The notes: a model not told the origin generated them from the letters alone. A DNA stretch of 64,000 nucleotides from Oscillospiraceae bacterium (GCA_017848055.1 JAGALZ010000021.1:12-64011), one strand, 5' to 3'. Counted from the stretch's first letter, positions 1 through 64,000 are shown. Program-made: numbers and translations.

Positions 1-369
1 CAATATTCAGTTGTATTAGAATTCCCGTTAGAACTGGGGTTGTTTTAGAAACGATGGAATGCCCGAAAACCGCACAGTTAAAGGCTTTTTGGAAGATTGA
101 CTTCCGTTTGGCGAAGAAGATTTCGAGTCAGTCCCGTTATGACCACTTCGATACATCTCCGAATATTCAAGACTTTAGATATTATATCATAAGACAGTCT
201 AAAAATCAAGTATCAAAACTGATTATTATGAAAAAAATAGATATCTACAATAGTGCTAATTTGTAAAAAACGTATATTTTGCTTTTGTTTCTTGACATTA
301 TGTATAAAAAAGTGTTATTCTATACTATATAGCGTTAAATGAAAGGAGTACCGATTTTTCGGGAAGATT

Positions 370-1626
370 ATGAAGACACCATTTATTACAAAAGCTAAGG
401 CTGAAGAAATTATATCAAAGTTTCCTACACCGTTCCACCTCTATGACGAAAAGGGCATCAGAGAGAACGCAAGACGTGTTAAGGAAGCATTTTCATGGAA
501 TAAAGGTTTCAAGGAGTACTTTGCAGTAAAGGCAACTCCGAACCCATCAATCCTCAAGATTCTCCACGAGGAAGGCTGCGGAGTTGACTGCTCGAGCTAT
601 ACAGAGCTTCTTATGAGCAAGGCTTGTGGAATCACAGGTGAAGAGATTATGTTCTCCTCAAATGTTACCCCTGAACAGGATTATCTCCTCGCAAGAGAGC
701 TGGGTGCAAATATCAACCTCGACGATTTCACACATATCGAGTACCTAGATAAGCTCTGCGGAATTCCTAAGGTCATAAGCTGCCGCTATAATCCGGGCGG
801 AAAGTTCGAGATGCATAATCAGATTATGGATAACCCGGGTGATGCTAAGTACGGCTTCACAAAGGAGCAGCTCATCGAAGGCTTCAAGATTTTAAAGCAG
901 AAGGGCGCTGAGGAATTCGGTATCCATAGCTTCTTGGCTTCCAATACAGTTACAGACGATTATTATCCTGAGCTTGCAAGAATCCTTTTCGAGCTTGCTG
1001 TTGAGGTTAAGAAGGAAACAGGCTGCAAAATTAAGTTTATCAACCTCTCAGGCGGTGTAGGTGTTGCATATAAGCCTGACCAGAGAGGCAACGATATTAT
1101 GAAGATAGGCGAGGGCGTAAGAAAGGCATACGAAGAAATTCTTACTCCAAACGGAATGGACGACGTTGCTATCTATACCGAAATGGGTAGATTTATGCTC
1201 GCTCCTTACGGTCACCTCGTTACTAAGGTGCTCCACTTCAAGCATATTTATAAGGAATATGTAGGCGTTGATGCATGTGCTGCTAACCTTATGCGTCCTG
1301 CAATGTACGGCTCATACCACCATATCACAGTTCTCGGCAAGGAAAACGCTCCTTGTGACCACGTTTACGACGTAACAGGCGGTCTTTGCGAAAATAACGA
1401 TAAGTTCGCCATCGATAGAGAGCTTCCTGAAATCAGCATAGGCGATATCCTCGTTATCCACGATACAGGCGCTCACGGCTTTGCTATGGGCTACAATTAT
1501 AATGGAAAGCTCAGAAGTGCCGAAGTTCTCCTCAAGGAGGACGGCTCATCAGAGCTTATAAGAAGAGCTGAAACACCTGCTGATTACTTTGCTACCTTCG
1601 ATTTTACAGGTCTTTTCAATAAGTAA
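370..1626 (+). CDS. PLP-dependent Orn/DAP/Arg-type (fold III) decarboxylase, most likely diaminopimelate decarboxylase
   Basis: 418-aa ORF. PLP-lysine context FAVKATPNP, glycine loop SGGVGVAY, and C-terminal GGLCENND...HDTGAHGF typical of LysA-like group IV decarboxylases. Stop overlaps the next start (TAATG). Confidence 0.7.
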   Translation: MKTPFITKAKAEEIISKFPTPFHLYDEKGIRENARRVKEAFSWNKGFKEYFAVKATPNPSILKILHEEGCGVDCSSYTELLMSKACGITGEEIMFSSNVTPEQDYLLARELGANINLDDFTHIEYLDKLCGIPKVISCRYNPGGKFEMHNQIMDNPGDAKYGFTKEQLIEGFKILKQKGAEEFGIHSFLASNTVTDDYYPELARILFELAVEVKKETGCKIKFINLSGGVGVAYKPDQRGNDIMKIGEGVRKAYEEILTPNGMDDVAIYTEMGRFMLAPYGHLVTKVLHFKHIYKEYVGVDACAANLMRPAMYGSYHHITVLGKENAPCDHVYDVTGGLCENNDKFAIDRELPEISIGDILVIHDTGAHGFAMGYNYNGKLRSAEVLLKEDGSSELIRRAETPADYFATFDFTGLFNK

Positions 1627-2450
1627 TGAAAACGCTTTTTGTTTCCGACCTGGACGGAACATTGCTGATGAGCGATGTCAAGCTGTCAGAGAACACGAAG
1701 AAGAGCCTCTGTAAGCTCCTTGATATGGGAGTCAATTTCACAATTGCTACTGCAAGGTCACCATATTCGGTGAACAGTCTGTTTGCAGATATCCCGATTA
1801 AGATACCTTGTATACTTATGAACGGCGTAATAATTTATGACATGTGTAATAAGCATTTTGCTGAGGTAGAAAGCATAAATAAAGTAGCGTATGACAAAGT
1901 GCTTTCTATTATCAGAAGCTTCAGGCTGTCGGCTTTTGTGTATGTCGTTGATGATGACAAGCTCATTTCATATTATGAAAACATAACTACTCCGCAAATG
2001 CAGTCGTTTTTTGAGGAGAGAAAGAAAAAATACGGTAAATCTTTCGTACAAACAGAATCACTGAGTAATATCCCTGCCGACAAGGCTGTTTACTTTACAA
2101 TGCTCTATCCAAGAGAAGAACTCGAATCGCTGTGTAAAGCTCTTGACCTTGTCAAAGATATAAGCTATGCTTGCTACGAAGATATATATTCAGATGGGCT
2201 CTGGTATCTTGAGATTTTCAGTAAAAATGCTACCAAATATAATGCGACACTGAAGCTAAAGAAAATGTATGACTTTGATAGGGTAATCGGTTATGGCGAC
2301 AGTCATAACGATTTGCCTTTGCTCGAAGCATGCGACGAGTTTTATGCCGTAAGCAATGCGACACAAGAGCTTAAATCCAGAGCAACCGCAGTAATCGGTG
2401 ATAACAACAGCGACAGCGTTACCAAAGATATTCAAATGCGTATTAAATAA
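1626..2450 (+). CDS. Cof-type HAD-IIB family phosphatase
   Basis: N-terminal FVSDLDGTLL (HAD motif I) and C-terminal GDSHNDLPLL (motif IV). 274 aa. Translationally coupled to the upstream gene. Confidence 0.8.
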   Translation: MKTLFVSDLDGTLLMSDVKLSENTKKSLCKLLDMGVNFTIATARSPYSVNSLFADIPIKIPCILMNGVIIYDMCNKHFAEVESINKVAYDKVLSIIRSFRLSAFVYVVDDDKLISYYENITTPQMQSFFEERKKKYGKSFVQTESLSNIPADKAVYFTMLYPREELESLCKALDLVKDISYACYEDIYSDGLWYLEIFSKNATKYNATLKLKKMYDFDRVIGYGDSHNDLPLLEACDEFYAVSNATQELKSRATAVIGDNNSDSVTKDIQMRIK

Positions 2451-2473
2451 TATTTTGTAAAGGAGTTGATTAT

Positions 2474-4450
2474 ATGGCAGATAATGTTTTGTTCGGTACT
2501 AAAGTCAAGCTTATGGCTTTTATTATTGCAGTAGCTGTTTTGCCATTGATACTCCTTTCTATTGCTACATCGAGTGTTCTTGATGAGTATGATACAAATC
2601 TTGCAATCGAAAACTCACAGAGTGTTGCATATGTTGCAAGTGAGGGTATTTCCGATTATTTTGACAGACTTGTGAAGCTTTCGGAAACTATGGCCGATGA
2701 CCCTGATATAGCTTACTTCGGTAGTGGTTACTCGGAGAATATACATTCGGTTCTCAATAATCTTCTTGATATAGAAAGCTCACTTGACGCAGTTTTGCTG
2801 CTTGATAAAAATGCTAATATTTCTGAGTCTTCTGCTTGGAAAACCGGATATAATCTGCCGACTTTAAATGCTTCGCAGATCGAAAATGATATTAAGTTCT
2901 CCGGTGGTATTTCTTCCATAAAAGAACATACTGCACTCGATAAGATTATTATTTCGTCGTATATAAAGAATGACACCGGCGATGTTATCGGTTTCCTTTC
3001 GCTTGTTGCCGATATGAGCGTGCTTAGCGGTTATGTTACAAACGAAGGTATCGGTGAAGCAACAAGACTCATTATCTGCGATAACAGTGGAAATATCTTG
3101 TCTTCAAATAATACTTCAACAAAGCCGTATTCGGAAATATCCGAATTCAATAAGATAAGTAAGCAGTTTGAAAAGATAATAAGCGGTAAGTTTACCGATA
3201 GCTATACTTATGAAACCGGTTCCGGCGAACAGCTTATGGTAGCTTCTACAATTCCTACCACAACCGATTCTTCAGGACTGTCATGGAGTGTAGTTGTAAT
3301 AACTAACGAGGATATGCTCTCAGCAAGATATAATAGCATTACAAGCAGCCTTAACAGCAGCGTATGGGCTATCAGTGTTCTTGTAATTGTTGTTGTCATC
3401 GTGTTTGTTATTTGGTTTGCAAGACCTATCTCAAACGTTATGAGAATTATGAGCGGTGGAGAGATTAACATATCCTCACAAAGAGTTATTGTAAACGGTA
3501 ATACCGAAATGGATAACATCAACAGACAGATAAATGTATTGCTCGATGCTCTGTCTGAAAGCGAACAAAGATACCGTACAGTCGTGGATATGACCGACAA
3601 TATAGTATTTGAGTATAGTATTCCGAAGGATACCGTATCGTTCAGTAATAACTTTAATAAGAAATTCAGCTTCAGAGCTGTTTCCCTTAAGTATGAGGAC
3701 AGCTTCTTTGTGAAGGCAAATGTTTTTGCTGATGACCTTCAGAGCTATAAGAAATTCGTATCCTCTATGATAGAAGGACAGAATACCCAGGGCGAATTCA
3801 GATTCAGAACAATTTATAATGACTATGCGTGGTATCTCGTAAGATGCGCTTCCATCCGTGACAGCTACAATAAGATTATAAAAATCGTAGGTGTGATGCT
3901 TAATATCGATAAGACAAAGGCAAGAGAACAGCAGCTTATGAATAAGGCATCACTCGACCCGCTTACTCAAGCATATAACAGAGAGTCATTTGAGCTTGCT
4001 CTTCAAAATGAATTTGAGCTTTCTTCAATGCGTAACGGTAAAGATGCTGTCTTGTTCATCGACCTTGATAACTTTAAGCGTTTCAACGACGAGTATAACC
4101 ATACTGTCGGTGACGAGGTACTGGTGTTTACGGTAAACCTTTGTCGTGAGCTTGTTGGTAAGAACGGCTTTGTCGGCAGACAGGGCGGTGACGAGTTTGT
4201 TGTATGCTTCAGAGAAACCGCCGACCTCGATGCTCCGCTTCTGGCGCAGAGAATCATCAGCGGACTCAGCGACGGCTTTGTATCCCCGAGTACCGGTGAG
4301 AAAATTGTTATGTTCTGTAGTATAGGTGTCGCATATCTTGCCGCCGATGCAACTTCTCCGTCTGAAATTATTGATAGAGCAGATAACGCAATGTATAGCG
4401 TAAAGAGAAGCGGAAAATCCAATTATACAGTATACAAGGAAGAAACATAA
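2474..4450 (+). CDS. Membrane sensor diguanylate cyclase (extracytoplasmic Cache-like domain, PAS, GGDEF)
   Basis: RBS AAGGAG 8 nt upstream. Two TM segments (aa ~14-35 and ~296-316) flank a ~260-aa extracytoplasmic region. C-terminal DLDNFKRFNDEYNHTVGDEVL...GRQGGDEF active-site motif. Confidence 0.85.
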   Translation: MADNVLFGTKVKLMAFIIAVAVLPLILLSIATSSVLDEYDTNLAIENSQSVAYVASEGISDYFDRLVKLSETMADDPDIAYFGSGYSENIHSVLNNLLDIESSLDAVLLLDKNANISESSAWKTGYNLPTLNASQIENDIKFSGGISSIKEHTALDKIIISSYIKNDTGDVIGFLSLVADMSVLSGYVTNEGIGEATRLIICDNSGNILSSNNTSTKPYSEISEFNKISKQFEKIISGKFTDSYTYETGSGEQLMVASTIPTTTDSSGLSWSVVVITNEDMLSARYNSITSSLNSSVWAISVLVIVVVIVFVIWFARPISNVMRIMSGGEINISSQRVIVNGNTEMDNINRQINVLLDALSESEQRYRTVVDMTDNIVFEYSIPKDTVSFSNNFNKKFSFRAVSLKYEDSFFVKANVFADDLQSYKKFVSSMIEGQNTQGEFRFRTIYNDYAWYLVRCASIRDSYNKIIKIVGVMLNIDKTKAREQQLMNKASLDPLTQAYNRESFELALQNEFELSSMRNGKDAVLFIDLDNFKRFNDEYNHTVGDEVLVFTVNLCRELVGKNGFVGRQGGDEFVVCFRETADLDAPLLAQRIISGLSDGFVSPSTGEKIVMFCSIGVAYLAADATSPSEIIDRADNAMYSVKRSGKSNYTVYKEET

Positions 4451-4454
4451 AATA

Positions 4455-4477
4455 AAGGCGTACATTTCGTACGCCTT
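4455..4477. terminator. Bidirectional hairpin between convergent genes
   Basis: AAGGCGTAC-ATTTC-GTACGCCTT perfect 9-bp stem between the GGDEF gene and the GDPD gene. Confidence 0.6.
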
Positions 4478-4490
4478 AACATTGTAAATC

Positions 4491-5195
4491 TCAGATGTCA
4501 AAGATGACGTTGTCACTGAATTTCAACGCTTCATCTATCAGTTCTTTTCCTTTTGCTGTCCAGCTCATAAGCCCGCAGCCTGCATTGAATGCCTGCTCAA
4601 TCTGCTTAAAGCTTATGCTGCGCAAATCGCAGTTGATGAAATCAGGTGCCGCAATAAGCTTCCAGACAATAGGGAATGAGCAAAGATATCTCAGGAAGTG
4701 CTTGAAATCCTTTGTAGCTTCAAATTCGGAAATGAGCATTCCTCGGGGTGTTTCTTTCGAAAACAGCCTGAACCACAAAACCGCAAATGGATTAAATGAC
4801 TGAACAGCCCAGAATCCTTTGTAGTTTTTCATCAGTTTTGATAAACGCTTGTACATCTCAAGTGTGGGGCAGTCCTCTTTGATTTCAATAAGAAGTGAAG
4901 CTTTTCCGTCTACTACTTTCAGAACTTCCGAAAGCAGCGGAATCTTCTGATTTGTGTTTTTTAATGTGAAGCAGCAAAGCTGTTCATAGGTGAAATCACT
5001 GACTCTGCCTTCAATGCCGCACATTCTCTCAAGTGTCTTGTCGTGAAAGACGACGATTCTGTAATCAGCGGTAAAACGTACATCAAGCTCAATCCCGTAG
5101 CCGCCCTTTACAGCAGCTATAAAGGCGGGGACAGAGTTTTCCGGTATTTTGTCATTGTGTAATCCACGATGCGCAATAAGTCTTGGAAATTCCAT
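4491..5195 (-). CDS. Glycerophosphodiester phosphodiesterase (GDPD family)
   Basis: N-terminal IAHRG...ENS...GYGIELDVRFTADYRIVVFHD pattern characteristic of GDPD/UgpQ. Confidence 0.8.
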   Translation of the reverse strand: MEFPRLIAHRGLHNDKIPENSVPAFIAAVKGGYGIELDVRFTADYRIVVFHDKTLERMCGIEGRVSDFTYEQLCCFTLKNTNQKIPLLSEVLKVVDGKASLLIEIKEDCPTLEMYKRLSKLMKNYKGFWAVQSFNPFAVLWFRLFSKETPRGMLISEFEATKDFKHFLRYLCSFPIVWKLIAAPDFINCDLRSISFKQIEQAFNAGCGLMSWTAKGKELIDEALKFSDNVIFDI

Positions 5196-5352
5196 ATATC
5201 ACTAGCTCCTTTGCCTGGTTTTGTTCATAATATATTATATTACATCGTTGTGTATTTTGCAATGCAATTACAATAAATTTTCCCGTCACGAGATTATCAC
5301 AATTATATAGTATAATTCGCTTCGGAAAGTCCAAAAAGAAAGGAATTTTAAA

Positions 5353-6561
5353 ATGTCAAAGAAAATTATCGCAGCTATTTTAAGCCTTACATGTGCAGTA
5401 TTGATGCTCGCAGCATGTAACGGCGGTGATTCATCGTCAACGACATCATCAAATGCATCGTCAGCATCTCAGAGCGACTCTTCTGCTGTTCTTCAGAATG
5501 TTCAGGTTGAAACAAGTCTTGTAATTGATGGTAAGGAAATTGACACCAAGGACCTTGAAATGCTCAATATTAACGGAGTTACTGTCGACTTCGATATGTT
5601 CAGATACTATTGGCTCGGATACAAATCAACATTCGAATCTGCAAATATGGAATATACAATCGACGAGCTCAAGGAAATCGTAATTCACGAAATCAAGATG
5701 GCATATACACTCACTGCAATGGGTGAGGAAAACGGAATCGAATACGACGAAAAGGCTCAGACTGAATTCATGGATAGTTATAATGGTATCCTTATGAATT
5801 TTACAGCTGAAGAAGACTACGCAAAGTGGCTTTCTCAGATGTATCTTACAGACAGCGCAGTTCAGGAGTATACAAGAAACAATGTGTATGCTGATCTGGT
5901 ATACGAAAAGCTTTTTGGCGAAAACGGAAAGAATTATGTAAAGGAAGAGGATTTCCTTAAGCTTACAAAATCTGATGAGTATGCAAGAGTAATTCATATC
6001 CTTATTCCATATAGCTATTGTGCTCCGCTTTCCGACGAGGATAAGGAAGGCTGGGACGAGCTTGAAAAGTCCAAGCAGTTTGAAAAGCTCGAGGCTGCAT
6101 ATAACAAGCTTACAGATGAAGAAAAGGAAAAGGTAAAGGCAGAGTCCAAGAAGTTTGCTGAGGAGATTCTCGAAAAAGCAAAGAACGGAGAAAACTTCTA
6201 CCAGCTCGTTGCTGATTATAACTCCGACCCCGGAATGCAGCTTGCAGATAAGGAAGATATCACAAGTCTTGTTGGTTACTACTTTACAAAGGACTGGAAT
6301 TTCGTTCAGGAGTTCCTTGATGGCTCATTTGCTCTCGAGGTTGACGGAATCAGCGATATCGTAGAATCTAAGTCTTACGGATATCATATCATCAAAAGAC
6401 TTCCTGTCGATGAGGAATACGTCGAAAAGAACAAGGCTACTTTACTCAAGGAATATAATGATATAGTATTCAATAAGATATGTGATGACTATTTTGCAAA
6501 CAGCTTGAAGATTGAATACAGCGAGTATTATGACAAGCTTACACTTGATTCGATAAAGTAG
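5353..6561 (+). CDS. Lipoprotein, PrsA/SurA-like PpiC-type peptidyl-prolyl isomerase
   Basis: Signal peptide with lipobox LMLAAC followed by a Ser-rich linker. C-terminal parvulin-like segment ending SKSYGYHIIKRL. Confidence 0.7.
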   Translation: MSKKIIAAILSLTCAVLMLAACNGGDSSSTTSSNASSASQSDSSAVLQNVQVETSLVIDGKEIDTKDLEMLNINGVTVDFDMFRYYWLGYKSTFESANMEYTIDELKEIVIHEIKMAYTLTAMGEENGIEYDEKAQTEFMDSYNGILMNFTAEEDYAKWLSQMYLTDSAVQEYTRNNVYADLVYEKLFGENGKNYVKEEDFLKLTKSDEYARVIHILIPYSYCAPLSDEDKEGWDELEKSKQFEKLEAAYNKLTDEEKEKVKAESKKFAEEILEKAKNGENFYQLVADYNSDPGMQLADKEDITSLVGYYFTKDWNFVQEFLDGSFALEVDGISDIVESKSYGYHIIKRLPVDEEYVEKNKATLLKEYNDIVFNKICDDYFANSLKIEYSEYYDKLTLDSIK

Positions 6562-6567
6562 TTTTTA

Positions 6568-6596
6568 AGGGCGATGCAAAGCATCGCCCTTTTATT
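6568..6596 (+). terminator. Rho-independent terminator of the PrsA-like gene
   Basis: AGGGCGATGC-AAA-GCATCGCCCT followed by TTTTATT. Its 3' arm and U-tract are part of the 25-bp sequence duplicated at the IS insertion. Confidence 0.8.
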
Positions 6597-6612
6597 ATGC
6601 AGATTTTGTAAT
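6588..6612. repeat. Left copy of 25-bp direct repeat flanking the IS (CCTTTTATTATGCAGATTTTGTAAT)
   Basis: Identical 25-mer found again at 7806-7830, immediately outside the two inverted-repeat ends. Confidence 0.9.
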
Positions 6613-7805
6613 TGTAGTTTTGTCAATGATGTGAGACCAAAAAAGGAAAAAGAAAAGTAACGAGTTTAGTTCAATGCTTTTGCAGCCGGAAGGAGGGGCG
6701 CGCCCCAAGTGGAGACTGCAAAAGCATTGCGAGATCAAGGGCAGGGGTTTTCCATCTCCAGCTGCTTTTGGTTAGGAGATTTCCAGCCGAGAACAGCCAT
6801 AGGAATACTGTTAGAACGGCGCAGATAGCGTTTCATTTGCTCTTGCAGATCAGAGAGGGAATAGAAGCTCAAATAGTTGTAGAAGCGCTCCTGGTCGTTT
6901 CTGTGGCTCCTCTCGACCTTGCCGTTATGCCATGGCGTTCTCGGACGAATAAGCTTATGCTCAATCTTGTATCGTTCACAAAACACGTCAAACGGATGAA
7001 CACGCTTTGTATTGAAAAAATGAGTAAATTCCGCACCATTGTCGGTTTGAATTATCTTGGGAGCATAACCGAAGAAGGTGATAGCTCGCTTTACAAAGTC
7101 GATTGTAGAATAGCTGCTGTTCTCCTCATAGACATAGATAAAGCGCTTCCTTGAGGCTTCCTCAATCATGGTATATTGATAGAATTTCTTGCCGTCTTTC
7201 CCAACATAACAGACCCTTGGAACGAATTTAACGTCCATTTGCCACTTGATACCAATCATAGTTGGGGTATCATAAGGCTTGTTATGTAAGGATTTCTTCT
7301 TTGTAGACTCAGCTTTTTTACGAAATCCAAGACGAACAAACACTCGGTAGAGAGAACCGGGATGACGAGAATACGCCTTGTCCTCACGCAGCTTCCCGTA
7401 CAGTTCTCCTAAAGATATGTTGGGATTGTGGCGGTGGTAATCTTTGATCCACTTTATCTCCTGTTCGGTGTGAGCGTTCGGGTGGGGAGAATGAGGACGG
7501 TGAGACTTGGGCATAAGGGATTCTCGCGTGCCGTTATACTGCTTATTCCATCTCATCAGAGAGGCCTTTGAGATCTTATACTTCCTGCAAACGTATGAAA
7601 TGTCCTTTGTCTGACGATAAAGTTGCACGGAATTGAATTTTGTTGTGATTTCATGTGGACAGTAGCGTTTGTTTGTGGTATAATGTTTCATAAAGTGATT
7701 GAGTCCTTTCTGTTGGATTTTGTTGTGGTGACTTTATTTTAACAGAACTCAATCACTTTTTCTATACTTTTTTTCTTTTGGTCTCACATCTATTGTAACA
7801 CTACA
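6613..7805 (-). mobile_element. Insertion sequence (~1193 bp), single DDE/rve transposase, IS481-like (IS3 superfamily ends TG...CA)
   Basis: Imperfect ~45-bp terminal inverted repeats: TGTAGTTTTGTCAATGATGTGAGACCAAAA at 6613, and the reverse complement of 7761-7805, TGTAGTGTTACAATAGATGTGAGACCAAAA. One transposase ORF, flanking direct repeats, and an internal hairpin at 6672-6728 downstream of the transposase stop. Confidence 0.85.
6735..7691 (-). CDS. DDE transposase with integrase-core (rve) domain, IS481-like
   Basis: 318 aa. N-terminal HTH region (CRKYKISKASLMRWNKQY). Catalytic-core signatures WQMDVKF, IQTDNGAEFT and PWHNGKVERSHRN (D, D, E). Confidence 0.85.
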   Translation of the reverse strand: MKHYTTNKRYCPHEITTKFNSVQLYRQTKDISYVCRKYKISKASLMRWNKQYNGTRESLMPKSHRPHSPHPNAHTEQEIKWIKDYHRHNPNISLGELYGKLREDKAYSRHPGSLYRVFVRLGFRKKAESTKKKSLHNKPYDTPTMIGIKWQMDVKFVPRVCYVGKDGKKFYQYTMIEEASRKRFIYVYEENSSYSTIDFVKRAITFFGYAPKIIQTDNGAEFTHFFNTKRVHPFDVFCERYKIEHKLIRPRTPWHNGKVERSHRNDQERFYNYLSFYSLSDLQEQMKRYLRRSNSIPMAVLGWKSPNQKQLEMENPCP

Positions 7806-7830
7806 CCTTTTATTATGCAGATTTTGTAAT
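7806..7830. repeat. Right copy of 25-bp direct repeat flanking the IS
   Basis: Exact copy of 6588-6612. Confidence 0.9.
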
Positions 7831-7834
7831 GTCA

Positions 7835-7863
7835 TTGACATATAAATATTGATGTGATATAAT
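7835..7863 (+). promoter_or_regulatory. Sigma-A type promoter of the CapD-like gene
   Basis: TTGACA (7835-7840), 17-nt spacer, TATAAT (7858-7863) with extended TG (TGATATAAT). Confidence 0.65.
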
Positions 7864-7962
7864 ACAAGGGAATGGGTATCAATAGGTATGATTTGTGATT
7901 ATCGGATATACAATATATTGTGTGTATGGATGCCCATAAATATATTAAAATGGGTGTTTAAG

Positions 7963-9879
7963 ATGAAGAGTTTTTTGAAACAATTCAAATATCGTAAGAT
8001 AATACTTTCCTTGGCTGACGCTTTTATTATCATCGTGTCGTCAATGATTACAAGCTTCTTGTTTGATTTGTTCGGTAATCCCATTAACGCAAAAAAGCTC
8101 GTCTTATATATGGGACTTGATACAGTAATTACCGTTGCGGTTATGGTTATTTTCGGTATCTACAGTATTATGTGGAGATATATGAAAAAGAAAGATTTTC
8201 TGACCTGCCTCTACGGAGTTGTATCGGGAGCCTTTATTACTACAATACTGCTGTATGCCGCCGGAACAAAAATCAATGTTTTATATGCAGTTGTAAGTAC
8301 CCTTATTGCTACTTTTGGAATCTGTTTGTTCAGGGTTTTGTTCAGGCAGACCTTTATTGACCTTGTTGACATTGGCGCAAAGCAAACAGGATATAAGAAT
8401 ACAATGATTATCGGAGCCGGAAGAGCGTGTAAAATGCTTTTAGGAGAGCTTCTGGGTGCTGATAATGCAGCAGGCGCAGGTAAGCAAAACGAAAACAAGT
8501 ATCGTCCTGTGTGCATTGTAGATGACGATACATCAAAGATAGGTACCGATGTAAAAGGTGTTACTGTAGTCGGAACTACCGATGATATCGAAAAATTCGT
8601 AGAGGAAATGAAGATTGAACAGATAATTCTTGCTATACCTTCATGTTCCGAAAACGACAGACTCAGGATTATGGAAAGTTGCTCAAAAACGAAGCTTCCG
8701 ATTAAGATAGTTCCTTTTATAGGTAATTTGATTCTTGATAATGCAAACACAACACTTCTCCCTCAGGTAAGAGATATCAACGTTGAAGACCTTTTGGGAA
8801 GAGAGTCTATTAAATTTGATAATAAGTATATCGATTCGTTTATCAGAGGAAAAATCTGTATGGTAACCGGCGGAGGTGGGTCTATAGGCTCCGAGCTTGT
8901 ACGACAGATTGCAAAGTATGGTCCGAATAAAATTATCATTGTCGATATCTACGAGAATAATGCTTATGACATCCAGCAGGAAATCACCATGGAGTATGGT
9001 GATTCGCTTGAACTTGTAACGCTGATAGCCAGCGTGCGTGATTACTACAGAATGAATCAGATTTTCAAGAAGTTCCAGCCGCAGATAGTGTTCCACGCCG
9101 CAGCACATAAGCATGTTCCGCTTATGGAAAATTCTCCGATGGAAGCTATCAAGAATAATATCATCGGCACATGGAATACAGCAACCTTGTCGCAGTTCCA
9201 TAACGTAGAGAAGTTTGTAATGATTTCAACGGATAAGGCTGTTAATCCTACTAATGTTATGGGTGCTTCCAAGAGATGCTGTGAAATGATTGTGCAGTAT
9301 CTTTCTCAGCAGCACGAGGGAATTACTGAATTTGTAACCACAAGATTCGGTAACGTCCTTGGCTCAAACGGCTCTGTTATTCCTCTATTTAAAAGACAAA
9401 TCGAGCAGGGCAAGCCCGTTACTGTAACTCATCCTGATATCATAAGATATTTTATGACAATCCCCGAAGCGGTAAGTCTTGTTATGGAAGCCGCTGCAAT
9501 TGCTAACGGAGGAGAAATCTTCGTTCTCGATATGGGTCAGCCGGTAAAGATTGTAACACTCGCCGAAAATCTTATCCGTATGTACGGTAAGGTTCCTTAC
9601 GTCGATGTTGAGATTAAGTTTACAGGACTCAGACCCGGTGAAAAAATCAAGGAAGAACTTCTGATGAATGAAGAAGGACTTCAGAAAACAGATAATAAGC
9701 TTATATTTATAGGCAAGCAAATCGAAATAGACGACAAGAATTTTGCAAATCGTCTGAGTGCTCTCCGTAATGCTGCAGAAAAGAACGATGAAGCTTTAGC
9801 AATATCAGAGCTTCATAAAATGGTGCCTACATTTGTAACACCAGAAGAGTTTAACAGTAAAGCAATGATGAGCAGATAA
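7963..9879 (+). CDS. Membrane-anchored polysaccharide biosynthesis protein CapD/PglF/WbpM-like (UDP-sugar 4,6-dehydratase)
   Basis: Four N-terminal TM segments, then Rossmann motif MVTGGGGSIGSEL and FHAAAHKHVP, TDKAVNPTNVMGASKR (SDR Y/K region). The ORF is open from 7888. ATG at 7963 (MKSFLKQ) is preferred as the start, but this is uncertain. Confidence 0.85.
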   Translation: MKSFLKQFKYRKIILSLADAFIIIVSSMITSFLFDLFGNPINAKKLVLYMGLDTVITVAVMVIFGIYSIMWRYMKKKDFLTCLYGVVSGAFITTILLYAAGTKINVLYAVVSTLIATFGICLFRVLFRQTFIDLVDIGAKQTGYKNTMIIGAGRACKMLLGELLGADNAAGAGKQNENKYRPVCIVDDDTSKIGTDVKGVTVVGTTDDIEKFVEEMKIEQIILAIPSCSENDRLRIMESCSKTKLPIKIVPFIGNLILDNANTTLLPQVRDINVEDLLGRESIKFDNKYIDSFIRGKICMVTGGGGSIGSELVRQIAKYGPNKIIIVDIYENNAYDIQQEITMEYGDSLELVTLIASVRDYYRMNQIFKKFQPQIVFHAAAHKHVPLMENSPMEAIKNNIIGTWNTATLSQFHNVEKFVMISTDKAVNPTNVMGASKRCCEMIVQYLSQQHEGITEFVTTRFGNVLGSNGSVIPLFKRQIEQGKPVTVTHPDIIRYFMTIPEAVSLVMEAAAIANGGEIFVLDMGQPVKIVTLAENLIRMYGKVPYVDVEIKFTGLRPGEKIKEELLMNEEGLQKTDNKLIFIGKQIEIDDKNFANRLSALRNAAEKNDEALAISELHKMVPTFVTPEEFNSKAMMSR

Positions 9880-9892
9880 AGTATACTCAAAT

Positions 9893-9937
9893 AAGTCCGG
9901 TTCTGTAAAAGGAATCGGACTTAAAAATTTTTTTTGA
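9893..9937 (+). terminator. Rho-independent terminator
   Basis: AAGTCCG...CGGACTT stem followed by AAAAATTTTTTTT. Confidence 0.6.
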
Positions 9938-9997
9938 AACCCATGCAACCTTTTGTCACCCACCGGTGTGTTACTAGTGAAGAAGGGAGTCGGTTAT

Positions 9998-10498
9998 ATG
10001 ACGGAATTTGAAATCAAACAGTTATTTGAGAGGGCGGTTGAAGAATATTCGGATATGGTGACAGGTCTGTGTCTTGTGCGCCTCGGAAACAAGCACGACG
10101 CCGAGGACTGTTACCAGAACGTTTTTCTTAAACTGTACAAAAACAGCGAAATGCTGAATGAAAAGCCGGAGTACCTGAAGGCTTGGCTAATAAGAGTTAC
10201 GCTCAATGAGTGTAAAAACAAGTTCAGGTTCTGGAGCCGTCATAAAACTGAAACGCTCGACTTCGTCAATGATTATTACGACGACAGCCGTGACCGTCAA
10301 CTGATGGAGTGTGTGATGGCTTTACCTGAAAAGAACCGTGAAGCCATTTACCTCCATTACTATATGGGGTACACGGTAGCCGAAATCGCCACAATAACCA
10401 AGAGTCGTGAAAACACGGTAAAAAGTCGGCTCAAACGTGGCAGGGAAATGCTGAAAGAATACCTTACAGAGGATGACAAACAGGAGGCTATGTTATGA
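9998..10498 (+). CDS. ECF-type RNA polymerase sigma-70 family factor
   Basis: RBS GAAGGGAG upstream of ATG 9998 (ORF open from 9953). Region 2 (EDCYQNVFLKLY) and region 4 HTH (YTVAEIATITKSRENTVKSRLKRGREML). Stop overlaps the next start (ATGA). Confidence 0.85.
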   Translation: MTEFEIKQLFERAVEEYSDMVTGLCLVRLGNKHDAEDCYQNVFLKLYKNSEMLNEKPEYLKAWLIRVTLNECKNKFRFWSRHKTETLDFVNDYYDDSRDRQLMECVMALPEKNREAIYLHYYMGYTVAEIATITKSRENTVKSRLKRGREMLKEYLTEDDKQEAML

Positions 10499-12276
10499 AA
10501 AACTTAAACAATATATTTACTGATATCAAAACACCGGACAGCTGGAAGAAGAATCTCTACTCCAAGGCTTATGCACAGAAGAAGCAGTCAACACCGGTAT
10601 TCAAGAGAGTAGCAGTAGGCACAGGAATTGCGTTTGCTGCAGCAACAACTACTCTTACAGTTGGAGCACTTACAGATACTTTCAATATCGTAGATGTTCT
10701 CAGAAACGGCTTTGGTGACGATGTTACAGCTTCGAAGATTGACAGCGGCGATTATCAGAAGCTTGAAAACTTCATTCAGACAGAAGACATCGAATTCAAG
10801 GTTACTGCCTTCGTAGGTGATTCTGAAGAAAGCTATACACTCGTTGAAGCAAGACTTAAGGATTCGGCTAAGGAGCTTGATATCCAGAATCTCAGCATAC
10901 GTGCGCTTGTGCTCGGAGAAGAAATTGACGCTTCACAGTTCGGAACAGAGCTTGGACAGTACTTTGGCGACGTATATGAAGCAACGCTTTCAAACGATGA
11001 AAACGGCGATATAGTGTATAACTTCAGAGTTGATAACTATCCCGCCTGGATTGAAAGTGCAATCGCTAACAAGTCAAACCTCAACCTCTGGATTCAGGAA
11101 ATCATTGTTACCGATTCAAACGGCGAGAATAAGGTTCAGGAGATTATGAAGAACACATCCTTTATGCCTGAAAGAGATGCTGTAAGCACAATTCCTTATA
11201 TCCGCTTTAACAAGAATATAACCGCTAACGGTGCAAATGTTCTCCTCGACGAAGTTGTCCCATCTGACTATAAGACAACTGTAAACTTCAGCTTCAACGT
11301 AAGCACCGATAAGCCGACAGTTGATGAAAATATGCCATACTGGTTCGAGGGCGAAGAAGTAGCAAGAGCACTTATCTCCTTCAAGGGTGAGGATGATTAC
11401 CTCTTTACAAACCTCTACGAAGAGGATAACTATGATTACTCGCTTACTTCCGCTGATAGCAATATCAAGCTCTATGTTGATGATAAGCTCGTAGAATTCT
11501 CTAAGACTGAAAAGCCATTTGTAATGTATCAGCAATACTCTGATGGCGATTTCAAGAGCCTGCCTACATTTATTCTCAGCGTAAACTTTGCACCTGCTCA
11601 AATCAGCGACGCTTCCAAGCTCAGAATTGAGATTACAGAGGAAAATGGTAACGTAATTACTATAAACGGCTCTGAAAGCAATGACGAAACAGCATCTTCC
11701 GATTCCAAGGCTCCAGAGAATAACGTAGAGGTTCCTGAAGATAGAATTCCTTCCAAGAATGAGGATAACAAGCAGGATGATTCAATGGCTGAAGACGCTT
11801 CAACGGAAGATAACATAAGCGAAGATGTGTACGAAACAGCCACAGATATGTATACTGAAATGAACAGCATTCCTGCAAGAATTATCAGTCTTGCAAATAA
11901 TGATGACAGTACGACCTCTCTGTATATCGAGTACACACTCGGAGAACATGAGCTTGCAGCTGATGACTTCGAAGGTGTGTGGAATGCAGGAGTAGCTATT
12001 TCTAAGGAAATGCTCAGCTACAGTGATGATTTTAACGGAAAGAACAGCTCGGTAAAGCTTACAGTTGACGGCAAGGAGCTTTCTTATATCGCTGCCTCTG
12101 AAGATGAACAGACAAAGCCTCTTGAGCTTACAATGTTTGTTGACGAGCAGGATTACACCAAGAGCAGCTTTCTTATCGAGCTTAACTTTGAGTACTCTGA
12201 CCTTGAAAATGCGACATCTATTATTGTAACATGCGAAAGCTTAAACGGTACTGTTGTAACATCAACAATCAGATAA
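10495..12276 (+). CDS. Putative anti-sigma factor, single-pass membrane protein with large extracytoplasmic region
   Basis: Translationally coupled to the sigma gene. Short cytoplasmic N-terminus, one TM (VAVGTGIAFAAATTTLTVGAL), a ~530-aa external part with an acidic low-complexity linker, and two related C-terminal segments. Confidence 0.6.
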   Translation: MKNLNNIFTDIKTPDSWKKNLYSKAYAQKKQSTPVFKRVAVGTGIAFAAATTTLTVGALTDTFNIVDVLRNGFGDDVTASKIDSGDYQKLENFIQTEDIEFKVTAFVGDSEESYTLVEARLKDSAKELDIQNLSIRALVLGEEIDASQFGTELGQYFGDVYEATLSNDENGDIVYNFRVDNYPAWIESAIANKSNLNLWIQEIIVTDSNGENKVQEIMKNTSFMPERDAVSTIPYIRFNKNITANGANVLLDEVVPSDYKTTVNFSFNVSTDKPTVDENMPYWFEGEEVARALISFKGEDDYLFTNLYEEDNYDYSLTSADSNIKLYVDDKLVEFSKTEKPFVMYQQYSDGDFKSLPTFILSVNFAPAQISDASKLRIEITEENGNVITINGSESNDETASSDSKAPENNVEVPEDRIPSKNEDNKQDDSMAEDASTEDNISEDVYETATDMYTEMNSIPARIISLANNDDSTTSLYIEYTLGEHELAADDFEGVWNAGVAISKEMLSYSDDFNGKNSSVKLTVDGKELSYIAASEDEQTKPLELTMFVDEQDYTKSSFLIELNFEYSDLENATSIIVTCESLNGTVVTSTIR

Positions 12277-12295
12277 CAAACTTTCTTCATAAAAC

Positions 12296-12333
12296 AAACA
12301 GCCCCTGTGGTATTACACCGCAGGGGCTGTTTG
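12296..12333. terminator. Bidirectional terminator between convergent genes
   Basis: AAACAGCCCCTG...CAGGGGCTGTTT 12-bp stem. Confidence 0.75.
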
Positions 12334-12360
12334 CGACTATAAAAAGGGGGTGATGAAAGC

Positions 12361-14019
12361 TTATTTGTTGCTAAGAATGTAGCAAAGGGTGAATACAGTA
12401 GGTGAGTTCCAGTAAATCGTAATCTCATTCAGTGAGTAACACCCAACGTCATCCATGAAGGACTTCATCGGCGGGACATCGCTTCCGAATCCTGTTACTT
12501 CCATGTCATTCGGACAAGGACGACGGTTAGGGCCGCCGCTGACCATACCTGGCATACATCTTTCAATACCGTCAGCGTGTGCAGGACGCAGGTGAGGGTA
12601 GTTCACGCAGAAATCACCCGTTCCACTTACATATGAATAACCCGTAGCATTGACACCCAGGAGATAATCAAACTGTGAACAAGCATAGCTGTAGTAATTG
12701 TTGTCGTTTGAAATAATGTCAGCAAGAGCAAAATTCATACCCTGCTTCATAAGTATCATATTGCTGCCCCAGCAGTAATCAAGCTCGGTCATCGCAACTC
12801 TGTAACCACAGTTATCTGAATAATCTCTGAGCTGCTGAGCCTTTGAACGTATCGCAGATTTCATGGCAGATGAAATCTCATCATCAAGGTTTTCTTTACC
12901 GCTGAATAGATATGCCATTGAGCCAAATCCGCCAACCGAGCCATATCCCAAATCTGAAAGAGAAAATTCCTTGGATATAAGACGCTTAATGTCATCGTGA
13001 TACTTGATATCACCGGTAAGCGAGAACATCTCACAGCTTGCCCAGAAACGGTTGTCTGTATCGTCGCTTTCCCAGTATGGGCCGGTGTTGTTTCCGTTCG
13101 GGTTTCTGAATTCAACAAAGTTGGGATTAGCTTCAAGCCAGCTGTATGCACTCATTGAAGCCTTATAAAGTTTCTGTGCGAACTCTTCATCATACTTTTT
13201 GTATATACCGCTTGCAAGCGCACAGATAGCACTCAGGTCAGCCGTAGCTATAGATGATACCGAGAATACGTAAAGCTGTTCCTTGTCATCCTGCGGCATT
13301 ATAAACGGTGCATGAAGTGCTGTCGTTACCTTGTGATATACTCCGCCATCATTGCGTTGCATTTTAAGCATCCATTCCAGCTCGTAGCGGCATTCGTTCA
13401 ACATGTCGGGAGTAGCATTTCCGCTTTCGGGAATATTAAGCTGAAGCTTATCCAAAACATCGGGGAAAAGCTTACAAGCATAGAGAAGATGGGACAGAGC
13501 ACAGCAAGCTGCCGTAACATATCTTCCGTAATCTCCCGCATCATGCCAGCCACCGCTAACGTCAAGCTCCTGCGAATGGTCATCCCAGAGCACCGCCTTG
13601 GATGTGTGACATTCAGGGTGGGTATATTCTCCTGCATTTTCCTCCTTTAACTCACATCCACAACGCAGAAAGTAAAATGCTCTGATAAGGTCATAAAGAG
13701 TCTTATCATAAACTTTATCTGATATCTCAAATGAGAGTGATTTATCTCCATTGTCAAGTTCAATGCGATATCTGCCGCATTCAGTTACCTTTGAAAAATC
13801 AGCAAAATAAACCGAGTCCTGAGAGTATTTGTCTTTGCCGAAATATGTTGTGTCGCCAGTGAAAATCTTGTTTCCGTTTTCATCTATGACGCAAAAGCTT
13901 TTAGCAGAGGAAGTGATTGTAGCAATCTTCTTGCTGTTTGGAAGATATCCTGCCTGGTTAACAAATATAGAAGTGTTAAAGCACCTTAACGGTGATTTAT
14001 TCAGTTCATGTTCTGCCAT
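12361..14019 (-). CDS. Glycoside hydrolase family 9 (endoglucanase/cellodextrinase) with N-terminal Ig-like CelD_N domain, no signal peptide
   Basis: DVSGGWHDAGDYGRYV (GH9 catalytic DAGD signature), C-terminal YSLNEITIYWNSP (acid Glu region), N-terminal IFVNQAGYLP. No hydrophobic leader. Confidence 0.85.
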   Translation of the reverse strand: MAEHELNKSPLRCFNTSIFVNQAGYLPNSKKIATITSSAKSFCVIDENGNKIFTGDTTYFGKDKYSQDSVYFADFSKVTECGRYRIELDNGDKSLSFEISDKVYDKTLYDLIRAFYFLRCGCELKEENAGEYTHPECHTSKAVLWDDHSQELDVSGGWHDAGDYGRYVTAACCALSHLLYACKLFPDVLDKLQLNIPESGNATPDMLNECRYELEWMLKMQRNDGGVYHKVTTALHAPFIMPQDDKEQLYVFSVSSIATADLSAICALASGIYKKYDEEFAQKLYKASMSAYSWLEANPNFVEFRNPNGNNTGPYWESDDTDNRFWASCEMFSLTGDIKYHDDIKRLISKEFSLSDLGYGSVGGFGSMAYLFSGKENLDDEISSAMKSAIRSKAQQLRDYSDNCGYRVAMTELDYCWGSNMILMKQGMNFALADIISNDNNYYSYACSQFDYLLGVNATGYSYVSGTGDFCVNYPHLRPAHADGIERCMPGMVSGGPNRRPCPNDMEVTGFGSDVPPMKSFMDDVGCYSLNEITIYWNSPTVFTLCYILSNK

Positions 14020-15415
14020 AGTTTTTCTCCTTTTCGGTGGAACTGTTATAATAATCGAATGTGTCGGTGCCTTTGTCGCTCTGTTCTGAAGATTTGATAG
14101 CTTTTCTTAAAATTACAATAAAGCAAATCAGATTCAGAACCAATGCGCTGAACCAAGCAGCACACTCTGCAAAAGCAGTAGCTCTGAATGCAATACGGTC
14201 AACGAGAAGCATGATTGTCGCAATACGCATAACCATCTCCACGGTACCCGAAACCATAGGAATAAACGGTCTGCCCATTGCCTGGCATCCGCTTCGGAAT
14301 ACAAACAGACAATCTACAAATATAATCATCGAACCGCAGATAGGTAAGAATTGAGTTGCAAGCTTTATTGGCTCCGGTGTGCTGAGCATAATTTTTGCGA
14401 GGGCTTCAGGGAACAGAATCATAATCGAACCGAGCGTTACATACGCAATGAGAGCGATTTTAAGACAAACAAATAATCCTTCCTTGATTCTTCCGTATTC
14501 TCCGGCACCGTAGTTCTGGCTGGTAAATGAAGACATCGCAAAGCCTGCCGTGCAGCCCGGCTGCATAAACAGATTGATGTACTTACTGCAAGCGGTATAT
14601 GCAGTCGTGTATGCAACACCAAGCTCGTTTACAAAGTACTGAACAACCATACATCCTACAGCTGTGATAGAATTCATAAGAGCCATAGGAAGACCGTTTC
14701 TGAAAAGTTCAAGATAGAGCGAAAGGTCTGTTTTGAAATCCTCTTTTGTAAGCTGAAGAATTTCGATTTTTCTCAGCTTGTTGAAGCAGATGAGTGCAGA
14801 TACAATCTGTGAGATGATTGTCGCAAGTGCAGCACCTTCAACACCCATTCCGAACACAAAAATAGTGATGTAGTTGAGTGATATGTTTATGATAGTCGAA
14901 GCAATAATTGCAATAAGCGGAGTTTTGCTGTCTCCCAGAGAACGAAGTGTGAAAGCGCACATGTTGTAAGCAATTGTTGTGAAAAGACCGCCGAAAATAA
15001 TATATCCGTATGTAAGACTATCTTTCATAATTTTAGTATCTGTTTTAAGAAGGAGAAGAATATCTTTTAAAAAGAAGATACTGAGACCGGTCAGAATAAC
15101 CGTAATAAAAATACATAGCTTTATCGAAGAAGCAAGAGCTCTTCTGAGCTTGTTGTAATTCTTAGCACCATAGTTTATTGCAGTCGAAACAGAAAATCCG
15201 TTTGAAAGTCCCATGGAAAATCCGATTATCAGAAAGGTAAGGGACGACATGTTGCCAACAGCAGCCAGAGCATTATCGCTGATTCCTTTTCCGACAATGA
15301 TTGTGTCTGCGATGTTGTAAAGCTGTTGGAGAAGATTTGTAAAGAATAGGGGAAAGAAAAATTTAATAACAACTTTAGTAACGTTTCCTTTTGTAAGGTC
15401 GTAGGTCTGAGCCAT
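14006..15415 (-). CDS. MATE family efflux transporter
   Basis: 469 aa and ~12 hydrophobic segments. N-terminal FFFPLFFTNLLQQLYNIADTIIVG typical of MATE/NorM. 14-nt overlap with the GH9 gene. Confidence 0.8.
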   Translation of the reverse strand: MAQTYDLTKGNVTKVVIKFFFPLFFTNLLQQLYNIADTIIVGKGISDNALAAVGNMSSLTFLIIGFSMGLSNGFSVSTAINYGAKNYNKLRRALASSIKLCIFITVILTGLSIFFLKDILLLLKTDTKIMKDSLTYGYIIFGGLFTTIAYNMCAFTLRSLGDSKTPLIAIIASTIINISLNYITIFVFGMGVEGAALATIISQIVSALICFNKLRKIEILQLTKEDFKTDLSLYLELFRNGLPMALMNSITAVGCMVVQYFVNELGVAYTTAYTACSKYINLFMQPGCTAGFAMSSFTSQNYGAGEYGRIKEGLFVCLKIALIAYVTLGSIMILFPEALAKIMLSTPEPIKLATQFLPICGSMIIFVDCLFVFRSGCQAMGRPFIPMVSGTVEMVMRIATIMLLVDRIAFRATAFAECAAWFSALVLNLICFIVILRKAIKSSEQSDKGTDTFDYYNSSTEKEKNYGRT

Positions 15416-15551
15416 TTAATAACCACCTTTCAAGCTAAATTATAGTGATATGAGTGATAAAATTATATCAAAACCATTGCGTTTATATCAGGTTTATGAT
15501 ACAATAAAAGTAGATAAAAAATCTAAACGTTTTCAGTAAGCGGGGGTTGTT

Positions 15552-16307
15552 ATGAACACAAACAAGGACTTGAATTACAGGCTGTATCTCCAGAGAACAA
15601 GCGGGTTTACACGTTCCCCGTTCAACAAGGAATTCGAGCGATATAAGCTTATCCAGTCGGGTGATGTCGATGCAGTTAAAAAGGCAATCATCCTGTCTAA
15701 AACCGATTATCTCGACGGAAAAGGTATGCTTTCAAAAAATCCCGTCAGAAACATCTTGTACCATTTTGTTGTTTCAGCGGCGCTAATGTCAAGAGTGTGT
15801 GTCGAAGGGGGAATGTCCCATGACGAAGCTTTCACATTAAGCGATATATATATCCAACGTGCAGATGAATGTACAAGTGTAAAACAAATTCTGGCATTAC
15901 AAGGAGAAATGCAGCTTGACTTTGCAAACAGAATGCGTCAGGTAAGAAAAACAAATATCGTATCAATCCATATCAGAAAATGTATAGATTATATCTATGA
16001 CCATCTGCAGGATAAGCTGACTGTCGAAATTCTTGCCGATTATGTCGGGCTTAATCCCTCGTATCTTTCCAGGCTCTTCTCAAATGAAACTGGTGTTTCA
16101 ATCAAGAAGTTCATCCTTAACGCAAAAACCGAAACAGCCGAAAACCTGCTCAGATATTCAGACTTTTCTTATCTTGATATTTCGCTTGCATTGGGCTTTT
16201 CGACTCAGAGTGCTTTTATAAGCGTGTTCAGAAACCAGACGGGACTTACCCCGAAAAAATACCGTGATATGTATTATAGCTCAAATGATATTGTACCTAA
16301 TGAATAA
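15552..16307 (+). CDS. AraC family transcriptional regulator
   Basis: C-terminal double HTH: LTVEILADYVGLNPSYLSRLFSNETG...GFSTQSAFISVFRNQTGLTPKKYR. Divergent from the MATE-GH9 operon. Confidence 0.85.
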   Translation: MNTNKDLNYRLYLQRTSGFTRSPFNKEFERYKLIQSGDVDAVKKAIILSKTDYLDGKGMLSKNPVRNILYHFVVSAALMSRVCVEGGMSHDEAFTLSDIYIQRADECTSVKQILALQGEMQLDFANRMRQVRKTNIVSIHIRKCIDYIYDHLQDKLTVEILADYVGLNPSYLSRLFSNETGVSIKKFILNAKTETAENLLRYSDFSYLDISLALGFSTQSAFISVFRNQTGLTPKKYRDMYYSSNDIVPNE

Positions 16308-16308
16308 A

Positions 16309-16339
16309 CAAGCGGCACAGCCTAAAACTGTGCCGCTTG
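16309..16339. terminator. Bidirectional terminator
   Basis: CAAGCGGCACAG-loop-CTGTGCCGCTTG. Confidence 0.7.
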
Positions 16340-16356
16340 TATTGTTATGACTTCTC

Positions 16357-16545
16357 TTACTTATTGTTGCCGTTCTTGTAAGAGTCAATCATCTTCTTAA
16401 CCATCTGGCCGCCTACAGAACCGGCTTCTCTGGATGTGAGGTCGCCGTTGTAGCCCTGCTTGAGGTTAACGCCTACTTCGTTAGCAGCTTCCATCTTGAA
16501 TCTTTCAAGAGTCTGTCTGCCCTGGTCTGTTGTAATACCCTTCAT
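16357..16545 (-). CDS. Alpha/beta-type small acid-soluble spore protein
   Basis: KMEAANEVGVNLKQGYNGDLTSREAGSVGGQMVKKMI matches the SASP alpha/beta signature. AAGGAG lies 8 nt upstream of ATG 16545, so the GTG at 16554 is too close to the RBS. Confidence 0.85.
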   Translation of the reverse strand: MKGITTDQGRQTLERFKMEAANEVGVNLKQGYNGDLTSREAGSVGGQMVKKMIDSYKNGNNK

Positions 16546-16576
16546 TACTAACACTCCTTATTCTGAACTAAAACAC

Positions 16577-17035
16577 TTATTGCATAAGAAGCAATATTGC
16601 AGTTTCTATGAGTGACAATTCAGTTGAAACACACTCATTGCATATGCGGTTAATTTCCATAGGTTCAATAGTTCTTCCGCTTAAAGTCTTGATGCTTCTC
16701 TGAAGCGAAATCAGAAGACCGTCACGGCAATTGCTGGAATAACCTATAGTTGCCCTGGATGAAGTACCGTAGGTGATAAGAGGAATCCCCGACATAAGGG
16801 AGCTTATCTCCTTCGATACGATGTCGAAAGGCATTATGACCGCACTGTTTTCCTTGTTGACAATGCAGGCAACAGGACTTTTGAAAAGAGTATAGATAAC
16901 CGATGCATCATCTGAAATATCAGCTTTGCATGTCGTTAAATCCGACAAGCTTTTTATTTCAAATGGAAAAACAGATATCCTATCTTTAATGCAAAGAAGC
17001 TTTTCAAAATCATCGGTATATAGAATGCAGTTCAT
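16577..17035 (-). CDS. Hypothetical protein
   Basis: 152-aa ORF in an otherwise empty interval. No motif recognised. Confidence 0.4.
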   Translation of the reverse strand: MNCILYTDDFEKLLCIKDRISVFPFEIKSLSDLTTCKADISDDASVIYTLFKSPVACIVNKENSAVIMPFDIVSKEISSLMSGIPLITYGTSSRATIGYSSNCRDGLLISLQRSIKTLSGRTIEPMEINRICNECVSTELSLIETAILLLMQ

Positions 17036-17247
17036 TTTAGTTCCTTTATTTATTTTGCGACTTTTGAGCCGCTAATGATATTCTAACCGCAAGTTGAGAT
17101 TATATTCTGCATTAGCAAAGTGACAATATCTTACTGAAATTTATCACAAAGCCTGCATGTTAATAAAATGTTAATATTTTTCGGACATAAGTGTGATATA
17201 ATAAATAGATGATGGATTTTATAATTGATTTGTAAGGGAGGCTCGTT

Positions 17248-18216
17248 ATGTCAAAGACACCGCTTTATAAAAGACTTAAATATCAAAATATCTTTTTTGT
17301 CCTTGTTCTGGTAGCTTTTGTAGTATTTCTCGTATTGCTAATCAAAAGTTCGGATAACGATTCTTCCTCATCATCTGTAGCTGATTCAAGCTCAGCCGAT
17401 GTCCAGGATAATTCCAATGCAGGAGATTCTTCTCTCACTGAATCGCTCACATCACAAAGCGTCCTCGGCAAGATAGAGTACAAGTATATGAAGTTTTCGG
17501 AGAGTGCTGTTCACGAGGGCGAGCTTATACTCGTAAGTCCCAACTATGCATTTTCAGGACAAGCACCTCAGGATTGCATCTCTACATATGATTATATGTA
17601 TAACTCAAACAGAGATAAGCTGTTTTCAATCCGTAACAGCGAGGTTAAAGCGAAGTCCATTACACTTACTGCCGTAAATCAGATGATGAGTGATTTTTAT
17701 AATCTTTACGGTCAGGCAGCACTCGTTCTTATGAACGGATATAATCCGAATGATAAAACAATGGAAGCCGCAACGGGATACAGCGTAGAATTTTTCTATC
17801 ATAATTCCGACGGCACCTATTCCGTTTTTAATCCGCTCGGTACATACGCATGGATATCCGATAATGCATATAAGTACGGCCTAATTATGCGTTATCCGGA
17901 CGAAAAGTTCAGTGTAACCGGAATAAGCGGAAGCACCGGAGTAATAAGATATGTCGGTCAGCCGCATGCTCAGATTATGTATAAGAATAATATGTGCCTT
18001 GAGGAGTACCTTGACTTTATTAAGGGACATACCTACGATAACGCTATTGCGTATACAACCGACGACGGTAAGAATTATGCCGTTTACTATGCCGCATCTG
18101 AAGGCGATGAAACAAATATCAAAATCCCGACCGACTCAGATGGCGATGCCTATAAGTTCAGCATTTCAGGCAACAATTCCGACGGTTATATAATAACTGT
18201 TAAGCTGCCCGATTGA
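17248..18216 (+). CDS. Membrane-anchored D-alanyl-D-alanine carboxypeptidase, VanY/M15B family
   Basis: N-terminal TM, Ser/Asp-rich linker, then YGLIMRYPDEK and IRYVGQPHAQIM resembling the VanY signature. An extended -10 (TGATATAAT, 17194-17202) lies upstream. Confidence 0.7.
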   Translation: MSKTPLYKRLKYQNIFFVLVLVAFVVFLVLLIKSSDNDSSSSSVADSSSADVQDNSNAGDSSLTESLTSQSVLGKIEYKYMKFSESAVHEGELILVSPNYAFSGQAPQDCISTYDYMYNSNRDKLFSIRNSEVKAKSITLTAVNQMMSDFYNLYGQAALVLMNGYNPNDKTMEAATGYSVEFFYHNSDGTYSVFNPLGTYAWISDNAYKYGLIMRYPDEKFSVTGISGSTGVIRYVGQPHAQIMYKNNMCLEEYLDFIKGHTYDNAIAYTTDDGKNYAVYYAASEGDETNIKIPTDSDGDAYKFSISGNNSDGYIITVKLPD

Positions 18217-18250
18217 TATTATGTAATACTTTTATAAGGAGATTTGAAAA

Positions 18251-19078
18251 ATGAGTGAATGTACACACGATTGTTCAACCTGCAAGGCTAATTGTTCAAG
18301 CCGCCAGCAGGACTTTCACGAAGAACCGCACGAGTTCTCGAAGATTAAAAAGGTAATCGGCGTAGTAAGCGGAAAGGGCGGAGTAGGTAAGTCAATCGTT
18401 ACCTCAATGCTTGCAACTCTTACTAACAGAAACGGCTTTTCAACAGCTATCCTCGACGCCGATATCACAGGCCCTTCAATCCCGAAGGCTTTCGGTATCC
18501 ACGAGAGAGCAAGCGGCGATGACAAGGCTATCTTCCCGGTAAAGACTGTCAAGGGAATCGAGATTATGTCAGTAAACCTTTTGCTTGAAAACGAGTCCGA
18601 CCCGGTTGTTTGGAGAGGCCCTGTAATTGCAGGTGTCGTAAAGCAGTTCTGGCAGGACGTTATCTGGGACGACGTTGACTTTATGTTTGTTGATATGCCT
18701 CCGGGAACAGGCGACGTTCCGCTTACCGTTTTCCAGACAATCAGGCTTGACGGTATCATTATCGTTGCTTCTCCACAGGAGCTTGTTTCAATGATTGTTG
18801 AAAAGGCTGTAAAGATGGCTCAGATGATGAATATCAAGATTCTCGGTGTTATCGAGAATATGAGCTATATCGAGTGCCCTGACTGTGGAAAGCAGATTAA
18901 GCTCTATGGTGAAAGCCATATCGACGAGGTAGCTAAGCAGTACGATATTCCTGTACTTGCAAAGCTCCCTGTAGTTCCTGAGCTTGCAAATCAGGTTGAC
19001 TCAGGTCTTATCGAACTCTTCGAGGGTGATTGGCTTGACGACTGTGCAAATCAGATTATTACACTTCTGGATGAATAA
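18251..19078 (+). CDS. Mrp/NBP35/ApbC-type Fe-S cluster carrier ATPase
   Basis: Deviant Walker A SGKGGVGKS, MPPGTGD, C-terminal CPDCG. Extra N-terminal CX3CX2CX3C motif. Confidence 0.85.
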   Translation: MSECTHDCSTCKANCSSRQQDFHEEPHEFSKIKKVIGVVSGKGGVGKSIVTSMLATLTNRNGFSTAILDADITGPSIPKAFGIHERASGDDKAIFPVKTVKGIEIMSVNLLLENESDPVVWRGPVIAGVVKQFWQDVIWDDVDFMFVDMPPGTGDVPLTVFQTIRLDGIIIVASPQELVSMIVEKAVKMAQMMNIKILGVIENMSYIECPDCGKQIKLYGESHIDEVAKQYDIPVLAKLPVVPELANQVDSGLIELFEGDWLDDCANQIITLLDE

Positions 19079-19083
19079 AAATC

Positions 19084-19115
19084 AAAGCCTTAGAGATTAT
19101 CTCTAAGGCTTTTTT
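19084..19115. terminator. Bidirectional terminator
   Basis: AAAGCCTTAGAG-ATTAT-CTCTAAGGCTTT. Confidence 0.75.
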
Positions 19116-19116
19116 G

Positions 19117-20358
19117 TTACTTCTTTCTGCGGGCATTTGCAAGCATAAGCTTTATTCTGTTTTCCTGGTTTACCTTTGTAGCACCCGGGTCATAGTCAAT
19201 AGCAACGATGTTAGCGTCAGGATAAGCCTCCTTTATAACTCTCATCATTCCCTTTGCAACAATATGGTTCGGCAGGCAACCAAACGGCTGTGTGCAGATA
19301 ATGTTATCAGTGCCTGTTTCAGCAAGAGCTGCCATTTCAGCTGTAATAAGCCAGCCTTCACCCATCTTTACACCCTGGTGGATGAACTTGTCAGCATAAG
19401 CTCTCAGCTCTTCAAAATCGTGAGGAGGGAAGAACACGCCGTGCTCCTTGATGACCTTAATCTGCTGCTTCTGATAGTGGTAAAGTACCTCGTAGCCGAC
19501 CGTGTATGCAAGCACCTTCTTGTCACGTCTGTCGTAAAGCTTTCCGTCGTTTACTGAGTCGGAAGCACAGTACAGAACGAAGTCGAGAAGTCCCGGAACG
19601 TTAGGCTCACAGCCCTCTGATACCAAGAATTCATTGAGTCTGTTGTTTGCAAGAGGGGAGTATTTTACGTAAATTTCTCCGACAATACCAACCCTCGGCT
19701 TTTGTTCCTTTGTTCTCTCGATTTTTGCAAAATCGTTGAGGATAGCCTTGTAGTGACGCTTTGTGTCAAAGTACTTATTTGCGGCAAACATCTTGCCAAG
19801 ACGCTTCTGCCACTTTTCAAGAAGTGCGTCAGTTTCGCCCTTGTTCACCTCGTAAGGAAGGCACTGGTTGTATAAAAGCATCAGCAAATCGCCGTAGAGA
19901 ACAGCGTGGATAAGCTTTATCGCAATTGCAGGTGTAATTTTAAATGCCTGCTCCTTTTCAAGTCCGCTGAAGTTGAGCGAGATTACAGGCACCTGCGGAA
20001 ACTGCGAGGAAATCGCCTTTCTGATAAGGTGAATGTAGTTTGAAGCTCTGCATCCACCACCCGTCTGTGACATTAAAAGCGCAGTCTTGTTTACATCGTA
20101 CTTACCGCTCTTGAGAGCATCCATAAATTGTCCGATTACGAGAAGAGCAGGGTAGCAGGTATCGTTGTGGGTGTTCTTGAGTCCCTCGTCGATAACATTT
20201 CTCGAGTCGTTTGTCAGAAGCTCCATGCGGTAGCCGTAGTTCTCAAAAATTTTCATTATAAGCTTGAAATGAATAGGGAGCATATCAGGCACAAGAATGG
20301 TGTAGTCCTTTTTCATTTCCTCTGTAAATATGGTCTTATTTACTCTTTCAGAACTCAT
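19117..20358 (-). CDS. 2-hydroxyacyl-CoA dehydratase D-component-like protein (HgdB/YjiM-like)
   Basis: Family call rests on size and on its position as partner of the upstream activase gene. The ORF is open from 20412. ATG 20358 (MSSERV) has GAAAGG 9 nt upstream and removes the overlap with the upstream gene. Confidence 0.65.
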   Translation of the reverse strand: MSSERVNKTIFTEEMKKDYTILVPDMLPIHFKLIMKIFENYGYRMELLTNDSRNVIDEGLKNTHNDTCYPALLVIGQFMDALKSGKYDVNKTALLMSQTGGGCRASNYIHLIRKAISSQFPQVPVISLNFSGLEKEQAFKITPAIAIKLIHAVLYGDLLMLLYNQCLPYEVNKGETDALLEKWQKRLGKMFAANKYFDTKRHYKAILNDFAKIERTKEQKPRVGIVGEIYVKYSPLANNRLNEFLVSEGCEPNVPGLLDFVLYCASDSVNDGKLYDRRDKKVLAYTVGYEVLYHYQKQQIKVIKEHGVFFPPHDFEELRAYADKFIHQGVKMGEGWLITAEMAALAETGTDNIICTQPFGCLPNHIVAKGMMRVIKEAYPDANIVAIDYDPGATKVNQENRIKLMLANARRKK

Positions 20359-20380
20359 CTGATTCATCCTTTCAAAGAGA

Positions 20381-23317
20381 TTACTTTTCCTTTTCTTCAA
20401 GTGCCGCAACAAGTGAACGAAGTCTTATTCTCGCCGCACCAAGGTTATTGATTTCGTCGATTTTAAGCTGTGTGTAAAGCTTACCCTTTTCTTCGAGGAT
20501 TGCTCTGACTTCATCAGTTGTAACAGCGTCAATGCCACAGCCGAAGGAAACAAGCTGTACAAGCTCCATATCAGGCTGAGAGCATACATACTGCGCAGCT
20601 CTGTAAAGTCTGGAGTGATATGTCCACTGGTTGAGTACGTCAAGCGGCGGAACATCAACAAGATTTGAAACGCTGTCCTCTGTAACAACAGCAAGTCCGA
20701 GCGAAGCAATCAGCTTGTGGATACCGTGGTTGATTTCAGGGTCAATGTGGTAAGGTCTGCCTGCAAGCACAATAATCTTCTGACCAGCCTTGCGTGCATT
20801 CTCGATAATCTCAAGAGCCTTATTTTCAATGTCCATTCTGAAATTCTGCTGCTGAGTGAAGGCGTGATTGAGTACCTTGTAAATCTGCTTCTGAGTAATG
20901 CCGAATCTTCCGAGAACACGTGCAAGTGCCTTTGAGGTGTGGTTCTTGCAGTTTATGTCAATGTACGGCATAATGAAGTTATCAGAATTAAGTGATGTGT
21001 TGTTTGCCTTCAAAAGCTCAGGATAGTATGCAACAACAGGGCAGTTATAATAGTTGTCGCTTCCGCCCTCGTTCACATTGTAGCTCATACAAGGATAGAA
21101 GATAAAGTCAACATTCTTTTCCAAAAGACTCTCAATGTGTCCGTGTGCAAGCTTTGCAGGGTAGCAAACAGTGTCGGAAGGAATTGTCTGCTGTCCCTTG
21201 TAGTATGTATCTCTTGTTGATTCTTCCGAGAACACAACCTCAAAGCCAAGGTCTGTAAGGAGGGTAGAGAAGAACGGAATAAGGTCATAGAAGCTAAGTG
21301 CAAGCGGTAAACCAACCCTTGCAACAGGCGCTGTCTTAGGCTTGTTCTGTTCGTATGAAAGAATCTTTGAGTACTTGTATTCGTAGAGATTTTCGTTTGT
21401 GACTGTAGGCTTTATGCCTGCACCTCTTTCGCAGCGATTGCCGGATACGAACTTTCTTCCGTCATTGAAACGAATTATAGTAAGGTTGCAGTTTGCACCG
21501 CAGCCGCCGCATTGTGCAGCAGTTGAACGGTATGAAAACTCTGCGAGCTTTTCCTTGTCAAGAAGTGTGCTCTTTTCGTTCTCACAGTTTTCCTTAGCAT
21601 AGAGTGCACATCCGAATGCACCCATAAGTCCCGCGATAGCAGGTCTTGTAACATTTCTCTGAAGCTCCATTTCAAAGCTTCTGAGTACTGCATCGTTAAG
21701 GAAGGTACCGCCCTGTACAACAATGTTCTTTCCAAGCTCGTCAACGCTCTTTGCATGGATAACCTTGTAAATAGCATTCTTGATGATTGAAGATGAAAGA
21801 CCTGCGGAGATATCTGCAACCTCTGCACCGTCCTTCTGCGCCTGCTTAACAGAGCTGTTCATAAATACAGTACATCTCGAGCCAAGCTCAACCGGTTTCT
21901 TTGCGAAAAGACCGAGTCTTGCAAAATCTGCAATCTCATATCCCAGAGCCTGAGCGAATGTCTGAATGAATGAGCCGCATCCTGAGGAGCAAGCCTCATT
22001 GAGCATAATGCTGTCGATAGCGTTGTTCTTGATTTTAAAGCACTTGATATCCTGACCGCCGATGTCAATGATGAAGTCAACATCAGGACAGAAGTATGCT
22101 GCAGCCTTGAAGTGAGCAACTGTTTCTACAATACCGAAATCAACACCAAGACCTGCTCTTATGAGGTCTTCGCCGTAGCCTGTGACAGCAGATGAGCGGA
22201 TGTTGAGCTTAGGATTTGCAATTTCGTAGATTTCCTTGATTTTATCAGCGATAATATCAAGAGGCTGTCCCATATTTGAGCAGTAGTGACGGTAGAGAAG
22301 TCTGCCCTCAGGAGTGATAAGCACAAGCTTTGTGGTAGTAGAGCCTGCGTCAATTCCCAGGTATGCGTCGCCCTCGTAGGTCTTGATGTCCTCGTATTTG
22401 AGGTCGCTGCGCTTGTGTCTTTCAACGAATTCGTGATATTCGTCCTGGTTAGAAAACAAAGGCTTGCCGATAACTATATTGTCAGCGGATTTTGCATTCT
22501 TAATTTTTTCAATAGCTTCTTCAATGGTCATTTCCTCGGAAATTTCTTCAGCCTGAAGTGCAGAGCCGTAAGCCATAAATACAGGAGCCAGCTCAGGAAG
22601 TACAGCGTGTTCATCATCAAGCTTCAGAGTGTCCTTGAATGCCTTTCTGAGAGCCGGCAGGAAGGAGAGAGGGCCGCCAAGGAAAAGTACCTTTCCCTCA
22701 ACCTTTCTTCCCTGTGCAAGACCAGAAACAGTCTGGTCGACAACAGCCTGAAAAATTGAAGCTGCAATGTCCTCTTTTTTAGCACCCTGGTTGAGAAGCG
22801 GCTGAATATCGGACTTTGCAAAAACCCCGCATCTCGAAGCAATAGGATAAATCTTTTCGTGCTTTAACGCAAGGTCATTGAGCATATCAGGTGTAACACC
22901 CAGAAGTGTAGCCATCTGGTCGATAAATGCACCTGTACCGCCGGCGCAAGAGCCGTTCATTCTCTGCTCAACGCCGCCTGTAAGGAATATAATCTTTGCG
23001 TCCTCGCCGCCGAGCTCAACTACAACGTCAGCATCAGGGTAGGATTTTTCAACAGCAACAAAAGCGGAATAAACTTCCTGAACGAAGGAAATTCCACTTG
23101 CGTTTGCAATTCCGAGACCTGCCGAACCGGTAATTGCAATCTTGAAAGAGCAGTCCTTGTAGTCAGTCAAAATTGCTTCAAGTTGCTCGATAACAGTTTC
23201 TTTTACTTTAGAAAAGTGACGCTGATACTTTGAGTAAATTATTTCCGAGCCATCAATAATGACTGTTTTTACCGTTGTAGAACCAACGTCAATTCCGAGG
23301 TTAAGTCTTTTGTTCAT
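20381..23317 (-). CDS. Tandem BcrAD/BadFG-type ATPase (CoA-substrate-specific enzyme activase) fused to a dehydratase-like domain
   Basis: Two ASKHA ATPase repeats starting LGIDVGSTTVK (aa 7) and LGIDAGSTTTK (aa ~320). Cys cluster CGGCGANC...C. C-terminal ~380 aa HgdB-like. Confidence 0.8.
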   Translation of the reverse strand: MNKRLNLGIDVGSTTVKTVIIDGSEIIYSKYQRHFSKVKETVIEQLEAILTDYKDCSFKIAITGSAGLGIANASGISFVQEVYSAFVAVEKSYPDADVVVELGGEDAKIIFLTGGVEQRMNGSCAGGTGAFIDQMATLLGVTPDMLNDLALKHEKIYPIASRCGVFAKSDIQPLLNQGAKKEDIAASIFQAVVDQTVSGLAQGRKVEGKVLFLGGPLSFLPALRKAFKDTLKLDDEHAVLPELAPVFMAYGSALQAEEISEEMTIEEAIEKIKNAKSADNIVIGKPLFSNQDEYHEFVERHKRSDLKYEDIKTYEGDAYLGIDAGSTTTKLVLITPEGRLLYRHYCSNMGQPLDIIADKIKEIYEIANPKLNIRSSAVTGYGEDLIRAGLGVDFGIVETVAHFKAAAYFCPDVDFIIDIGGQDIKCFKIKNNAIDSIMLNEACSSGCGSFIQTFAQALGYEIADFARLGLFAKKPVELGSRCTVFMNSSVKQAQKDGAEVADISAGLSSSIIKNAIYKVIHAKSVDELGKNIVVQGGTFLNDAVLRSFEMELQRNVTRPAIAGLMGAFGCALYAKENCENEKSTLLDKEKLAEFSYRSTAAQCGGCGANCNLTIIRFNDGRKFVSGNRCERGAGIKPTVTNENLYEYKYSKILSYEQNKPKTAPVARVGLPLALSFYDLIPFFSTLLTDLGFEVVFSEESTRDTYYKGQQTIPSDTVCYPAKLAHGHIESLLEKNVDFIFYPCMSYNVNEGGSDNYYNCPVVAYYPELLKANNTSLNSDNFIMPYIDINCKNHTSKALARVLGRFGITQKQIYKVLNHAFTQQQNFRMDIENKALEIIENARKAGQKIIVLAGRPYHIDPEINHGIHKLIASLGLAVVTEDSVSNLVDVPPLDVLNQWTYHSRLYRAAQYVCSQPDMELVQLVSFGCGIDAVTTDEVRAILEEKGKLYTQLKIDEINNLGAARIRLRSLVAALEEKEK

Positions 23318-23475
23318 AATATACCGCTAAGCTGCGGACACCTCCATACAAAATTTATTTGCAATCATAAAAATTATATCACATTTCATCGAAAAAGAAA
23401 AGCTATTTACTGCAATTTTCTCGTTTTGTTAATAATGATGTTTCCACGTGCCGTTTTATACTGCAAAATGACTAC

Positions 23476-23504
23476 TTGACGTAGGAATTTTAATGGTATA
23501 TAAT
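23476..23504 (+). promoter_or_regulatory. Promoter of rnpB
   Basis: TTGACG (23476-23481), 17 nt, TATAAT (23499-23504), ~7 nt before the predicted RNA 5' end. Confidence 0.7.
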
Positions 23505-23511
23505 AAGCTTT

Positions 23512-23853
23512 GTGAGCAGACTATGCGATAGCGTGAACGAAAAAGTTCATGAGGAAAGTCCGAGCATCACAGAGCAGGGTAACTGATAACATCAGCCGAG
23601 GGCGACCTTAGGGCAAGTGCAACAGAAATATACCGCCGCTTTTGCGGTAAGGGTGGAAAGGTGCGGTAAGAGCGCACCGGATTATCTGAGAGGATAATGC
23701 CGTGTAAACCCTACCCGATGCAACTCCAATGGTAAACCGAAAACCAATGTCTGCTCGGCAGGTTCAGGTTTATAGGAGGCTTGAGCTTTACGGCAACGTA
23801 AAGACTAGATAGATTATCGCACACGACAAAACTCGGCTTATCGGTCTGGTCAC
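23512..23853 (+). ncRNA. rnpB: RNase P RNA, bacterial type A
   Basis: Universally conserved GAGGAAAGTCCG (23551-23562), GTGCAACAGAAA, GGTGGAAAGGTGCGGTAAGAGCGCACCG and GACAAAACTCGGCTTATCGG (23825-23844). The 5' GTGAGCAGAC pairs with the 3' GGTCTGGTCAC (P1). Closely parallels E. coli M1 RNA segments. Confidence 0.93.
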
Positions 23854-23860
23854 TACAAAG

Positions 23861-23889
23861 AATCGGAGTATAATCTACTCCGATTTTTT
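23861..23889 (+). terminator. Terminator of rnpB
   Basis: AATCGGAGTA-TAATC-TACTCCGATT followed by TTTT. Confidence 0.8.
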
Positions 23890-23950
23890 GTTTATCTTGA
23901 CTTTATCAGTCAAATATAGTATCATAGAATAATAGATTTTATGAGGAAAA

Positions 23951-25327
23951 GTGATAGTTATGAAAAAGAAAATTGAAGAATATCTTAACAGTAATTTGGA
24001 TAATATCGTTTCTGACCTTAAGGGACTTATGCAGATAAACAGTGTCTGCTCTGAACCTATGCCGGGTATGCCATACGGCGAAGGCTCTGCCAAGGCTCTC
24101 GAATATATAAAGCAGCTTTCTGAAAGACTCGGTCTTAAAACAAGAACCTTCCAGAATTACGCTGTAACAGCCGATTATGGAACTCCCGACAAGGAGGTAG
24201 CCCTCGGAATTCTTGCACACGTTGACGTTGTGCCGGAGGGTGACGGCTGGACTTACCCTTGCTTTGATTTGACAATTGACAACGGAAGAGCATACGGAAG
24301 GGGTGCAATCGACGATAAGGGTCCTGCTGTAGCTTCTCTTTATGCGGTCAAGGCACTTAATGACCTCGGAATAGAGCTTAAGAAGAACGTAAGATATATT
24401 TTCGGCGGCGGTGAAGAAATCGGCTGCAACGACATTGAGTATTATCAGGAACAGGAAGCTCTCCCTGATATGCTTCTGACTCCCGACGGAGAGTTCCCGA
24501 TAGTGAATGCAGAAAAGGGAATTGTGCAGGTGTTCGCTCAGAAGGATATTGCTTCTTCAAAGCTTAAGGAATTAAAGTGCCTTGGTGCTGTAAACGCTGT
24601 CCCTGCGAAGGCTACTGCCAGAATTACCGGGTTCTTGATGGATGATGTTCTTGATGCAATCGAAAAAATGACATATCCTACTGAGTTTAAGCTTCAGCAG
24701 GACAATGGAGATATCGTAATTACATCAATCGGTAAGGCTGCCCACGGTTCCAGACCTCACCTCGGTATGAATGCTCTTACCGCATTGCTCGGACTTCTCA
24801 ATGCACTTGATATTGAAATTGCAACAGAGCTTTGTACACTTTTTGCTTATGATGAGTACAACGGAAAGAGCTTCGGTGTTGATTTCTCAGATGAGGTTTC
24901 AGGCGAGCTTTCACTTGCACTTACAGTATGTGATTTGGAAAACAACCATATAAAAATCGGACTCGATTCAAGATTCCCGATAAGCAAGACATACGATGAC
25001 GTTTCAAAGCCGATTATCGCAAAGCTTGAGGCTATCGGATTTGAAATCTATGATTCCCACGGTATGGAAGCCCACTATGTTGATGAAAACTCTGAGTTTA
25101 TTTCAGCAGTAAAAAGAGCATACAAGGAAATTATCGGTGAGGAAGCAAAGTGCATTTGCGAAACAGGTGCAACCTATGTCCACAATACTCCGAGTGGTGT
25201 AGCATTCGGCCCCGAGATGAGCGGTGAAAACAACGGAATGCATTCTGCAAACGAAAGCATCGCACTCGACAGACTCGTTCTTCTCGCAAGAGTTTACGCT
25301 CAGGCAATTATTGAAATCTGCGGATAA
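23951..25327 (+). CDS. pepV: M20 family dipeptidase PepV-like
   Basis: ILAHVDVVPEGDGW and GRGAIDDKGP metal-binding motifs. 458 aa. The start could be the GTG at 23951 or the ATG at 23960. Confidence 0.8.
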   Translation: MIVMKKKIEEYLNSNLDNIVSDLKGLMQINSVCSEPMPGMPYGEGSAKALEYIKQLSERLGLKTRTFQNYAVTADYGTPDKEVALGILAHVDVVPEGDGWTYPCFDLTIDNGRAYGRGAIDDKGPAVASLYAVKALNDLGIELKKNVRYIFGGGEEIGCNDIEYYQEQEALPDMLLTPDGEFPIVNAEKGIVQVFAQKDIASSKLKELKCLGAVNAVPAKATARITGFLMDDVLDAIEKMTYPTEFKLQQDNGDIVITSIGKAAHGSRPHLGMNALTALLGLLNALDIEIATELCTLFAYDEYNGKSFGVDFSDEVSGELSLALTVCDLENNHIKIGLDSRFPISKTYDDVSKPIIAKLEAIGFEIYDSHGMEAHYVDENSEFISAVKRAYKEIIGEEAKCICETGATYVHNTPSGVAFGPEMSGENNGMHSANESIALDRLVLLARVYAQAIIEICG

Positions 25328-25342
25328 GGAAGTAATGACAGA

Positions 25343-26197
25343 ATGAAAATTGCAGTTGTAGGCTTAGGACTCATAGGCGGTTCAATTGCCAAGACAATTA
25401 AGAAAAACACGTCGCATAACTGCTACGGAATAGATACTAATAAAAATACGATAGCATTAGCACTTAGCCAGGAAGCGATTGATGCAGAGCTTACTACTGA
25501 CGGACTTTGCGATATGGATATCGTAATAGTGTCGCTTTATGCAGGCGGAATAGTAAATTTTGTCCTTTCAAATCTTGACAATTTCAAAAAGGGTGCAGTG
25601 GTAATTGATACCTGTGGAGTAAAGTCCGAAATTGTCGCAAAGCTTGAAAAACCGCTTTCGGAAAAGGGTGTCCACTTTGTAGGATGTCACCCGATGGCAG
25701 GAAGAGAGTTTTCGGGCTTTGAATATGCGCTGGATAATCTTTTCGATAATGCAAGCTGTATTATTACGCCGACAGAAAAAACTGACGTTAAGGCATTATC
25801 GACAGTCAAGGAGCTAGCAAAGCAGATGAGATTCCGCAGGGTAGTCGAAAGCACACCTGAAAAGCATGACAAGGTTATTGCCTTTACATCTCAGCTTGCA
25901 CATGTAGTGTCAGCTTCTTATGTTAAAAGCCCGTCGCTTTTTGAGCAGGACGGCTTTTCTGCAGGAAGCTTCAAGGATATGACAAGAGTTGCTTACCTTA
26001 ACGAAAATATGTGGACTGAGCTTTTTATGCTCAATAAAGAAGCACTTATTCCCGAGATAGAAAGTGTTATCAAAGCACTTACCGATTATAGGGATTGCCT
26101 CGTAAATGATGACAGCGAAAGACTCAGAGAGCTTCTCAAGGATAGTAGAGAGCTTAAAACAAAATCCAACGAACAGATTGCTAAATTCAATAGCTGA
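25343..26197 (+). CDS. tyrA: Prephenate dehydrogenase
   Basis: N-terminal Rossmann KIAVVGLGLIGGSIA and HPMAGRE catalytic region. Confidence 0.85.
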   Translation: MKIAVVGLGLIGGSIAKTIKKNTSHNCYGIDTNKNTIALALSQEAIDAELTTDGLCDMDIVIVSLYAGGIVNFVLSNLDNFKKGAVVIDTCGVKSEIVAKLEKPLSEKGVHFVGCHPMAGREFSGFEYALDNLFDNASCIITPTEKTDVKALSTVKELAKQMRFRRVVESTPEKHDKVIAFTSQLAHVVSASYVKSPSLFEQDGFSAGSFKDMTRVAYLNENMWTELFMLNKEALIPEIESVIKALTDYRDCLVNDDSERLRELLKDSRELKTKSNEQIAKFNS

Positions 26198-26200
26198 CAG

Positions 26201-26234
26201 ATTCAAGCCGTAGAAATGCGGCTTGAATTTTTTA
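26201..26234 (+). terminator. Rho-independent terminator
   Basis: ATTCAAGCCG-loop-CGGCTTGAAT followed by TTTTTT. Confidence 0.8.
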
Positions 26235-26303
26235 TTATTGTATTTGGTGTAATATTATGATATAATAAACTTAATAATGTGTTATGAAAGGAATTTTGTG
26301 TTT

Positions 26304-27524
26304 ATGAATATTGCAGTTGCTCAGTCAGGTGGCCCTACCTGTGCTATCAACGCTTCGCTTGTAGGTGTTTACAGACAGGCTCTCAAAACCCCGGAAATTG
26401 ATTCGGTTTTCGGCTCAATAAACGGTATTGAAGGTATCATCAATGATGACCTTATTATCCTCAACTCTGTTATCAACTCAAACGAAGATATGGAGCTTTT
26501 AAGACAGACTCCTTCTACAATCTTAGGTTCCTGCCGTTATAAGCTGCCTGACAGTAAGGATAACGAGGAAGTATATAAGAAAATCCTCAATACCTTTGAT
26601 AAGCATAGAATTAAGAAGTTCATCTATATCGGCGGTAATGACTCAATGGATACCGTTGTAAAGCTTTCTGCGTATCTTAAGAGTATTGACAGAGAGGATA
26701 TCTGCGTTATTGGTGTTCCGAAGACTATCGATAATGACCTTTGTGTAACCGACCATACACCGGGATTTGGTTCTGCAGCAAAGTATGTTGCCGCATCTGT
26801 ACAGGAAATTATCCGTGACAGCCGTGTTTACAGTATCGAAAGCGTTACTATCATTGAAATTATGGGAAGACACGCAGGCTGGCTTACAGCTTCTACCTGT
26901 ATGCTCAGAGCAAACGGCGAAATTGCTCCTCATCTCATTTATTTGCCTGAGGGAGATTTCAGCGTAAAGAAGTTTGTTGAGGACGTAAGATGTCAGCAGG
27001 CTAAGCATCAGGCCGTTATCGTTGCAGTATCTGAAGGTGTTACAATTAACCCTGAAGAGGTTGATTTGTCTGAATTCCAGTCAGGTGCAACCGATGCATT
27101 TGGTCATACATATCTTTCAGGAATCGGTAAGTGCCTCGAAAAGATTATTGCCAAGGAAATAAACTGTAAGGTTCGTTCAATCGAGCTCAACGTTATGCAG
27201 AGATGCTCAAGCCATATCTGCTCAAAGACCGACATTGATGAGGCTGAGGAAATCGGTGCAAAGGGACTCATTTCCGCAATGAACGGTAACAGCGGCAAGA
27301 TGATGTATTATAAGCGTCTTAGCTCTGTTCCTTATGTAATTACAATCGAGGAAACCGATGCATCAGAGGTTGCAAATAAGGAAAAAATGTTCCCGAAGAA
27401 GTGGATAAATGATGCAGGAAATAATGTTTCCGATGATGCACTCAAGTACTTCCTGCCACTTATCCAGGGTGAGGTTGATACGTTTATGAGAAACGGTATG
27501 CCTCTGCATTTTATTCTTAAATAA
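26304..27524 (+). CDS. 6-phosphofructokinase, PPi-dependent type by signature residues
   Basis: PfkA fold motifs GGNDS, PKTIDND, MGRHAGWL. Asp at the GDGS Gly104-equivalent and Lys at the 124-equivalent are the known PPi-specificity markers. ATG 26304 follows AAAGGA (ORF open from 26277). Confidence 0.8.
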   Translation: MNIAVAQSGGPTCAINASLVGVYRQALKTPEIDSVFGSINGIEGIINDDLIILNSVINSNEDMELLRQTPSTILGSCRYKLPDSKDNEEVYKKILNTFDKHRIKKFIYIGGNDSMDTVVKLSAYLKSIDREDICVIGVPKTIDNDLCVTDHTPGFGSAAKYVAASVQEIIRDSRVYSIESVTIIEIMGRHAGWLTASTCMLRANGEIAPHLIYLPEGDFSVKKFVEDVRCQQAKHQAVIVAVSEGVTINPEEVDLSEFQSGATDAFGHTYLSGIGKCLEKIIAKEINCKVRSIELNVMQRCSSHICSKTDIDEAEEIGAKGLISAMNGNSGKMMYYKRLSSVPYVITIEETDASEVANKEKMFPKKWINDAGNNVSDDALKYFLPLIQGEVDTFMRNGMPLHFILK

Positions 27525-27543
27525 ATTCTAGGGGGGAAGTCTT

Positions 27544-28710
27544 ATGACTTCTTTGCTGATAAAGATTTTTATAAAAAACGGCGATGTAAAGGATGCCGAG
27601 GTCAGAAGAAAGTATGGATATCTCGGCTCGTTTACAGGTATAGCACTCAATATTCTTTTGTTTATCGGAAAAATTATTGCGGGAATTATCGCAGGTGCGG
27701 TATCAGTTATCGCCGATGCATTCAATAACCTTTCCGATGCCGGCTCTTCAATTCTCACTCTTGTGGGCTTTAAGTTCGCTGGAAGACCCGCCGACAAGGA
27801 GCATCCGTTTGGTCACGGCAGAATGGAATATGTAACGGGACTTATCGTTTCGTTTGTCATTATGATGATGGGCTTCGAGCTTTTGAAATCGTCTGTAGGG
27901 AAGATACTGTCGCCAGAAGATATCAAATTCAGCCCGCTTGCTCTCGGTATTCTTATCGCATCGGTGCTTGTAAAGCTCTGGATGTCGCTGTTTAACAGAA
28001 AACTCGGCAAAATTATCAATTCAACTGCTCTTAAAGCAACCGCAACGGATAGCCTTACCGACTCAGTTGCAACAACTGTAGTTATAATTTCTATGCTTGT
28101 ATCTAAGTTTACAGGCTTTGATGCTGACGGATATGCAGGCGTTCTGGTTTCGCTCTTTATATTCTATGCAGGTATCAATACCTTCAAAGACAGCCTTACT
28201 CCGCTTTTGGGAAGCCGTCCCGACAAGGAGTTTGTAAACGAAGTGTATGAAAGAGTTATGAGCTATCCTGAGATTGTTGGTGTTCATGACCTTATGGTTC
28301 ATGACTACGGTGTAGGTAATCTTGTTATTTCACTCCACGCGGAAGTTCCTTGCCAGATGGACTTTGAAAAGGCACATGAGCTTATCGATATCATCGAAGA
28401 TGACCTTAAGACTCAGTATACCTGCCTTGCGACTATTCATATGGACCCTGTAGCTTCACATGATGAGGAAACTCAGAATGCTAAAGCTATGGTGCAAAAG
28501 GTAGTAGCTGAGATTGATACAAGTCTTACAATACACGACTTCAGAATGACTAAGGGAACAACACATATCAATCTGCTTTTTGACGTTGTGGTGCCGTATG
28601 GCTTCAGATACAGCGATGATAAGACGGTCGAAATGATAAGAAATAAGCTTCACGAGATTGACGAAAAGTATTTTGCTGTAATTGTAGTCGATAAAGATAT
28701 GACAATGTAA
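27544..28710 (+). CDS. Cation diffusion facilitator family transporter
   Basis: IADAFNNLSD, EHPFGHGRMEY, six TM segments, C-terminal cytoplasmic domain. Confidence 0.85.
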   Translation: MTSLLIKIFIKNGDVKDAEVRRKYGYLGSFTGIALNILLFIGKIIAGIIAGAVSVIADAFNNLSDAGSSILTLVGFKFAGRPADKEHPFGHGRMEYVTGLIVSFVIMMMGFELLKSSVGKILSPEDIKFSPLALGILIASVLVKLWMSLFNRKLGKIINSTALKATATDSLTDSVATTVVIISMLVSKFTGFDADGYAGVLVSLFIFYAGINTFKDSLTPLLGSRPDKEFVNEVYERVMSYPEIVGVHDLMVHDYGVGNLVISLHAEVPCQMDFEKAHELIDIIEDDLKTQYTCLATIHMDPVASHDEETQNAKAMVQKVVAEIDTSLTIHDFRMTKGTTHINLLFDVVVPYGFRYSDDKTVEMIRNKLHEIDEKYFAVIVVDKDMTM

Positions 28711-28716
28711 GTTTAT

Positions 28717-28745
28717 AGCCGCAGGAATTATCCTGCGGCTTTTTG
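28717..28745 (+). terminator. Rho-independent terminator
   Basis: AGCCGCAGGA-ATTA-TCCTGCGGCT followed by TTTT. Confidence 0.85.
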
Positions 28746-28854
28746 CATACTATTTTGTGGACAAGAATTTTATACAAATTTGTATAGGGGAAGTGTGCTG
28801 TTTAAATCAAAATAAACAAAATTTTCTATTGGTAAATTTAATGTGAAAAACTGC

Positions 28855-28883
28855 TTGACAAATGTGAAAAAATGGTGTAAACT
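28855..28883 (+). promoter_or_regulatory. feo operon promoter
   Basis: TTGACA (28855-28860), 17 nt, TAAACT (28878-28883). Confidence 0.55.
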
Positions 28884-28888
28884 GTAAT

Positions 28889-28908
28889 CAGTTAGCTAAG
28901 GCTAACTG
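28889..28908. promoter_or_regulatory. Operator palindrome 1 (CAGTTAGC-TAAG-GCTAACTG)
   Basis: Perfect 8-4-8 inverted repeat starting 6 nt after the -10 element. Confidence 0.6.
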
Positions 28909-28923
28909 TAAATTATATCTATA

Positions 28924-28941
28924 AGTTAGCCTATGCTAATT
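28924..28941. promoter_or_regulatory. Operator palindrome 2 (AGTTAGC-CTAT-GCTAATT)
   Basis: Same 7-4-7 motif with one mismatch, 35 bp downstream of palindrome 1. Confidence 0.5.
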
Positions 28942-28974
28942 AGCGCAGGCTGACATAGAATAGAGTGGAGGAAA

Positions 28975-29199
28975 ATGATGAAAACTCTGAAAGATGCGAA
29001 AATCGGTCAGACCGTAAAGGTGGTTAAGCTTCACGGCGACGGTGCACTCAGAAGACGAATTATGGATATGGGTATCACAAAGGGCGTGCAGATATATGTG
29101 CGTAAGGTTGCCCCGTTCGGTGACCCTATCGAAGTGTATGTTCGGGGCTATGAGCTTACGTTAAGAAAAGCCGATGCCGATATGGTTGAGGTTGAGTAA
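28975..29199 (+). CDS. feoA: Ferrous iron transport protein A
   Basis: 74-aa SH3-like FeoA pattern (GQTVKVVKLHGDGALRRRIMDMGITKG). RBS GGAGG upstream. Confidence 0.9.
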   Translation: MMKTLKDAKIGQTVKVVKLHGDGALRRRIMDMGITKGVQIYVRKVAPFGDPIEVYVRGYELTLRKADADMVEVE

Positions 29200-29239
29200 G
29201 CGACGCTGAGAATATATACTTATAGAAATGAGGACAATT

Positions 29240-31411
29240 ATGGAGATTAAAATCGCCCTTGCCGGAAATCCGAACTGCGGCAAGACAACAATGTTTAATG
29301 CACTCACAGGTTCGAACCAGTATGTAGGTAACTGGCCTGGTGTAACAGTTGAGAAAAAAGAAGGAAAGCTTAAAAAGCACGACGGCGTAATCATCACCGA
29401 CCTTCCGGGCATTTACTCACTTTCACCGTATACACTTGAAGAGGTTGTTGCAAGAAACTATCTCATCGGTGAAAAGCCCGATGCAATACTTAATATAGTT
29501 GATGGTACAAACCTTGAAAGAAACCTGTATCTTTCTACCCAGCTCATGGAGCTTGGTGTTCCTGTTGTAATTGCAATCAATATGATGGATATCGTCAGAA
29601 AAAACGGCGATAAGATTAAAATTGAAGAGCTTTCTAAAGCGCTCGGTTGCAAGGTTATAGAGATTTCTGCACTTAAGGGTGACGGAATAATTGAAGCTGC
29701 CGAGCTTGCAATTGAAGCCGCTAAGGAAGGAAAGTCAGCTCCCAGAAGATATTTTTCCGGAACTGTAGAACACTCGCTTGCGCATATTGAGGAAGCCTGC
29801 GTACATAATTTAACCGAAACTCTGCAGAGATGGTATTCGGTAAAGCTTTTTGAGCGTGATAAGCAGGTAAGGGAACAGCTCGATATAGAGCCTTCGGTTT
29901 TGAAGCATATCGAAGAGGATATCCGCAGAGTTGAAGCTGAGCTTGACGATGACTCTGAAAGTATCATTACAAACGAGCGTTATAATTTCATTGAAGAAAT
30001 TATGAAAAAGTGCGCAAAGAAAAAGAGCATCGGAAGTCTGTCAGTTTCAGATAAAATCGATAAAATCGTTACTAACAGAATTCTTGCAATCCCGATATTC
30101 ATACTTATTATGCTCGGAGTATATACTCTGTCAATCGGAACAATCGGCGACTGGACAGTTGGATTTATGAATGATACCCTCTTCGGTGAGTGGATTATTC
30201 CTAACGTAACAAACTGGCTTGAAAAAATAGGCTGTGCAAGCTGGCTTACAAGCCTCGTTGCCGACGGTATTATCGGTGGTGTAGGTGCAGTTCTGGGATT
30301 CGTTCCTCAGATGATGATTCTGTTCCTGCTCCTGTCGCTTCTTGAAGACTGCGGATATATGTCCAGAGTTGCATTCATTCTCGACAGACTTTTCAGAAAG
30401 TTCGGACTCTCAGGAAAGAGCTTTATCCCTATGCTTGTGGCAACAGGCTGTGGAGTACCTGGCGTTATGGCAAGCCGTACAATTGAGCAGGAAAGAGACA
30501 GACGTATGACAGTAATGACAACCTGCTTTATTCCGTGTGGTGCAAAGATGCCGATAGTAGGTCTTATTGCAGGTGCACTTTTCGGTGGTAGCGCCTGGGT
30601 TGCAACCTCTGCATACTTTATCGGTGTTGGTGCCGTAGTCGTTTCGGGTATAATCTTAAAGAAGACAAAGCCTTTCTCAGGCGAGCCGGCACCGTTTGTT
30701 ATGGAGCTTCCTGCTTACCATGCACCGCTTCCAAAGAATGTTTTCAGAGTAACCTGGGAAAGAGGCTGGGACTTCATCAAGAGAGCAGGTACAGTTATCC
30801 TCGCAGCAAGCGTTTTGATTTGGCTCTTCAACAGCTTCAGCTTTGAAAACGGCTTCCATTATATCGGAGATGGTGACTCAAAGTCGATACTCAATGTTAT
30901 CGGTGAAACTATCGCCGTATTCTTCAAGCCTCTCGGATTTGGAAACTGGCAGGCAGCCGTTGCTACTATCCTTGGTCTTCTGGCAAAGGAAGAAGTAGTA
31001 GGTGTATTTGGTTCACTTTCATCAATGGCGGACGCAGACCTCGCACTCGAGCTTGTTGAAGCTGGAAATTCCGAGGGACTCGCATTAATCGGTCAGGAAT
31101 TCTTCGCTGGCAGTAAACTCGCCGCCTTCTCGTTTATGATATTCAACCTTCTCTGCGCACCTTGCTTTGCCGCAATGGGTGCAATCAAGAGAGAAATGAA
31201 CAGCCCTAAGTGGACAGCTGCTGCGCTTGGATATATGACAGCGTTTGCCTATGTGGTATCTCTCAGCGTTTACCAGATTGGTACACTTATATCCGGCGGT
31301 AGCTTCACCGTTGCAACAGGCTTTGCGTTTGCTTCTGTAGCACTCGTGCTGTTTATGCTGGTAAGACCAAATAAGTATAACAAAAAATCAACCAATAAGG
31401 CAAATTCATAA
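29240..31411 (+). CDS. feoB: Ferrous iron transport protein B
   Basis: G-domain IALAGNPNCGKTT, DLPG, NMMD, followed by a polytopic membrane domain. ATG 29240 is 5 nt after GAGGA (ORF open from 29228). Confidence 0.92.
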   Translation: MEIKIALAGNPNCGKTTMFNALTGSNQYVGNWPGVTVEKKEGKLKKHDGVIITDLPGIYSLSPYTLEEVVARNYLIGEKPDAILNIVDGTNLERNLYLSTQLMELGVPVVIAINMMDIVRKNGDKIKIEELSKALGCKVIEISALKGDGIIEAAELAIEAAKEGKSAPRRYFSGTVEHSLAHIEEACVHNLTETLQRWYSVKLFERDKQVREQLDIEPSVLKHIEEDIRRVEAELDDDSESIITNERYNFIEEIMKKCAKKKSIGSLSVSDKIDKIVTNRILAIPIFILIMLGVYTLSIGTIGDWTVGFMNDTLFGEWIIPNVTNWLEKIGCASWLTSLVADGIIGGVGAVLGFVPQMMILFLLLSLLEDCGYMSRVAFILDRLFRKFGLSGKSFIPMLVATGCGVPGVMASRTIEQERDRRMTVMTTCFIPCGAKMPIVGLIAGALFGGSAWVATSAYFIGVGAVVVSGIILKKTKPFSGEPAPFVMELPAYHAPLPKNVFRVTWERGWDFIKRAGTVILAASVLIWLFNSFSFENGFHYIGDGDSKSILNVIGETIAVFFKPLGFGNWQAAVATILGLLAKEEVVGVFGSLSSMADADLALELVEAGNSEGLALIGQEFFAGSKLAAFSFMIFNLLCAPCFAAMGAIKREMNSPKWTAAALGYMTAFAYVVSLSVYQIGTLISGGSFTVATGFAFASVALVLFMLVRPNKYNKKSTNKANS

Positions 31412-31423
31412 GGGGGAATTTAA

Positions 31424-31585
31424 ATGCTTCCTACAATTATAATCGCATCAATCATTGCAATAATTTTCATCGCAATAGTAGTCAAAGGCATCATCAATAT
31501 CAAGAAGGGTAAGGGAATCTGTTCCTGCGGCTGTTCTTGCGGTGAGTGCTCAATGAGCGAGTATTGCCACGGAAATAAAAAGTAG
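31424..31585 (+). CDS. FeoB-associated Cys-rich small membrane protein (53 aa, not in ORF track)
   Basis: Translation by eye: MLPTIIIASIIAIIFIAIVVKGIINIKKGKGICSCGCSCGECSMSEYCHGNKK. RBS GGGGGA upstream. One TM plus a CSCGCSCGEC tail, as in the small proteins that follow clostridial feoB genes. Confidence 0.75.
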   Translation: MLPTIIIASIIAIIFIAIVVKGIINIKKGKGICSCGCSCGECSMSEYCHGNKK

Positions 31586-31593
31586 TAATATAA

Positions 31594-31622
31594 TGAGGAC
31601 GTAAGATTCTATCTGCGTCCTC
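31594..31622 (+). terminator. Hairpin after the feo operon (weak terminator)
   Basis: GAGGACG-loop-CGTCCTC followed by AGTTTT. Confidence 0.5.
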
Positions 31623-31635
31623 AGTTTTAAAGAAT

Positions 31636-31655
31636 GAGTTAGCTTATGCTAACTC
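31636..31655. promoter_or_regulatory. Operator palindrome 3 (GAGTTAGC-TTAT-GCTAACTC)
   Basis: Perfect 8-4-8 inverted repeat with the same half-sites as at the feo promoter, 17 nt before the DUF2325 gene start. Confidence 0.6.
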
Positions 31656-31672
31656 GCTGGGAGGGACAATTA

Positions 31673-31951
31673 ATGAGTGTTGTAATAATCGGCGGAAACG
31701 AGTGTATGCAAAGGGAGTATAAAAACCTTTGCAAAGCGTATAATTGTAATGTGAAAATATATCCTAAAATGTCCAGCTGTGTGAATAACATCGGAAAGCC
31801 TGACCTTTTGGTTGTCTTTACATCTACAGCATCCCATAAGCTTGTAAAAAAGGCGATTGGGATTACATCATCGGATTCTACAATTATTGAAAGGTCGCAT
31901 TCTAGTTCTTTGTCAGCGCTAAGATGCATTTTGGACAAGCATACTTCTTAA
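31673..31951 (+). CDS. DUF2325-like small protein
   Basis: 92 aa from ATG 31673 (RBS GGGAGGG). VVIIGG...DLLVVFTSTASHKLVKKA...SSSLSAL matches my recollection of the DUF2325 pattern. The ORF-track start at 31646 lies inside the operator palindrome. Confidence 0.65.
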   Translation: MSVVIIGGNECMQREYKNLCKAYNCNVKIYPKMSSCVNNIGKPDLLVVFTSTASHKLVKKAIGITSSDSTIIERSHSSSLSALRCILDKHTS

Positions 31952-31963
31952 GGAGGAATATTT

Positions 31964-32515
31964 ATGCCCGAAGAAATGATTCTCAGACATTGTTCTCCGA
32001 CACTGGCAGGTATTAAGACAGCCAATATGTTTTCATATAAGTTTTCGGATAAAAGAGAGATGATAGACACTTTAAGAAAACTCAATAAAATATTTGCTTC
32101 GAAGGGTATAAGGGTAGTTCCGTTGAGAACAGTTGATGGTGTTACATTGCTTTATTTTTTTAGACCGCAAAAACTAATGGAAGATTTGAATAATGAAACA
32201 GCACGTGAAGCATTATTCACCAGAGGATACAAGACAGATAATATGCCGGGATGTCTTGTAAGGCTTATAGAAAAGCTGAAAAGTCAGAATGATTTTCCTC
32301 ACGAAATCGGATTTTTCCTCGGTTATCCTCCTTTTGATGTTGCATGCTTTATTGAAGGCAAGAAGGACTATATACCATGTAAATGCTGCTGGAGAGTATA
32401 TGATAATGAGGATTTGGCTGTCAGAACATATAATGCGTATTTAAAATGTACAAGCAGCCTGATGGAAAAGCATTTAAACGGACTCTCACTTGAAAACCTC
32501 GCCTGTGCTGTGTAG
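31964..32515 (+). CDS. DUF3793-like protein
   Basis: 183 aa. N-terminal LRHCSPTLAGIKTANMFSY and FPHEIGFFLGYPPFDV resemble DUF3793 (from memory). RBS AAGGAGG. Confidence 0.6.
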   Translation: MPEEMILRHCSPTLAGIKTANMFSYKFSDKREMIDTLRKLNKIFASKGIRVVPLRTVDGVTLLYFFRPQKLMEDLNNETAREALFTRGYKTDNMPGCLVRLIEKLKSQNDFPHEIGFFLGYPPFDVACFIEGKKDYIPCKCCWRVYDNEDLAVRTYNAYLKCTSSLMEKHLNGLSLENLACAV

Positions 32516-32551
32516 AACAAAGCCTATGGATTTTACGTCCATAGGCTTTGT

Positions 32552-33442
32552 TTATATTTTGAGTGTTATAGAGATTATATTGTTGTTTATTGAAGCTGTA
32601 ATTTCCGCATTCATTCTGTCGCAAAGTGCTTTGCAGATATAAAGTCCTAAACCGCTGCCTTCCTTGCTTCTTGATGCACCTCTGTAAAACGGCAGAAAGA
32701 TTTTATCTGCATCTATCTGGTTATCATTCTCAAGGTCATTTGAGATTGTGATAACAGCTCTTTCCTCTGCTCTTTTAAGAGAAACCGATATACTGCTTTT
32801 AACGTACTTTTTGCAGTTGGAAAAAAGATTGTCGATTATTCTTTTGAGTGAATGAGTATCGGATACAACGCATATACCGTTTTCAATATCAATATTTGCT
32901 TTGATGGATGCATTCTCAATCCAGCTGTACTGCTGTAAAGTCAGCTCAGTGAGAAGATTGCTAAGGTCAAGCTCTTTGAGTGTCAATTCGTCATCATTCT
33001 TTTTTGATATCTCAAAGAAATCATCTGCAAGCTCTTTAAGGTAAATATTCTTGTCTGTGATGATATCTAGGAATTCGCTCTGCTCCTTTGTGAACTGCCC
33101 GTTTTTCTTTAAAAGCTGAAGATATCCAAGCGAAGCGGTCAGGGGAGTCCTGAAGTCATGGGAAATACCTGATATAATGTTTGAAAGCTCTTTCTTGTCA
33201 TTGTAATAAGAAATCGTAAGCTCTTTTTCGTGCTTTATGTGTTCGTTCAGAGAATTGACAAGCTCAGTCATATCCTTTGTAAAATAGTTCGTCTTGATAG
33301 GCTGAGAATATTCGTCATGAGTAAGCTTGTGGACTTCTTGCGAGATACTCTTTATCTGCTTCTTATAGCCGATATGACGTGTTAAAACAACAATAAAAGC
33401 AACAAGAAGGCACAGACATAGTATAGCTAAAGCTATCTCCAT
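32552..33442 (-). CDS. Sensor histidine kinase with single N-terminal TM and no extracytoplasmic domain
   Basis: H-box ISHDFRTPLT, N-box LFSNCKKY, G-box GSGLGLYICK. Only ~45 aa lie between the TM and the dimerisation domain. Confidence 0.85.
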   Translation of the reverse strand: MEIALAILCLCLLVAFIVVLTRHIGYKKQIKSISQEVHKLTHDEYSQPIKTNYFTKDMTELVNSLNEHIKHEKELTISYYNDKKELSNIISGISHDFRTPLTASLGYLQLLKKNGQFTKEQSEFLDIITDKNIYLKELADDFFEISKKNDDELTLKELDLSNLLTELTLQQYSWIENASIKANIDIENGICVVSDTHSLKRIIDNLFSNCKKYVKSSISVSLKRAEERAVITISNDLENDNQIDADKIFLPFYRGASRSKEGSGLGLYICKALCDRMNAEITASINNNIISITLKI

Positions 33443-33465
33443 ATTTGCACCTCCTTATATTTTGT

Positions 33466-34236
33466 TTAGTTGAACTTCTTTTTCTTGTAAGAACGGTATG
33501 CCATACAGTAACCGAATACAATTTCCAAAACTGCTGAAGTGATTACCATAACGATAAACCTTGTGTCATTGCAGTTTGTGGTGAGATTTTCAATCTGGAA
33601 TGATATTGTGACATCTTTAAGAAAATCAGCTATTTTAAGTATATCGCTATTCTTTTGTGTTTCGCCGATTATCTGGAACGGAAGAATTGCAAGCATTTCA
33701 ACAAACATTCTTGCATAGCTGAAAATAGCGCAGGTCACGAGCTTTTTTAGAACCATTGCAATGTTTATCGCACCGATAACAATTCTCAAAATGATAGCTG
33801 CAAATAGAACGAAGAACCATATCGGCTTGTCAATTAACTCACCGCTTCCGTTCTTAACACATGTGTATCCGAACAGTGAAATCATCGGAATAAGGAACAG
33901 ACATAAAACTATTGGCAGGTATACAATGTGCTTGCTTAAAATGATATGCGAGGTCTTGTTGCCGTCCATGATTTCATAATAAGCTACTTTTGAATGATGG
34001 CCCATGCTGGCAACAACACAAAGCATAGTAGAAATGAATACCGGATACATAAACGAGCCTACACCAAAAAGCACTGAAAAAGCGTTTGTAGACAGGTCGT
34101 TTTCAAAGAACTTTCTGTTTCCAAGCAGGGCAACTGCAACACAAAGAACGCAGACTAATACTGTATAAAATAAGAATGAACCTGACTTTCTGAGTCTGTA
34201 CCATTCGGCTTTAACGAGCTTATTCATTGACATCAC
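33466..34236 (-). CDS. ABC-2 type transporter permease
   Basis: 256 aa and six hydrophobic segments. Overlaps the ATPase gene by 17 nt. Confidence 0.7.
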   Translation of the reverse strand: MMSMNKLVKAEWYRLRKSGSFLFYTVLVCVLCVAVALLGNRKFFENDLSTNAFSVLFGVGSFMYPVFISTMLCVVASMGHHSKVAYYEIMDGNKTSHIILSKHIVYLPIVLCLFLIPMISLFGYTCVKNGSGELIDKPIWFFVLFAAIILRIVIGAINIAMVLKKLVTCAIFSYARMFVEMLAILPFQIIGETQKNSDILKIADFLKDVTISFQIENLTTNCNDTRFIVMVITSAVLEIVFGYCMAYRSYKKKKFN

Positions 34237-35131
34237 CTACTTTCGAAAGATAGTATTCCTCGAGAGATTCACCCTCAATAACAAATTTGGTGATGTTAAG
34301 CCCGTTTTCAAAAATAGTTCTTGATACAGTCTCAGGCTTGTCGAGCATTTCATAAAGATGTATCTCGTCGTTATGTATAACCTTGTATTCGCTGATGCCA
34401 AGCTTGTCTTCAAGAATAGCGGCAGTCTTATTGATATCATCAGTTTTAATGCTGATACGGCTCTTGCACTTTATCATAAGCTCCTCAGCACTGAATGATT
34501 CGATGAGCTTTCCGTGATTTATAATCGTAAAGTCTGTGCAAAGCTCAGATAATTCAGAGAGCAGGTGACTTGAAATAAGAATAGTAACATTCTGTTCCTC
34601 TGCAAGCTTCTTGAGAAGATTTCTTACTTCAACAATTCCCTCAGGGTCAAGTCCGTTAACTGGCTCGTCGAGAACCATAAATTCAGTGCTTGTAATAAGT
34701 GACATACCTATTCCGAGTCGCTGCTTCATACCGAGAGAAAAGTTCTTTGCGATTTTCTTTCCTGTATCTGCAAGCCCAACGAGTTTGAGAATCTCATCAG
34801 TTTTGCTCTTGTCAGCAATTCCACGGACAATCCTTACATATTCCATGTTTTCTCTTGCTGTCATAAGCGGGTCTATAACAGGCGACTCAATCATAAAGCT
34901 CATACGCTTTCTTTCTTCGTCAAGGTTATCCTTATTGCCGAAGAACTCAAGCTCGCCGCTAGTCTGAAGTGTAAGACCTGCCATAATCTTCATTATTGTA
35001 GTTTTACCCGCACCGTTAGGGCCGATAAGTCCGCAGATGTGTCCTCGCTTTGCTGTAAGTGAGAAGCTGTCTACTACGGTAGCTTTTTTATACTTTTTTG
35101 TGATACCGTTAAGTCTCAGTATTGTATCCAC
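34220..35131 (-). CDS. ABC transporter ATP-binding protein
   Basis: Walker A GPNGAGKTT, signature LSLGMKQRL, Walker B FMVLDEP. GTG 35131 lies 9 nt after AAGGAG (ORF open from 35179). Confidence 0.88.
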   Translation of the reverse strand: MDTILRLNGITKKYKKATVVDSFSLTAKRGHICGLIGPNGAGKTTIMKIMAGLTLQTSGELEFFGNKDNLDEERKRMSFMIESPVIDPLMTARENMEYVRIVRGIADKSKTDEILKLVGLADTGKKIAKNFSLGMKQRLGIGMSLITSTEFMVLDEPVNGLDPEGIVEVRNLLKKLAEEQNVTILISSHLLSELSELCTDFTIINHGKLIESFSAEELMIKCKSRISIKTDDINKTAAILEDKLGISEYKVIHNDEIHLYEMLDKPETVSRTIFENGLNITKFVIEGESLEEYYLSKVGDVNE

Positions 35132-35212
35132 CCAAATCAACTCCTTTTGTTTTGTTATCCTTATTGTACAACTGCTCAATTAAGATAACGTAAAGTAAAG
35201 GTTTAGAAAAGG

Positions 35213-35896
35213 TTAAGATTTTAGTTTATATCCCATGCCCCAGATAGTTTCGATGTACTCGTCATCAGGGGAGTATTTTTTAATTTTAGAACGAAGATTG
35301 CTCATATGTACCTTGACAGCATTATCATCACCAAGATATGTCTCGCCCCATACACTTTCGAAGATGTTAGCCTTGGAAAAAAGCTTTGTCGGGTTTTCCA
35401 GCATAAGCTCAAGTATAGTGTACTCCTTACTTGTAAGAGTAATTATATTCCCGCAAACAGTAACGCTCTTGTTCTGCTTATCGATAACGATGTCCTTAAA
35501 TTCAATCGTGCTATTTTCGATTGTCTGAGAAGGGGAGCATCTTCTTAGCACCGCCTCGATTCTTACAAGAAGCTCATCTAAATCAAACGGCTTTGTTATG
35601 TAGTCGTCAGCGCCGATTCTTATAAGGTCAATTTTTGTTCTTACGGTGTCCTTAGCTGAAAGTATGATAACGGGAACCTGCGAAAATTCCCTTACCTTTG
35701 AAAGTACGCTGTCGCCGCTCTGATACGGAAGCATAAGGTCTAAAAGCACAAGTGAAAGGGAGCTGTCATCTCTTATTACTCTTACTGCATCAAGACCGTT
35801 TTCTACAGATACAGTTTCGTATCCGCAGTCTGAAAGATATCTGCACAAGAGTTTGTTTATTTCCTTGTCATCCTCGACGATAAGAATTTTTGTCAT
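35213..35896 (-). CDS. OmpR-family response regulator
   Basis: Receiver domain (ILIVEDD...LVLLDLMLP) and winged-helix output (LTSKEYTILELM...IWGMGYKL). Confidence 0.9.
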   Translation of the reverse strand: MTKILIVEDDKEINKLLCRYLSDCGYETVSVENGLDAVRVIRDDSSLSLVLLDLMLPYQSGDSVLSKVREFSQVPVIILSAKDTVRTKIDLIRIGADDYITKPFDLDELLVRIEAVLRRCSPSQTIENSTIEFKDIVIDKQNKSVTVCGNIITLTSKEYTILELMLENPTKLFSKANIFESVWGETYLGDDNAVKVHMSNLRSKIKKYSPDDEYIETIWGMGYKLKS

Positions 35897-36045
35897 TATT
35901 TCACCCCTCTGCTATAGTTAGATTATACCACTGTGCAGTCTTCTTGTCAATTTTAGAAGAAAAATGTAAAAATATTTTAAAGCGGTTGAACTCGGAGATT
36001 AAGCGTGTTATAATGATAAAAAACATATCGGAGGTTGTACATATT

Positions 36046-37521
36046 ATGAAAACAGCATACCTTAAATTTGATAGTACAAAAAAGCTCAGCAAGATAAATA
36101 AAGAAATCTACGGACATTTTTCCGAGCATCTCGGAAGATGTATCTATAACGGAATCTATGTCGGTAAGGATTCCGAAATTCCAAACACCAACGGCATCAG
36201 AAACGATGTAGTCGAGGCTCTTAAGGAAATCAAAACTCCCGTGCTTCGCTGGCCCGGCGGATGCTTTGCCGATGAATACCACTGGCTCGACGGAGTCGGT
36301 AAGGAAAGAAAGTCTATCCTCAATACTAACTGGGGAGGAGTAGTAGAGGACAATTCATTCGGAACAGACGAGTTTTTCAACCTCTGTGAAATGCTTGACT
36401 GTAAGCCGTATCTTGCAGGAAATCTGGGAAGCGGAACTGTCAGAGAGCTTGCAAGCTGGCTCGAGTACATTACCCATTGGGGAGATTCTCCTATGGGACT
36501 TATGAGAAAAGAAAACGGCAGAGAAAAGCCATGGAGAATAGATTATCTCGGTATCGGAAACGAAAACTGGGGCTGTGGCGGAAATATGCGTCCTGAGTAT
36601 TATGCTGATGAGTACCGCAAGTTTGCGCAGTTTGCGAAGAATTATAACAACCAGGATATGGTTAAGGTAGCCTGCGGCCCTAATGCAGATGACTACTACT
36701 GGACTGAAACAATTATGAAGAATTTAAACACCTGGCATACAGGTGCAATCAGCCTTCATTACTATACCGTACCTACAGGCGACTGGTCGCATAAGGGTGC
36801 CGCACTCTCGTTTGACGACAAGGAGTACTACCAGACAATTTCTTCAACTCTCTTTATGGACGAGATTATCACAAAGCACAGCGCAATTATGGATAAGTAC
36901 GACAAAGACAAGAAAATCGGACTTATCGTCGACGAGTGGGGCTGTTGGTACGATGTTGAAGAGGGAACTAATCCAGGCTTTCTGTATCAGCAGAATACCA
37001 TGCGTGACGCTATCGTAGCAGGAATCAACCTCAATATTTTCAATTCCCACTCTGACAGAGTGATTATGGCGAACTTAGCCCAGGTAATGAATGTTCTCCA
37101 GTCAGTGCTTCTCAGCGACGGCGAAAGCCTTGTCAAAACACCGACATGGTACGTTTTCAAGATGTTCCTTCGTCACCACGAGGCAAATCTCATCCGTTCA
37201 AGCCTTGCCGCACCTGAGCTTGATAAGTTTGACAAAACCGTTCCGATGCTCTCTTACTCTGTATCAGAGAAAGATTCAAAGGTGTTCCTCACAGTTACAA
37301 ACTGCTCGCTTGACGAGGACTGTGAGCTTCTCATTGACTCTGAAACATTTGGCATCAGCAGTGCTTCATCTGAAATTATCTGTACTGATATCCATGCATT
37401 CAATGACTTTGACGGAAGTGAACCGGTTACAATCAAGGAAAACAGCTCTTATGAAATTATAAACGGAAAGCTCAAGGCTGTTATCCCTGCACACAGCGTC
37501 GTTTCTTTTGAAATTGCATAA
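36046..37521 (+). CDS. Alpha-L-arabinofuranosidase, GH51
   Basis: RWPGGCFADEYHW, IGNENWGCGG (acid/base Glu), VDEWGCW (nucleophile Glu). No signal peptide. ATG 36046 follows GGAGG (ORF open from 35890). Confidence 0.85.
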   Translation: MKTAYLKFDSTKKLSKINKEIYGHFSEHLGRCIYNGIYVGKDSEIPNTNGIRNDVVEALKEIKTPVLRWPGGCFADEYHWLDGVGKERKSILNTNWGGVVEDNSFGTDEFFNLCEMLDCKPYLAGNLGSGTVRELASWLEYITHWGDSPMGLMRKENGREKPWRIDYLGIGNENWGCGGNMRPEYYADEYRKFAQFAKNYNNQDMVKVACGPNADDYYWTETIMKNLNTWHTGAISLHYYTVPTGDWSHKGAALSFDDKEYYQTISSTLFMDEIITKHSAIMDKYDKDKKIGLIVDEWGCWYDVEEGTNPGFLYQQNTMRDAIVAGINLNIFNSHSDRVIMANLAQVMNVLQSVLLSDGESLVKTPTWYVFKMFLRHHEANLIRSSLAAPELDKFDKTVPMLSYSVSEKDSKVFLTVTNCSLDEDCELLIDSETFGISSASSEIICTDIHAFNDFDGSEPVTIKENSSYEIINGKLKAVIPAHSVVSFEIA

Positions 37522-37781
37522 TGGAGAAAAAGCCTTTTTGCAGGAAATGCCTGCTCGATGAAATAGATGAGAATGATTATGTAAGGTCTGTAAGAAAGTA
37601 TATTGCTGAATATCCAACCGAAAAGCGTGTAAGCGATGAGGAGTATAAAAGAAGGCTTGGCATTTGCCTTGAGTGCGACTACCTCGACAGGGGAACCTGC
37701 GAGGTGTGCGGATGTTATGTGGAATTCAGAGCGCTAAGAAAGGAAATGAAGTGTCCTAAAGGTAACCGCTGGGCAGTCTGA
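37521..37781 (+). CDS. Small Cys-rich (zinc-ribbon-like) protein of unknown function
   Basis: 86 aa with CxxC (FCRKC), CxxC (CLEC), CxxCxC (CEVCGC) and a final KCP. The start overlaps the GH51 stop (TAATG). Confidence 0.6.
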   Translation: MEKKPFCRKCLLDEIDENDYVRSVRKYIAEYPTEKRVSDEEYKRRLGICLECDYLDRGTCEVCGCYVEFRALRKEMKCPKGNRWAV

Positions 37782-37878
37782 CTTTTATTAAACCTTTTGC
37801 ATATTTCACAAAATAAGTATTGAAGTTTGGATTTACTTGTGGTAAAATAACAATAGAATATTTTTAGGAGGCTATATT

Positions 37879-39027
37879 ATGGCTAATCGTTTTGTACTCA
37901 ATGAAACTTCATACCACGGCAAGGGAGCTATCGAGAATATCCTCCCTGAGCTTATCGCAAGAGGCTTTAAGAAGGCTTTTGTATGTACCGACCCTGACCT
38001 TGTTAAGTTCGGTGTTTCACAGAAGGTAACAGACCTTCTTGAAAAGGGTGGCTTCCCTTATGAGCTTTATACCGAAATCAAGGCTAACCCTACTATTGAA
38101 AACGTGCAGACAGGTGTTGCAAGCTTCAAGGCAAGCGGTGCTGACTGTATCGTTGCAATCGGCGGCGGTTCTTCTATGGACACAGCCAAGGCTATCGGTA
38201 TCATCATCACTAACCCGGAATTTGAGGACGTAAGAAGCCTCGAGGGTGTTGCACCTACAAAGAATCCTTGCGTACCTATTATCGCTGTTCCTACAACAGC
38301 GGGTACAGCAGCAGAGGTTACAATCAACTACGTTATTACAGACGTTGAAAAGAACAGAAAGTTCGTTTGCGTTGACGTTCACGATATCCCTGTTGTTGCA
38401 GTCGTTGACCCTGATATGATGGCAACTATGCCTAAGGGACTCACAGCTGCTACAGGTATGGACGCTCTTACACACGCAATCGAAGGCTACATCACAAAGG
38501 GTGCCTGGGAGCTTTCTGATATGTTCCACCTGAAGGCTATCGAGATTATCTCAAGAAGCCTCAGAGGTGCCGTTGCGAACACTGACGAGGGAAGGGCTGA
38601 TATGGCACTCGGTCAGTATGTTGCAGGTATGGGCTTCTCAAACGTAGGACTTGGTATCGTTCACTCTATGGCACATCCTCTCGGCGCTCTCTATGATACA
38701 CCGCACGGTGTCGCTAATGCAATCCTGCTTCCTACAATTATGGAGTACAACGCAGAATGCACAGGCGAGAAGTACAGAGAAATCGCTAGAGCTATGGGCG
38801 TTAAGGGCGTTGACGATATGACTCAGGAGGAATACAGAAAGGCAGCTTGTGACGCTGTAAAGCAGCTTTCTGCAGATGTAGGTATTCCTGCCGACCTTAA
38901 GGAAATCGTTAAGGCAGAGGATATTCCTTTCCTTGCTCAGTCAGCTTATGACGATGCTTGCCGTCCTGGTAACCCAAAGGATACAAGTGTAGAAGAAATC
39001 ACAGAGCTTTACAAGAAGCTTATCTAG
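37879..39027 (+). CDS. fucO: Lactaldehyde reductase / 1,2-propanediol oxidoreductase (iron-containing ADH)
   Basis: Aligns along its whole length with E. coli FucO from memory (MANRFVLNETSYHGKGA, GGGSSMDTAKAIGIIITNPEF, VPTTAGTAAEVTINYVITD, GFSNVGLGIVHSMAHPLGA). Confidence 0.85.
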   Translation: MANRFVLNETSYHGKGAIENILPELIARGFKKAFVCTDPDLVKFGVSQKVTDLLEKGGFPYELYTEIKANPTIENVQTGVASFKASGADCIVAIGGGSSMDTAKAIGIIITNPEFEDVRSLEGVAPTKNPCVPIIAVPTTAGTAAEVTINYVITDVEKNRKFVCVDVHDIPVVAVVDPDMMATMPKGLTAATGMDALTHAIEGYITKGAWELSDMFHLKAIEIISRSLRGAVANTDEGRADMALGQYVAGMGFSNVGLGIVHSMAHPLGALYDTPHGVANAILLPTIMEYNAECTGEKYREIARAMGVKGVDDMTQEEYRKAACDAVKQLSADVGIPADLKEIVKAEDIPFLAQSAYDDACRPGNPKDTSVEEITELYKKLI

Positions 39028-39040
39028 TATAAAAAAGTAT

Positions 39041-39076
39041 CAGCCACCGTATCAAATCCGATACGGTGGCTGTTTG
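39041..39076. terminator. Bidirectional terminator
   Basis: CAGCCACCGTAT-loop-ATACGGTGGCTG followed by TTTG. Confidence 0.75.
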
Positions 39077-39109
39077 TTATTATGCTGTGTCAACCACAGC
39101 CCATTATAT

Positions 39110-39952
39110 TTAATTCTTGAAAAAAGCAACTGCAACAGCACCCGGGCCAACGTGAGTTCCGACAACGCTGCCGATAGTGGTGTAGCTTAAGTTTTCAACA
39201 TTACCTTCCCAGAGGTAAGAGCTATCTTCTTTGTACTTCAAGAGAAGGTGGTCGCTGAGACCTGTAAAACCGAGCATAACAGGCTTTGTAAAGTCAACAC
39301 CGCCAGCTGCTTCGATTTCCTTTACAAGAAGATTGTTGCCCTGCTTTGAGCCTCTTGCCTTGCCAAGCATTCCGACAACGCCATCCTTAACACATATTAC
39401 CGGCTTTATGGAGAGTAATCCACCTGCAAAAGCAACAGTCTTTGAAATTCTTCCGCCCTTCTGCAGGTATTCAAGTGTGTCAAGAAGTGCGATGACAAGT
39501 ACCTTTTCTCTCTGCTCAGTAATTATCTTTGCTATTTCCTTAGCATTCATACCATCATCACGAAGCTTGAGTGCATATTCCGCAAGAACACCAAGACCGA
39601 TAGTTACAGTAAGACTGTCTACAACCTGGATTTTATCGCCGAAATCCTGAGCCGCAATAACAGCACTCTGATAAGTTCCCGAAAGCTTCGAAGAAATTGT
39701 CAGAACAACAGCATCATCGCCGCTTTCTACTACCTCTTTGAATACATCTGAAAAAGCCGCAGGTGTAACCTGACTTGTAGTCGGAAGAACATCGCTTTCA
39801 ATAAGCTTTTCATAAAACTGTTTGTGATTGATTGTAACGCCGTCAATGTATTCTTCGTCACCGAAGTGAACGGATAGAGGAACAACGGTGAATTTACCGT
39901 TAAGGCTTTCGTTTATGTCTGCTGTCGAGTCAATAATAATTCTTGTTGCCAT
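39110..39952 (-). CDS. DegV family fatty-acid-binding protein
   Basis: IIIDSTADI N-terminus and 280 aa, typical of the DegV fold family. Confidence 0.85.
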   Translation of the reverse strand: MATRIIIDSTADINESLNGKFTVVPLSVHFGDEEYIDGVTINHKQFYEKLIESDVLPTTSQVTPAAFSDVFKEVVESGDDAVVLTISSKLSGTYQSAVIAAQDFGDKIQVVDSLTVTIGLGVLAEYALKLRDDGMNAKEIAKIITEQREKVLVIALLDTLEYLQKGGRISKTVAFAGGLLSIKPVICVKDGVVGMLGKARGSKQGNNLLVKEIEAAGGVDFTKPVMLGFTGLSDHLLLKYKEDSSYLWEGNVENLSYTTIGSVVGTHVGPGAVAVAFFKN

Positions 39953-39965
39953 TATGTTTAACTCC

Positions 39966-41345
39966 TTATTTTAAGAAAATATGCAAGAGCTTTTCGTAAA
40001 AGCTGTTGTAAGGCTGATACCTCATAGGAAGGTCAAGCCATACCTTTTTGTCAACGATGCTCTTTGTATGCGAAAATGCATTGAAACCGTCTTTCCCGTG
40101 GTAACAGCCCATTCCGCTTTCTCCGACACCGCCAAAGCCCATTTCGCTTGTCGCAAGATGAATTATTGTGTCGTTGATACATCCGCCGCCGAATGAGAGC
40201 CTTGAGGTAAGTGCCTTAATATTTTTCTTGTTAGTAGAGAAAATATACATTGCAAGTGGCTTTTGCTTGTTCTGAAGACTTGAGATAACATCATCAAGGC
40301 TGTCATATGTGAGAATCGGGAGAACAGGGCCAAAGATTTCTTCACCCATTACAGCATCATCCCACGATACGTTATCCATTACTGTCGGCTCAATTCTCAA
40401 AGCGCCAGCATCGTAGTTTCCACCACATACCACCTTATCATTATTGATAAGCCCAATTAGTCTGTTAAAATGCTTCTCGTTTATGATTTTACCGTAGTTT
40501 TTATTCTGGAGAGGATTCTCGCCGAACTGCTTTACAATTTGAACAGTAATCTCTTTCACAAGCTCATCTTTTATTGATTTGTCGCAAAGAACATAATCAG
40601 GTGCAACACAGGTCTGACCGCAGTTCAAGTACTTTCCGAATACAATTCTTCTTGCCGCAAGCTTAATTTTTGCGCTACTGTCCACAATGCAAGGACTCTT
40701 TCCGCCAAGCTCCAAAACAACAGGTGTCAGATACTCAGCAGCGTGCCTCATAACTTCCTTGCCTACAGCCTGGCTACCGGTGAAGAAAATCATATCGAAC
40801 TTCTTGTTCAGAAGCTCTGCATTTTCTTTTCGTCCACCCGTTACAACGGCAATATATTTTTCGTCAAAGCATTCTTTGATAAGCTCCTCAATTACATTGC
40901 TCGTAGCAGGGGAATACGCGCTCGGTTTTACGATTGCCGTATTTCCTGCGGCAATTGCGTCGGCAAGCGGCCCAAGAGTAAGCAGGAACGGATAGTTCCA
41001 AGGACTCATAATCAGCACGTTTCCATATGGCGACGGCTTTTTAAAGCTTCTTGAAACGAACTCGTGAAGGGGTGTGTGAACACGTTTTTCCTTTGAAAAT
41101 TTCCTTGTGTGTTTTATCATGTACGAAAGCTCACTCTGAACCATTCCTACTTCGCACATGAATGCCTCAAAATTGCTTTTTCCAAGGTCTTGTTCAAGCG
41201 CAGAATAGATTTTCTGTCGGTTATCTTCAATTTTGTTTTTAAGCTTTTTGAGCATGGATATTCTGAAATCAGCAGGAATTGTTGCACCCGTTCTAAAAAA
41301 ATCTCTTTGCTCGTTTATCAGCCTGTCCATTCTGTTTTCCTGCAT
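39966..41345 (-). CDS. NAD(P)-dependent aldehyde dehydrogenase (class 3-like)
   Basis: ELGGKSP and NCGQTCVAPDY (catalytic Cys). 459 aa. The start overlaps the upstream stop (TAATG). Confidence 0.88.
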   Translation of the reverse strand: MQENRMDRLINEQRDFFRTGATIPADFRISMLKKLKNKIEDNRQKIYSALEQDLGKSNFEAFMCEVGMVQSELSYMIKHTRKFSKEKRVHTPLHEFVSRSFKKPSPYGNVLIMSPWNYPFLLTLGPLADAIAAGNTAIVKPSAYSPATSNVIEELIKECFDEKYIAVVTGGRKENAELLNKKFDMIFFTGSQAVGKEVMRHAAEYLTPVVLELGGKSPCIVDSSAKIKLAARRIVFGKYLNCGQTCVAPDYVLCDKSIKDELVKEITVQIVKQFGENPLQNKNYGKIINEKHFNRLIGLINNDKVVCGGNYDAGALRIEPTVMDNVSWDDAVMGEEIFGPVLPILTYDSLDDVISSLQNKQKPLAMYIFSTNKKNIKALTSRLSFGGGCINDTIIHLATSEMGFGGVGESGMGCYHGKDGFNAFSHTKSIVDKKVWLDLPMRYQPYNSFYEKLLHIFLK

Positions 41346-42556
41346 TATATTTCAGTCCCTTCGTAAACCATATAGTAGAACTTTTCGAGCTCCTTAGCAT
41401 TCATAAGCTTTGGAACGGGATAAAGAGGATTTGCTTCCTTGTCGGCGTGTTTTGCCATTACAGGAATATCTTCCGTTCTTATCTGACTAAAGCTTTCCCC
41501 GATATTCATTCTTTTATTAAGACCTCTTATGTGTGCGATAAATCTCTCTGCTGACAGAGCGATATCATCGCTTTCTTTTGACATGCCTACTGAAACTGCA
41601 AGCTTGTGAAGCTTGCTATGTATGGTATCGCCGTATTCCTTGAGTACAATCGGCAAAAGTACAGAGTTTGCAAGTCCGTGAGAAATGTTGTACTGACCGC
41701 CCAGGGAATGTGCAACCGCATGAACATAACCAACATAGGACTGTGTAAATGCCGCTCCTGCAAGATACGACGCTCTGAGCATGTTTTCTCTTGCCTGCTT
41801 ATTGAGGGGATGATTGTATGCCGTCTCGATGTTTTCATAGATAAGCTTTATTGCCTCAATAGCCATTCTTCTTGTCTTTTTAGTTGTCGAACGTCCGATA
41901 TAAGCCTCGACAGCGTGGGTGAGGGCATCCATACCGGTGGTTGCAGTCAGGTGCTTTGGAAGTGAGTATGTTACTTCAGGGTCAAGCACAGCGTATCTTG
42001 GAATAAGAGGAAATGAGTTCATAGTGTACTTGTGCTTTTTCTCACTGTCAGTAATAACAGAGGTAAGCGTAACTTCGCTTCCGGTCCCGGCTGTTGTCGG
42101 AACTGCAATAAGAAGAGGAATCTTCTTTATAATCTTAAGAATACCCTTCATATCATCAAGTGTTCTGTTCGGGTATGCAACTCTTGCACCGACTGCCTTT
42201 GCACAGTCCATGGGAGAGCCACCACCGAAAGCAATAATAACCTGGCATGAATTATCGTTATATATTTTTAGAGCAGCTTCAACATTGCTGACCGTCGGGT
42301 TTGGCTGAACCTTATCATAAACAAAGCATTCGATACCTTTGTCCTTAAGATTTTCTTCAAGAGATAAAGTAACCTTATTTACTCTGAGCATTGTATCGGT
42401 AACAAGTAAAACCTTCTCTATATTTTTTGACTTCAGTATCTTAGGTATCATATCAGTACTGCCGAGAATTTTAGGTTCACGATAGGGGAGCAGAGGAAGT
42501 GCTATACGAAAGCAAGTCTGAAAAATTCTGCAGTAAAGCTTCTTAATTGGATTCAT
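41345..42556 (-). CDS. Iron-containing alcohol dehydrogenase
   Basis: GGGSPMDCAKA, VPTTAGTGSEVT, and the His cluster HAVAHSLGGQYNISHG. Confidence 0.88.
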   Translation of the reverse strand: MNPIKKLYCRIFQTCFRIALPLLPYREPKILGSTDMIPKILKSKNIEKVLLVTDTMLRVNKVTLSLEENLKDKGIECFVYDKVQPNPTVSNVEAALKIYNDNSCQVIIAFGGGSPMDCAKAVGARVAYPNRTLDDMKGILKIIKKIPLLIAVPTTAGTGSEVTLTSVITDSEKKHKYTMNSFPLIPRYAVLDPEVTYSLPKHLTATTGMDALTHAVEAYIGRSTTKKTRRMAIEAIKLIYENIETAYNHPLNKQARENMLRASYLAGAAFTQSYVGYVHAVAHSLGGQYNISHGLANSVLLPIVLKEYGDTIHSKLHKLAVSVGMSKESDDIALSAERFIAHIRGLNKRMNIGESFSQIRTEDIPVMAKHADKEANPLYPVPKLMNAKELEKFYYMVYEGTEI

Positions 42557-43007
42557 TTTCAGGTATTCCTTTCGTACTCATAGATTCGATGTTGTGTGCA
42601 AGCAGATTAAGTGTTTTATAAAAAACATCTCTGTCACTTTCGGACATACCTTTTCCTGCACCTTCAACAGCTCTTCTTGCCGAGTCAGAGATATGTGCAG
42701 CAGCATCAAATCCGTCAGCTGTAAGCTTTAAAAGTGCCTTGTAAATATTATTATTTACTTTTTCTCTGTATATAAGTCCCTTTGATTCAAGCTCAGAAAC
42801 AGCTCTTGATATAGCTGCTTTGTCCTTGTCACAAAGCTCACAGAGCTGAGTAGAGGTAAGTCCGTCCTTAAAACGGAAAAGTGTAGTTAGGCATTGTGCG
42901 TGAGGCCCCTTTAGTCCGAACTTAACCATTTCATCTCTCTCGATTTTCTGAATATACTTGTAAATTGCCGCTATTGCGACCGAAAACATCTCGTATCTTT
43001 CAACCAT
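42543..43007 (-). CDS. MarR family transcriptional regulator
   Basis: Winged HTH LTSTQLCELCDKDKAAISRAVSELESKGLIYR. ATG 43007 lies 7 nt after GGGAGG (the ORF-track start at 43022 is a TTG inside the RBS). Overlaps the ADH gene by 14 nt. Confidence 0.85.
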   Translation of the reverse strand: MVERYEMFSVAIAAIYKYIQKIERDEMVKFGLKGPHAQCLTTLFRFKDGLTSTQLCELCDKDKAAISRAVSELESKGLIYREKVNNNIYKALLKLTADGFDAAAHISDSARRAVEGAGKGMSESDRDVFYKTLNLLAHNIESMSTKGIPENESN

Positions 43008-43021
43008 TTCGGTTCCTCCCA

Positions 43022-43043
43022 ACTTGTTGATTTGTCAACATCT
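43022..43043. promoter_or_regulatory. MarR-type operator copy 1 (ACTTGTTGATTTGTCAACATCT)
   Basis: 22-bp element containing the palindrome GTTGA-N4-TCAAC, between the -10 and the RBS of marR. Confidence 0.65.
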
Positions 43044-43048
43044 TGATT

Positions 43049-43077
43049 ATTATACACTATACTTGTTGATTTGTCAA
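43049..43077 (-). promoter_or_regulatory. marR-adh-aldh operon promoter
   Basis: On the minus strand: TTGACA (43077-43072), 17 nt, TATAAT (43054-43049). The -35 lies inside operator copy 2. Confidence 0.7.
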
Positions 43078-43082
43078 CATCT
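43061..43082. promoter_or_regulatory. MarR-type operator copy 2
   Basis: Exact 22-bp repeat of 43022-43043, 39 bp away. Confidence 0.65.
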
Positions 43083-43195
43083 TTTTGAAAATGTGTATGA
43101 TGCATCATAATTTCTAACGTTTATATCGGGTAATATGTCTATAATATTGAATTTATCGGGAACGTATGATATACTTTGTTAGGGAGATGATTTAA

Positions 43196-43636
43196 ATGAC
43201 TATCAGAAGTATGACTATAAATGATTATAAGTCTGTATATGCTTTGTGGCTCTCGTGCAAAGGAATGGGACTGAATAATCTTGATGATTCAGAAGACGGC
43301 ATAGAAAGATTTCTGAAGAGAAATCCCGATACCTGCTTTGTTGCGCAGGTCGATGATAAAATTGTCGGCGTTATTATTGCAGGAAATGACGGCAGAAGAG
43401 GATACATATATCACACAGCAGTAAATCCCGAGTTTAGAAAGAGGGGAATCGGGAAGGCACTTGTCGACAAAGCACTTTCTGCACTTAAGGATTGTGGGAT
43501 AAATAAGGTTGCGCTTGTCGTGTTTGAAAGAAACGAGAATGGCAACGAATTCTGGGAGAATATCGGTTTTTCTAAACGTGATGACCTTGTATACAGAAAC
43601 AAAGCCATAAGTGAGATTATCAGGATTGATACCTGA
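43196..43636 (+). CDS. GNAT family N-acetyltransferase
   Basis: Motif A YIYHTAVNPEFRKRGIGKAL. 146 aa. Confidence 0.85.
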   Translation: MTIRSMTINDYKSVYALWLSCKGMGLNNLDDSEDGIERFLKRNPDTCFVAQVDDKIVGVIIAGNDGRRGYIYHTAVNPEFRKRGIGKALVDKALSALKDCGINKVALVVFERNENGNEFWENIGFSKRDDLVYRNKAISEIIRIDT

Positions 43637-43664
43637 CGCAAATAATACAGTTGATGTAAAAAGC

Positions 43665-43702
43665 AAAGCCCGTAGAAGTATTTTCTTCTACGGGCTTTTT
43701 AT
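43665..43702. terminator. Bidirectional terminator
   Basis: AAAGCCCGTAGAAG-loop-CTTCTACGGGCTTT. Confidence 0.8.
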
Positions 43703-43725
43703 TGCTTATTATTCTTTCAACTACT

Positions 43726-44475
43726 TTATTTGATTTTCTTAGCTTCAATTTCCACCCAAGCCGGTCTGAAACCACTGTTGAGAGCGATATTCTGTGACTG
43801 TGTGTTAGCTGTTGCGGTACCATAAAAGGGAGTGTCACCCATTTCGATGATTTTGTTCTTGAGTAGCGTCACAAGATAGGTGCCTATCCCTTTTGAACGG
43901 TATTGAGGCAGGGTGTCTATTCCAATTTGCTGCCAATGCGGTGCATCCTCTGAACAGCCTGCCATTCCCATTATAGTATCTCCATCGACTGCGACGACAG
44001 CGATTCTGTCAGGTCGAACAGGACATGGCGTAGGAAAAGCGATTGCATTAGGAAACTGCGGATTACCGTAAAACTGTGCTATTTCGTCATCATAGAACCA
44101 TTTCACTTGATAGCGTTTTTCAACCTCAACATTTCTGCAAGGCAGGAACATATGATGTGTTGATGCCATCTTATAGCCGTATTTCTTAAGTTCTTCGTTC
44201 AAAGCAGTAAGGTTTCCGAATTCAAAGAGTCTATGACCTTCAACATCCTTGATAAATCCACTCAGGAACTTGTGCAGACATTCGTTTGCCATAATGACAG
44301 TACCTCTGCCAAGCGTCACCATCTGCAAAAATGGTTTATCGGGGCTGTAATCACGTCTGCCCTCATTGAGTTTTGATACTGTGATTGTATTCTCGTTTGC
44401 CTGAAGGTCTTCAGGAGTGCAGTTGTAATCTATTGACAACTGTTGCAACAGCTTTTGATAGTATTCTTTGAACAT
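43726..44475 (-). CDS. GNAT family N-acetyltransferase (C-terminal acetyltransferase domain)
   Basis: LPQYRSKGIGTYLV motif A in the C-terminal half. 249 aa. Confidence 0.7.
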   Translation of the reverse strand: MFKEYYQKLLQQLSIDYNCTPEDLQANENTITVSKLNEGRRDYSPDKPFLQMVTLGRGTVIMANECLHKFLSGFIKDVEGHRLFEFGNLTALNEELKKYGYKMASTHHMFLPCRNVEVEKRYQVKWFYDDEIAQFYGNPQFPNAIAFPTPCPVRPDRIAVVAVDGDTIMGMAGCSEDAPHWQQIGIDTLPQYRSKGIGTYLVTLLKNKIIEMGDTPFYGTATANTQSQNIALNSGFRPAWVEIEAKKIK

Positions 44476-44603
44476 ACTTCCACCCTCATTTCTTTATTAT
44501 GTCTTTCGCTTAACCGAACATATCGGACGTGTCATATTCAGTCAACTGCACAGCAACAGAAAGTCACCTTTGACAGAATATCAAAAGTGACTTTTAATAA
44601 TTA

Positions 44604-45473
44604 TTATTCATCAATTGATGTAAGAACTCCGATTGCCTTGACACCTGCACCAACGTGGCAGCAGATGCTGATAGGGAGCTTGTACATCTGAATGCTGTCA
44701 TCACCGAAAAACTCTCTGCAGGTTTTGAGCCATTCGTTTGCTGGCTCAATATCACCAGAGTATGCAAGTCGGATTGTAATCTTTCTTCCCGCAAATCTTT
44801 CTTCGCAGTCTTTTTTAATAGCATTGAGCATTGTCTTTTCAGCATTTGCCATACCTCTTACCTTAGCAAATGCATCGAGCTTTTCGCCTTGAATCTGAAG
44901 TACAGGCTTAAGTCCGAGAATTGTAGCAAGTGCTGCACCTGCCGATGTAACTCTTCCGCTCTTTTTAAGAAGCTCAAGAGTGTTTACAGCAAGATAAATT
45001 GAGCAATCAAAAGCGGTTTCTTCAAGCTTTTCGCAAATCTCTTTAGCTGAAAATCCCTCGGTTGCGAGCTTTAAAGCATCAAGTACAGACTGCATCTGTG
45101 TTATGGAAATACGCTTGTTATCAACAACACACACTTTGCCATTATAGTCAAGCGCCAAGGACTTTGCAGTAGCACAAGAACCGCTTAAAGCCGACGACAT
45201 CGGAATGTAAACAATCTCGTCATATTCCTCTAAAAGCTTATCCCAAATGGAAGTTAGTGCATACGGAGCAGGCTGCGAGGTTGTAACATTCTTACCCTCA
45301 GCGAGCATCTCGAAGAACTCCTCATATGTACAGCTTTCGTTTTCAAAATATTCTTTTCCTTCAACAATAAAAGGCATCGGAATCAGGTATACACCAAGTT
45401 CCTTTGCGTAATCAGTAGAGATACCGCTGTTAGTATCGGTAACAACTGCAATTTTCTTCATAATTTCAATCAC
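44604..45473 (-). CDS. DegV family fatty-acid-binding protein (second paralog)
   Basis: KIAVVTDTNSGIS N-terminus. 289 aa. Confidence 0.85.
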   Translation of the reverse strand: MIEIMKKIAVVTDTNSGISTDYAKELGVYLIPMPFIVEGKEYFENESCTYEEFFEMLAEGKNVTTSQPAPYALTSIWDKLLEEYDEIVYIPMSSALSGSCATAKSLALDYNGKVCVVDNKRISITQMQSVLDALKLATEGFSAKEICEKLEETAFDCSIYLAVNTLELLKKSGRVTSAGAALATILGLKPVLQIQGEKLDAFAKVRGMANAEKTMLNAIKKDCEERFAGRKITIRLAYSGDIEPANEWLKTCREFFGDDSIQMYKLPISICCHVGAGVKAIGVLTSIDE

Positions 45474-45545
45474 CCGTTTTTGCAGAGTAGGTCAAAATTC
45501 ACCCCGTAATAGTATATCACTATTTTATCCAAAGGTCAAGTATAT

Positions 45546-48116
45546 TTATTTGTCGAGTGAATCAATGTATGCCCTGATTGCTTCTTCTACCGATTTTACG
45601 TCCTCGTAAAGCTCATTTGCGGTCATTCTCAGAGCACCTGCACCCAGAATAATAATCTGTTCGAGTCCATCTGACGTTGCAACTTTTACTCTATGTTGCT
45701 TTGAAAGCTCATGTGCCGTCTTTTCTATGTAAGTATCAGCAGTCTGAGCGGTTTTTGTGTACACAACAGTAATGTTTCCGTGTTTTTCAACTTCTCCCGA
45801 GTGAGATGGAACCTTATATGCATCAAATACAACTATTACCTCGCATTGTTTGAAGCCTTGATAGTTGCACATTGTGTTGATAAGCTGACTTCTTGCCAGC
45901 TCCATGCTGTCCTTAGCATATTTTTTGAGGTTTTCCCAAGAATGGATTATATTATATCCGTCTACAAGCAGATATTCAGTTTTTCCCGCAACAATAGAAG
46001 GTGTCTGCTTCTTGGTATTAATCTCTTCCTTTGGCTTTCTCATAGCATAACGTTTTTCACGTTTTATAGTGCCATAGGTGTTCTCGAAGATTTTCATAAG
46101 CTCCTCGTCCTCTGTAGCACGGCGACAGAAATCGCTTGCTCTCTGTAGCGTAATGAAGCTTTCGTCGGCACCTCGTTTGATATCAGGCGATACGTGCATC
46201 CAGGAAGCACACTCGTCCCAAGGCACTACAATACCCGCACCATGCGAACAGAAAACAGAATCGGCAGTATTATCAATATCGCTGTCACAGTTGTATTTTA
46301 TTTCTTCAATAACCTTTTCAGGGTCAATACAAATGTCATAACCGCTGTTCTGGCAGAAAATCCTGCCCCTGCCTTTGGTGTACGCTGTGATATCATTCGG
46401 ATAGTCGAGCAACCTGCTCACCGGAGCACGTCCCGTGATTGTTGCTTCATCGTCAATTATCTGTGGAGCTTCAAAATCAGCGTGCATATTTTCAAGGTCT
46501 GTCATAGCCCTGCCTATGCATTCTGAGGGGATTGTAAGATTAAAGTCATAGTATGGCTCAAGGAGCATACTGCTTGCGTGTCTTAGTGCGTGTCTTACAG
46601 CTCTGTATGTAGCCTGCCTGAAATCTCCGCCTTCAGTGTGTTTTAGATGTGCCTTGCCCGCCTGAAGAGTGATTTTTATATCTGTAATAGGTGAGCCTGT
46701 AAGAACACCCTTGTGAGTCTTTTCTTTTAAATGTGTAAGGATAAGCCTTTGCCAGTTTCTTGAAAGAACATCCTCACTGCAGTCGGATTCAAATTTAAGA
46801 CCGCTTCCCCTCGGCAGAGGCTCTAAAAGCAAATGAACCTCGGCATAATGTCTCAGCGGTTCGTAGTGACCTGCTCCTCTGACGGGTTCTTTGATAGTTT
46901 CCCGATACGAAATACAACCGGTATCAAACTGTATCTGTGTGCCGAATCTGTCCATCATCATTCTGGTTATAATGTCAAGCTGAACCTTACCCATAATCTG
47001 AATGAGGATTGCAGAGGTTGATTCATCAAAAATAATACTGAGAGTCGGGTCTTCGGTTTCCAGAACTTTTAGCTGTCGAAGCAGAGTAGGTGAGTCAACG
47101 CCCTGAGAAGTGGTAGTAACTCTATATGTGAGCACCGGCTCTAAAAGCGGAGTGCTTACTGCACAATCAGCGCCGAGTCCCTGACCTGCGTAAGTTGCTG
47201 ATAGACCTAAAACTGCACACACAGTTCCTTGACGGGCAGTTTCAGCGGTTTTAAACTTTTCTCCGTTATAGATTCTGATTCGGCTTATTTTCTCCGAGTT
47301 TTCATTTCCAAGCTTGTCCGTGTAAGTGATAGTATCTCTGACGCTGATACATCCGCCCGTAACCTTCAAGTATGTAAGACGGCCGTCATTTGGGCTTTCC
47401 TGAATTTTGTATATCCTTGCAGAGAATACGTCGCTTTCATCATCTGTAACGGTATAAGCACAAAGTCCGTCAAGAAGGTCATCTATGCCGTCAAGCTTAA
47501 GCGCAGAACCAAAATAACACGGGAAAACATGTCTTTTATAGATTGCCTGGGAGATGTCCTGCTTTTCAAGAATTCCGTCATCGAGATAGCGTTCCATGAG
47601 CGACTCACTGCATAGTGAGAGCTCATCATAAAGAAGGTCTTTTTTTGAAGTAAAGTCAACACAGCCCTCAGACAGTTTTCTTGAAAACGAGGCAAGCACA
47701 CTATCTCTGTCCGCCCCCTGCATATCCATCTTGTTTACGAAAATGAATGTTGGGACGTTATAACGTTTTAAAAGCTGCCATAGGGTGACCGTGTGGCTCT
47801 GAATTCCTTCACTACCACTGATTACAAGAATTGCGGCATCAAGCACCTGGAGTGTTCTTTCGGTTTCAGCTGAAAAGTCAACGTGTCCCGGTGTGTCGAG
47901 CAATGTAAATTCAGTATCTCCATATGTAAAGCTCGCCTGCTTTGAAAATATAGTAATACCTCTTTCACGTTCAATTGTATCAGTATCAAGGAAGGAATCT
48001 CTGTGGTCAACTCGTCCGAGCTTTCTGATTTCTCCGCACTTGTAGAGCAGTGCTTCAGAAAGGGTGGTCTTGCCCGAGTCAACGTGAGCTAAAATCCCTA
48101 TAACAGCTTTTTTCAT
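45546..48116 (-). CDS. Translational GTPase (TetM/TetO/EF-G family) fused to a C-terminal YacP/Rae1-type NYN ribonuclease domain
   Basis: G1 AHVDSGKTT, G2 RGITI, G3 DTPGHVDF and G4 NKMD, then EF-G-like domains II-V to aa ~640. The last 144 aa (nt 45549-45980) read EYLLVDGYN...VIVVFDA...TAQTADTYIE...VATSDGLEQ, matching B. subtilis YacP/Rae1. One uninterrupted 856-aa frame. Confidence 0.8.
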   Translation of the reverse strand: MKKAVIGILAHVDSGKTTLSEALLYKCGEIRKLGRVDHRDSFLDTDTIERERGITIFSKQASFTYGDTEFTLLDTPGHVDFSAETERTLQVLDAAILVISGSEGIQSHTVTLWQLLKRYNVPTFIFVNKMDMQGADRDSVLASFSRKLSEGCVDFTSKKDLLYDELSLCSESLMERYLDDGILEKQDISQAIYKRHVFPCYFGSALKLDGIDDLLDGLCAYTVTDDESDVFSARIYKIQESPNDGRLTYLKVTGGCISVRDTITYTDKLGNENSEKISRIRIYNGEKFKTAETARQGTVCAVLGLSATYAGQGLGADCAVSTPLLEPVLTYRVTTTSQGVDSPTLLRQLKVLETEDPTLSIIFDESTSAILIQIMGKVQLDIITRMMMDRFGTQIQFDTGCISYRETIKEPVRGAGHYEPLRHYAEVHLLLEPLPRGSGLKFESDCSEDVLSRNWQRLILTHLKEKTHKGVLTGSPITDIKITLQAGKAHLKHTEGGDFRQATYRAVRHALRHASSMLLEPYYDFNLTIPSECIGRAMTDLENMHADFEAPQIIDDEATITGRAPVSRLLDYPNDITAYTKGRGRIFCQNSGYDICIDPEKVIEEIKYNCDSDIDNTADSVFCSHGAGIVVPWDECASWMHVSPDIKRGADESFITLQRASDFCRRATEDEELMKIFENTYGTIKREKRYAMRKPKEEINTKKQTPSIVAGKTEYLLVDGYNIIHSWENLKKYAKDSMELARSQLINTMCNYQGFKQCEVIVVFDAYKVPSHSGEVEKHGNITVVYTKTAQTADTYIEKTAHELSKQHRVKVATSDGLEQIIILGAGALRMTANELYEDVKSVEEAIRAYIDSLDK

Positions 48117-48140
48117 TAAAGTATCATGCCTTTTTTAGTT

Positions 48141-48902
48141 TTATTTTGAGTATGGGCTATCAAACTCAGCTTCTGCCTTTTTAACAGCATCCTCAAGAGT
48201 CATACCTGTAAAATGCGGAGCATTCAGGTATCTGCCCGACTTCTTGTCGTCGATGAAAGCACCTACTACAATGCCTGGGATTGCACTCTCAGGTGCATTA
48301 GGAGCGTGTGGGCCGCCAAGGTCGGTTCTGCACCAGCCCGGGTCGGTAAGGTTAATACAAACATCTGTGCCTTCAACGGTTGAACCAAGGTCGATAGTAA
48401 TCTTGTCAAGAGCAGCCTTACTTGCAGAGTAGCCAGCCTGCTGTGGTTCAAGTGCAATACCGCTTGTTGTGTTGAGGATTCTTCCGAAGCCTCTTTCAAT
48501 CATCTTTGGCATAAAGTGATAGCAAATCATTGCAGGAGCGATTGTATTAATCTTGAAGCTCTCTGTGTAGTCATTTACAGGAGTCTTGAAGTATTCGGTT
48601 CTGTAAGCAATCTGAAGTCCCGCATTGTTAAGTACAATGTCAATCTGAACGCCTAGAGCGTCAATGTCAGAAAGCATCTTTGCAACAGCGTCAAGGTCGG
48701 AAAGCTCTGCTGCTACAGAATATGCCTCAACACCGAGTGCCTTTACTTCTTCAAGAACCTTGACTGTATTCTCAAGCTTTCTTGCGTGAAGAACGAGATT
48801 GCAGCCCTGCTGAGCCATAAACTTTGCAGTGAGATATCCTATACCTCTGCTTGCACCTGTAATGAATGCCCATTTACCCTTTACATTAATCATTGTAAAC
48901 AT
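48141..48902 (-). CDS. SDR family oxidoreductase
   Basis: ITGASRGIG cofactor motif and YSASKAA catalytic motif. Ends 24 nt upstream of the GTPase-NYN gene on the same strand. Confidence 0.85.
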   Translation of the reverse strand: MFTMINVKGKWAFITGASRGIGYLTAKFMAQQGCNLVLHARKLENTVKVLEEVKALGVEAYSVAAELSDLDAVAKMLSDIDALGVQIDIVLNNAGLQIAYRTEYFKTPVNDYTESFKINTIAPAMICYHFMPKMIERGFGRILNTTSGIALEPQQAGYSASKAALDKITIDLGSTVEGTDVCINLTDPGWCRTDLGGPHAPNAPESAIPGIVVGAFIDDKKSGRYLNAPHFTGMTLEDAVKKAEAEFDSPYSK

Positions 48903-49032
48903 CTCCTTAAAATATGTATTATCCGAATATTTGTGGATATCAAAATAAATATATCATAAATTGAAGAGTTGTTCAACAGTCTGTTATTAAAATGATTACA
49001 TAAATATTATTTTCTTGCACTAAAATGCTAAA

Positions 49033-49071
49033 CATAAAAAATGCAGTCCAAGCAGAACAAGGACTGCATTT
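49033..49071 (-). terminator. Terminator of the pur operon
   Basis: AATGCAGTCC-loop-GGACTGCATT with a T-run on the minus strand (A-run 49035-49040). Confidence 0.75.
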
Positions 49072-49078
49072 AGTATTT

Positions 49079-50434
49079 TTACTGTCTTAAATAAACACCG
49101 TTTTCCTCGATGTAGTCTTCCATATCATCCTTGTAATCGAGGTCAAGAGGGTCTGCAGAAGCCATAAGTGCACGCTTTCCGATATCCTTGCGGAAGTGTA
49201 CCTTGTCCCAGCTTATTTTTGAAACAGCAGCGTATGACTTATCAAGTGCACCCTGGAGTGTGAGTCCTGTGCAGGTAACACCGAGAACACGTCCGCCGTT
49301 AGTAAGGAACTTATCGCCATCAAGCTTTGTTCCTGCGTGGTAAACAAAAGCGCCGTCAACCTGACCCTTTTCGTCAAGACCGCCTATTTCGATTCCCTTA
49401 GGGTAGGAAAGAGGATATCCGCCGCTTGCCATAACAACGCATGTGCAGAATTCTCTCTTCCAGTCAACCTTGACATCAGAAAGTGTGTGGTTGTATATTG
49501 CTTCAAATATTTCGTAAAGGTCACCGTCGAGAAGAGGGAGAACGACCTGAGTTTCAGGGTCACCGAAACGACAGTTATATTCAATTACCTTAGGGCCCTT
49601 TGGTGTGAGCATAAGACCGAAGTAAAGACATCCCTCGAAGGTTCTGCCCTCAGCGTTCATAGCATTCATTGTAGGAATGAAAATCTTGTCCATGCATTCC
49701 TTTGCAATGTCCTGAGTGTAATAAGGGTTCGGAGCAACGGTGCCCATACCGCCTGTGTTGAGACCTTCATCATTGTCGTTTGCTCTCTTGTGGTCCATAG
49801 ATGAAACCATAGGGATAATTGTCTTTCCGTCGGTAAATGAAAGAACGGAAACCTCAGGGCCTGTGAGGAATTCTTCAACTACAACAGTCGAGCTGCTCTT
49901 TCCGAATTTAAGCTCGTCAATCATTTCCTTTACTGCTGTAACAGCTTCTTCCTCATTCTGAGCAAGAATAACGCCCTTTCCAAGTGCAAGTCCGTCAGCC
50001 TTGATAACAGTAGGGTAGGTGTTTTCGCTCTTAATGTAAGCAATAGCACTCTCGCTGTCTGTAAAGACTTCGTACTTTGCAGTAGGAATGTTGTATTTCT
50101 TCATAAGGTCTTTGGAGAAAACCTTGGAGCCTTCGATGATTGCAGCATTCTTCTTAGGGCCAAAGGTCATAAAGCCTGCTTCCTGCATAGCATCTACCAT
50201 GCCCAGTACGAGTGGGTCGTCAGGAGCAACTACTACCATATCAGGCTTAAGCTCATTTGCAAGCTTAAGCATACCGTCAATGTCGGTAGCAGCAACATCG
50301 AAGCATTCTGCGTATTTGGAAATACCGCCGTTACCCGGAGCGCAGTATATTTTGCCGACCTTGTCAGACTCGCTGAGCTTCATAATTATAGCATGCTCAC
50401 GTCCGCCACCGCCGACTACGAGAATATTTTTCAT
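49079..50434 (-). CDS. purD: Phosphoribosylamine-glycine ligase
   Basis: ILVVGGGGREHA N-terminus and ATP-grasp architecture. RBS AAGGAGG. Confidence 0.92.
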   Translation of the reverse strand: MKNILVVGGGGREHAIIMKLSESDKVGKIYCAPGNGGISKYAECFDVAATDIDGMLKLANELKPDMVVVAPDDPLVLGMVDAMQEAGFMTFGPKKNAAIIEGSKVFSKDLMKKYNIPTAKYEVFTDSESAIAYIKSENTYPTVIKADGLALGKGVILAQNEEEAVTAVKEMIDELKFGKSSSTVVVEEFLTGPEVSVLSFTDGKTIIPMVSSMDHKRANDNDEGLNTGGMGTVAPNPYYTQDIAKECMDKIFIPTMNAMNAEGRTFEGCLYFGLMLTPKGPKVIEYNCRFGDPETQVVLPLLDGDLYEIFEAIYNHTLSDVKVDWKREFCTCVVMASGGYPLSYPKGIEIGGLDEKGQVDGAFVYHAGTKLDGDKFLTNGGRVLGVTCTGLTLQGALDKSYAAVSKISWDKVHFRKDIGKRALMASADPLDLDYKDDMEDYIEENGVYLRQ

Positions 50435-50466
50435 GGGGGAATGTCCTCCTTGTGTTTTAATTGTGG

Positions 50467-51057
50467 TTATTTAATAGAAATAGAGTTGATTATTCCGTCG
50501 ATTACAGCCTTATTTTCTTCGTATGTGTTTGAATCTAAAGAAAAGCCAAAAGCAACAGTACTTCCTTCGGTAAGAATATAATATTCAACATATTTTGTGT
50601 CCGGGCCTTCTGACGGATTGCTATATAACGCCTCGATGACGAGCACATCAAAATCATTTATCTTGATGATTTCATTTCTTGAAACATTTCGGCCGAACTG
50701 TTCGTACTGAGCTTCGTATTTTTGAGAAAAACTGCCGAGTCTGTCAACATTCATGTTGGATGTTGTAAACGTATTTAGGTTGAGCTTGGATGAAGACCTT
50801 ACAAGTACGTTTTCTGTGCTGCCGGAAGACTTTTCTGTCCATTCATCGGGATTTACCTTGAAGCAAAGCTTTTTATCGTCCGATACACTGACAGTATACT
50901 CACCGGGGACTTTTTCAGTATCAACCGAAGAATCAGAAGTTACAGATGAACTGCTGTCAACAGAATCAGTAGCCTTGCTGCTTGAATCGTCGTTACCGCA
51001 CGAAACAAGAATCATTGATAAGCTTAATGAAAGAATAATCGAAAGGATTTTTTTCAC
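50467..51057 (-). CDS. Lipoprotein of unknown function embedded in the pur operon
   Basis: GTG start 10 nt after AAGGAG. Signal peptide with lipobox LVSC and a Ser/Asp-rich linker. 196 aa. Confidence 0.6.
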   Translation of the reverse strand: MKKILSIILSLSLSMILVSCGNDDSSSKATDSVDSSSSVTSDSSVDTEKVPGEYTVSVSDDKKLCFKVNPDEWTEKSSGSTENVLVRSSSKLNLNTFTTSNMNVDRLGSFSQKYEAQYEQFGRNVSRNEIIKINDFDVLVIEALYSNPSEGPDTKYVEYYILTEGSTVAFGFSLDSNTYEENKAVIDGIINSISIK

Positions 51058-51090
51058 TATTATAATTCTCCTTTTGGTGCGTTATATGGT

Positions 51091-52272
51091 TTAGTGGTGG
51101 AAAAGTCTGATTCCTGTGAATGCCATAGCCATATTGTACTTGTTGCAAGTCATAATAACATGGTCATCACGGATAGAACCGCCCGGCTCAGCAATGTATG
51201 AAACACCGCTCTTGTAAGCTCTTTCGATGTTGTCGCCGAATGGGAAGAATGCGTCAGAACCAAGACATACGCCTGTGTTCTTAGCGAGCCATTCCTTCTG
51301 CTCTTCCTTTGTGAATACTTCAGGCTTTACCTTGAAGATGTTTTCCCAAGCGCCGTCAGCAAGAACGTCCATGTATTCATCGGAAATGTAAACGTCAATA
51401 GCGTTATCTCTGTCAGGTCTTCTGATGTTGTCAACAAACTGAAGTCCCATAACCTTTGGATGCTGTCTGAGCCACCAGATATCAGCCTTGTTTCCTGCAA
51501 GTCTTGTGCAGTGGATTCTTGACTGCTGACCTGCACCGATACCGATTGCCTGGCCATCCTTAACGTAGCATACGCTGTTTGACTGTGTGTACTTGAGAGT
51601 GATAAGTGAGATAAGAAGGTCAGCCTTCTTGTCATCAGGAATATCCTTGTTGTCAGTAACAATGTTGGAAAGAAGCTCGTTGTTGATGTCAAGCTCGTTT
51701 CTGCCCTGTTCGAAAGTAATGCCGTAAACGTGCTTTCTCTCGATTGGCTCAGGTCTGTAATCAGGGTCAATCTTGATAACGTTATAGGTGCCCTTTCTCT
51801 TGGACTTTAAGATTTCGAGAGCTTCGTCTGTGTAGCCCGGAGCGATAACACCGTCGGAAACTTCTCTCTGAATCATCTTAGCTGTGATAGCGTCGCACTC
51901 GTCGGAAAGTGCAATGAAGTCACCGTAGGAGGACATTCTGTCAGCGCCTCTTGCTCTTGCGTAAGCACAAGCGAGAGGGGAAAGCTCACCGAGGTCATCT
52001 ACGAAATAAATCTTAGCTTCTGTTTCGGAAAGCGGTCTGCCGATAGCAGCACCTGCAGGTGAAACGTGCTTGAAGGATGTAGCAGAAGCCATACCTGTAG
52101 TCTTCTTAAGCTCACATACGAGCTGCCAGCCGTTGAAAGCGTCGAGAAGGTTGATGTAGCCCGGCTTACCGTTGAGCACCTCGATAGGAAGCTCTGCACC
52201 GTTTTCCATAAAAATCTTTGACGGCTTCTGATTTGGGTTGCAGCCGTACTTTAAAAGCATTTCATTTGCCAT
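51091..52272 (-). CDS. purH: AICAR formyltransferase (PurH transformylase domain only)
   Basis: 393 aa. KYGCNPNQ and FKHVSPAGAA motifs of the AICARFT domain, no MGS-like cyclohydrolase domain. RBS GGGAGG. Confidence 0.85.
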   Translation of the reverse strand: MANEMLLKYGCNPNQKPSKIFMENGAELPIEVLNGKPGYINLLDAFNGWQLVCELKKTTGMASATSFKHVSPAGAAIGRPLSETEAKIYFVDDLGELSPLACAYARARGADRMSSYGDFIALSDECDAITAKMIQREVSDGVIAPGYTDEALEILKSKRKGTYNVIKIDPDYRPEPIERKHVYGITFEQGRNELDINNELLSNIVTDNKDIPDDKKADLLISLITLKYTQSNSVCYVKDGQAIGIGAGQQSRIHCTRLAGNKADIWWLRQHPKVMGLQFVDNIRRPDRDNAIDVYISDEYMDVLADGAWENIFKVKPEVFTKEEQKEWLAKNTGVCLGSDAFFPFGDNIERAYKSGVSYIAEPGGSIRDDHVIMTCNKYNMAMAFTGIRLFHH

Positions 52273-52290
52273 TAGTTTTTCCTCCCTTGA

Positions 52291-53007
52291 TTACTTAGTG
52301 TACTTGTTGACAATCTTTGAAACAGCCTTACCTGTCTCAATGTCGATAAATCTTACGAAAAGTGAAACCTTGTTGTCCTCGTTGAGTGCATCCCAGAGGT
52401 TTGCTGTAAATTCATCAATGTCGTTTGGAATTGCAACCTTCTTAGGTTCACCCTCAAAGCTTGGAAGTGGATTTCCGTCACCCATGTAAGTGTGGATGAA
52501 GTGACCTGTTCCGCAAAGCGGATTAGTGTAGGAGTATGTAAATCTTTCGCAGCAGTCAGGGTTTCCGTCAGCAGACTTGAGAATTGAAAGAGCGTAGTTG
52601 TAGGTGCCGTTCTCAACGTGCATAATACCGGAAATTCTAGGTGTGTAGTTAGGAGCGTCGTCCTCGTACTCTCTTGTTCTGAGTGACTGCTCGAAAGTCA
52701 TCTGCTTGTCCATAAGCTCGTAGATTGTATCAGTCTGGTCACCGTTTGTAACGATAGTCTTGTTTCCAAGCACTCTTACAGGTGAGTAGATGATAAGATG
52801 TGGGTCTGTGAGCTTGCTTGGGTCAGCAGCTTCTGTTTTGATTCCGTCTTCAGTTTCAGTGAAGACTCTGTTTCTTGAGTTTACGCTTCTGCCCATAATG
52901 AAGTAAGCAGTAACAGCACTCTTTCCGTCCTCGGACTTACCGATAACAATACCTCTGCCCGGGTAGGAGTTTTCCTTAAGCTCCTCGTAGATGTTAAGCA
53001 TTTTCAT
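52291..53007 (-). CDS. IMP cyclohydrolase, PurO-like (archaeal type)
   Basis: YPGRGIVIGKSEDG...YFIMGRS N-terminus typical of the PurO-type family. ATG 53007 lies 8 nt after GGAGG. Confidence 0.75.
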   Translation of the reverse strand: MKMLNIYEELKENSYPGRGIVIGKSEDGKSAVTAYFIMGRSVNSRNRVFTETEDGIKTEAADPSKLTDPHLIIYSPVRVLGNKTIVTNGDQTDTIYELMDKQMTFEQSLRTREYEDDAPNYTPRISGIMHVENGTYNYALSILKSADGNPDCCERFTYSYTNPLCGTGHFIHTYMGDGNPLPSFEGEPKKVAIPNDIDEFTANLWDALNEDNKVSLFVRFIDIETGKAVSKIVNKYTK

Positions 53008-53037
53008 ATATATGACCTCCAATATTATAGATTGAAT

Positions 53038-53670
53038 TTACTTTTCCAAGTCAATGTAAGCCTTGTCATCAATTACTGTGATTCTGTCCTCGCAGAAAAG
53101 CGAAACAGCCTTCGGCAGGATTTTCCACTCAACATTCTCCATAACCCTTCTCTGAAGGATTTCAGGAGTATCACCGTTAAGAACGGGAACTGTGTCCTGA
53201 AGAATGATAGGGCCTCCGTCGCAAACCTCAGTAACAAAATGCACGGTAGCACCTGTTACCTTTACGCCCTTGCTCAGAGCTGCCTCGTGAACATGGAGTC
53301 CGTAGAAGCCCTTTCCGCAGAAGGAAGGAATAAGTGCCGGGTGCACATTTATCATCTTGTTAGGGAAGGCTCTGCAAAGTGTTTCGTCAAGGATTGTCAT
53401 AAATCCCGCATACACTACAAGGTCAGCCTTTTCTTCGTTCAGAGCATCGAGCATAGCCTTGCTGTATGCGTGAACATCAGGGTATTCTTTGCGTACAAGA
53501 ACTCTGGTAGCGATGCCGTTATTCTTAGCTCTCTCGAGAGCGTATGCCTCAGCGTTCGAAGCAATTACGCAGGTTATTTTTCCGCCTTTGATTTCGCCTC
53601 TTGCCTGAGCATCGATAAGTGCCTGGAGATTTGTACCGCCGCCTGAAACGAGTACAACAATGTTTTTCAT
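53038..53670 (-). CDS. purN: Phosphoribosylglycinamide formyltransferase
   Basis: VVLVSGGGTNLQA and NVHPALIPSF motifs. The start could be ATG 53670 or GTG 53679. Confidence 0.9.
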   Translation of the reverse strand: MKNIVVLVSGGGTNLQALIDAQARGEIKGGKITCVIASNAEAYALERAKNNGIATRVLVRKEYPDVHAYSKAMLDALNEEKADLVVYAGFMTILDETLCRAFPNKMINVHPALIPSFCGKGFYGLHVHEAALSKGVKVTGATVHFVTEVCDGGPIILQDTVPVLNGDTPEILQRRVMENVEWKILPKAVSLFCEDRITVIDDKAYIDLEK

Positions 53671-53751
53671 TATTCTCACCGCCGAAAATTAGTATTACAA
53701 TAAACCAAACAAGGAGGGAACTTCAGAGAAACTCCCTCCTCATAAATCATA

Positions 53752-54786
53752 TTAGCAGATAATTACGCCTTCATCTGAGCTTGTAAGCTCACCGAGAACG
53801 TAAGCCTCTTCGCCTGAAGCCTTGATAGAAGCGATTGCCTTGTCAACATCGTTCTTATCAACAACAACAGTCATACCAACGCCCATGTTGAAGGTGTTGA
53901 ACATATCTCTCTCAGGAATATTGCCTGTTTCCTGGATGAGCTTGAAGATAGGAAGAACATCAACAGCGGCTCTCTCAATCTTAACAGAAATACCGTTAGG
54001 GAGAGAACGTGGCATGTTCTCGTAGAAGCCGCCGCCTGTGATGTGAGAAATAGCCTTAACGTTGCAAACGTCCAGAAGATTCATGATAGGCTTTACATAA
54101 ATCTTTGTAGGTGTTAAAAGTGCCTCGCCGAGTGTGCAGCCCAAAGCAGTCTCGTATCTTGAAAGGTTAGACTCAGTTACAGCAAAAACCTTTCTTACAA
54201 GAGAAAAACCATTTGAGTGAACACCGCTTGACTTGATACCAATCATGATATCACCTGGCTTCTGTGTTTCAGGCTTCAAAATCTTGTCCTTGTCAACAAC
54301 GCCTACAGAGAAGCCTGCAAGGTCGTATTCGTCAACAGGGTAGAAGCCTGGCATCTCAGCGGTCTCGCCGCCAACGAGTGCACAGTCAGCCATAACACAG
54401 CCGTCAGCGATACCTGAAACAATCTTTGCAACCTTTTCAGGGTAGTTCTTGCCTACAGCGATGTAGTCAAGGAAGAACTGAGGCTTAGCACCGCAGCAGA
54501 TAATGTCGTTTACACACATAGCAACACAGTCGATACCAACAGTGTCATGCTTGTCCATAAGGAAAGCAATCTTGAGCTTGGTACCAACGCCGTCTGTACC
54601 CGAAACGAGAACAGGCTTTTTAATGTTTGTGATGTCAAGTTCAAAAAGACCGCCGAAGCCGCCGATGCCGCTGAGAACACCGCTTGTCATAGTTCTTGCA
54701 ACGTGCTGCTTCATAAGCTCAACAGCCTTGTAGCCGGCTGTTACGTCAACTCCTGCGTCCTTGTAGCTTTCAGAAAAACTCTTCAT
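53752..54786 (-). CDS. purM: Phosphoribosylformylglycinamidine cyclo-ligase
   Basis: YKDAGVDV and [10 protein letters not shown] motifs. Confidence 0.92.
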
Positions 54787-54901
54787 ATATGTAACATTCC
54801 TTTCAAAAGTGTGCGGTTAGTCTGCACTTGTATTATTTTTATCGTTTTCTGCTGACAAGGTAAAAGTCAGGCATTCCTTGTCAAGAAGCTTAAACTTTGT
54901 G

Positions 54902-55396
54902 TTATTCGGATAAAGCAGCCTGAAGCTTTGTGTCCTTAGCGATAACGCCGTCAATCATATCCTGCTTTGCCTTGAGAAGCTTTTCTGCGAGAGTATCGTC
55001 AGAAAGAGAAAGCATCTGAATAGCGAGAATTGCTGCGTTCTTTGCTCCGTCAATTGCAACTGTAGCAACCGGAATACCCGATGGCATCATAACTGTCGCA
55101 AGAAGAGCGTCAAGTCCGTTCATAGCACCCGACTTAATCGGAATACCAATGACAGGAAGGGTTGTGTGTCCTGCAATAACACCTGCGAGGTGAGCAGCCA
55201 TACCTGCAGCACAGATGATAACGCCAAAGCCGTTGTCCTTTGCACTCATAGCAAATTTGCTTGCAAGCTCAGGAGTTCTGTGAGCCGACATAACGTGAGC
55301 TTCATACGGAACGCCATAAGCCTTGAGTTCATCAACAGCGCCCTTTACAACTGGCAAATCGCTGTCGGAGCCCATAATGATAGCAACTTTTTTCAT
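54902..55396 (-). CDS. purE: 5-(carboxyamino)imidazole ribonucleotide mutase
   Basis: [13 protein letters not shown] and [10 protein letters not shown] motifs. Confidence 0.92.
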
Positions 55397-55421
55397 GTTG
55401 TTTCATCCTTTCGTGTCTTGT

Positions 55422-55456
55422 AAAAAAGAAAAGTGCAACTCAAAAACGCTGCACTT
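55422..55456 (-). terminator. Leader attenuator hairpin immediately upstream of the purE RBS
   Basis: Minus-strand RNA AAGUGCAGC-GUUUUUGA-GUUGCACUU followed by UUCUUUUUU, 25 nt before the purE ATG. Confidence 0.6.
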
Positions 55457-55687
55457 ATTCGTATGTTGAAAGTGAAAAAAAGTACGAGAAACCGAGGCAA
55501 CCGCAATTGCCGAAACAGTATCGTGAAAACACCGAGCAAAACGGTCTCATATCCGCACCTCTTTCACTTGTCATTCTACTAATATTATTGTATCGTAAAA
55601 CAGATTTTTTTTCAACATATTTTATATAGAATTTATTCTAAAAATCTAAAATCCTATTAGGCATTTTAGACAAAATACAACATCTGT

Positions 55688-55915
55688 CTACATAAAAATA
55701 TCCTTGCCATACGACATATTGATATCTTCAAAGCTTTCGGTATCAATATGTGTGAAATTATATAGTCCGCATTCAGCGGAATAATACTTGTTTATAACGT
55801 CAGACAGCTCTCTGTGTGTAAGCTTGTTAATCCTATTTGAGAATTCATTGCTTGTGCGTAATTCTCTTGAAAAACGATATGGGAATGCCGCACCCTTATG
55901 ATAGCTGTATTTCAT
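55688..55915 (-). CDS. Hypothetical small protein
   Basis: 75 aa from ATG 55915 (GAGGTG 9 nt upstream). No recognisable motif. Confidence 0.4.
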   Translation of the reverse strand: MKYSYHKGAAFPYRFSRELRTSNEFSNRINKLTHRELSDVINKYYSAECGLYNFTHIDTESFEDINMSYGKDIFM

Positions 55916-56040
55916 TGTAGTTTTCACCTCTAACATTATTATTTTTGTTTTTTTCTCTAATATTCAAAAGCTTTATCCGACTTGACATTATCAGCTAAAA
56001 ATATTACAATTAAACTACTAATTCAATAAGAGGTAACGAT

Positions 56041-56901
56041 ATGGATAATCTTACAAATATAAGCGTAATCAAGGAGCTTTTTGAAAAACACGGTTTTTCG
56101 TTTTCGAAAACGCTGGGACAGAATTTTCTTGTAAATCCTTCAGTGTGTCCGAAAATAGCAGAGCTCGGAATGGCAGATTCGGAACACGGAATAATCGAGA
56201 TTGGAACAGGTGTTGGCGTGCTGACAAATGAGCTTGCCAAGAGAGCAAAGAAGGTTGTTGCAATCGAGATTGATGACAGACTGATTCCGATTCTTGATGA
56301 AACGCTCAGTGAATATGACAACGTAAAGATAATAAATGAAGACGTGATGAAGGTAAATCTCCATAAACTAATTGAAGAAGAATTCAAAGATATGAAGGTT
56401 TCCGTCTGTGCAAATCTTCCGTACTATATTACTTCACCGATTATTATGATGCTTCTTGAAGAAAGACTTCCGATTGATACTGTTACGGTTATGGTTCAGA
56501 AAGAGGCAGGAACAAGACTTTGTGCAAAAATTCCGAGCAGGGATATGGGCGCTGTTACGGTTGCAGTAAATTATTTCTCTGAACCGAAAGTGCTTTTTAA
56601 CGTTTCTCGAGGCAGCTTCATGCCATCTCCGAATGTCGATAGCTGTGTTGTTCAGTTTAAACTGAGGGACGAAAACAAATATAACGCAAGTGACGAAAAA
56701 TTCTTTTTCAAGGTAGTGAGAGCTGCGTTTTCGCAGAGAAGAAAAACTCTTACAAATTCGCTTTCGGCTGGATTGTCTGCAGATAAGCAGCATGTAAATT
56801 CAGCTGTAGAAAGGGCAGGACTTGCCCTGACGGTGCGTCCCGAACAGCTTACAATCGAGCAGCTTATGAGGGTTGCAGATGAGCTGAAAAGTAGCATATA
56901 A
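56041..56901 (+). CDS. rsmA: 16S rRNA (adenine1518/1519-N6)-dimethyltransferase
   Basis: LGQNFL, EIGTGVGVLT (SAM motif), NLPYYI. Confidence 0.93.
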   Translation: MDNLTNISVIKELFEKHGFSFSKTLGQNFLVNPSVCPKIAELGMADSEHGIIEIGTGVGVLTNELAKRAKKVVAIEIDDRLIPILDETLSEYDNVKIINEDVMKVNLHKLIEEEFKDMKVSVCANLPYYITSPIIMMLLEERLPIDTVTVMVQKEAGTRLCAKIPSRDMGAVTVAVNYFSEPKVLFNVSRGSFMPSPNVDSCVVQFKLRDENKYNASDEKFFFKVVRAAFSQRRKTLTNSLSAGLSADKQHVNSAVERAGLALTVRPEQLTIEQLMRVADELKSSI

Positions 56902-56906
56902 GTTCA

Positions 56907-56936
56907 AAGCAGCACCAAAATTGGTGCTGTTTTTTC
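56907..56936 (+). terminator. Rho-independent terminator
   Basis: CAGCACCA-loop-TGGTGCTG followed by TTTTTT. Confidence 0.8.
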
Positions 56937-57083
56937 TGTAAAGCCGTTAAGCTTTACAGAGCTTTAACCGAATTAATCTGAAATAAACGAAGCGTATGAA
57001 TCTGTTTGTGCGTTAAAATTCATAATATTTAGCTTCATAATTTCACAAATATTGGAACAGTCTATATATTTGTTGTTTGGTTG

Positions 57084-57112
57084 TTGAAAATAAAAATGCT
57101 TTGTGATATAAT
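57084..57112 (+). promoter_or_regulatory. Promoter of the wall-polymer module
   Basis: TTGAAA (57084-57089), 17 nt, TATAAT (57107-57112) with an extended TG. Confidence 0.6.
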
Positions 57113-57175
57113 ATATAATCGAATGAGTATGTATTTAAATATGTGATATTATAAAATTGTAGGAGACTAAAAAAT

Positions 57176-58327
57176 ATGAAAAAAGCTGTCGTAGTTGGCG
57201 GAAGTAATGGTATAGGTCTCACACTGGCGATGAAGCTGATTGAGGCAAAATATTATGTTGTGATTCTTGACAGAGTAGCTCCGGATAGCGGTTTATTGTC
57301 TGATTGCGATAAGTTCTCATACGAGTATTGTGACCTTCTCGATTATGATGAAATGCTCATTGACAGACTTTCTCAGGATATGGAAATTGAAGCTCTGTTT
57401 ATAACCGCCGGTTTTGGAAGAGTTGCTGATTTTGAGTATCTTCATACCGCAGAAATCCAGAATATGATGCAGGTAAATACTGTTTCGGCAATTAAAATAA
57501 TCAGAAGTTTTTATGACAGAATCAAATCTGAAAATGACTTTTATTGCGGAGTTATGGGCTCTATTGCTGGTTTGATAAGCTCACCTATGTTTTCTGTGTA
57601 TGCAGCTTCCAAGGCTGCAATATGCAGATTTGTTGAGAGCGTAAATGTAGAGCTTGAAGTGTCCGGCACCTCGAACAGAATTTTAAATGTTTCACCCGGT
57701 TCAATCAAGGGAACAAAATTCAACGGCGGTTCTAATGACGTTGAGTCTACAAGCACTCTTGCTACCGAAATTCTCAAGCAGCTGTTTTCAAAGAAAGAGC
57801 TGTTTATCCCTCAGTATGACGAGATTTATAAGGGCGTTATAGACAGATATAATGCTGACCCGCACGAATATGGAGTTCATAGCTATAACTATAAAATCCA
57901 GTCAGGTAGAGCCGTTAATGAAAGACGTGTAAAGATTGGATATCTCTCGGGAACATTTGATTTGTTCCATATCGGACACCTCAATTTGCTTCGTCGTGCA
58001 AAGAAACAGTGCGATTACCTGATTGTCGGTGTTCACCCGGATGCAAGCCATAAGGGTAAGCAGACATTCATCCCGTTTGAAGAGCGAAAGGCAATTGTAT
58101 CTGCTTGCAGATATGTCGACAGAGTTGTTGATTCATGCCCTGAGGACAGCGATGCATGGGACAAGTACCATTATGATAAGCTTTTTGTGGGAAGCGATTA
58201 TAAGGGTACAGAACGCTTTATCAGATATGAAAAGTATTTTGCTGATAAAAACGTCGAGATAGTTTACTTTGACTATACAAAGGGTACAAGCAGTACACAG
58301 ATTAGAAATAGTATTTCTGAGAAATAA
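57176..58327 (+). CDS. Bifunctional SDR reductase / TagD-like cytidylyltransferase fusion (putative CDP-alditol synthase)
   Basis: N-terminal SDR (VVVGGSNGIGL, YAASKAA). C-terminal ~135 aa with GTFDLFHIGHLNLLRRAK (HxGH), RYVDRVV and GTSSTQIR, as in glycerol-3-phosphate cytidylyltransferase. Confidence 0.75.
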   Translation: MKKAVVVGGSNGIGLTLAMKLIEAKYYVVILDRVAPDSGLLSDCDKFSYEYCDLLDYDEMLIDRLSQDMEIEALFITAGFGRVADFEYLHTAEIQNMMQVNTVSAIKIIRSFYDRIKSENDFYCGVMGSIAGLISSPMFSVYAASKAAICRFVESVNVELEVSGTSNRILNVSPGSIKGTKFNGGSNDVESTSTLATEILKQLFSKKELFIPQYDEIYKGVIDRYNADPHEYGVHSYNYKIQSGRAVNERRVKIGYLSGTFDLFHIGHLNLLRRAKKQCDYLIVGVHPDASHKGKQTFIPFEERKAIVSACRYVDRVVDSCPEDSDAWDKYHYDKLFVGSDYKGTERFIRYEKYFADKNVEIVYFDYTKGTSSTQIRNSISEK

Positions 58328-58350
58328 AAAAAGAAAAGGAGAATGTTGAC

Positions 58351-61344
58351 GTGATACTTCAAAAGTTATTGTTTCCAAAGACGGATGTTTGTTCAGTACC
58401 ACAGATGTTTTACAAGGGAAACCAGATAACAGTCATCTCTGATGAGGAATGTTGTATGGTACAAGCAGGCTCGAGTGTTACAACCGATACGTATTTCAAC
58501 AGTTTTTCAATTGAAAAATGGACTAAGTATACAATTTTAGATAACCTTAGCATCAGCCTTTCACTTAAGGGTGAATTTGTTATAACCGTGCATCAGGCTC
58601 ATAAGATGCATAATAAGGTAAAATCTACAATCGTTGCTGAAAAGTATTTCAAATCTGATGAAGCAACTGATTGTGTTATCGATGTTCCTCTCAAGGAGAA
58701 AAGGGGAATATTGTATGTAACCGCAAAGGCCTTGAATGCTGACTCTTGCCTCTACGGCGGTGCGTATGTGACAGATGTCGATGAATCAAGACTCCAGGAT
58801 GTTAAGATTGCTATCGGTATCTGTACCTTCAGAAGAGAGATTTATGTTGAAAACAATATGAATGTCCTCAGAAAAAATATTCTTGAAAATCCTCATAGTC
58901 CGATGTTCGGCAAGCTAGAGATTTTCATCAGCGACAACAGCAAGTCGCTCAAGCCTTCGATTGCTACTGATACAATTCATATCTTCCCGAACAGAAACCT
59001 CGGTGGCTCGGGTGGATTTACACGTTCTATGATTGAAGCCAAAAAGGCAAGTGCAACCAAGAATTTTACACATATTCTCATGATGGATGATGATATCCGA
59101 CTCAATCCGGATTCGCTTATCAGAACATATACCATGCTCAGATTGCTAAAGCCTGAGCACAGAGATGCTTTTATCGGCGGACATATGCTCAAGATTGACG
59201 CTCAGTCTACTCAGAGTGAGGCTGCTGACCACTGGAATATTGTTACACATCATCCAGTTAAGTACAATTATAATCTTGAAAACACTGAATTTATTATTAA
59301 AAATGATATTGAAGAATCTGTAAACTATTTTGGTTGGTGGTATTGCTGTATGCCGATGGATGTTATTACAGACAATAATCTCCCTCTTCCAATCTTTATT
59401 AAACGTGACGATATCGAGTACGGACTGAGAAACGGTACAAAGTTTATTACACTCAACGGTATTTGTGTTTGGCATGAGCCTTTTGAGTATAAGAGTGCAT
59501 CTTATCTTGAGTATTATTACTTCAGAAATATGTGCATCATGAACTCAAGACACAGACTCAGCTTTGATGCAGACAGACTTATCGCTGAAGTTAAAAAACG
59601 TATTCTGGGATTCCTGCTTCGCTACAGATATAAGGACGCAGAACTCAGCCTATTGGGTGTTCAGCACTACCTGCTTGGTATCGACTGGCTCAAGGCTCAG
59701 GACGGCGAGCGTCTTAACGGCGAAATTATGAAGCTTGGCTATAAGAAGGAGCCGCTCGAAAACCTCGATTTCGTCTTTATTCACGGCGTTTACGAGGGCA
59801 ACATCAACCCGATGAAGCTCAACAGAAAGCAGAAGATTATAAGAAAGCTTACTCTCAACGGTTTGCTACTTCCTGCAAATAAGAGCGTTGTAGTTCCTGC
59901 TTATCAGCCTTCTTTCCACTATTTCTATCGTGCAGGAAAGGTTCTCAACTACGAAGAAGCTTCCAATACAGGCTTTATCACAAATCGTGATAAGACAGCT
60001 ATGCGCCGTATCTGGAAAATGTACCGCAAGACTGTAAAGCTTATAAAGAAGAACTTCAAGAGAGTTACAAATGAGTATCGTGACAGATATGATGAGCTTA
60101 TTAACATCAAGTTCTGGAACGACTACCTCTTTAATCCGGGCGATGTTCCTGAGATAAAGTCGGTGCTTGAAAATAACAAGCGTCCTAAGAATACAAAAGC
60201 TCAGAAAAAGGAGCTGAGAACTGCCCGATTTCTGAAATTCGTACAAGCACTGTTATTCTTACTGCCCGTCAAGAAAAAGCGTGTAATGGTGTATATCCAC
60301 GACCGTAAGGGCTTTACATGTAATCCTAAATATATTGTTAAAAAGCTTGTTGAGCTTTATGGAAAGAAGCTCGAGATTATCTGGGCAACAATGCACCCCG
60401 AAACCTGCCAGGAAATTAAAGACCTCGGCGTAAAGGTTGTCAAGAGCAACACAGCCGAGCAGTTCAAGCTCTATCTGCGTACAAAGTTCTTTATCACAAA
60501 CGATGCGTTCCCATCATGGGCAATGAAGCGTCCTATGCAGAAATGGCTCAATACATGGCACGCAGGTATGAACTATAAACATATCGGCTATGATTACCTC
60601 GCTCCTCAGAGCCCGATTGCCGCAAAGCTTTTCCGTATAAAGAATAAGCAGCCGAATTTCTATCTCTCCGGCAGTGGATTCTTTACCGAGGACACTTCAA
60701 AGTCCTTCAGACTCAATAAGAAGGTCTTCGTTAATACCGGACTTCCGAGAAACGACGTGTTCTTTGAAGACCCTGCACCGATTGATGCTAAGGTAAGAGA
60801 GTTCTACGGAATCGATAAGGATAAGCACCTTGCTGTATTTGCTCCGACCTTCAGACGTGGTATGAAGTCAAATACCTACGGTATGGATTTCTACCAGCTC
60901 CGTGAAGCCCTTGAGAAGCGTTTCGGCGGTGAGTGGGTGATTCTTTTCAGAAACCATAATTTTGTCAAGGGTAAGCAGAGCTATCCGGGTGCAATCGATG
61001 TTTCCGCTTACCATGATATGCAGGAGCTTATGGTAGCTTCTGATGTGCTGATAAGTGACTATTCATCTTGTCTGTATGATTTCTGTATGACTCAGAAGCC
61101 TGCATTTGTGTATGCAACCGACCTTGACAGCTATATGAATAACGACAGGTCGTTCGCTTATCCGTTTGAGAAGTGGCCGTTCCCGGTTGCCAAGAACAAT
61201 AATGAGCTTGTTGCAAGAATTGCAGATTTTGATGAATCTGATTACAAGGCAAAGGTTAAAGCTCATCTTGATGATGCCAAGGCATACGATAACGGTACAG
61301 CATCTGAACAGGTAGCAAAGATTATCGCTAAATATTGTCTTTAA
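58351..61344 (+). CDS. Fusion of GlfT2-like GT2 glycosyltransferase and TagB/TagF-type CDP-glycerol glycerophosphotransferase
   Basis: GTG start 8 nt after AAAGGAGAA. N-terminal half has TDTYFNSFSIEKWTKYT, GICTFRRE and MMDDDI (DxD). C-terminal half has LNTWHAGMNYKHIG, APTFRR and VLISDYSSCLYDF, typical of the TagF family. Confidence 0.75.
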   Translation: MILQKLLFPKTDVCSVPQMFYKGNQITVISDEECCMVQAGSSVTTDTYFNSFSIEKWTKYTILDNLSISLSLKGEFVITVHQAHKMHNKVKSTIVAEKYFKSDEATDCVIDVPLKEKRGILYVTAKALNADSCLYGGAYVTDVDESRLQDVKIAIGICTFRREIYVENNMNVLRKNILENPHSPMFGKLEIFISDNSKSLKPSIATDTIHIFPNRNLGGSGGFTRSMIEAKKASATKNFTHILMMDDDIRLNPDSLIRTYTMLRLLKPEHRDAFIGGHMLKIDAQSTQSEAADHWNIVTHHPVKYNYNLENTEFIIKNDIEESVNYFGWWYCCMPMDVITDNNLPLPIFIKRDDIEYGLRNGTKFITLNGICVWHEPFEYKSASYLEYYYFRNMCIMNSRHRLSFDADRLIAEVKKRILGFLLRYRYKDAELSLLGVQHYLLGIDWLKAQDGERLNGEIMKLGYKKEPLENLDFVFIHGVYEGNINPMKLNRKQKIIRKLTLNGLLLPANKSVVVPAYQPSFHYFYRAGKVLNYEEASNTGFITNRDKTAMRRIWKMYRKTVKLIKKNFKRVTNEYRDRYDELINIKFWNDYLFNPGDVPEIKSVLENNKRPKNTKAQKKELRTARFLKFVQALLFLLPVKKKRVMVYIHDRKGFTCNPKYIVKKLVELYGKKLEIIWATMHPETCQEIKDLGVKVVKSNTAEQFKLYLRTKFFITNDAFPSWAMKRPMQKWLNTWHAGMNYKHIGYDYLAPQSPIAAKLFRIKNKQPNFYLSGSGFFTEDTSKSFRLNKKVFVNTGLPRNDVFFEDPAPIDAKVREFYGIDKDKHLAVFAPTFRRGMKSNTYGMDFYQLREALEKRFGGEWVILFRNHNFVKGKQSYPGAIDVSAYHDMQELMVASDVLISDYSSCLYDFCMTQKPAFVYATDLDSYMNNDRSFAYPFEKWPFPVAKNNNELVARIADFDESDYKAKVKAHLDDAKAYDNGTASEQVAKIIAKYCL

Positions 61345-61357
61345 TTAAGTATAACTG

Positions 61358-61391
61358 ACAACCATCGAGTTTTTCGATGGTTGTTTTTTTA
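61358..61391 (+). terminator. Rho-independent terminator
   Basis: ACAACCATCGA-loop-TCGATGGTTGT followed by TTTTTTT. Confidence 0.85.
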
Positions 61392-61468
61392 CAGTAGATT
61401 GATAGTATTGAATTTGAGCGTCAGTTGTGATAGAATTTAAATATACTTGAAAATGAAAGGAGCGTATT

Positions 61469-62971
61469 ATGGAAAATAAATATCTGTGCATAGATTTAAA
61501 ATCATTTTACGCTTCTGTTGAGTGTATAGAGCGTGGACTTGACCCTATGACAACAAATCTTGTTGTTGCTGATATAAGCCGTACCGAGAAAACCATATGC
61601 CTTGCTGTAACTCCGTCCTTGAAATCTTATGGCATACCCGGAAGAGCTAGACTTTTTGAGGTCGTTCAGAAAGTGAAGGAAGTAAATGCCCATCGGCTGT
61701 CTAAATCACACAAGAGAGAATTTAGTGGCAAATCTTCTGATAATACACAGCTTTTAAAGGATTCTTCTCTTATGCTCGATTATATCGTCGCACCGCCGAG
61801 GATGGCTTATTATATGGAGTATAGCACCCGAATCTATAACGTTTATCTCAAATATGTAGCACCAGAAGATATCCACGTATATTCGATTGATGAGGTGTTT
61901 ATTGACATTACTCAGTACCTTAAGGCTGCGAAAATGTCCGCACACGACTTTGCAAGAATGCTTGTAAGGGATGTTCTAGCCACAACAGGAATTACAGCAA
62001 CCGCAGGGATAGGCACAAATATGTATCTTGCAAAAATTGCGATGGATATTACCGCTAAGCATATAGAACCCGACAAGGACGGTGTCCGAATTGCAGAGCT
62101 TGATGAGATGAGTTATCGCACCAAGCTTTGGTCACACCGTCCGCTTACTGATTTCTGGCGTGTCGGAAAAGGGTATGCAACAAAGCTTGAGGCAAAAGGT
62201 ATCTACACAATGGGAGATATAGCAAGATGCTCTGTGTATAATGAGGATTTCCTGTATAGATTATTCGGTGTAAATGCTGAGCTGCTTATAGACCATGCGT
62301 GGGGCTGGGAGCCTTGTACTATTGCCGAGGTCAAAGCATATAAACCCAGAACTAACAGCCTAAGCTCGGGTCAGGTGCTGCAGCATCCTTATGAATTTGA
62401 GAAGGCAAAACTTGTAACCCGTGAAATGACAGAACAGCTTGTCCTGGATATCGTGGACAAAAAGCTTATGACAAATCAGCTTGTGCTGACCGTCGGCTAC
62501 GATATTGAAAACCTTAAAAGCCAGAATTTAGAGGATAGCTATAAGGGCGAGATAACTGTAGACCGTTATGGCAGAAAAATTCCTAAGCATGCCCACGGTA
62601 CTGCAAATCTTGAAAGCTACTCATCTTCAACAAAGCTTATAGCCGAGGCTGTTATGAGCCTTTTTGAGCGTATTGTCGACAAAAAGCTTCTTGTAAGAAG
62701 AATAACACTTGCCGCCTGCAGGCTGATTTCCGAAGACGATGTGCCATCTGATGATTCAGCAAGACAGCTCGACTTTTTTACTGACTATGAAGCAGTTGAA
62801 CGTGAGCAGAATGAGCAAAAGCAGGCTCTTGAAAAGGAAAGGAAAATGCAGAAAGCAATGCTTGATATAAAAAAGAAATTCGGAAAGAACGCTATACTAA
62901 AGGGCATGAATTTTGAAGAAGGCGCCACAGCCAAAGAACGCAACGCACAGATTGGCGGTCACAAGGCGTGA
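61469..62971 (+). CDS. Y-family DNA polymerase (UvrX/YqjW/UmuC-like)
   Basis: CIDLKSFYASVEC, SIDEVFID catalytic acidic motifs, and a long C-terminal extension. RBS AAAGGAG. Confidence 0.85.
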   Translation: MENKYLCIDLKSFYASVECIERGLDPMTTNLVVADISRTEKTICLAVTPSLKSYGIPGRARLFEVVQKVKEVNAHRLSKSHKREFSGKSSDNTQLLKDSSLMLDYIVAPPRMAYYMEYSTRIYNVYLKYVAPEDIHVYSIDEVFIDITQYLKAAKMSAHDFARMLVRDVLATTGITATAGIGTNMYLAKIAMDITAKHIEPDKDGVRIAELDEMSYRTKLWSHRPLTDFWRVGKGYATKLEAKGIYTMGDIARCSVYNEDFLYRLFGVNAELLIDHAWGWEPCTIAEVKAYKPRTNSLSSGQVLQHPYEFEKAKLVTREMTEQLVLDIVDKKLMTNQLVLTVGYDIENLKSQNLEDSYKGEITVDRYGRKIPKHAHGTANLESYSSSTKLIAEAVMSLFERIVDKKLLVRRITLAACRLISEDDVPSDDSARQLDFFTDYEAVEREQNEQKQALEKERKMQKAMLDIKKKFGKNAILKGMNFEEGATAKERNAQIGGHKA

Positions 62972-63016
62972 AATGCTTGATGTTTTAATATGAGAATTAT
63001 TCAACGGAGGTGCAAG

Positions 63017-63448
63017 GTGGTAAATAACGAAGAGAAGTATTCAGATATATTCAATATGCCTCATCACGTTTCTCAAAAGCATCCGCAGATGAGCCGGCTT
63101 GACCGTGCGGCACAGTTTGCTCCTTTTGCAGCTCTTACGGGTCATGATGATGCAATAAAGGAAACTGCACGTCTTACTGACGAAAATGTAGAGCTTGACG
63201 AAAGTGCAAAACTTGTGATTAACGAAAAATTACGCTTTGTACTCGAGCTTGCTGATAAGTCGTGTGTAGTTTCGGTAACCTATTTTGTTCCCGATAAGGT
63301 CAAGCAAGGTGGTAAATTTATCACTAAAACGGGTACTCTCAGCAGATATGATGAATACGGGCATAAGCTCATATTTGACGATAAATCTGAGATTGGGGTT
63401 GACAGTATCACCGATATAAGCGGTAGTATTATCGATGATATGTTTTGA
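63017..63448 (+). CDS. YolD-like protein (UmuD-analogue partner of Firmicute Y-family polymerases)
   Basis: SRLDRAAQFAPFAALTGH motif. GTG 63017 lies 6 nt after GGAGG (ORF open from 62990). Confidence 0.7.
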   Translation: MVNNEEKYSDIFNMPHHVSQKHPQMSRLDRAAQFAPFAALTGHDDAIKETARLTDENVELDESAKLVINEKLRFVLELADKSCVVSVTYFVPDKVKQGGKFITKTGTLSRYDEYGHKLIFDDKSEIGVDSITDISGSIIDDMF

Positions 63449-63485
63449 TTGTCCATTGAAAAATAAAGTTTAGGAGTGATAATAT

Positions 63486-64000
63486 ATGAGTATGTATTCA
63501 AAAGAAATCGCACAGATTGCACTCGGAAAAAGTAAAGCACCTTTAGTGTTTAAAAATGCAAAGGTCGTTCAGGTGTTTACAAACGAGATTATTTCAGCAG
63601 ATATAGCCGTCTGTGATGGTATGATTGTCGGTGTCGGTGACTATGAAGGCGTGCGAGAAGTTGATTTGAACGGAAAATATGTTTGCCCCGGATTTATTGA
63701 TTCACATCTTCATCTGGAGTCAACCCTCGTCAATCCGGCTGAGCTTATATTGCAAGCAGGTCTTAAGGGAACAACTACATTTATTGTCGACCCTCACGAA
63801 GCGGCAAATGTTTCTGGAACAGCAGGAATAGACTATATCCTGAATGAGACAGAAAACTCGCATGCTAATGTGTATGTAATGCTCCCGTCTTGCGTACCAG
63901 CAGGCCCTTTTGAGGATAATGGTTTTTCTCTTGGGGTTTCGGATATGAGGACTTATACTGATAATCCACGTGTACTCGGACTCGGGGAAGTAATGGACTG
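63486..64000 (+). CDS. ade: Adenine deaminase, 5' partial (runs off the window)
   Basis: Own translation: [31 protein letters not shown]...[16 protein letters not shown]...FIVDPHE. RBS TAGGAG. No stop before the window end. Confidence 0.85.

Follow-up and report, generated by a model that had tools for sequence, protein, structure and literature searches.

At positions 45546-48116 on the minus strand, the window (the whole 64-kb stretch of DNA analysed here) encodes a translational GTPase of the EF-G/Tet type that is fused, in one uninterrupted frame, to a Rae1-type NYN_YacP endoribonuclease domain. We give roughly an even chance to the reading that this protein, gated by GTP, holds a Rae1-type nuclease on stalled ribosomes and in this way feeds trans-translation, and is not a Tet determinant. 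A GTPase-delivered ribosomal nuclease is our best hypothesis, for which we infer the RNA target, the state of the ribosome and the role of GTP, and a ribosome-bound, mRNA-cutting rescue factor is more likely than the tetracycline-resistance protein of the database annotation. The ORF starts with ATG, and this start codon is right because homologues begin with the same MKK.VIGILAHVD. In a Pfam search, both end domains, GTP_EFTU and NYN_YacP, are matched with E-values of about 1e-50, and the parts of the protein map as follows:

45546..48116, minus strand: whole fusion ORF, single frame, 856 aa plus stop
47454..48104, minus strand: G domain, residues 5-221 (Pfam GTP_EFTU, 3e-51)
47181..47426, minus strand: domain II, residues 231-312 (EF-G_D2, 26.7 bits against a cut-off of 27; beta-barrel in the predicted models)
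46926..47141, minus strand: domain III, residues 326-397 (EFG_III, 2.8e-10)
46575..46919, minus strand: domain IV, residues 400-514 (EFG_IV, 3.6e-22)
46614..46652, minus strand: domain IV tip loop AHLKHTEGGDFRQ, residues 489-501 (alignments to TetO and EF-G)
46329..46565, minus strand: domain V, residues 518-596 (EFG_C, 6.7e-16)
46194..46328, minus strand: conserved domain V appendage, residues 597-641 (predicted model and conservation in 74 sequences)
46074..46166, minus strand: helical pair, residues 651-681, with conserved D.ELM.IFE.TYG (family alignment and predicted model)
45978..46070, minus strand: variable basic tether, predicted to be disordered, residues 683-713 (pLDDT 30-40; alignment)
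45549..45977, minus strand: NYN_YacP (Rae1-type) endoribonuclease domain, residues 714-856 (Pfam, 3e-50; alignment to 5MQ8, 7e-25)

The initial annotation had described a one-frame fusion of a translational GTPase to an NYN domain, and the ORF and the Pfam search bear this out, the latter recovering the same composition (GTP_EFTU, EF-G domains II-V and NYN_YacP). All of the motifs that it quoted are present in the sequence, and the N-terminus does run parallel to TetO and TetM in the alignment. Its internal boundaries need revision. The GTPase part had been put at ~640 aa, whereas domain V ends near residue 596, and the supposed ~70-aa linker is an inter-domain segment of about 118 aa (597-714), of which residues 597-641 form a conserved module, ordered in the model built from the deeper alignment, rather than a plain linker.

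The E-values, together with the conservation of the single frame across other genomes, exclude a chance origin of the fusion. All 120 of the 120 closest database proteins have the same fused architecture, and matches at E <= 1e-30 fall into 426 clusters at 50% identity. The survey of its spread that the initial annotation had called for places the fusion in at least 440 reference species genomes, mostly Oscillospirales, with an intact single frame in 70 of the 80 reference loci fetched and only one frame break, in a MAG. The fusion is thus real, neither an artefact nor rare, and is kept in one frame across several clostridial orders. Nor had the architecture gone unnoticed before: ten "Tet + NYN_YacP" proteins were listed by Atkinson in 2015 (BMC Genomics; PMC4342817, Additional file 8), who proposed a test of RNase activity, and 'TetM-NYN_YacP fusion proteins' were described by Matelska in 2017 (NAR; PMC5499597). 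In agreement with the initial annotation, which knew of no functional characterisation, no functional study of this family of Tet-like GTPases with NYN_YacP was found in the literature searched. Published members include YP_004106010.1 of R. albus 7 and YP_002458689.1 of D. hafniense DCB-2; the window protein is 49% identical to the D. hafniense DCB-2 protein, with which it is collinear over residues 1-852, and 59% identical to R. albus proteins (strains SY3, GCA_000526775.1). It has the domain order of the published family and shares its GH(Y/F)EPLRHYAEVH, KHT(E/Q/D)GGDF, SVFC and NYN catalytic motifs, but lacks the tail of 25-40 aa that follows the NYN domain in the Lachnospirales, Acetivibrionales and Desulfitobacterium members; its Pfam match covers positions 1-137 of the 166 in the NYN_YacP model. 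Judged by these alignments, it is an orthologue of the published family from another Ruminococcus-type species, with no essential difference. The fusion itself was therefore already known, and the present analysis adds its scale, its pattern of conservation, its failure to qualify as a Tet protein, and an update of the mechanistic premise.

Conservation was counted in 74 sequences of 39-50% overall identity. The G domain has the P-loop AHVDSGKTT, switch I RGITI, DTPGH with the catalytic H78, and NKMD; D13, G15, K16, T55, D74, G77, N128, K129 and D131 are found in all 74 sequences, and H78 in 73. G' is short, as in the Tet proteins, and alignments make the G domain about 78 aa shorter than that of EF-G. 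The predicted fold is EF-G-like (Foldseek E = 3e-53 to ribosome-bound EF-G, with TetM 3J9Y also among the matches). On this evidence, the protein has a complete five-domain GTPase of the EF-G/Tet type with an intact catalytic centre. Domain IV carries a family-specific element, GxGH(Y/F)EPLRHYAEVH, at residues 414-428, in which H417 is conserved in 74/74 sequences and E419, H423 and E426 in 73/74. The loop at its tip (residues 489-501) occupies the position of loop III (YSPVS) in the Tet proteins and of the SYH(D/E)VDSS loop in EF-G; here AHxKHTEGGDFRQ is invariant in the family alignments (K492, 70/74; H493, 71/74; T494, 70/74; D498, 72/74). These alignments identify the domain IV tip as remodelled and strongly conserved.

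EF-G (fusA) has its fold, domain order and GTPase motifs in common with the fusion, whereas the decoding-centre loops GGxGQ(Y/F)GH and SYH(D/E)VDSS are replaced and G' is shorter in the fusion. Curated EF-G models score below their cut-offs (TIGR00484, 311 vs 659; NF009381, 350 vs 583). There is no fusA within the 64-kb window, and in the relative R. albus a canonical fusA lies beside the fusion gene; the EF-G that is encoded there is only 25% identical to our protein, which makes the fusion a further paralogue.

The NYN part aligns to residues 3-138 of B. subtilis Rae1/YacP (PDB 5MQ8) with E = 7e-25, and its Pfam match (residues 716-850) scores 170.8 bits against a gathering score of 24.6. 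The acidic active-site residues reported by the initial annotation are confirmed: D719, D765, D794 and D816, together with N722 and Q820, are each present in 74/74 sequences. In the alignment, D719 and D794 are equivalent to D7 and D81 of Rae1, and D765 and D816 to D53 and D104; the D7N D81N double substitution is the published catalytic mutant of Rae1, in which activity is abolished (PMC10351889). By its residues, then, this is a Rae1-type NYN nuclease domain with the full catalytic set. The GTPase motifs and the four NYN aspartates are 100% conserved at 39-50% identity, so that both activities appear to be under selection, and the earlier view that both catalytic centres are intact is supported by residue conservation across the 74 sequences.

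Rae1 shares the NYN_YacP domain and the catalytic D7/D81 pair with the fusion, but it is a free-standing protein, about 170 aa long, whereas the fusion carries the domain as the C-terminus of an 856-aa GTPase. The fusion probably works like Rae1, cutting RNA on the ribosome. The typical Rae1/YacP neighbourhood, cysS-mrnC-rlmB-yacP-sigH, is absent around the fusion gene of the window. No second NYN domain is encoded in the 64-kb window or in the 1.37 Mb of 86 fetched loci, and walking from RpoC toward the canonical sigH/yacP position in R. albus showed no rplKAJL/nusG cluster ahead of rpoBC. Short NYN-only matches in the search of representatives are for the most part pieces of genes on contigs shorter than 3 kb; the Monoglobus genome piece deposited as a 'plasmid' makes 518 kb of that genome available to a search, the other 'plasmid' records probed from the same assembly being 0.6-3.8 kb.

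Between domain V and the nuclease, the predicted model of the appendage (597-641) has a helix at 599-606, a beta-hairpin (620-624/627-631) formed from ADSVFCSHGAGIVVPW, and a helix at 636-639 ending in MH, with pLDDT values of 73-85 when the alignment holds 85 sequences and below 50 when it holds 21. Its most conserved positions are S620, F622 and G626 (74/74 each), C623 (70/74), W633 and H641 (69/74 each). The appendage has no Pfam match, and a sequence profile search found no PDB relative of the extension. Two further helices are predicted at 651-669 and 671-681 (pLDDT 54-64), the motif of this pair being invariant in the close family (E672, 66/74; I676, 70/74 in the full set). The models predict that a disordered tether of about 30 aa joins this region to the nuclease; the tether varies in sequence and length between family members, the spacing from SxFC to VDGYN running from 88 to 217 aa (median 102). 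The models, with pTM of 0.47-0.53, do not fix where the NYN domain lies with respect to the GTPase body. A universal CCHH zinc site formed by C596, C623, H625 and H641 was considered and rejected, as these residues are conserved at 88%, 95%, 77% and 93%, respectively. Residue 625 is histidine here and in Oscillospirales, while the members from Lachnospirales, Acetivibrionales and Desulfitobacterium have N, Q or G there; a zinc site restricted to certain lineages is conceivable.

The initial annotation built its mechanism on Rae1 acting in the ribosomal A site, a premise since withdrawn by the laboratory that proposed it: Rae1 cuts mRNA in a way that depends on translation, 12 nt upstream of the A-site codon, where the tail of the stalled ribosome lies (PMC12407103). 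Since 2025, Rae1 has been assigned to the tail of ribosomes that are stalled or in collision (PMC12407103, PMC13622287), and its cleavage has been linked to collisions and tmRNA, generating tmRNA substrates on collided ribosomes (PMC13622287). Rae1 binds ribosomes only transiently, owing to which there is no ribosome-bound structure (PMC13622287). In the mechanism that we propose for the fusion, a built-in, GTP-gated docking module would replace this weak and transient binding. The GTP form would dock at the factor-binding site of the ribosome, and domain IV would enter a vacant or aberrant A site, either on a stalled ribosome or on the rotated trailing ribosome of a collision. The tethered NYN domain would then cut ribosome-bound mRNA, on the entry side or in the inter-ribosome stretch where free Rae1 is thought to cut, after which GTP hydrolysis would release the factor and the truncated mRNA would pass to tmRNA/SmpB.

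Other systems offer parallels. SmrB of E. coli and Cue2/NONU-1 are collision nucleases (Cue2 from yeast), and eukaryotic Hbs1-Dom34 is a case of factor delivery by a GTPase to the A site of a ribosome that has stalled. The likeness is that a stalled or collided ribosome is recognised and endonucleolytic mRNA cleavage feeds rescue. The fold of SmrB, Cue2 and NONU-1 is SMR, however, which is unrelated to the NYN domain of the fusion, and in these systems the sensor, GTPase and nuclease reside on separate polypeptides, whereas the fusion has GTPase and nuclease in one chain.

As for geometry, the mRNA nearest to a factor bound at the A-site side of a lone ribosome lies downstream, in the entry channel, whereas free Rae1 cuts upstream, at -12. 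For the arrangement to agree with Rae1, the factor would have to sit on the trailing ribosome of a collision, or the tether would have to reach far. Tentatively, and with clearly less than even confidence, we suggest a more specific form of our proposal: the protein would be a dedicated GTP-gated mRNA endonuclease for stalled or collided ribosomes, the His/Lys-rich tip of domain IV would sense that the A site is empty or aberrant, or that a rotated ribosome is blocked in translocation, the domain V appendage and the tether would place the nuclease at the collision interface, and the whole would substitute for free Rae1 in much of Clostridia.

The genomic context bears on these readings and on their rivals. 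Neighbourhoods vary between genomes, but in the loci examined they are housekeeping throughout, and there is no conserved partner gene or operon among 80 loci. SDR and DegV genes flank the fusion gene only in the closest relatives, and tuf only in R. albus, where the fusion gene directly follows rpsL-rpsG-fusA-tuf. No conserved link to smpB/ssrA was seen, smpB lying ~2 kb away in Anaerotruncus only. Rfam gives no match to a regulatory RNA near the gene, the sole match in the window being RNase P RNA. Carriage on mobile elements was considered and rejected. Mobile-element genes are absent near the fusion gene in the contexts examined, and the only full-length 'plasmid' matches are non-mobilizable, chromosome-like records of 252 and 518 kb, the larger of which is plainly a piece of chromosome. 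Two unverified faecal contigs labelled 'Bacteriophage sp.' carry the gene, and the one examined, which is marked UNVERIFIED, has no phage hallmark genes. We conclude that this gene belongs to the clostridial 'Tet-like translational GTPase + NYN_YacP' family, lies on the chromosome and has been inherited vertically.

We consider it unlikely, with some positive indications, that the factor is directed at rRNA or tRNA, docking on ribosomes or late assembly intermediates so that the NYN domain processes or cleaves rRNA in biogenesis, quality control, or the inactivation or turnover of ribosomes under stress. The EF-G paralogues LepA and BipA have been linked to ribosome biogenesis, and the invariant His/Lys-rich tip of domain IV would suit a universally conserved rRNA target. 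A further hint is that trmO lies directly downstream in about 8 of the 80 loci, to which the position of the R. albus gene after the str operon may be added. Stand-alone yacP, moreover, has mrnC (23S maturation) and a gene for an rRNA/tRNA methyltransferase as neighbours (Matelska 2017, PMC5499597). Nevertheless, the early idea that YacP acts in rRNA maturation rested on gene neighbourhood only, and Rae1, the sole characterised NYN_YacP protein, cuts mRNA and not rRNA, in a translation- and frame-dependent manner. No conserved rRNA-processing partner adjoins the fusion in the 80 loci.

That the fusion is a genuine tetracycline ribosomal protection protein with an acquired accessory nuclease is, in our view, highly improbable, even though Atkinson 2015 (PMC4342817) put the family in the Tet subfamily and speculated on a novel resistance mechanism. 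As the initial annotation had anticipated, pipelines label the protein a Tet or translation-factor GTPase, database names including 'translation elongation factor G', 'translation factor GTPase family protein' and 'TetM/TetW/TetO/TetS family tetracycline resistance ribosomal protection protein'. In NCBIfam and the PDB, it is indeed Tet proteins that match best (TetO, 8e-81, and TetM, 2e-79, by PDB sequence), and Tet(M)/Tet(O) (3J9Y, 4V6V) share with the fusion the five domains, the short G' and an extension after domain V. The NCBIfam scores, however, fall far below the curated cut-offs: 439.7 vs 775 for tet_protect, 312.5 vs 1100 for tet_protect_M_W (TetM/W/O/S), 267 vs 1420 for Tet(M), and 321 vs 900 for Otr(A). 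Loop III of domain IV is the element with which Tet proteins displace tetracycline, Pro509 contacting C1054 (PMC4750697, PMC8161019). Tet(M)/Tet(O) have LYYSPVS with Pro509 at this site, whereas the fusion has KHTEGG, 'glyyspvstpadfr' of TetO aligning to 'gkahlkhteggdfr', so that the drug-displacing loop is replaced by an unrelated invariant motif. The description 'TetM-like' therefore holds for overall sequence similarity and fails for the loop that defines a Tet protein. Alignment to Tet proteins stops near residue 597-609; these proteins, of ~640 aa, close with a short extension whose terminal helix is required for activity, in place of which the fusion has an unrelated, nuclease-bearing extension of 260 aa. 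Tet proteins are patchily distributed and horizontally transferred on mobile elements, whereas the fusion is chromosomal and non-mobile, resides in housekeeping contexts, and is widespread among related Clostridia. Drug displacement would also leave the invariant nuclease active site unexplained. Taken by its sequence, the fusion protein does not appear to be a tetracycline-resistance determinant.

A toxin- or defence-type device that shuts off translation, such as an abortive-infection effector whose triggering leads to the destruction of ribosome-bound RNA, has very little probability in our estimate. Nucleases of the NYN/PIN type occur often in defence and toxin systems, the initial annotation had raised this possibility, and there are the two 'Bacteriophage sp.' contigs. 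On the other hand, no family in the PADLOC defence models matches at E <= 0.01, and there is no conserved antitoxin, immunity or sensor neighbour; the breadth of the distribution, the housekeeping neighbours, in place of defence islands, in the loci examined, and the missing hallmark genes of the 'phage' contig examined also count against it. Hardly credible, finally, is a catalytically silent NYN domain that anchors to RNA or the ribosome a GTPase doing back-translocation, splitting or release, for which there is nothing specific beyond an analogy with the SMR domain of B. subtilis MutS2, which binds the collision interface without cutting, since domains with lost activity usually lose their catalytic acidic residues, and here all four, including the equivalents of Rae1 D7/D81, are kept with N722 and Q820.

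The NCBI pipeline often names the fusion a Tet protection protein. With the gene carried by at least 440 species genomes from gut and rumen, this may lead to false antibiotic-resistance calls in metagenomes. The AHxKHTEGGDFRQ tip and the SxFCxxG hairpin appendage are uncharacterised, putatively ribosome-facing elements in an EF-G paralogue, and a natural covalent fusion to a translational GTPase provides a testable handle on how a Rae1-type nuclease is targeted. If the more specific form of our proposal is true, locking the protein with a non-hydrolysable GTP analogue could provide the first structure of a Rae1-type nuclease on its substrate, and the family would represent a one-polypeptide bacterial counterpart of the 'GTPase-delivered sensor plus collision nuclease'.

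The open reading frame at 45546-48116 on the reverse strand of the window is uninterrupted, begins with ATG, and spans 856 codons, and its start codon is supported because the aligned homologues share the N-terminus MKK.VIGILAHVD. Pfam searches assign the following domains to the encoded protein, here numbered by residue:

5-221: GTP_EFTU (E = 3e-51)
231-312: EF-G_D2 (just under the gathering score)
326-397: EFG_III
400-514: EFG_IV
518-596: EFG_C
716-850: NYN_YacP (E = 3e-50; match to model positions 1-137 of 166)

The GTPase part matches TetO (8e-81), TetM (2e-79), and EF-G (about 1e-72), and the NYN part aligns with residues 3-138 of Bacillus subtilis Rae1/YacP (5MQ8) with E = 7e-25. Moreover, a Foldseek search with an AlphaFold model of the fusion retrieved ribosome-bound EF-G and TetM, with alignments of about 690 columns; the models have pTM values of 0.47-0.53 and do not fix the position of the NYN domain relative to the GTPase body. 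The single frame and these matches bear out the initial annotation of a TetM/EF-G-like GTPase fused in frame to a Rae1/YacP NYN domain.

As an architecture, the fusion is already known and has appeared in print twice, in 2015 and 2017 (Atkinson 2015; Matelska et al., NAR 2017, PMC5499597). The published sources (Atkinson 2015, Additional file 8) are R. albus 7, [Eubacterium] eligens, E. rectale, Butyrivibrio proteoclasticus, C. cellulolyticum, C. lentocellum, L. phytofermentans, C. thermocellum, and two strains of D. hafniense, and Matelska et al. (2017) describe "TetM-NYN_YacP fusion proteins" in some Clostridia, the role of which they call unclear. Because the window protein is 59% identical to the R. 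albus proteins and 49% identical to the published D. hafniense fusion, with which it is collinear over residues 1-852, it is an orthologue within the published family, and on this sequence evidence we assign it to that family with a bona fide NYN_YacP domain. Full-text literature searches turned up no work on what the fusion does, in agreement with the initial annotation, and recent Rae1 papers (PMC12407103, PMC13622287) do not mention it.

The fusion is common. The whole architecture is present in all of the 120 best matches (845-884 aa) from a collection of 5.8 billion proteins, and an exhaustive search with the extension and NYN domain as query returned 426 clusters (50% identity) at E ≤ 1e-30, in which the long matches (830-1156 aa) carry the matched region at the C-terminus and the longest have the same domains with insertions. 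The 1156-aa member P0136, for example, has an insert of ~300 aa in the G domain (residues about 130-430; its GTP_EFTU match covers 3-520) to which no Pfam model matches. With an extension-specific alignment and one genome per GTDB species, the fusion was found in at least 440 genomes, the best 80 of which include Ruminococcus, Oscillospiraceae, Oscillibacter, Monoglobus, Acutalibacteraceae, Faecalibacterium, and Ruminiclostridium. Of the 80 loci fetched from reference genomes, 70 carry every motif in one complete frame of about 839-922 aa (seven with the variant LIDGYN), and a contig end cuts the gene in nine. A stop or frameshift in other assemblies, raised as a possible objection to the fusion, is confined among these loci to one frame break, at ~residue 735 just inside the NYN domain of a MAG (L079, MSHM01000009.1, about 10441-10447), which may reflect either misassembly or a pseudogene.

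Conservation was examined in close homologues at 55-97% identity (n = 21, then n = 85), in full-length cluster representatives at 39-50% identity (n = 73), and in the 80 reference loci. In a divergent alignment of 74 sequences, the GTPase residues D13, G15, and K16 of the P-loop, T55 of switch I, D74, G77, N128, K129, and D131 are each present in 74/74, and the catalytic H78 of DTPGH in 73/74. D719, D765, D794, D816, N722, and Q820 of the NYN domain are likewise kept in every sequence; D719 and D794 correspond, in the alignment to 5MQ8, to Rae1 D7 and D81, which are replaced in the published catalytic-dead mutant D7N D81N (PMC10351889). Both enzymatic centres thus appear to be under purifying selection.

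Two elements of domain IV, GxGH(Y/F)EPLRHYAEVH (residues 414-428) and the tip loop AHxKHTEGGDFRQ (residues 489-501), are specific to the family and more than 90% conserved at an overall identity of 39-50%. In EF-G, the aligned positions are occupied by GGxGQYGH and SYH(D/E)VDSS, whereas TetO and TetM have loop III, YSPVS, at the site taken by these elements. Domain V ends near residue 596, and what had been described as a linker of ~70 aa containing Cys and His is an inter-domain region of about 118 aa with conserved, structured elements. The first of these (residues 597-641) has a core, S620-x-F622-C623-x-x-G626, that is 100% conserved at S620, F622, and G626 and 95% conserved at C623. It was modelled with pLDDT <50 from 21 sequences and with pLDDT 73-85 from 85, as a short helix, beta-hairpin, and helix added to domain V, and it has no match in Pfam and no sequence relative in the PDB. 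A helical pair follows at residues 651-681 (motif D.ELM.IFE.TYG), and a variable, basic, disordered segment (residues 683-713, pLDDT 30-40) leads to the NYN domain; the SxFC-to-VDGYN spacing ranges over 88-217 aa, with 102 aa as the median. A universal zinc site formed by C596 (88%), C623 (95%), H625 (77%), and H641 (93%) is unsupported, since conservation is incomplete and H625 is replaced by N, Q, or G outside Oscillospirales. Beyond the NYN domain, the Lachnospirales, Acetivibrionales, and Desulfitobacterium sequences of Additional file 8 (Atkinson 2015) have a tail of 25-40 aa, "RNYL.DAL...", that is covered by the C-terminal portion of the Pfam NYN_YacP model (1-161 of 166 in member P0146); the window protein, with its NYN domain at 45549-45977, and other Oscillospirales members stop before it.

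Rae1 cuts mRNA only under translation (PMC12407103, PMC13622287). The initial annotation placed this cut in the A site, as first proposed, a premise that is now outdated because cleavage maps to the tail of the stalled ribosome, 12 nt upstream of the A-site codon (PMC12407103). In addition, the rise in tmRNA tagging on ribosome collision requires Rae1, and no structure of ribosome-bound Rae1 is available because its binding is transient (PMC13622287). Sequence and structural models together describe the fusion as an apparently intact ribosome-type GTPase with a remodelled, conserved tip predicted to face the A site, a conserved addition to domain V, and an apparently intact Rae1-type nuclease on a flexible tether, parts that always occur fused, and we infer that it supplies the ribosome affinity and state-selectivity that free Rae1 is without. 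In its GTP form, the fusion would dock at the factor site of a ribosome that has stalled with its A site accessible, or of the trailing, rotated ribosome in a collision; its tethered nuclease would cut mRNA nearby, GTP hydrolysis would release the factor, and tmRNA would then clear the truncated message. We rate the chance that this GTP-gated model is correct overall as about even. Judging by known EF-G complexes, a factor bound to the trailing ribosome would sit by the mRNA entry of that ribosome. Since this entry adjoins the -12 region of the leading one, the collision variant would fit the Rae1 data best; on a lone ribosome, the factor would more naturally cut downstream mRNA. Processing or inactivation directed at rRNA seems unlikely.

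The next alternative, genuine tetracycline protection with the NYN domain as an accessory, has in its favour the TetO and TetM matches and is very improbable. At 439.7 bits, the fusion falls short of the 775 set as the cut-off for NCBIfam tet_protect, and it is still further under the cut-offs of the specific Tet models. Loop III of domain IV, which is held to displace tetracycline, its Pro509 contacting C1054 (PMC4750697, PMC8161019), gives way to an unrelated invariant motif, the C-terminal helix of Tet proteins is replaced, and, unlike Tet genes, the fusion is chromosomal and lineage-wide rather than mobile. By these criteria, the fusion is not a Tet ribosomal protection protein, which leaves the inferred docking at the EF-G/Tet site unaffected. 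Housekeeping EF-G is ruled out by scores under the curated cut-offs, by the differing decoding-centre loops, and by the canonical fusA that R. albus retains beside the fusion gene.

The neighbours of the fusion are housekeeping genes that differ between lineages. In the window and in its closest genome, SDR is followed by the fusion and then by DegV and MarR, and the longer series SDR, fusion, DegV, MarR, Fe-ADH, Aldedh is syntenic with GCA_054278255.1 (L004). Two DegV paralogues, within 39110-45473 on the reverse strand, bracket the aldehyde dehydrogenase/Fe-ADH/MarR cluster, and two ORFs between MarR and DegV are extra relative to L004:

39110-39952, reverse strand: DegV paralogue
43196-43636, forward strand: extra ORF
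43726-44475, reverse strand: extra ORF
44604-45473, reverse strand: DegV paralogue

The SDR stop and the fusion start are only 24 nt apart, no terminator-like site intervenes, and the SDR gene is preceded by a promoter-like site, so the two are likely co-transcribed; the pairing is specific to the window's lineage. In R. albus, rpsL-rpsG-fusA-tuf lies directly upstream (L001, 5268-12577; L087, 16144-23453) and the fusion gene follows tuf by about 175 nt, so lengthening the str operon cluster; adjacency to tuf was found in none of the 80 reference loci. Some Oscillospiraceae have NUDIX upstream and trmO downstream, and smpB lies about 2 kb from the fusion in Anaerotruncus. Only one neighbour was found to recur, trmO, which codes for a tRNA methyltransferase and lies directly downstream on the same strand in about 8/80 loci, all from a subset of Oscillospiraceae, with these spacings:

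14-28 nt downstream: L009, L016, L019, L039
about 500 nt downstream: L017, L026, L029
overlapping the fusion: L005

The window is ordinary chromosomal DNA of a fibrolytic organism of Ruminococcus type; it encodes a GH9 cellulase and an arabinofuranosidase as well as FeoB and the pur operon. Its only mobile-element gene seen, 38 kb from the fusion, and its only Rfam match at the gathering threshold are:

6735-7691, reverse strand: rve integrase-core ORF (IS/transposase type)
23513-23856, forward strand: bacterial RNase P RNA class A (RF00010, 263.6 bits, full-length)

At 9953-12276 (forward strand), a 181-aa ECF-type sigma factor overlaps a 593-aa ORF without a Pfam match, next to the GH9 cellulase (12361-14019, reverse strand); a similar pair (167 aa and 551 aa, the latter without a Pfam match) lies between rpoC and rpsL in R. 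albus (L001, 2944-5077). Such pairs may serve SigI/RsgI-like polysaccharide sensing.

In plasmid and phage collections, the fusion-specific part is on no genuine plasmid or phage. The full-coverage "plasmid" matches, records of 252 and 518 kb, are non-mobilizable, and we reject the plasmid status of the larger (NZ_OY725736.1, L090, Monoglobus pectinilyticus "plasmid 12") in favour of a chromosome fragment or chromid, given that it encodes secA, prfA, prfB, nrdD, and tsaC-type genes together with the fusion. C. difficile "plasmids" (about 100-150 kb) in which an NYN gene stands alone look similar to this record; several come from single-cell assemblies. The fusion also occurs on two "UNVERIFIED: Bacteriophage sp." contigs from human faeces (MT835563.1, L089, 5397-8024; MT835514.1, 17028-17810). 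The former encodes NAD(P)H-hydrate dehydratase, a peptidoglycan-binding protein, and a citrate transporter, has no phage hallmark gene among ten ORFs tested, and is probably mislabelled bacterial DNA. The gene looks chromosomal, housekeeping, and non-mobile, and PADLOC gives no match; that the fusion is a toxin or defence device is hard to credit, as is, beside the invariant NYN aspartates, a catalytically silent anchor.

Our analysis adds to the published family its scale, residue-level conservation including two previously undescribed conserved elements, a negative Tet membership test, the absence of mobility, and a corrected A-site premise. On the practical side, annotations of gut and rumen genomes often call the fusion a tetracycline-resistance protein, as the initial annotation expected of automated pipelines, although it fails Tet criteria. 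The Rae1 work of 2025-26 makes the fusion timely, and it would represent a natural, trappable Rae1-ribosome complex.
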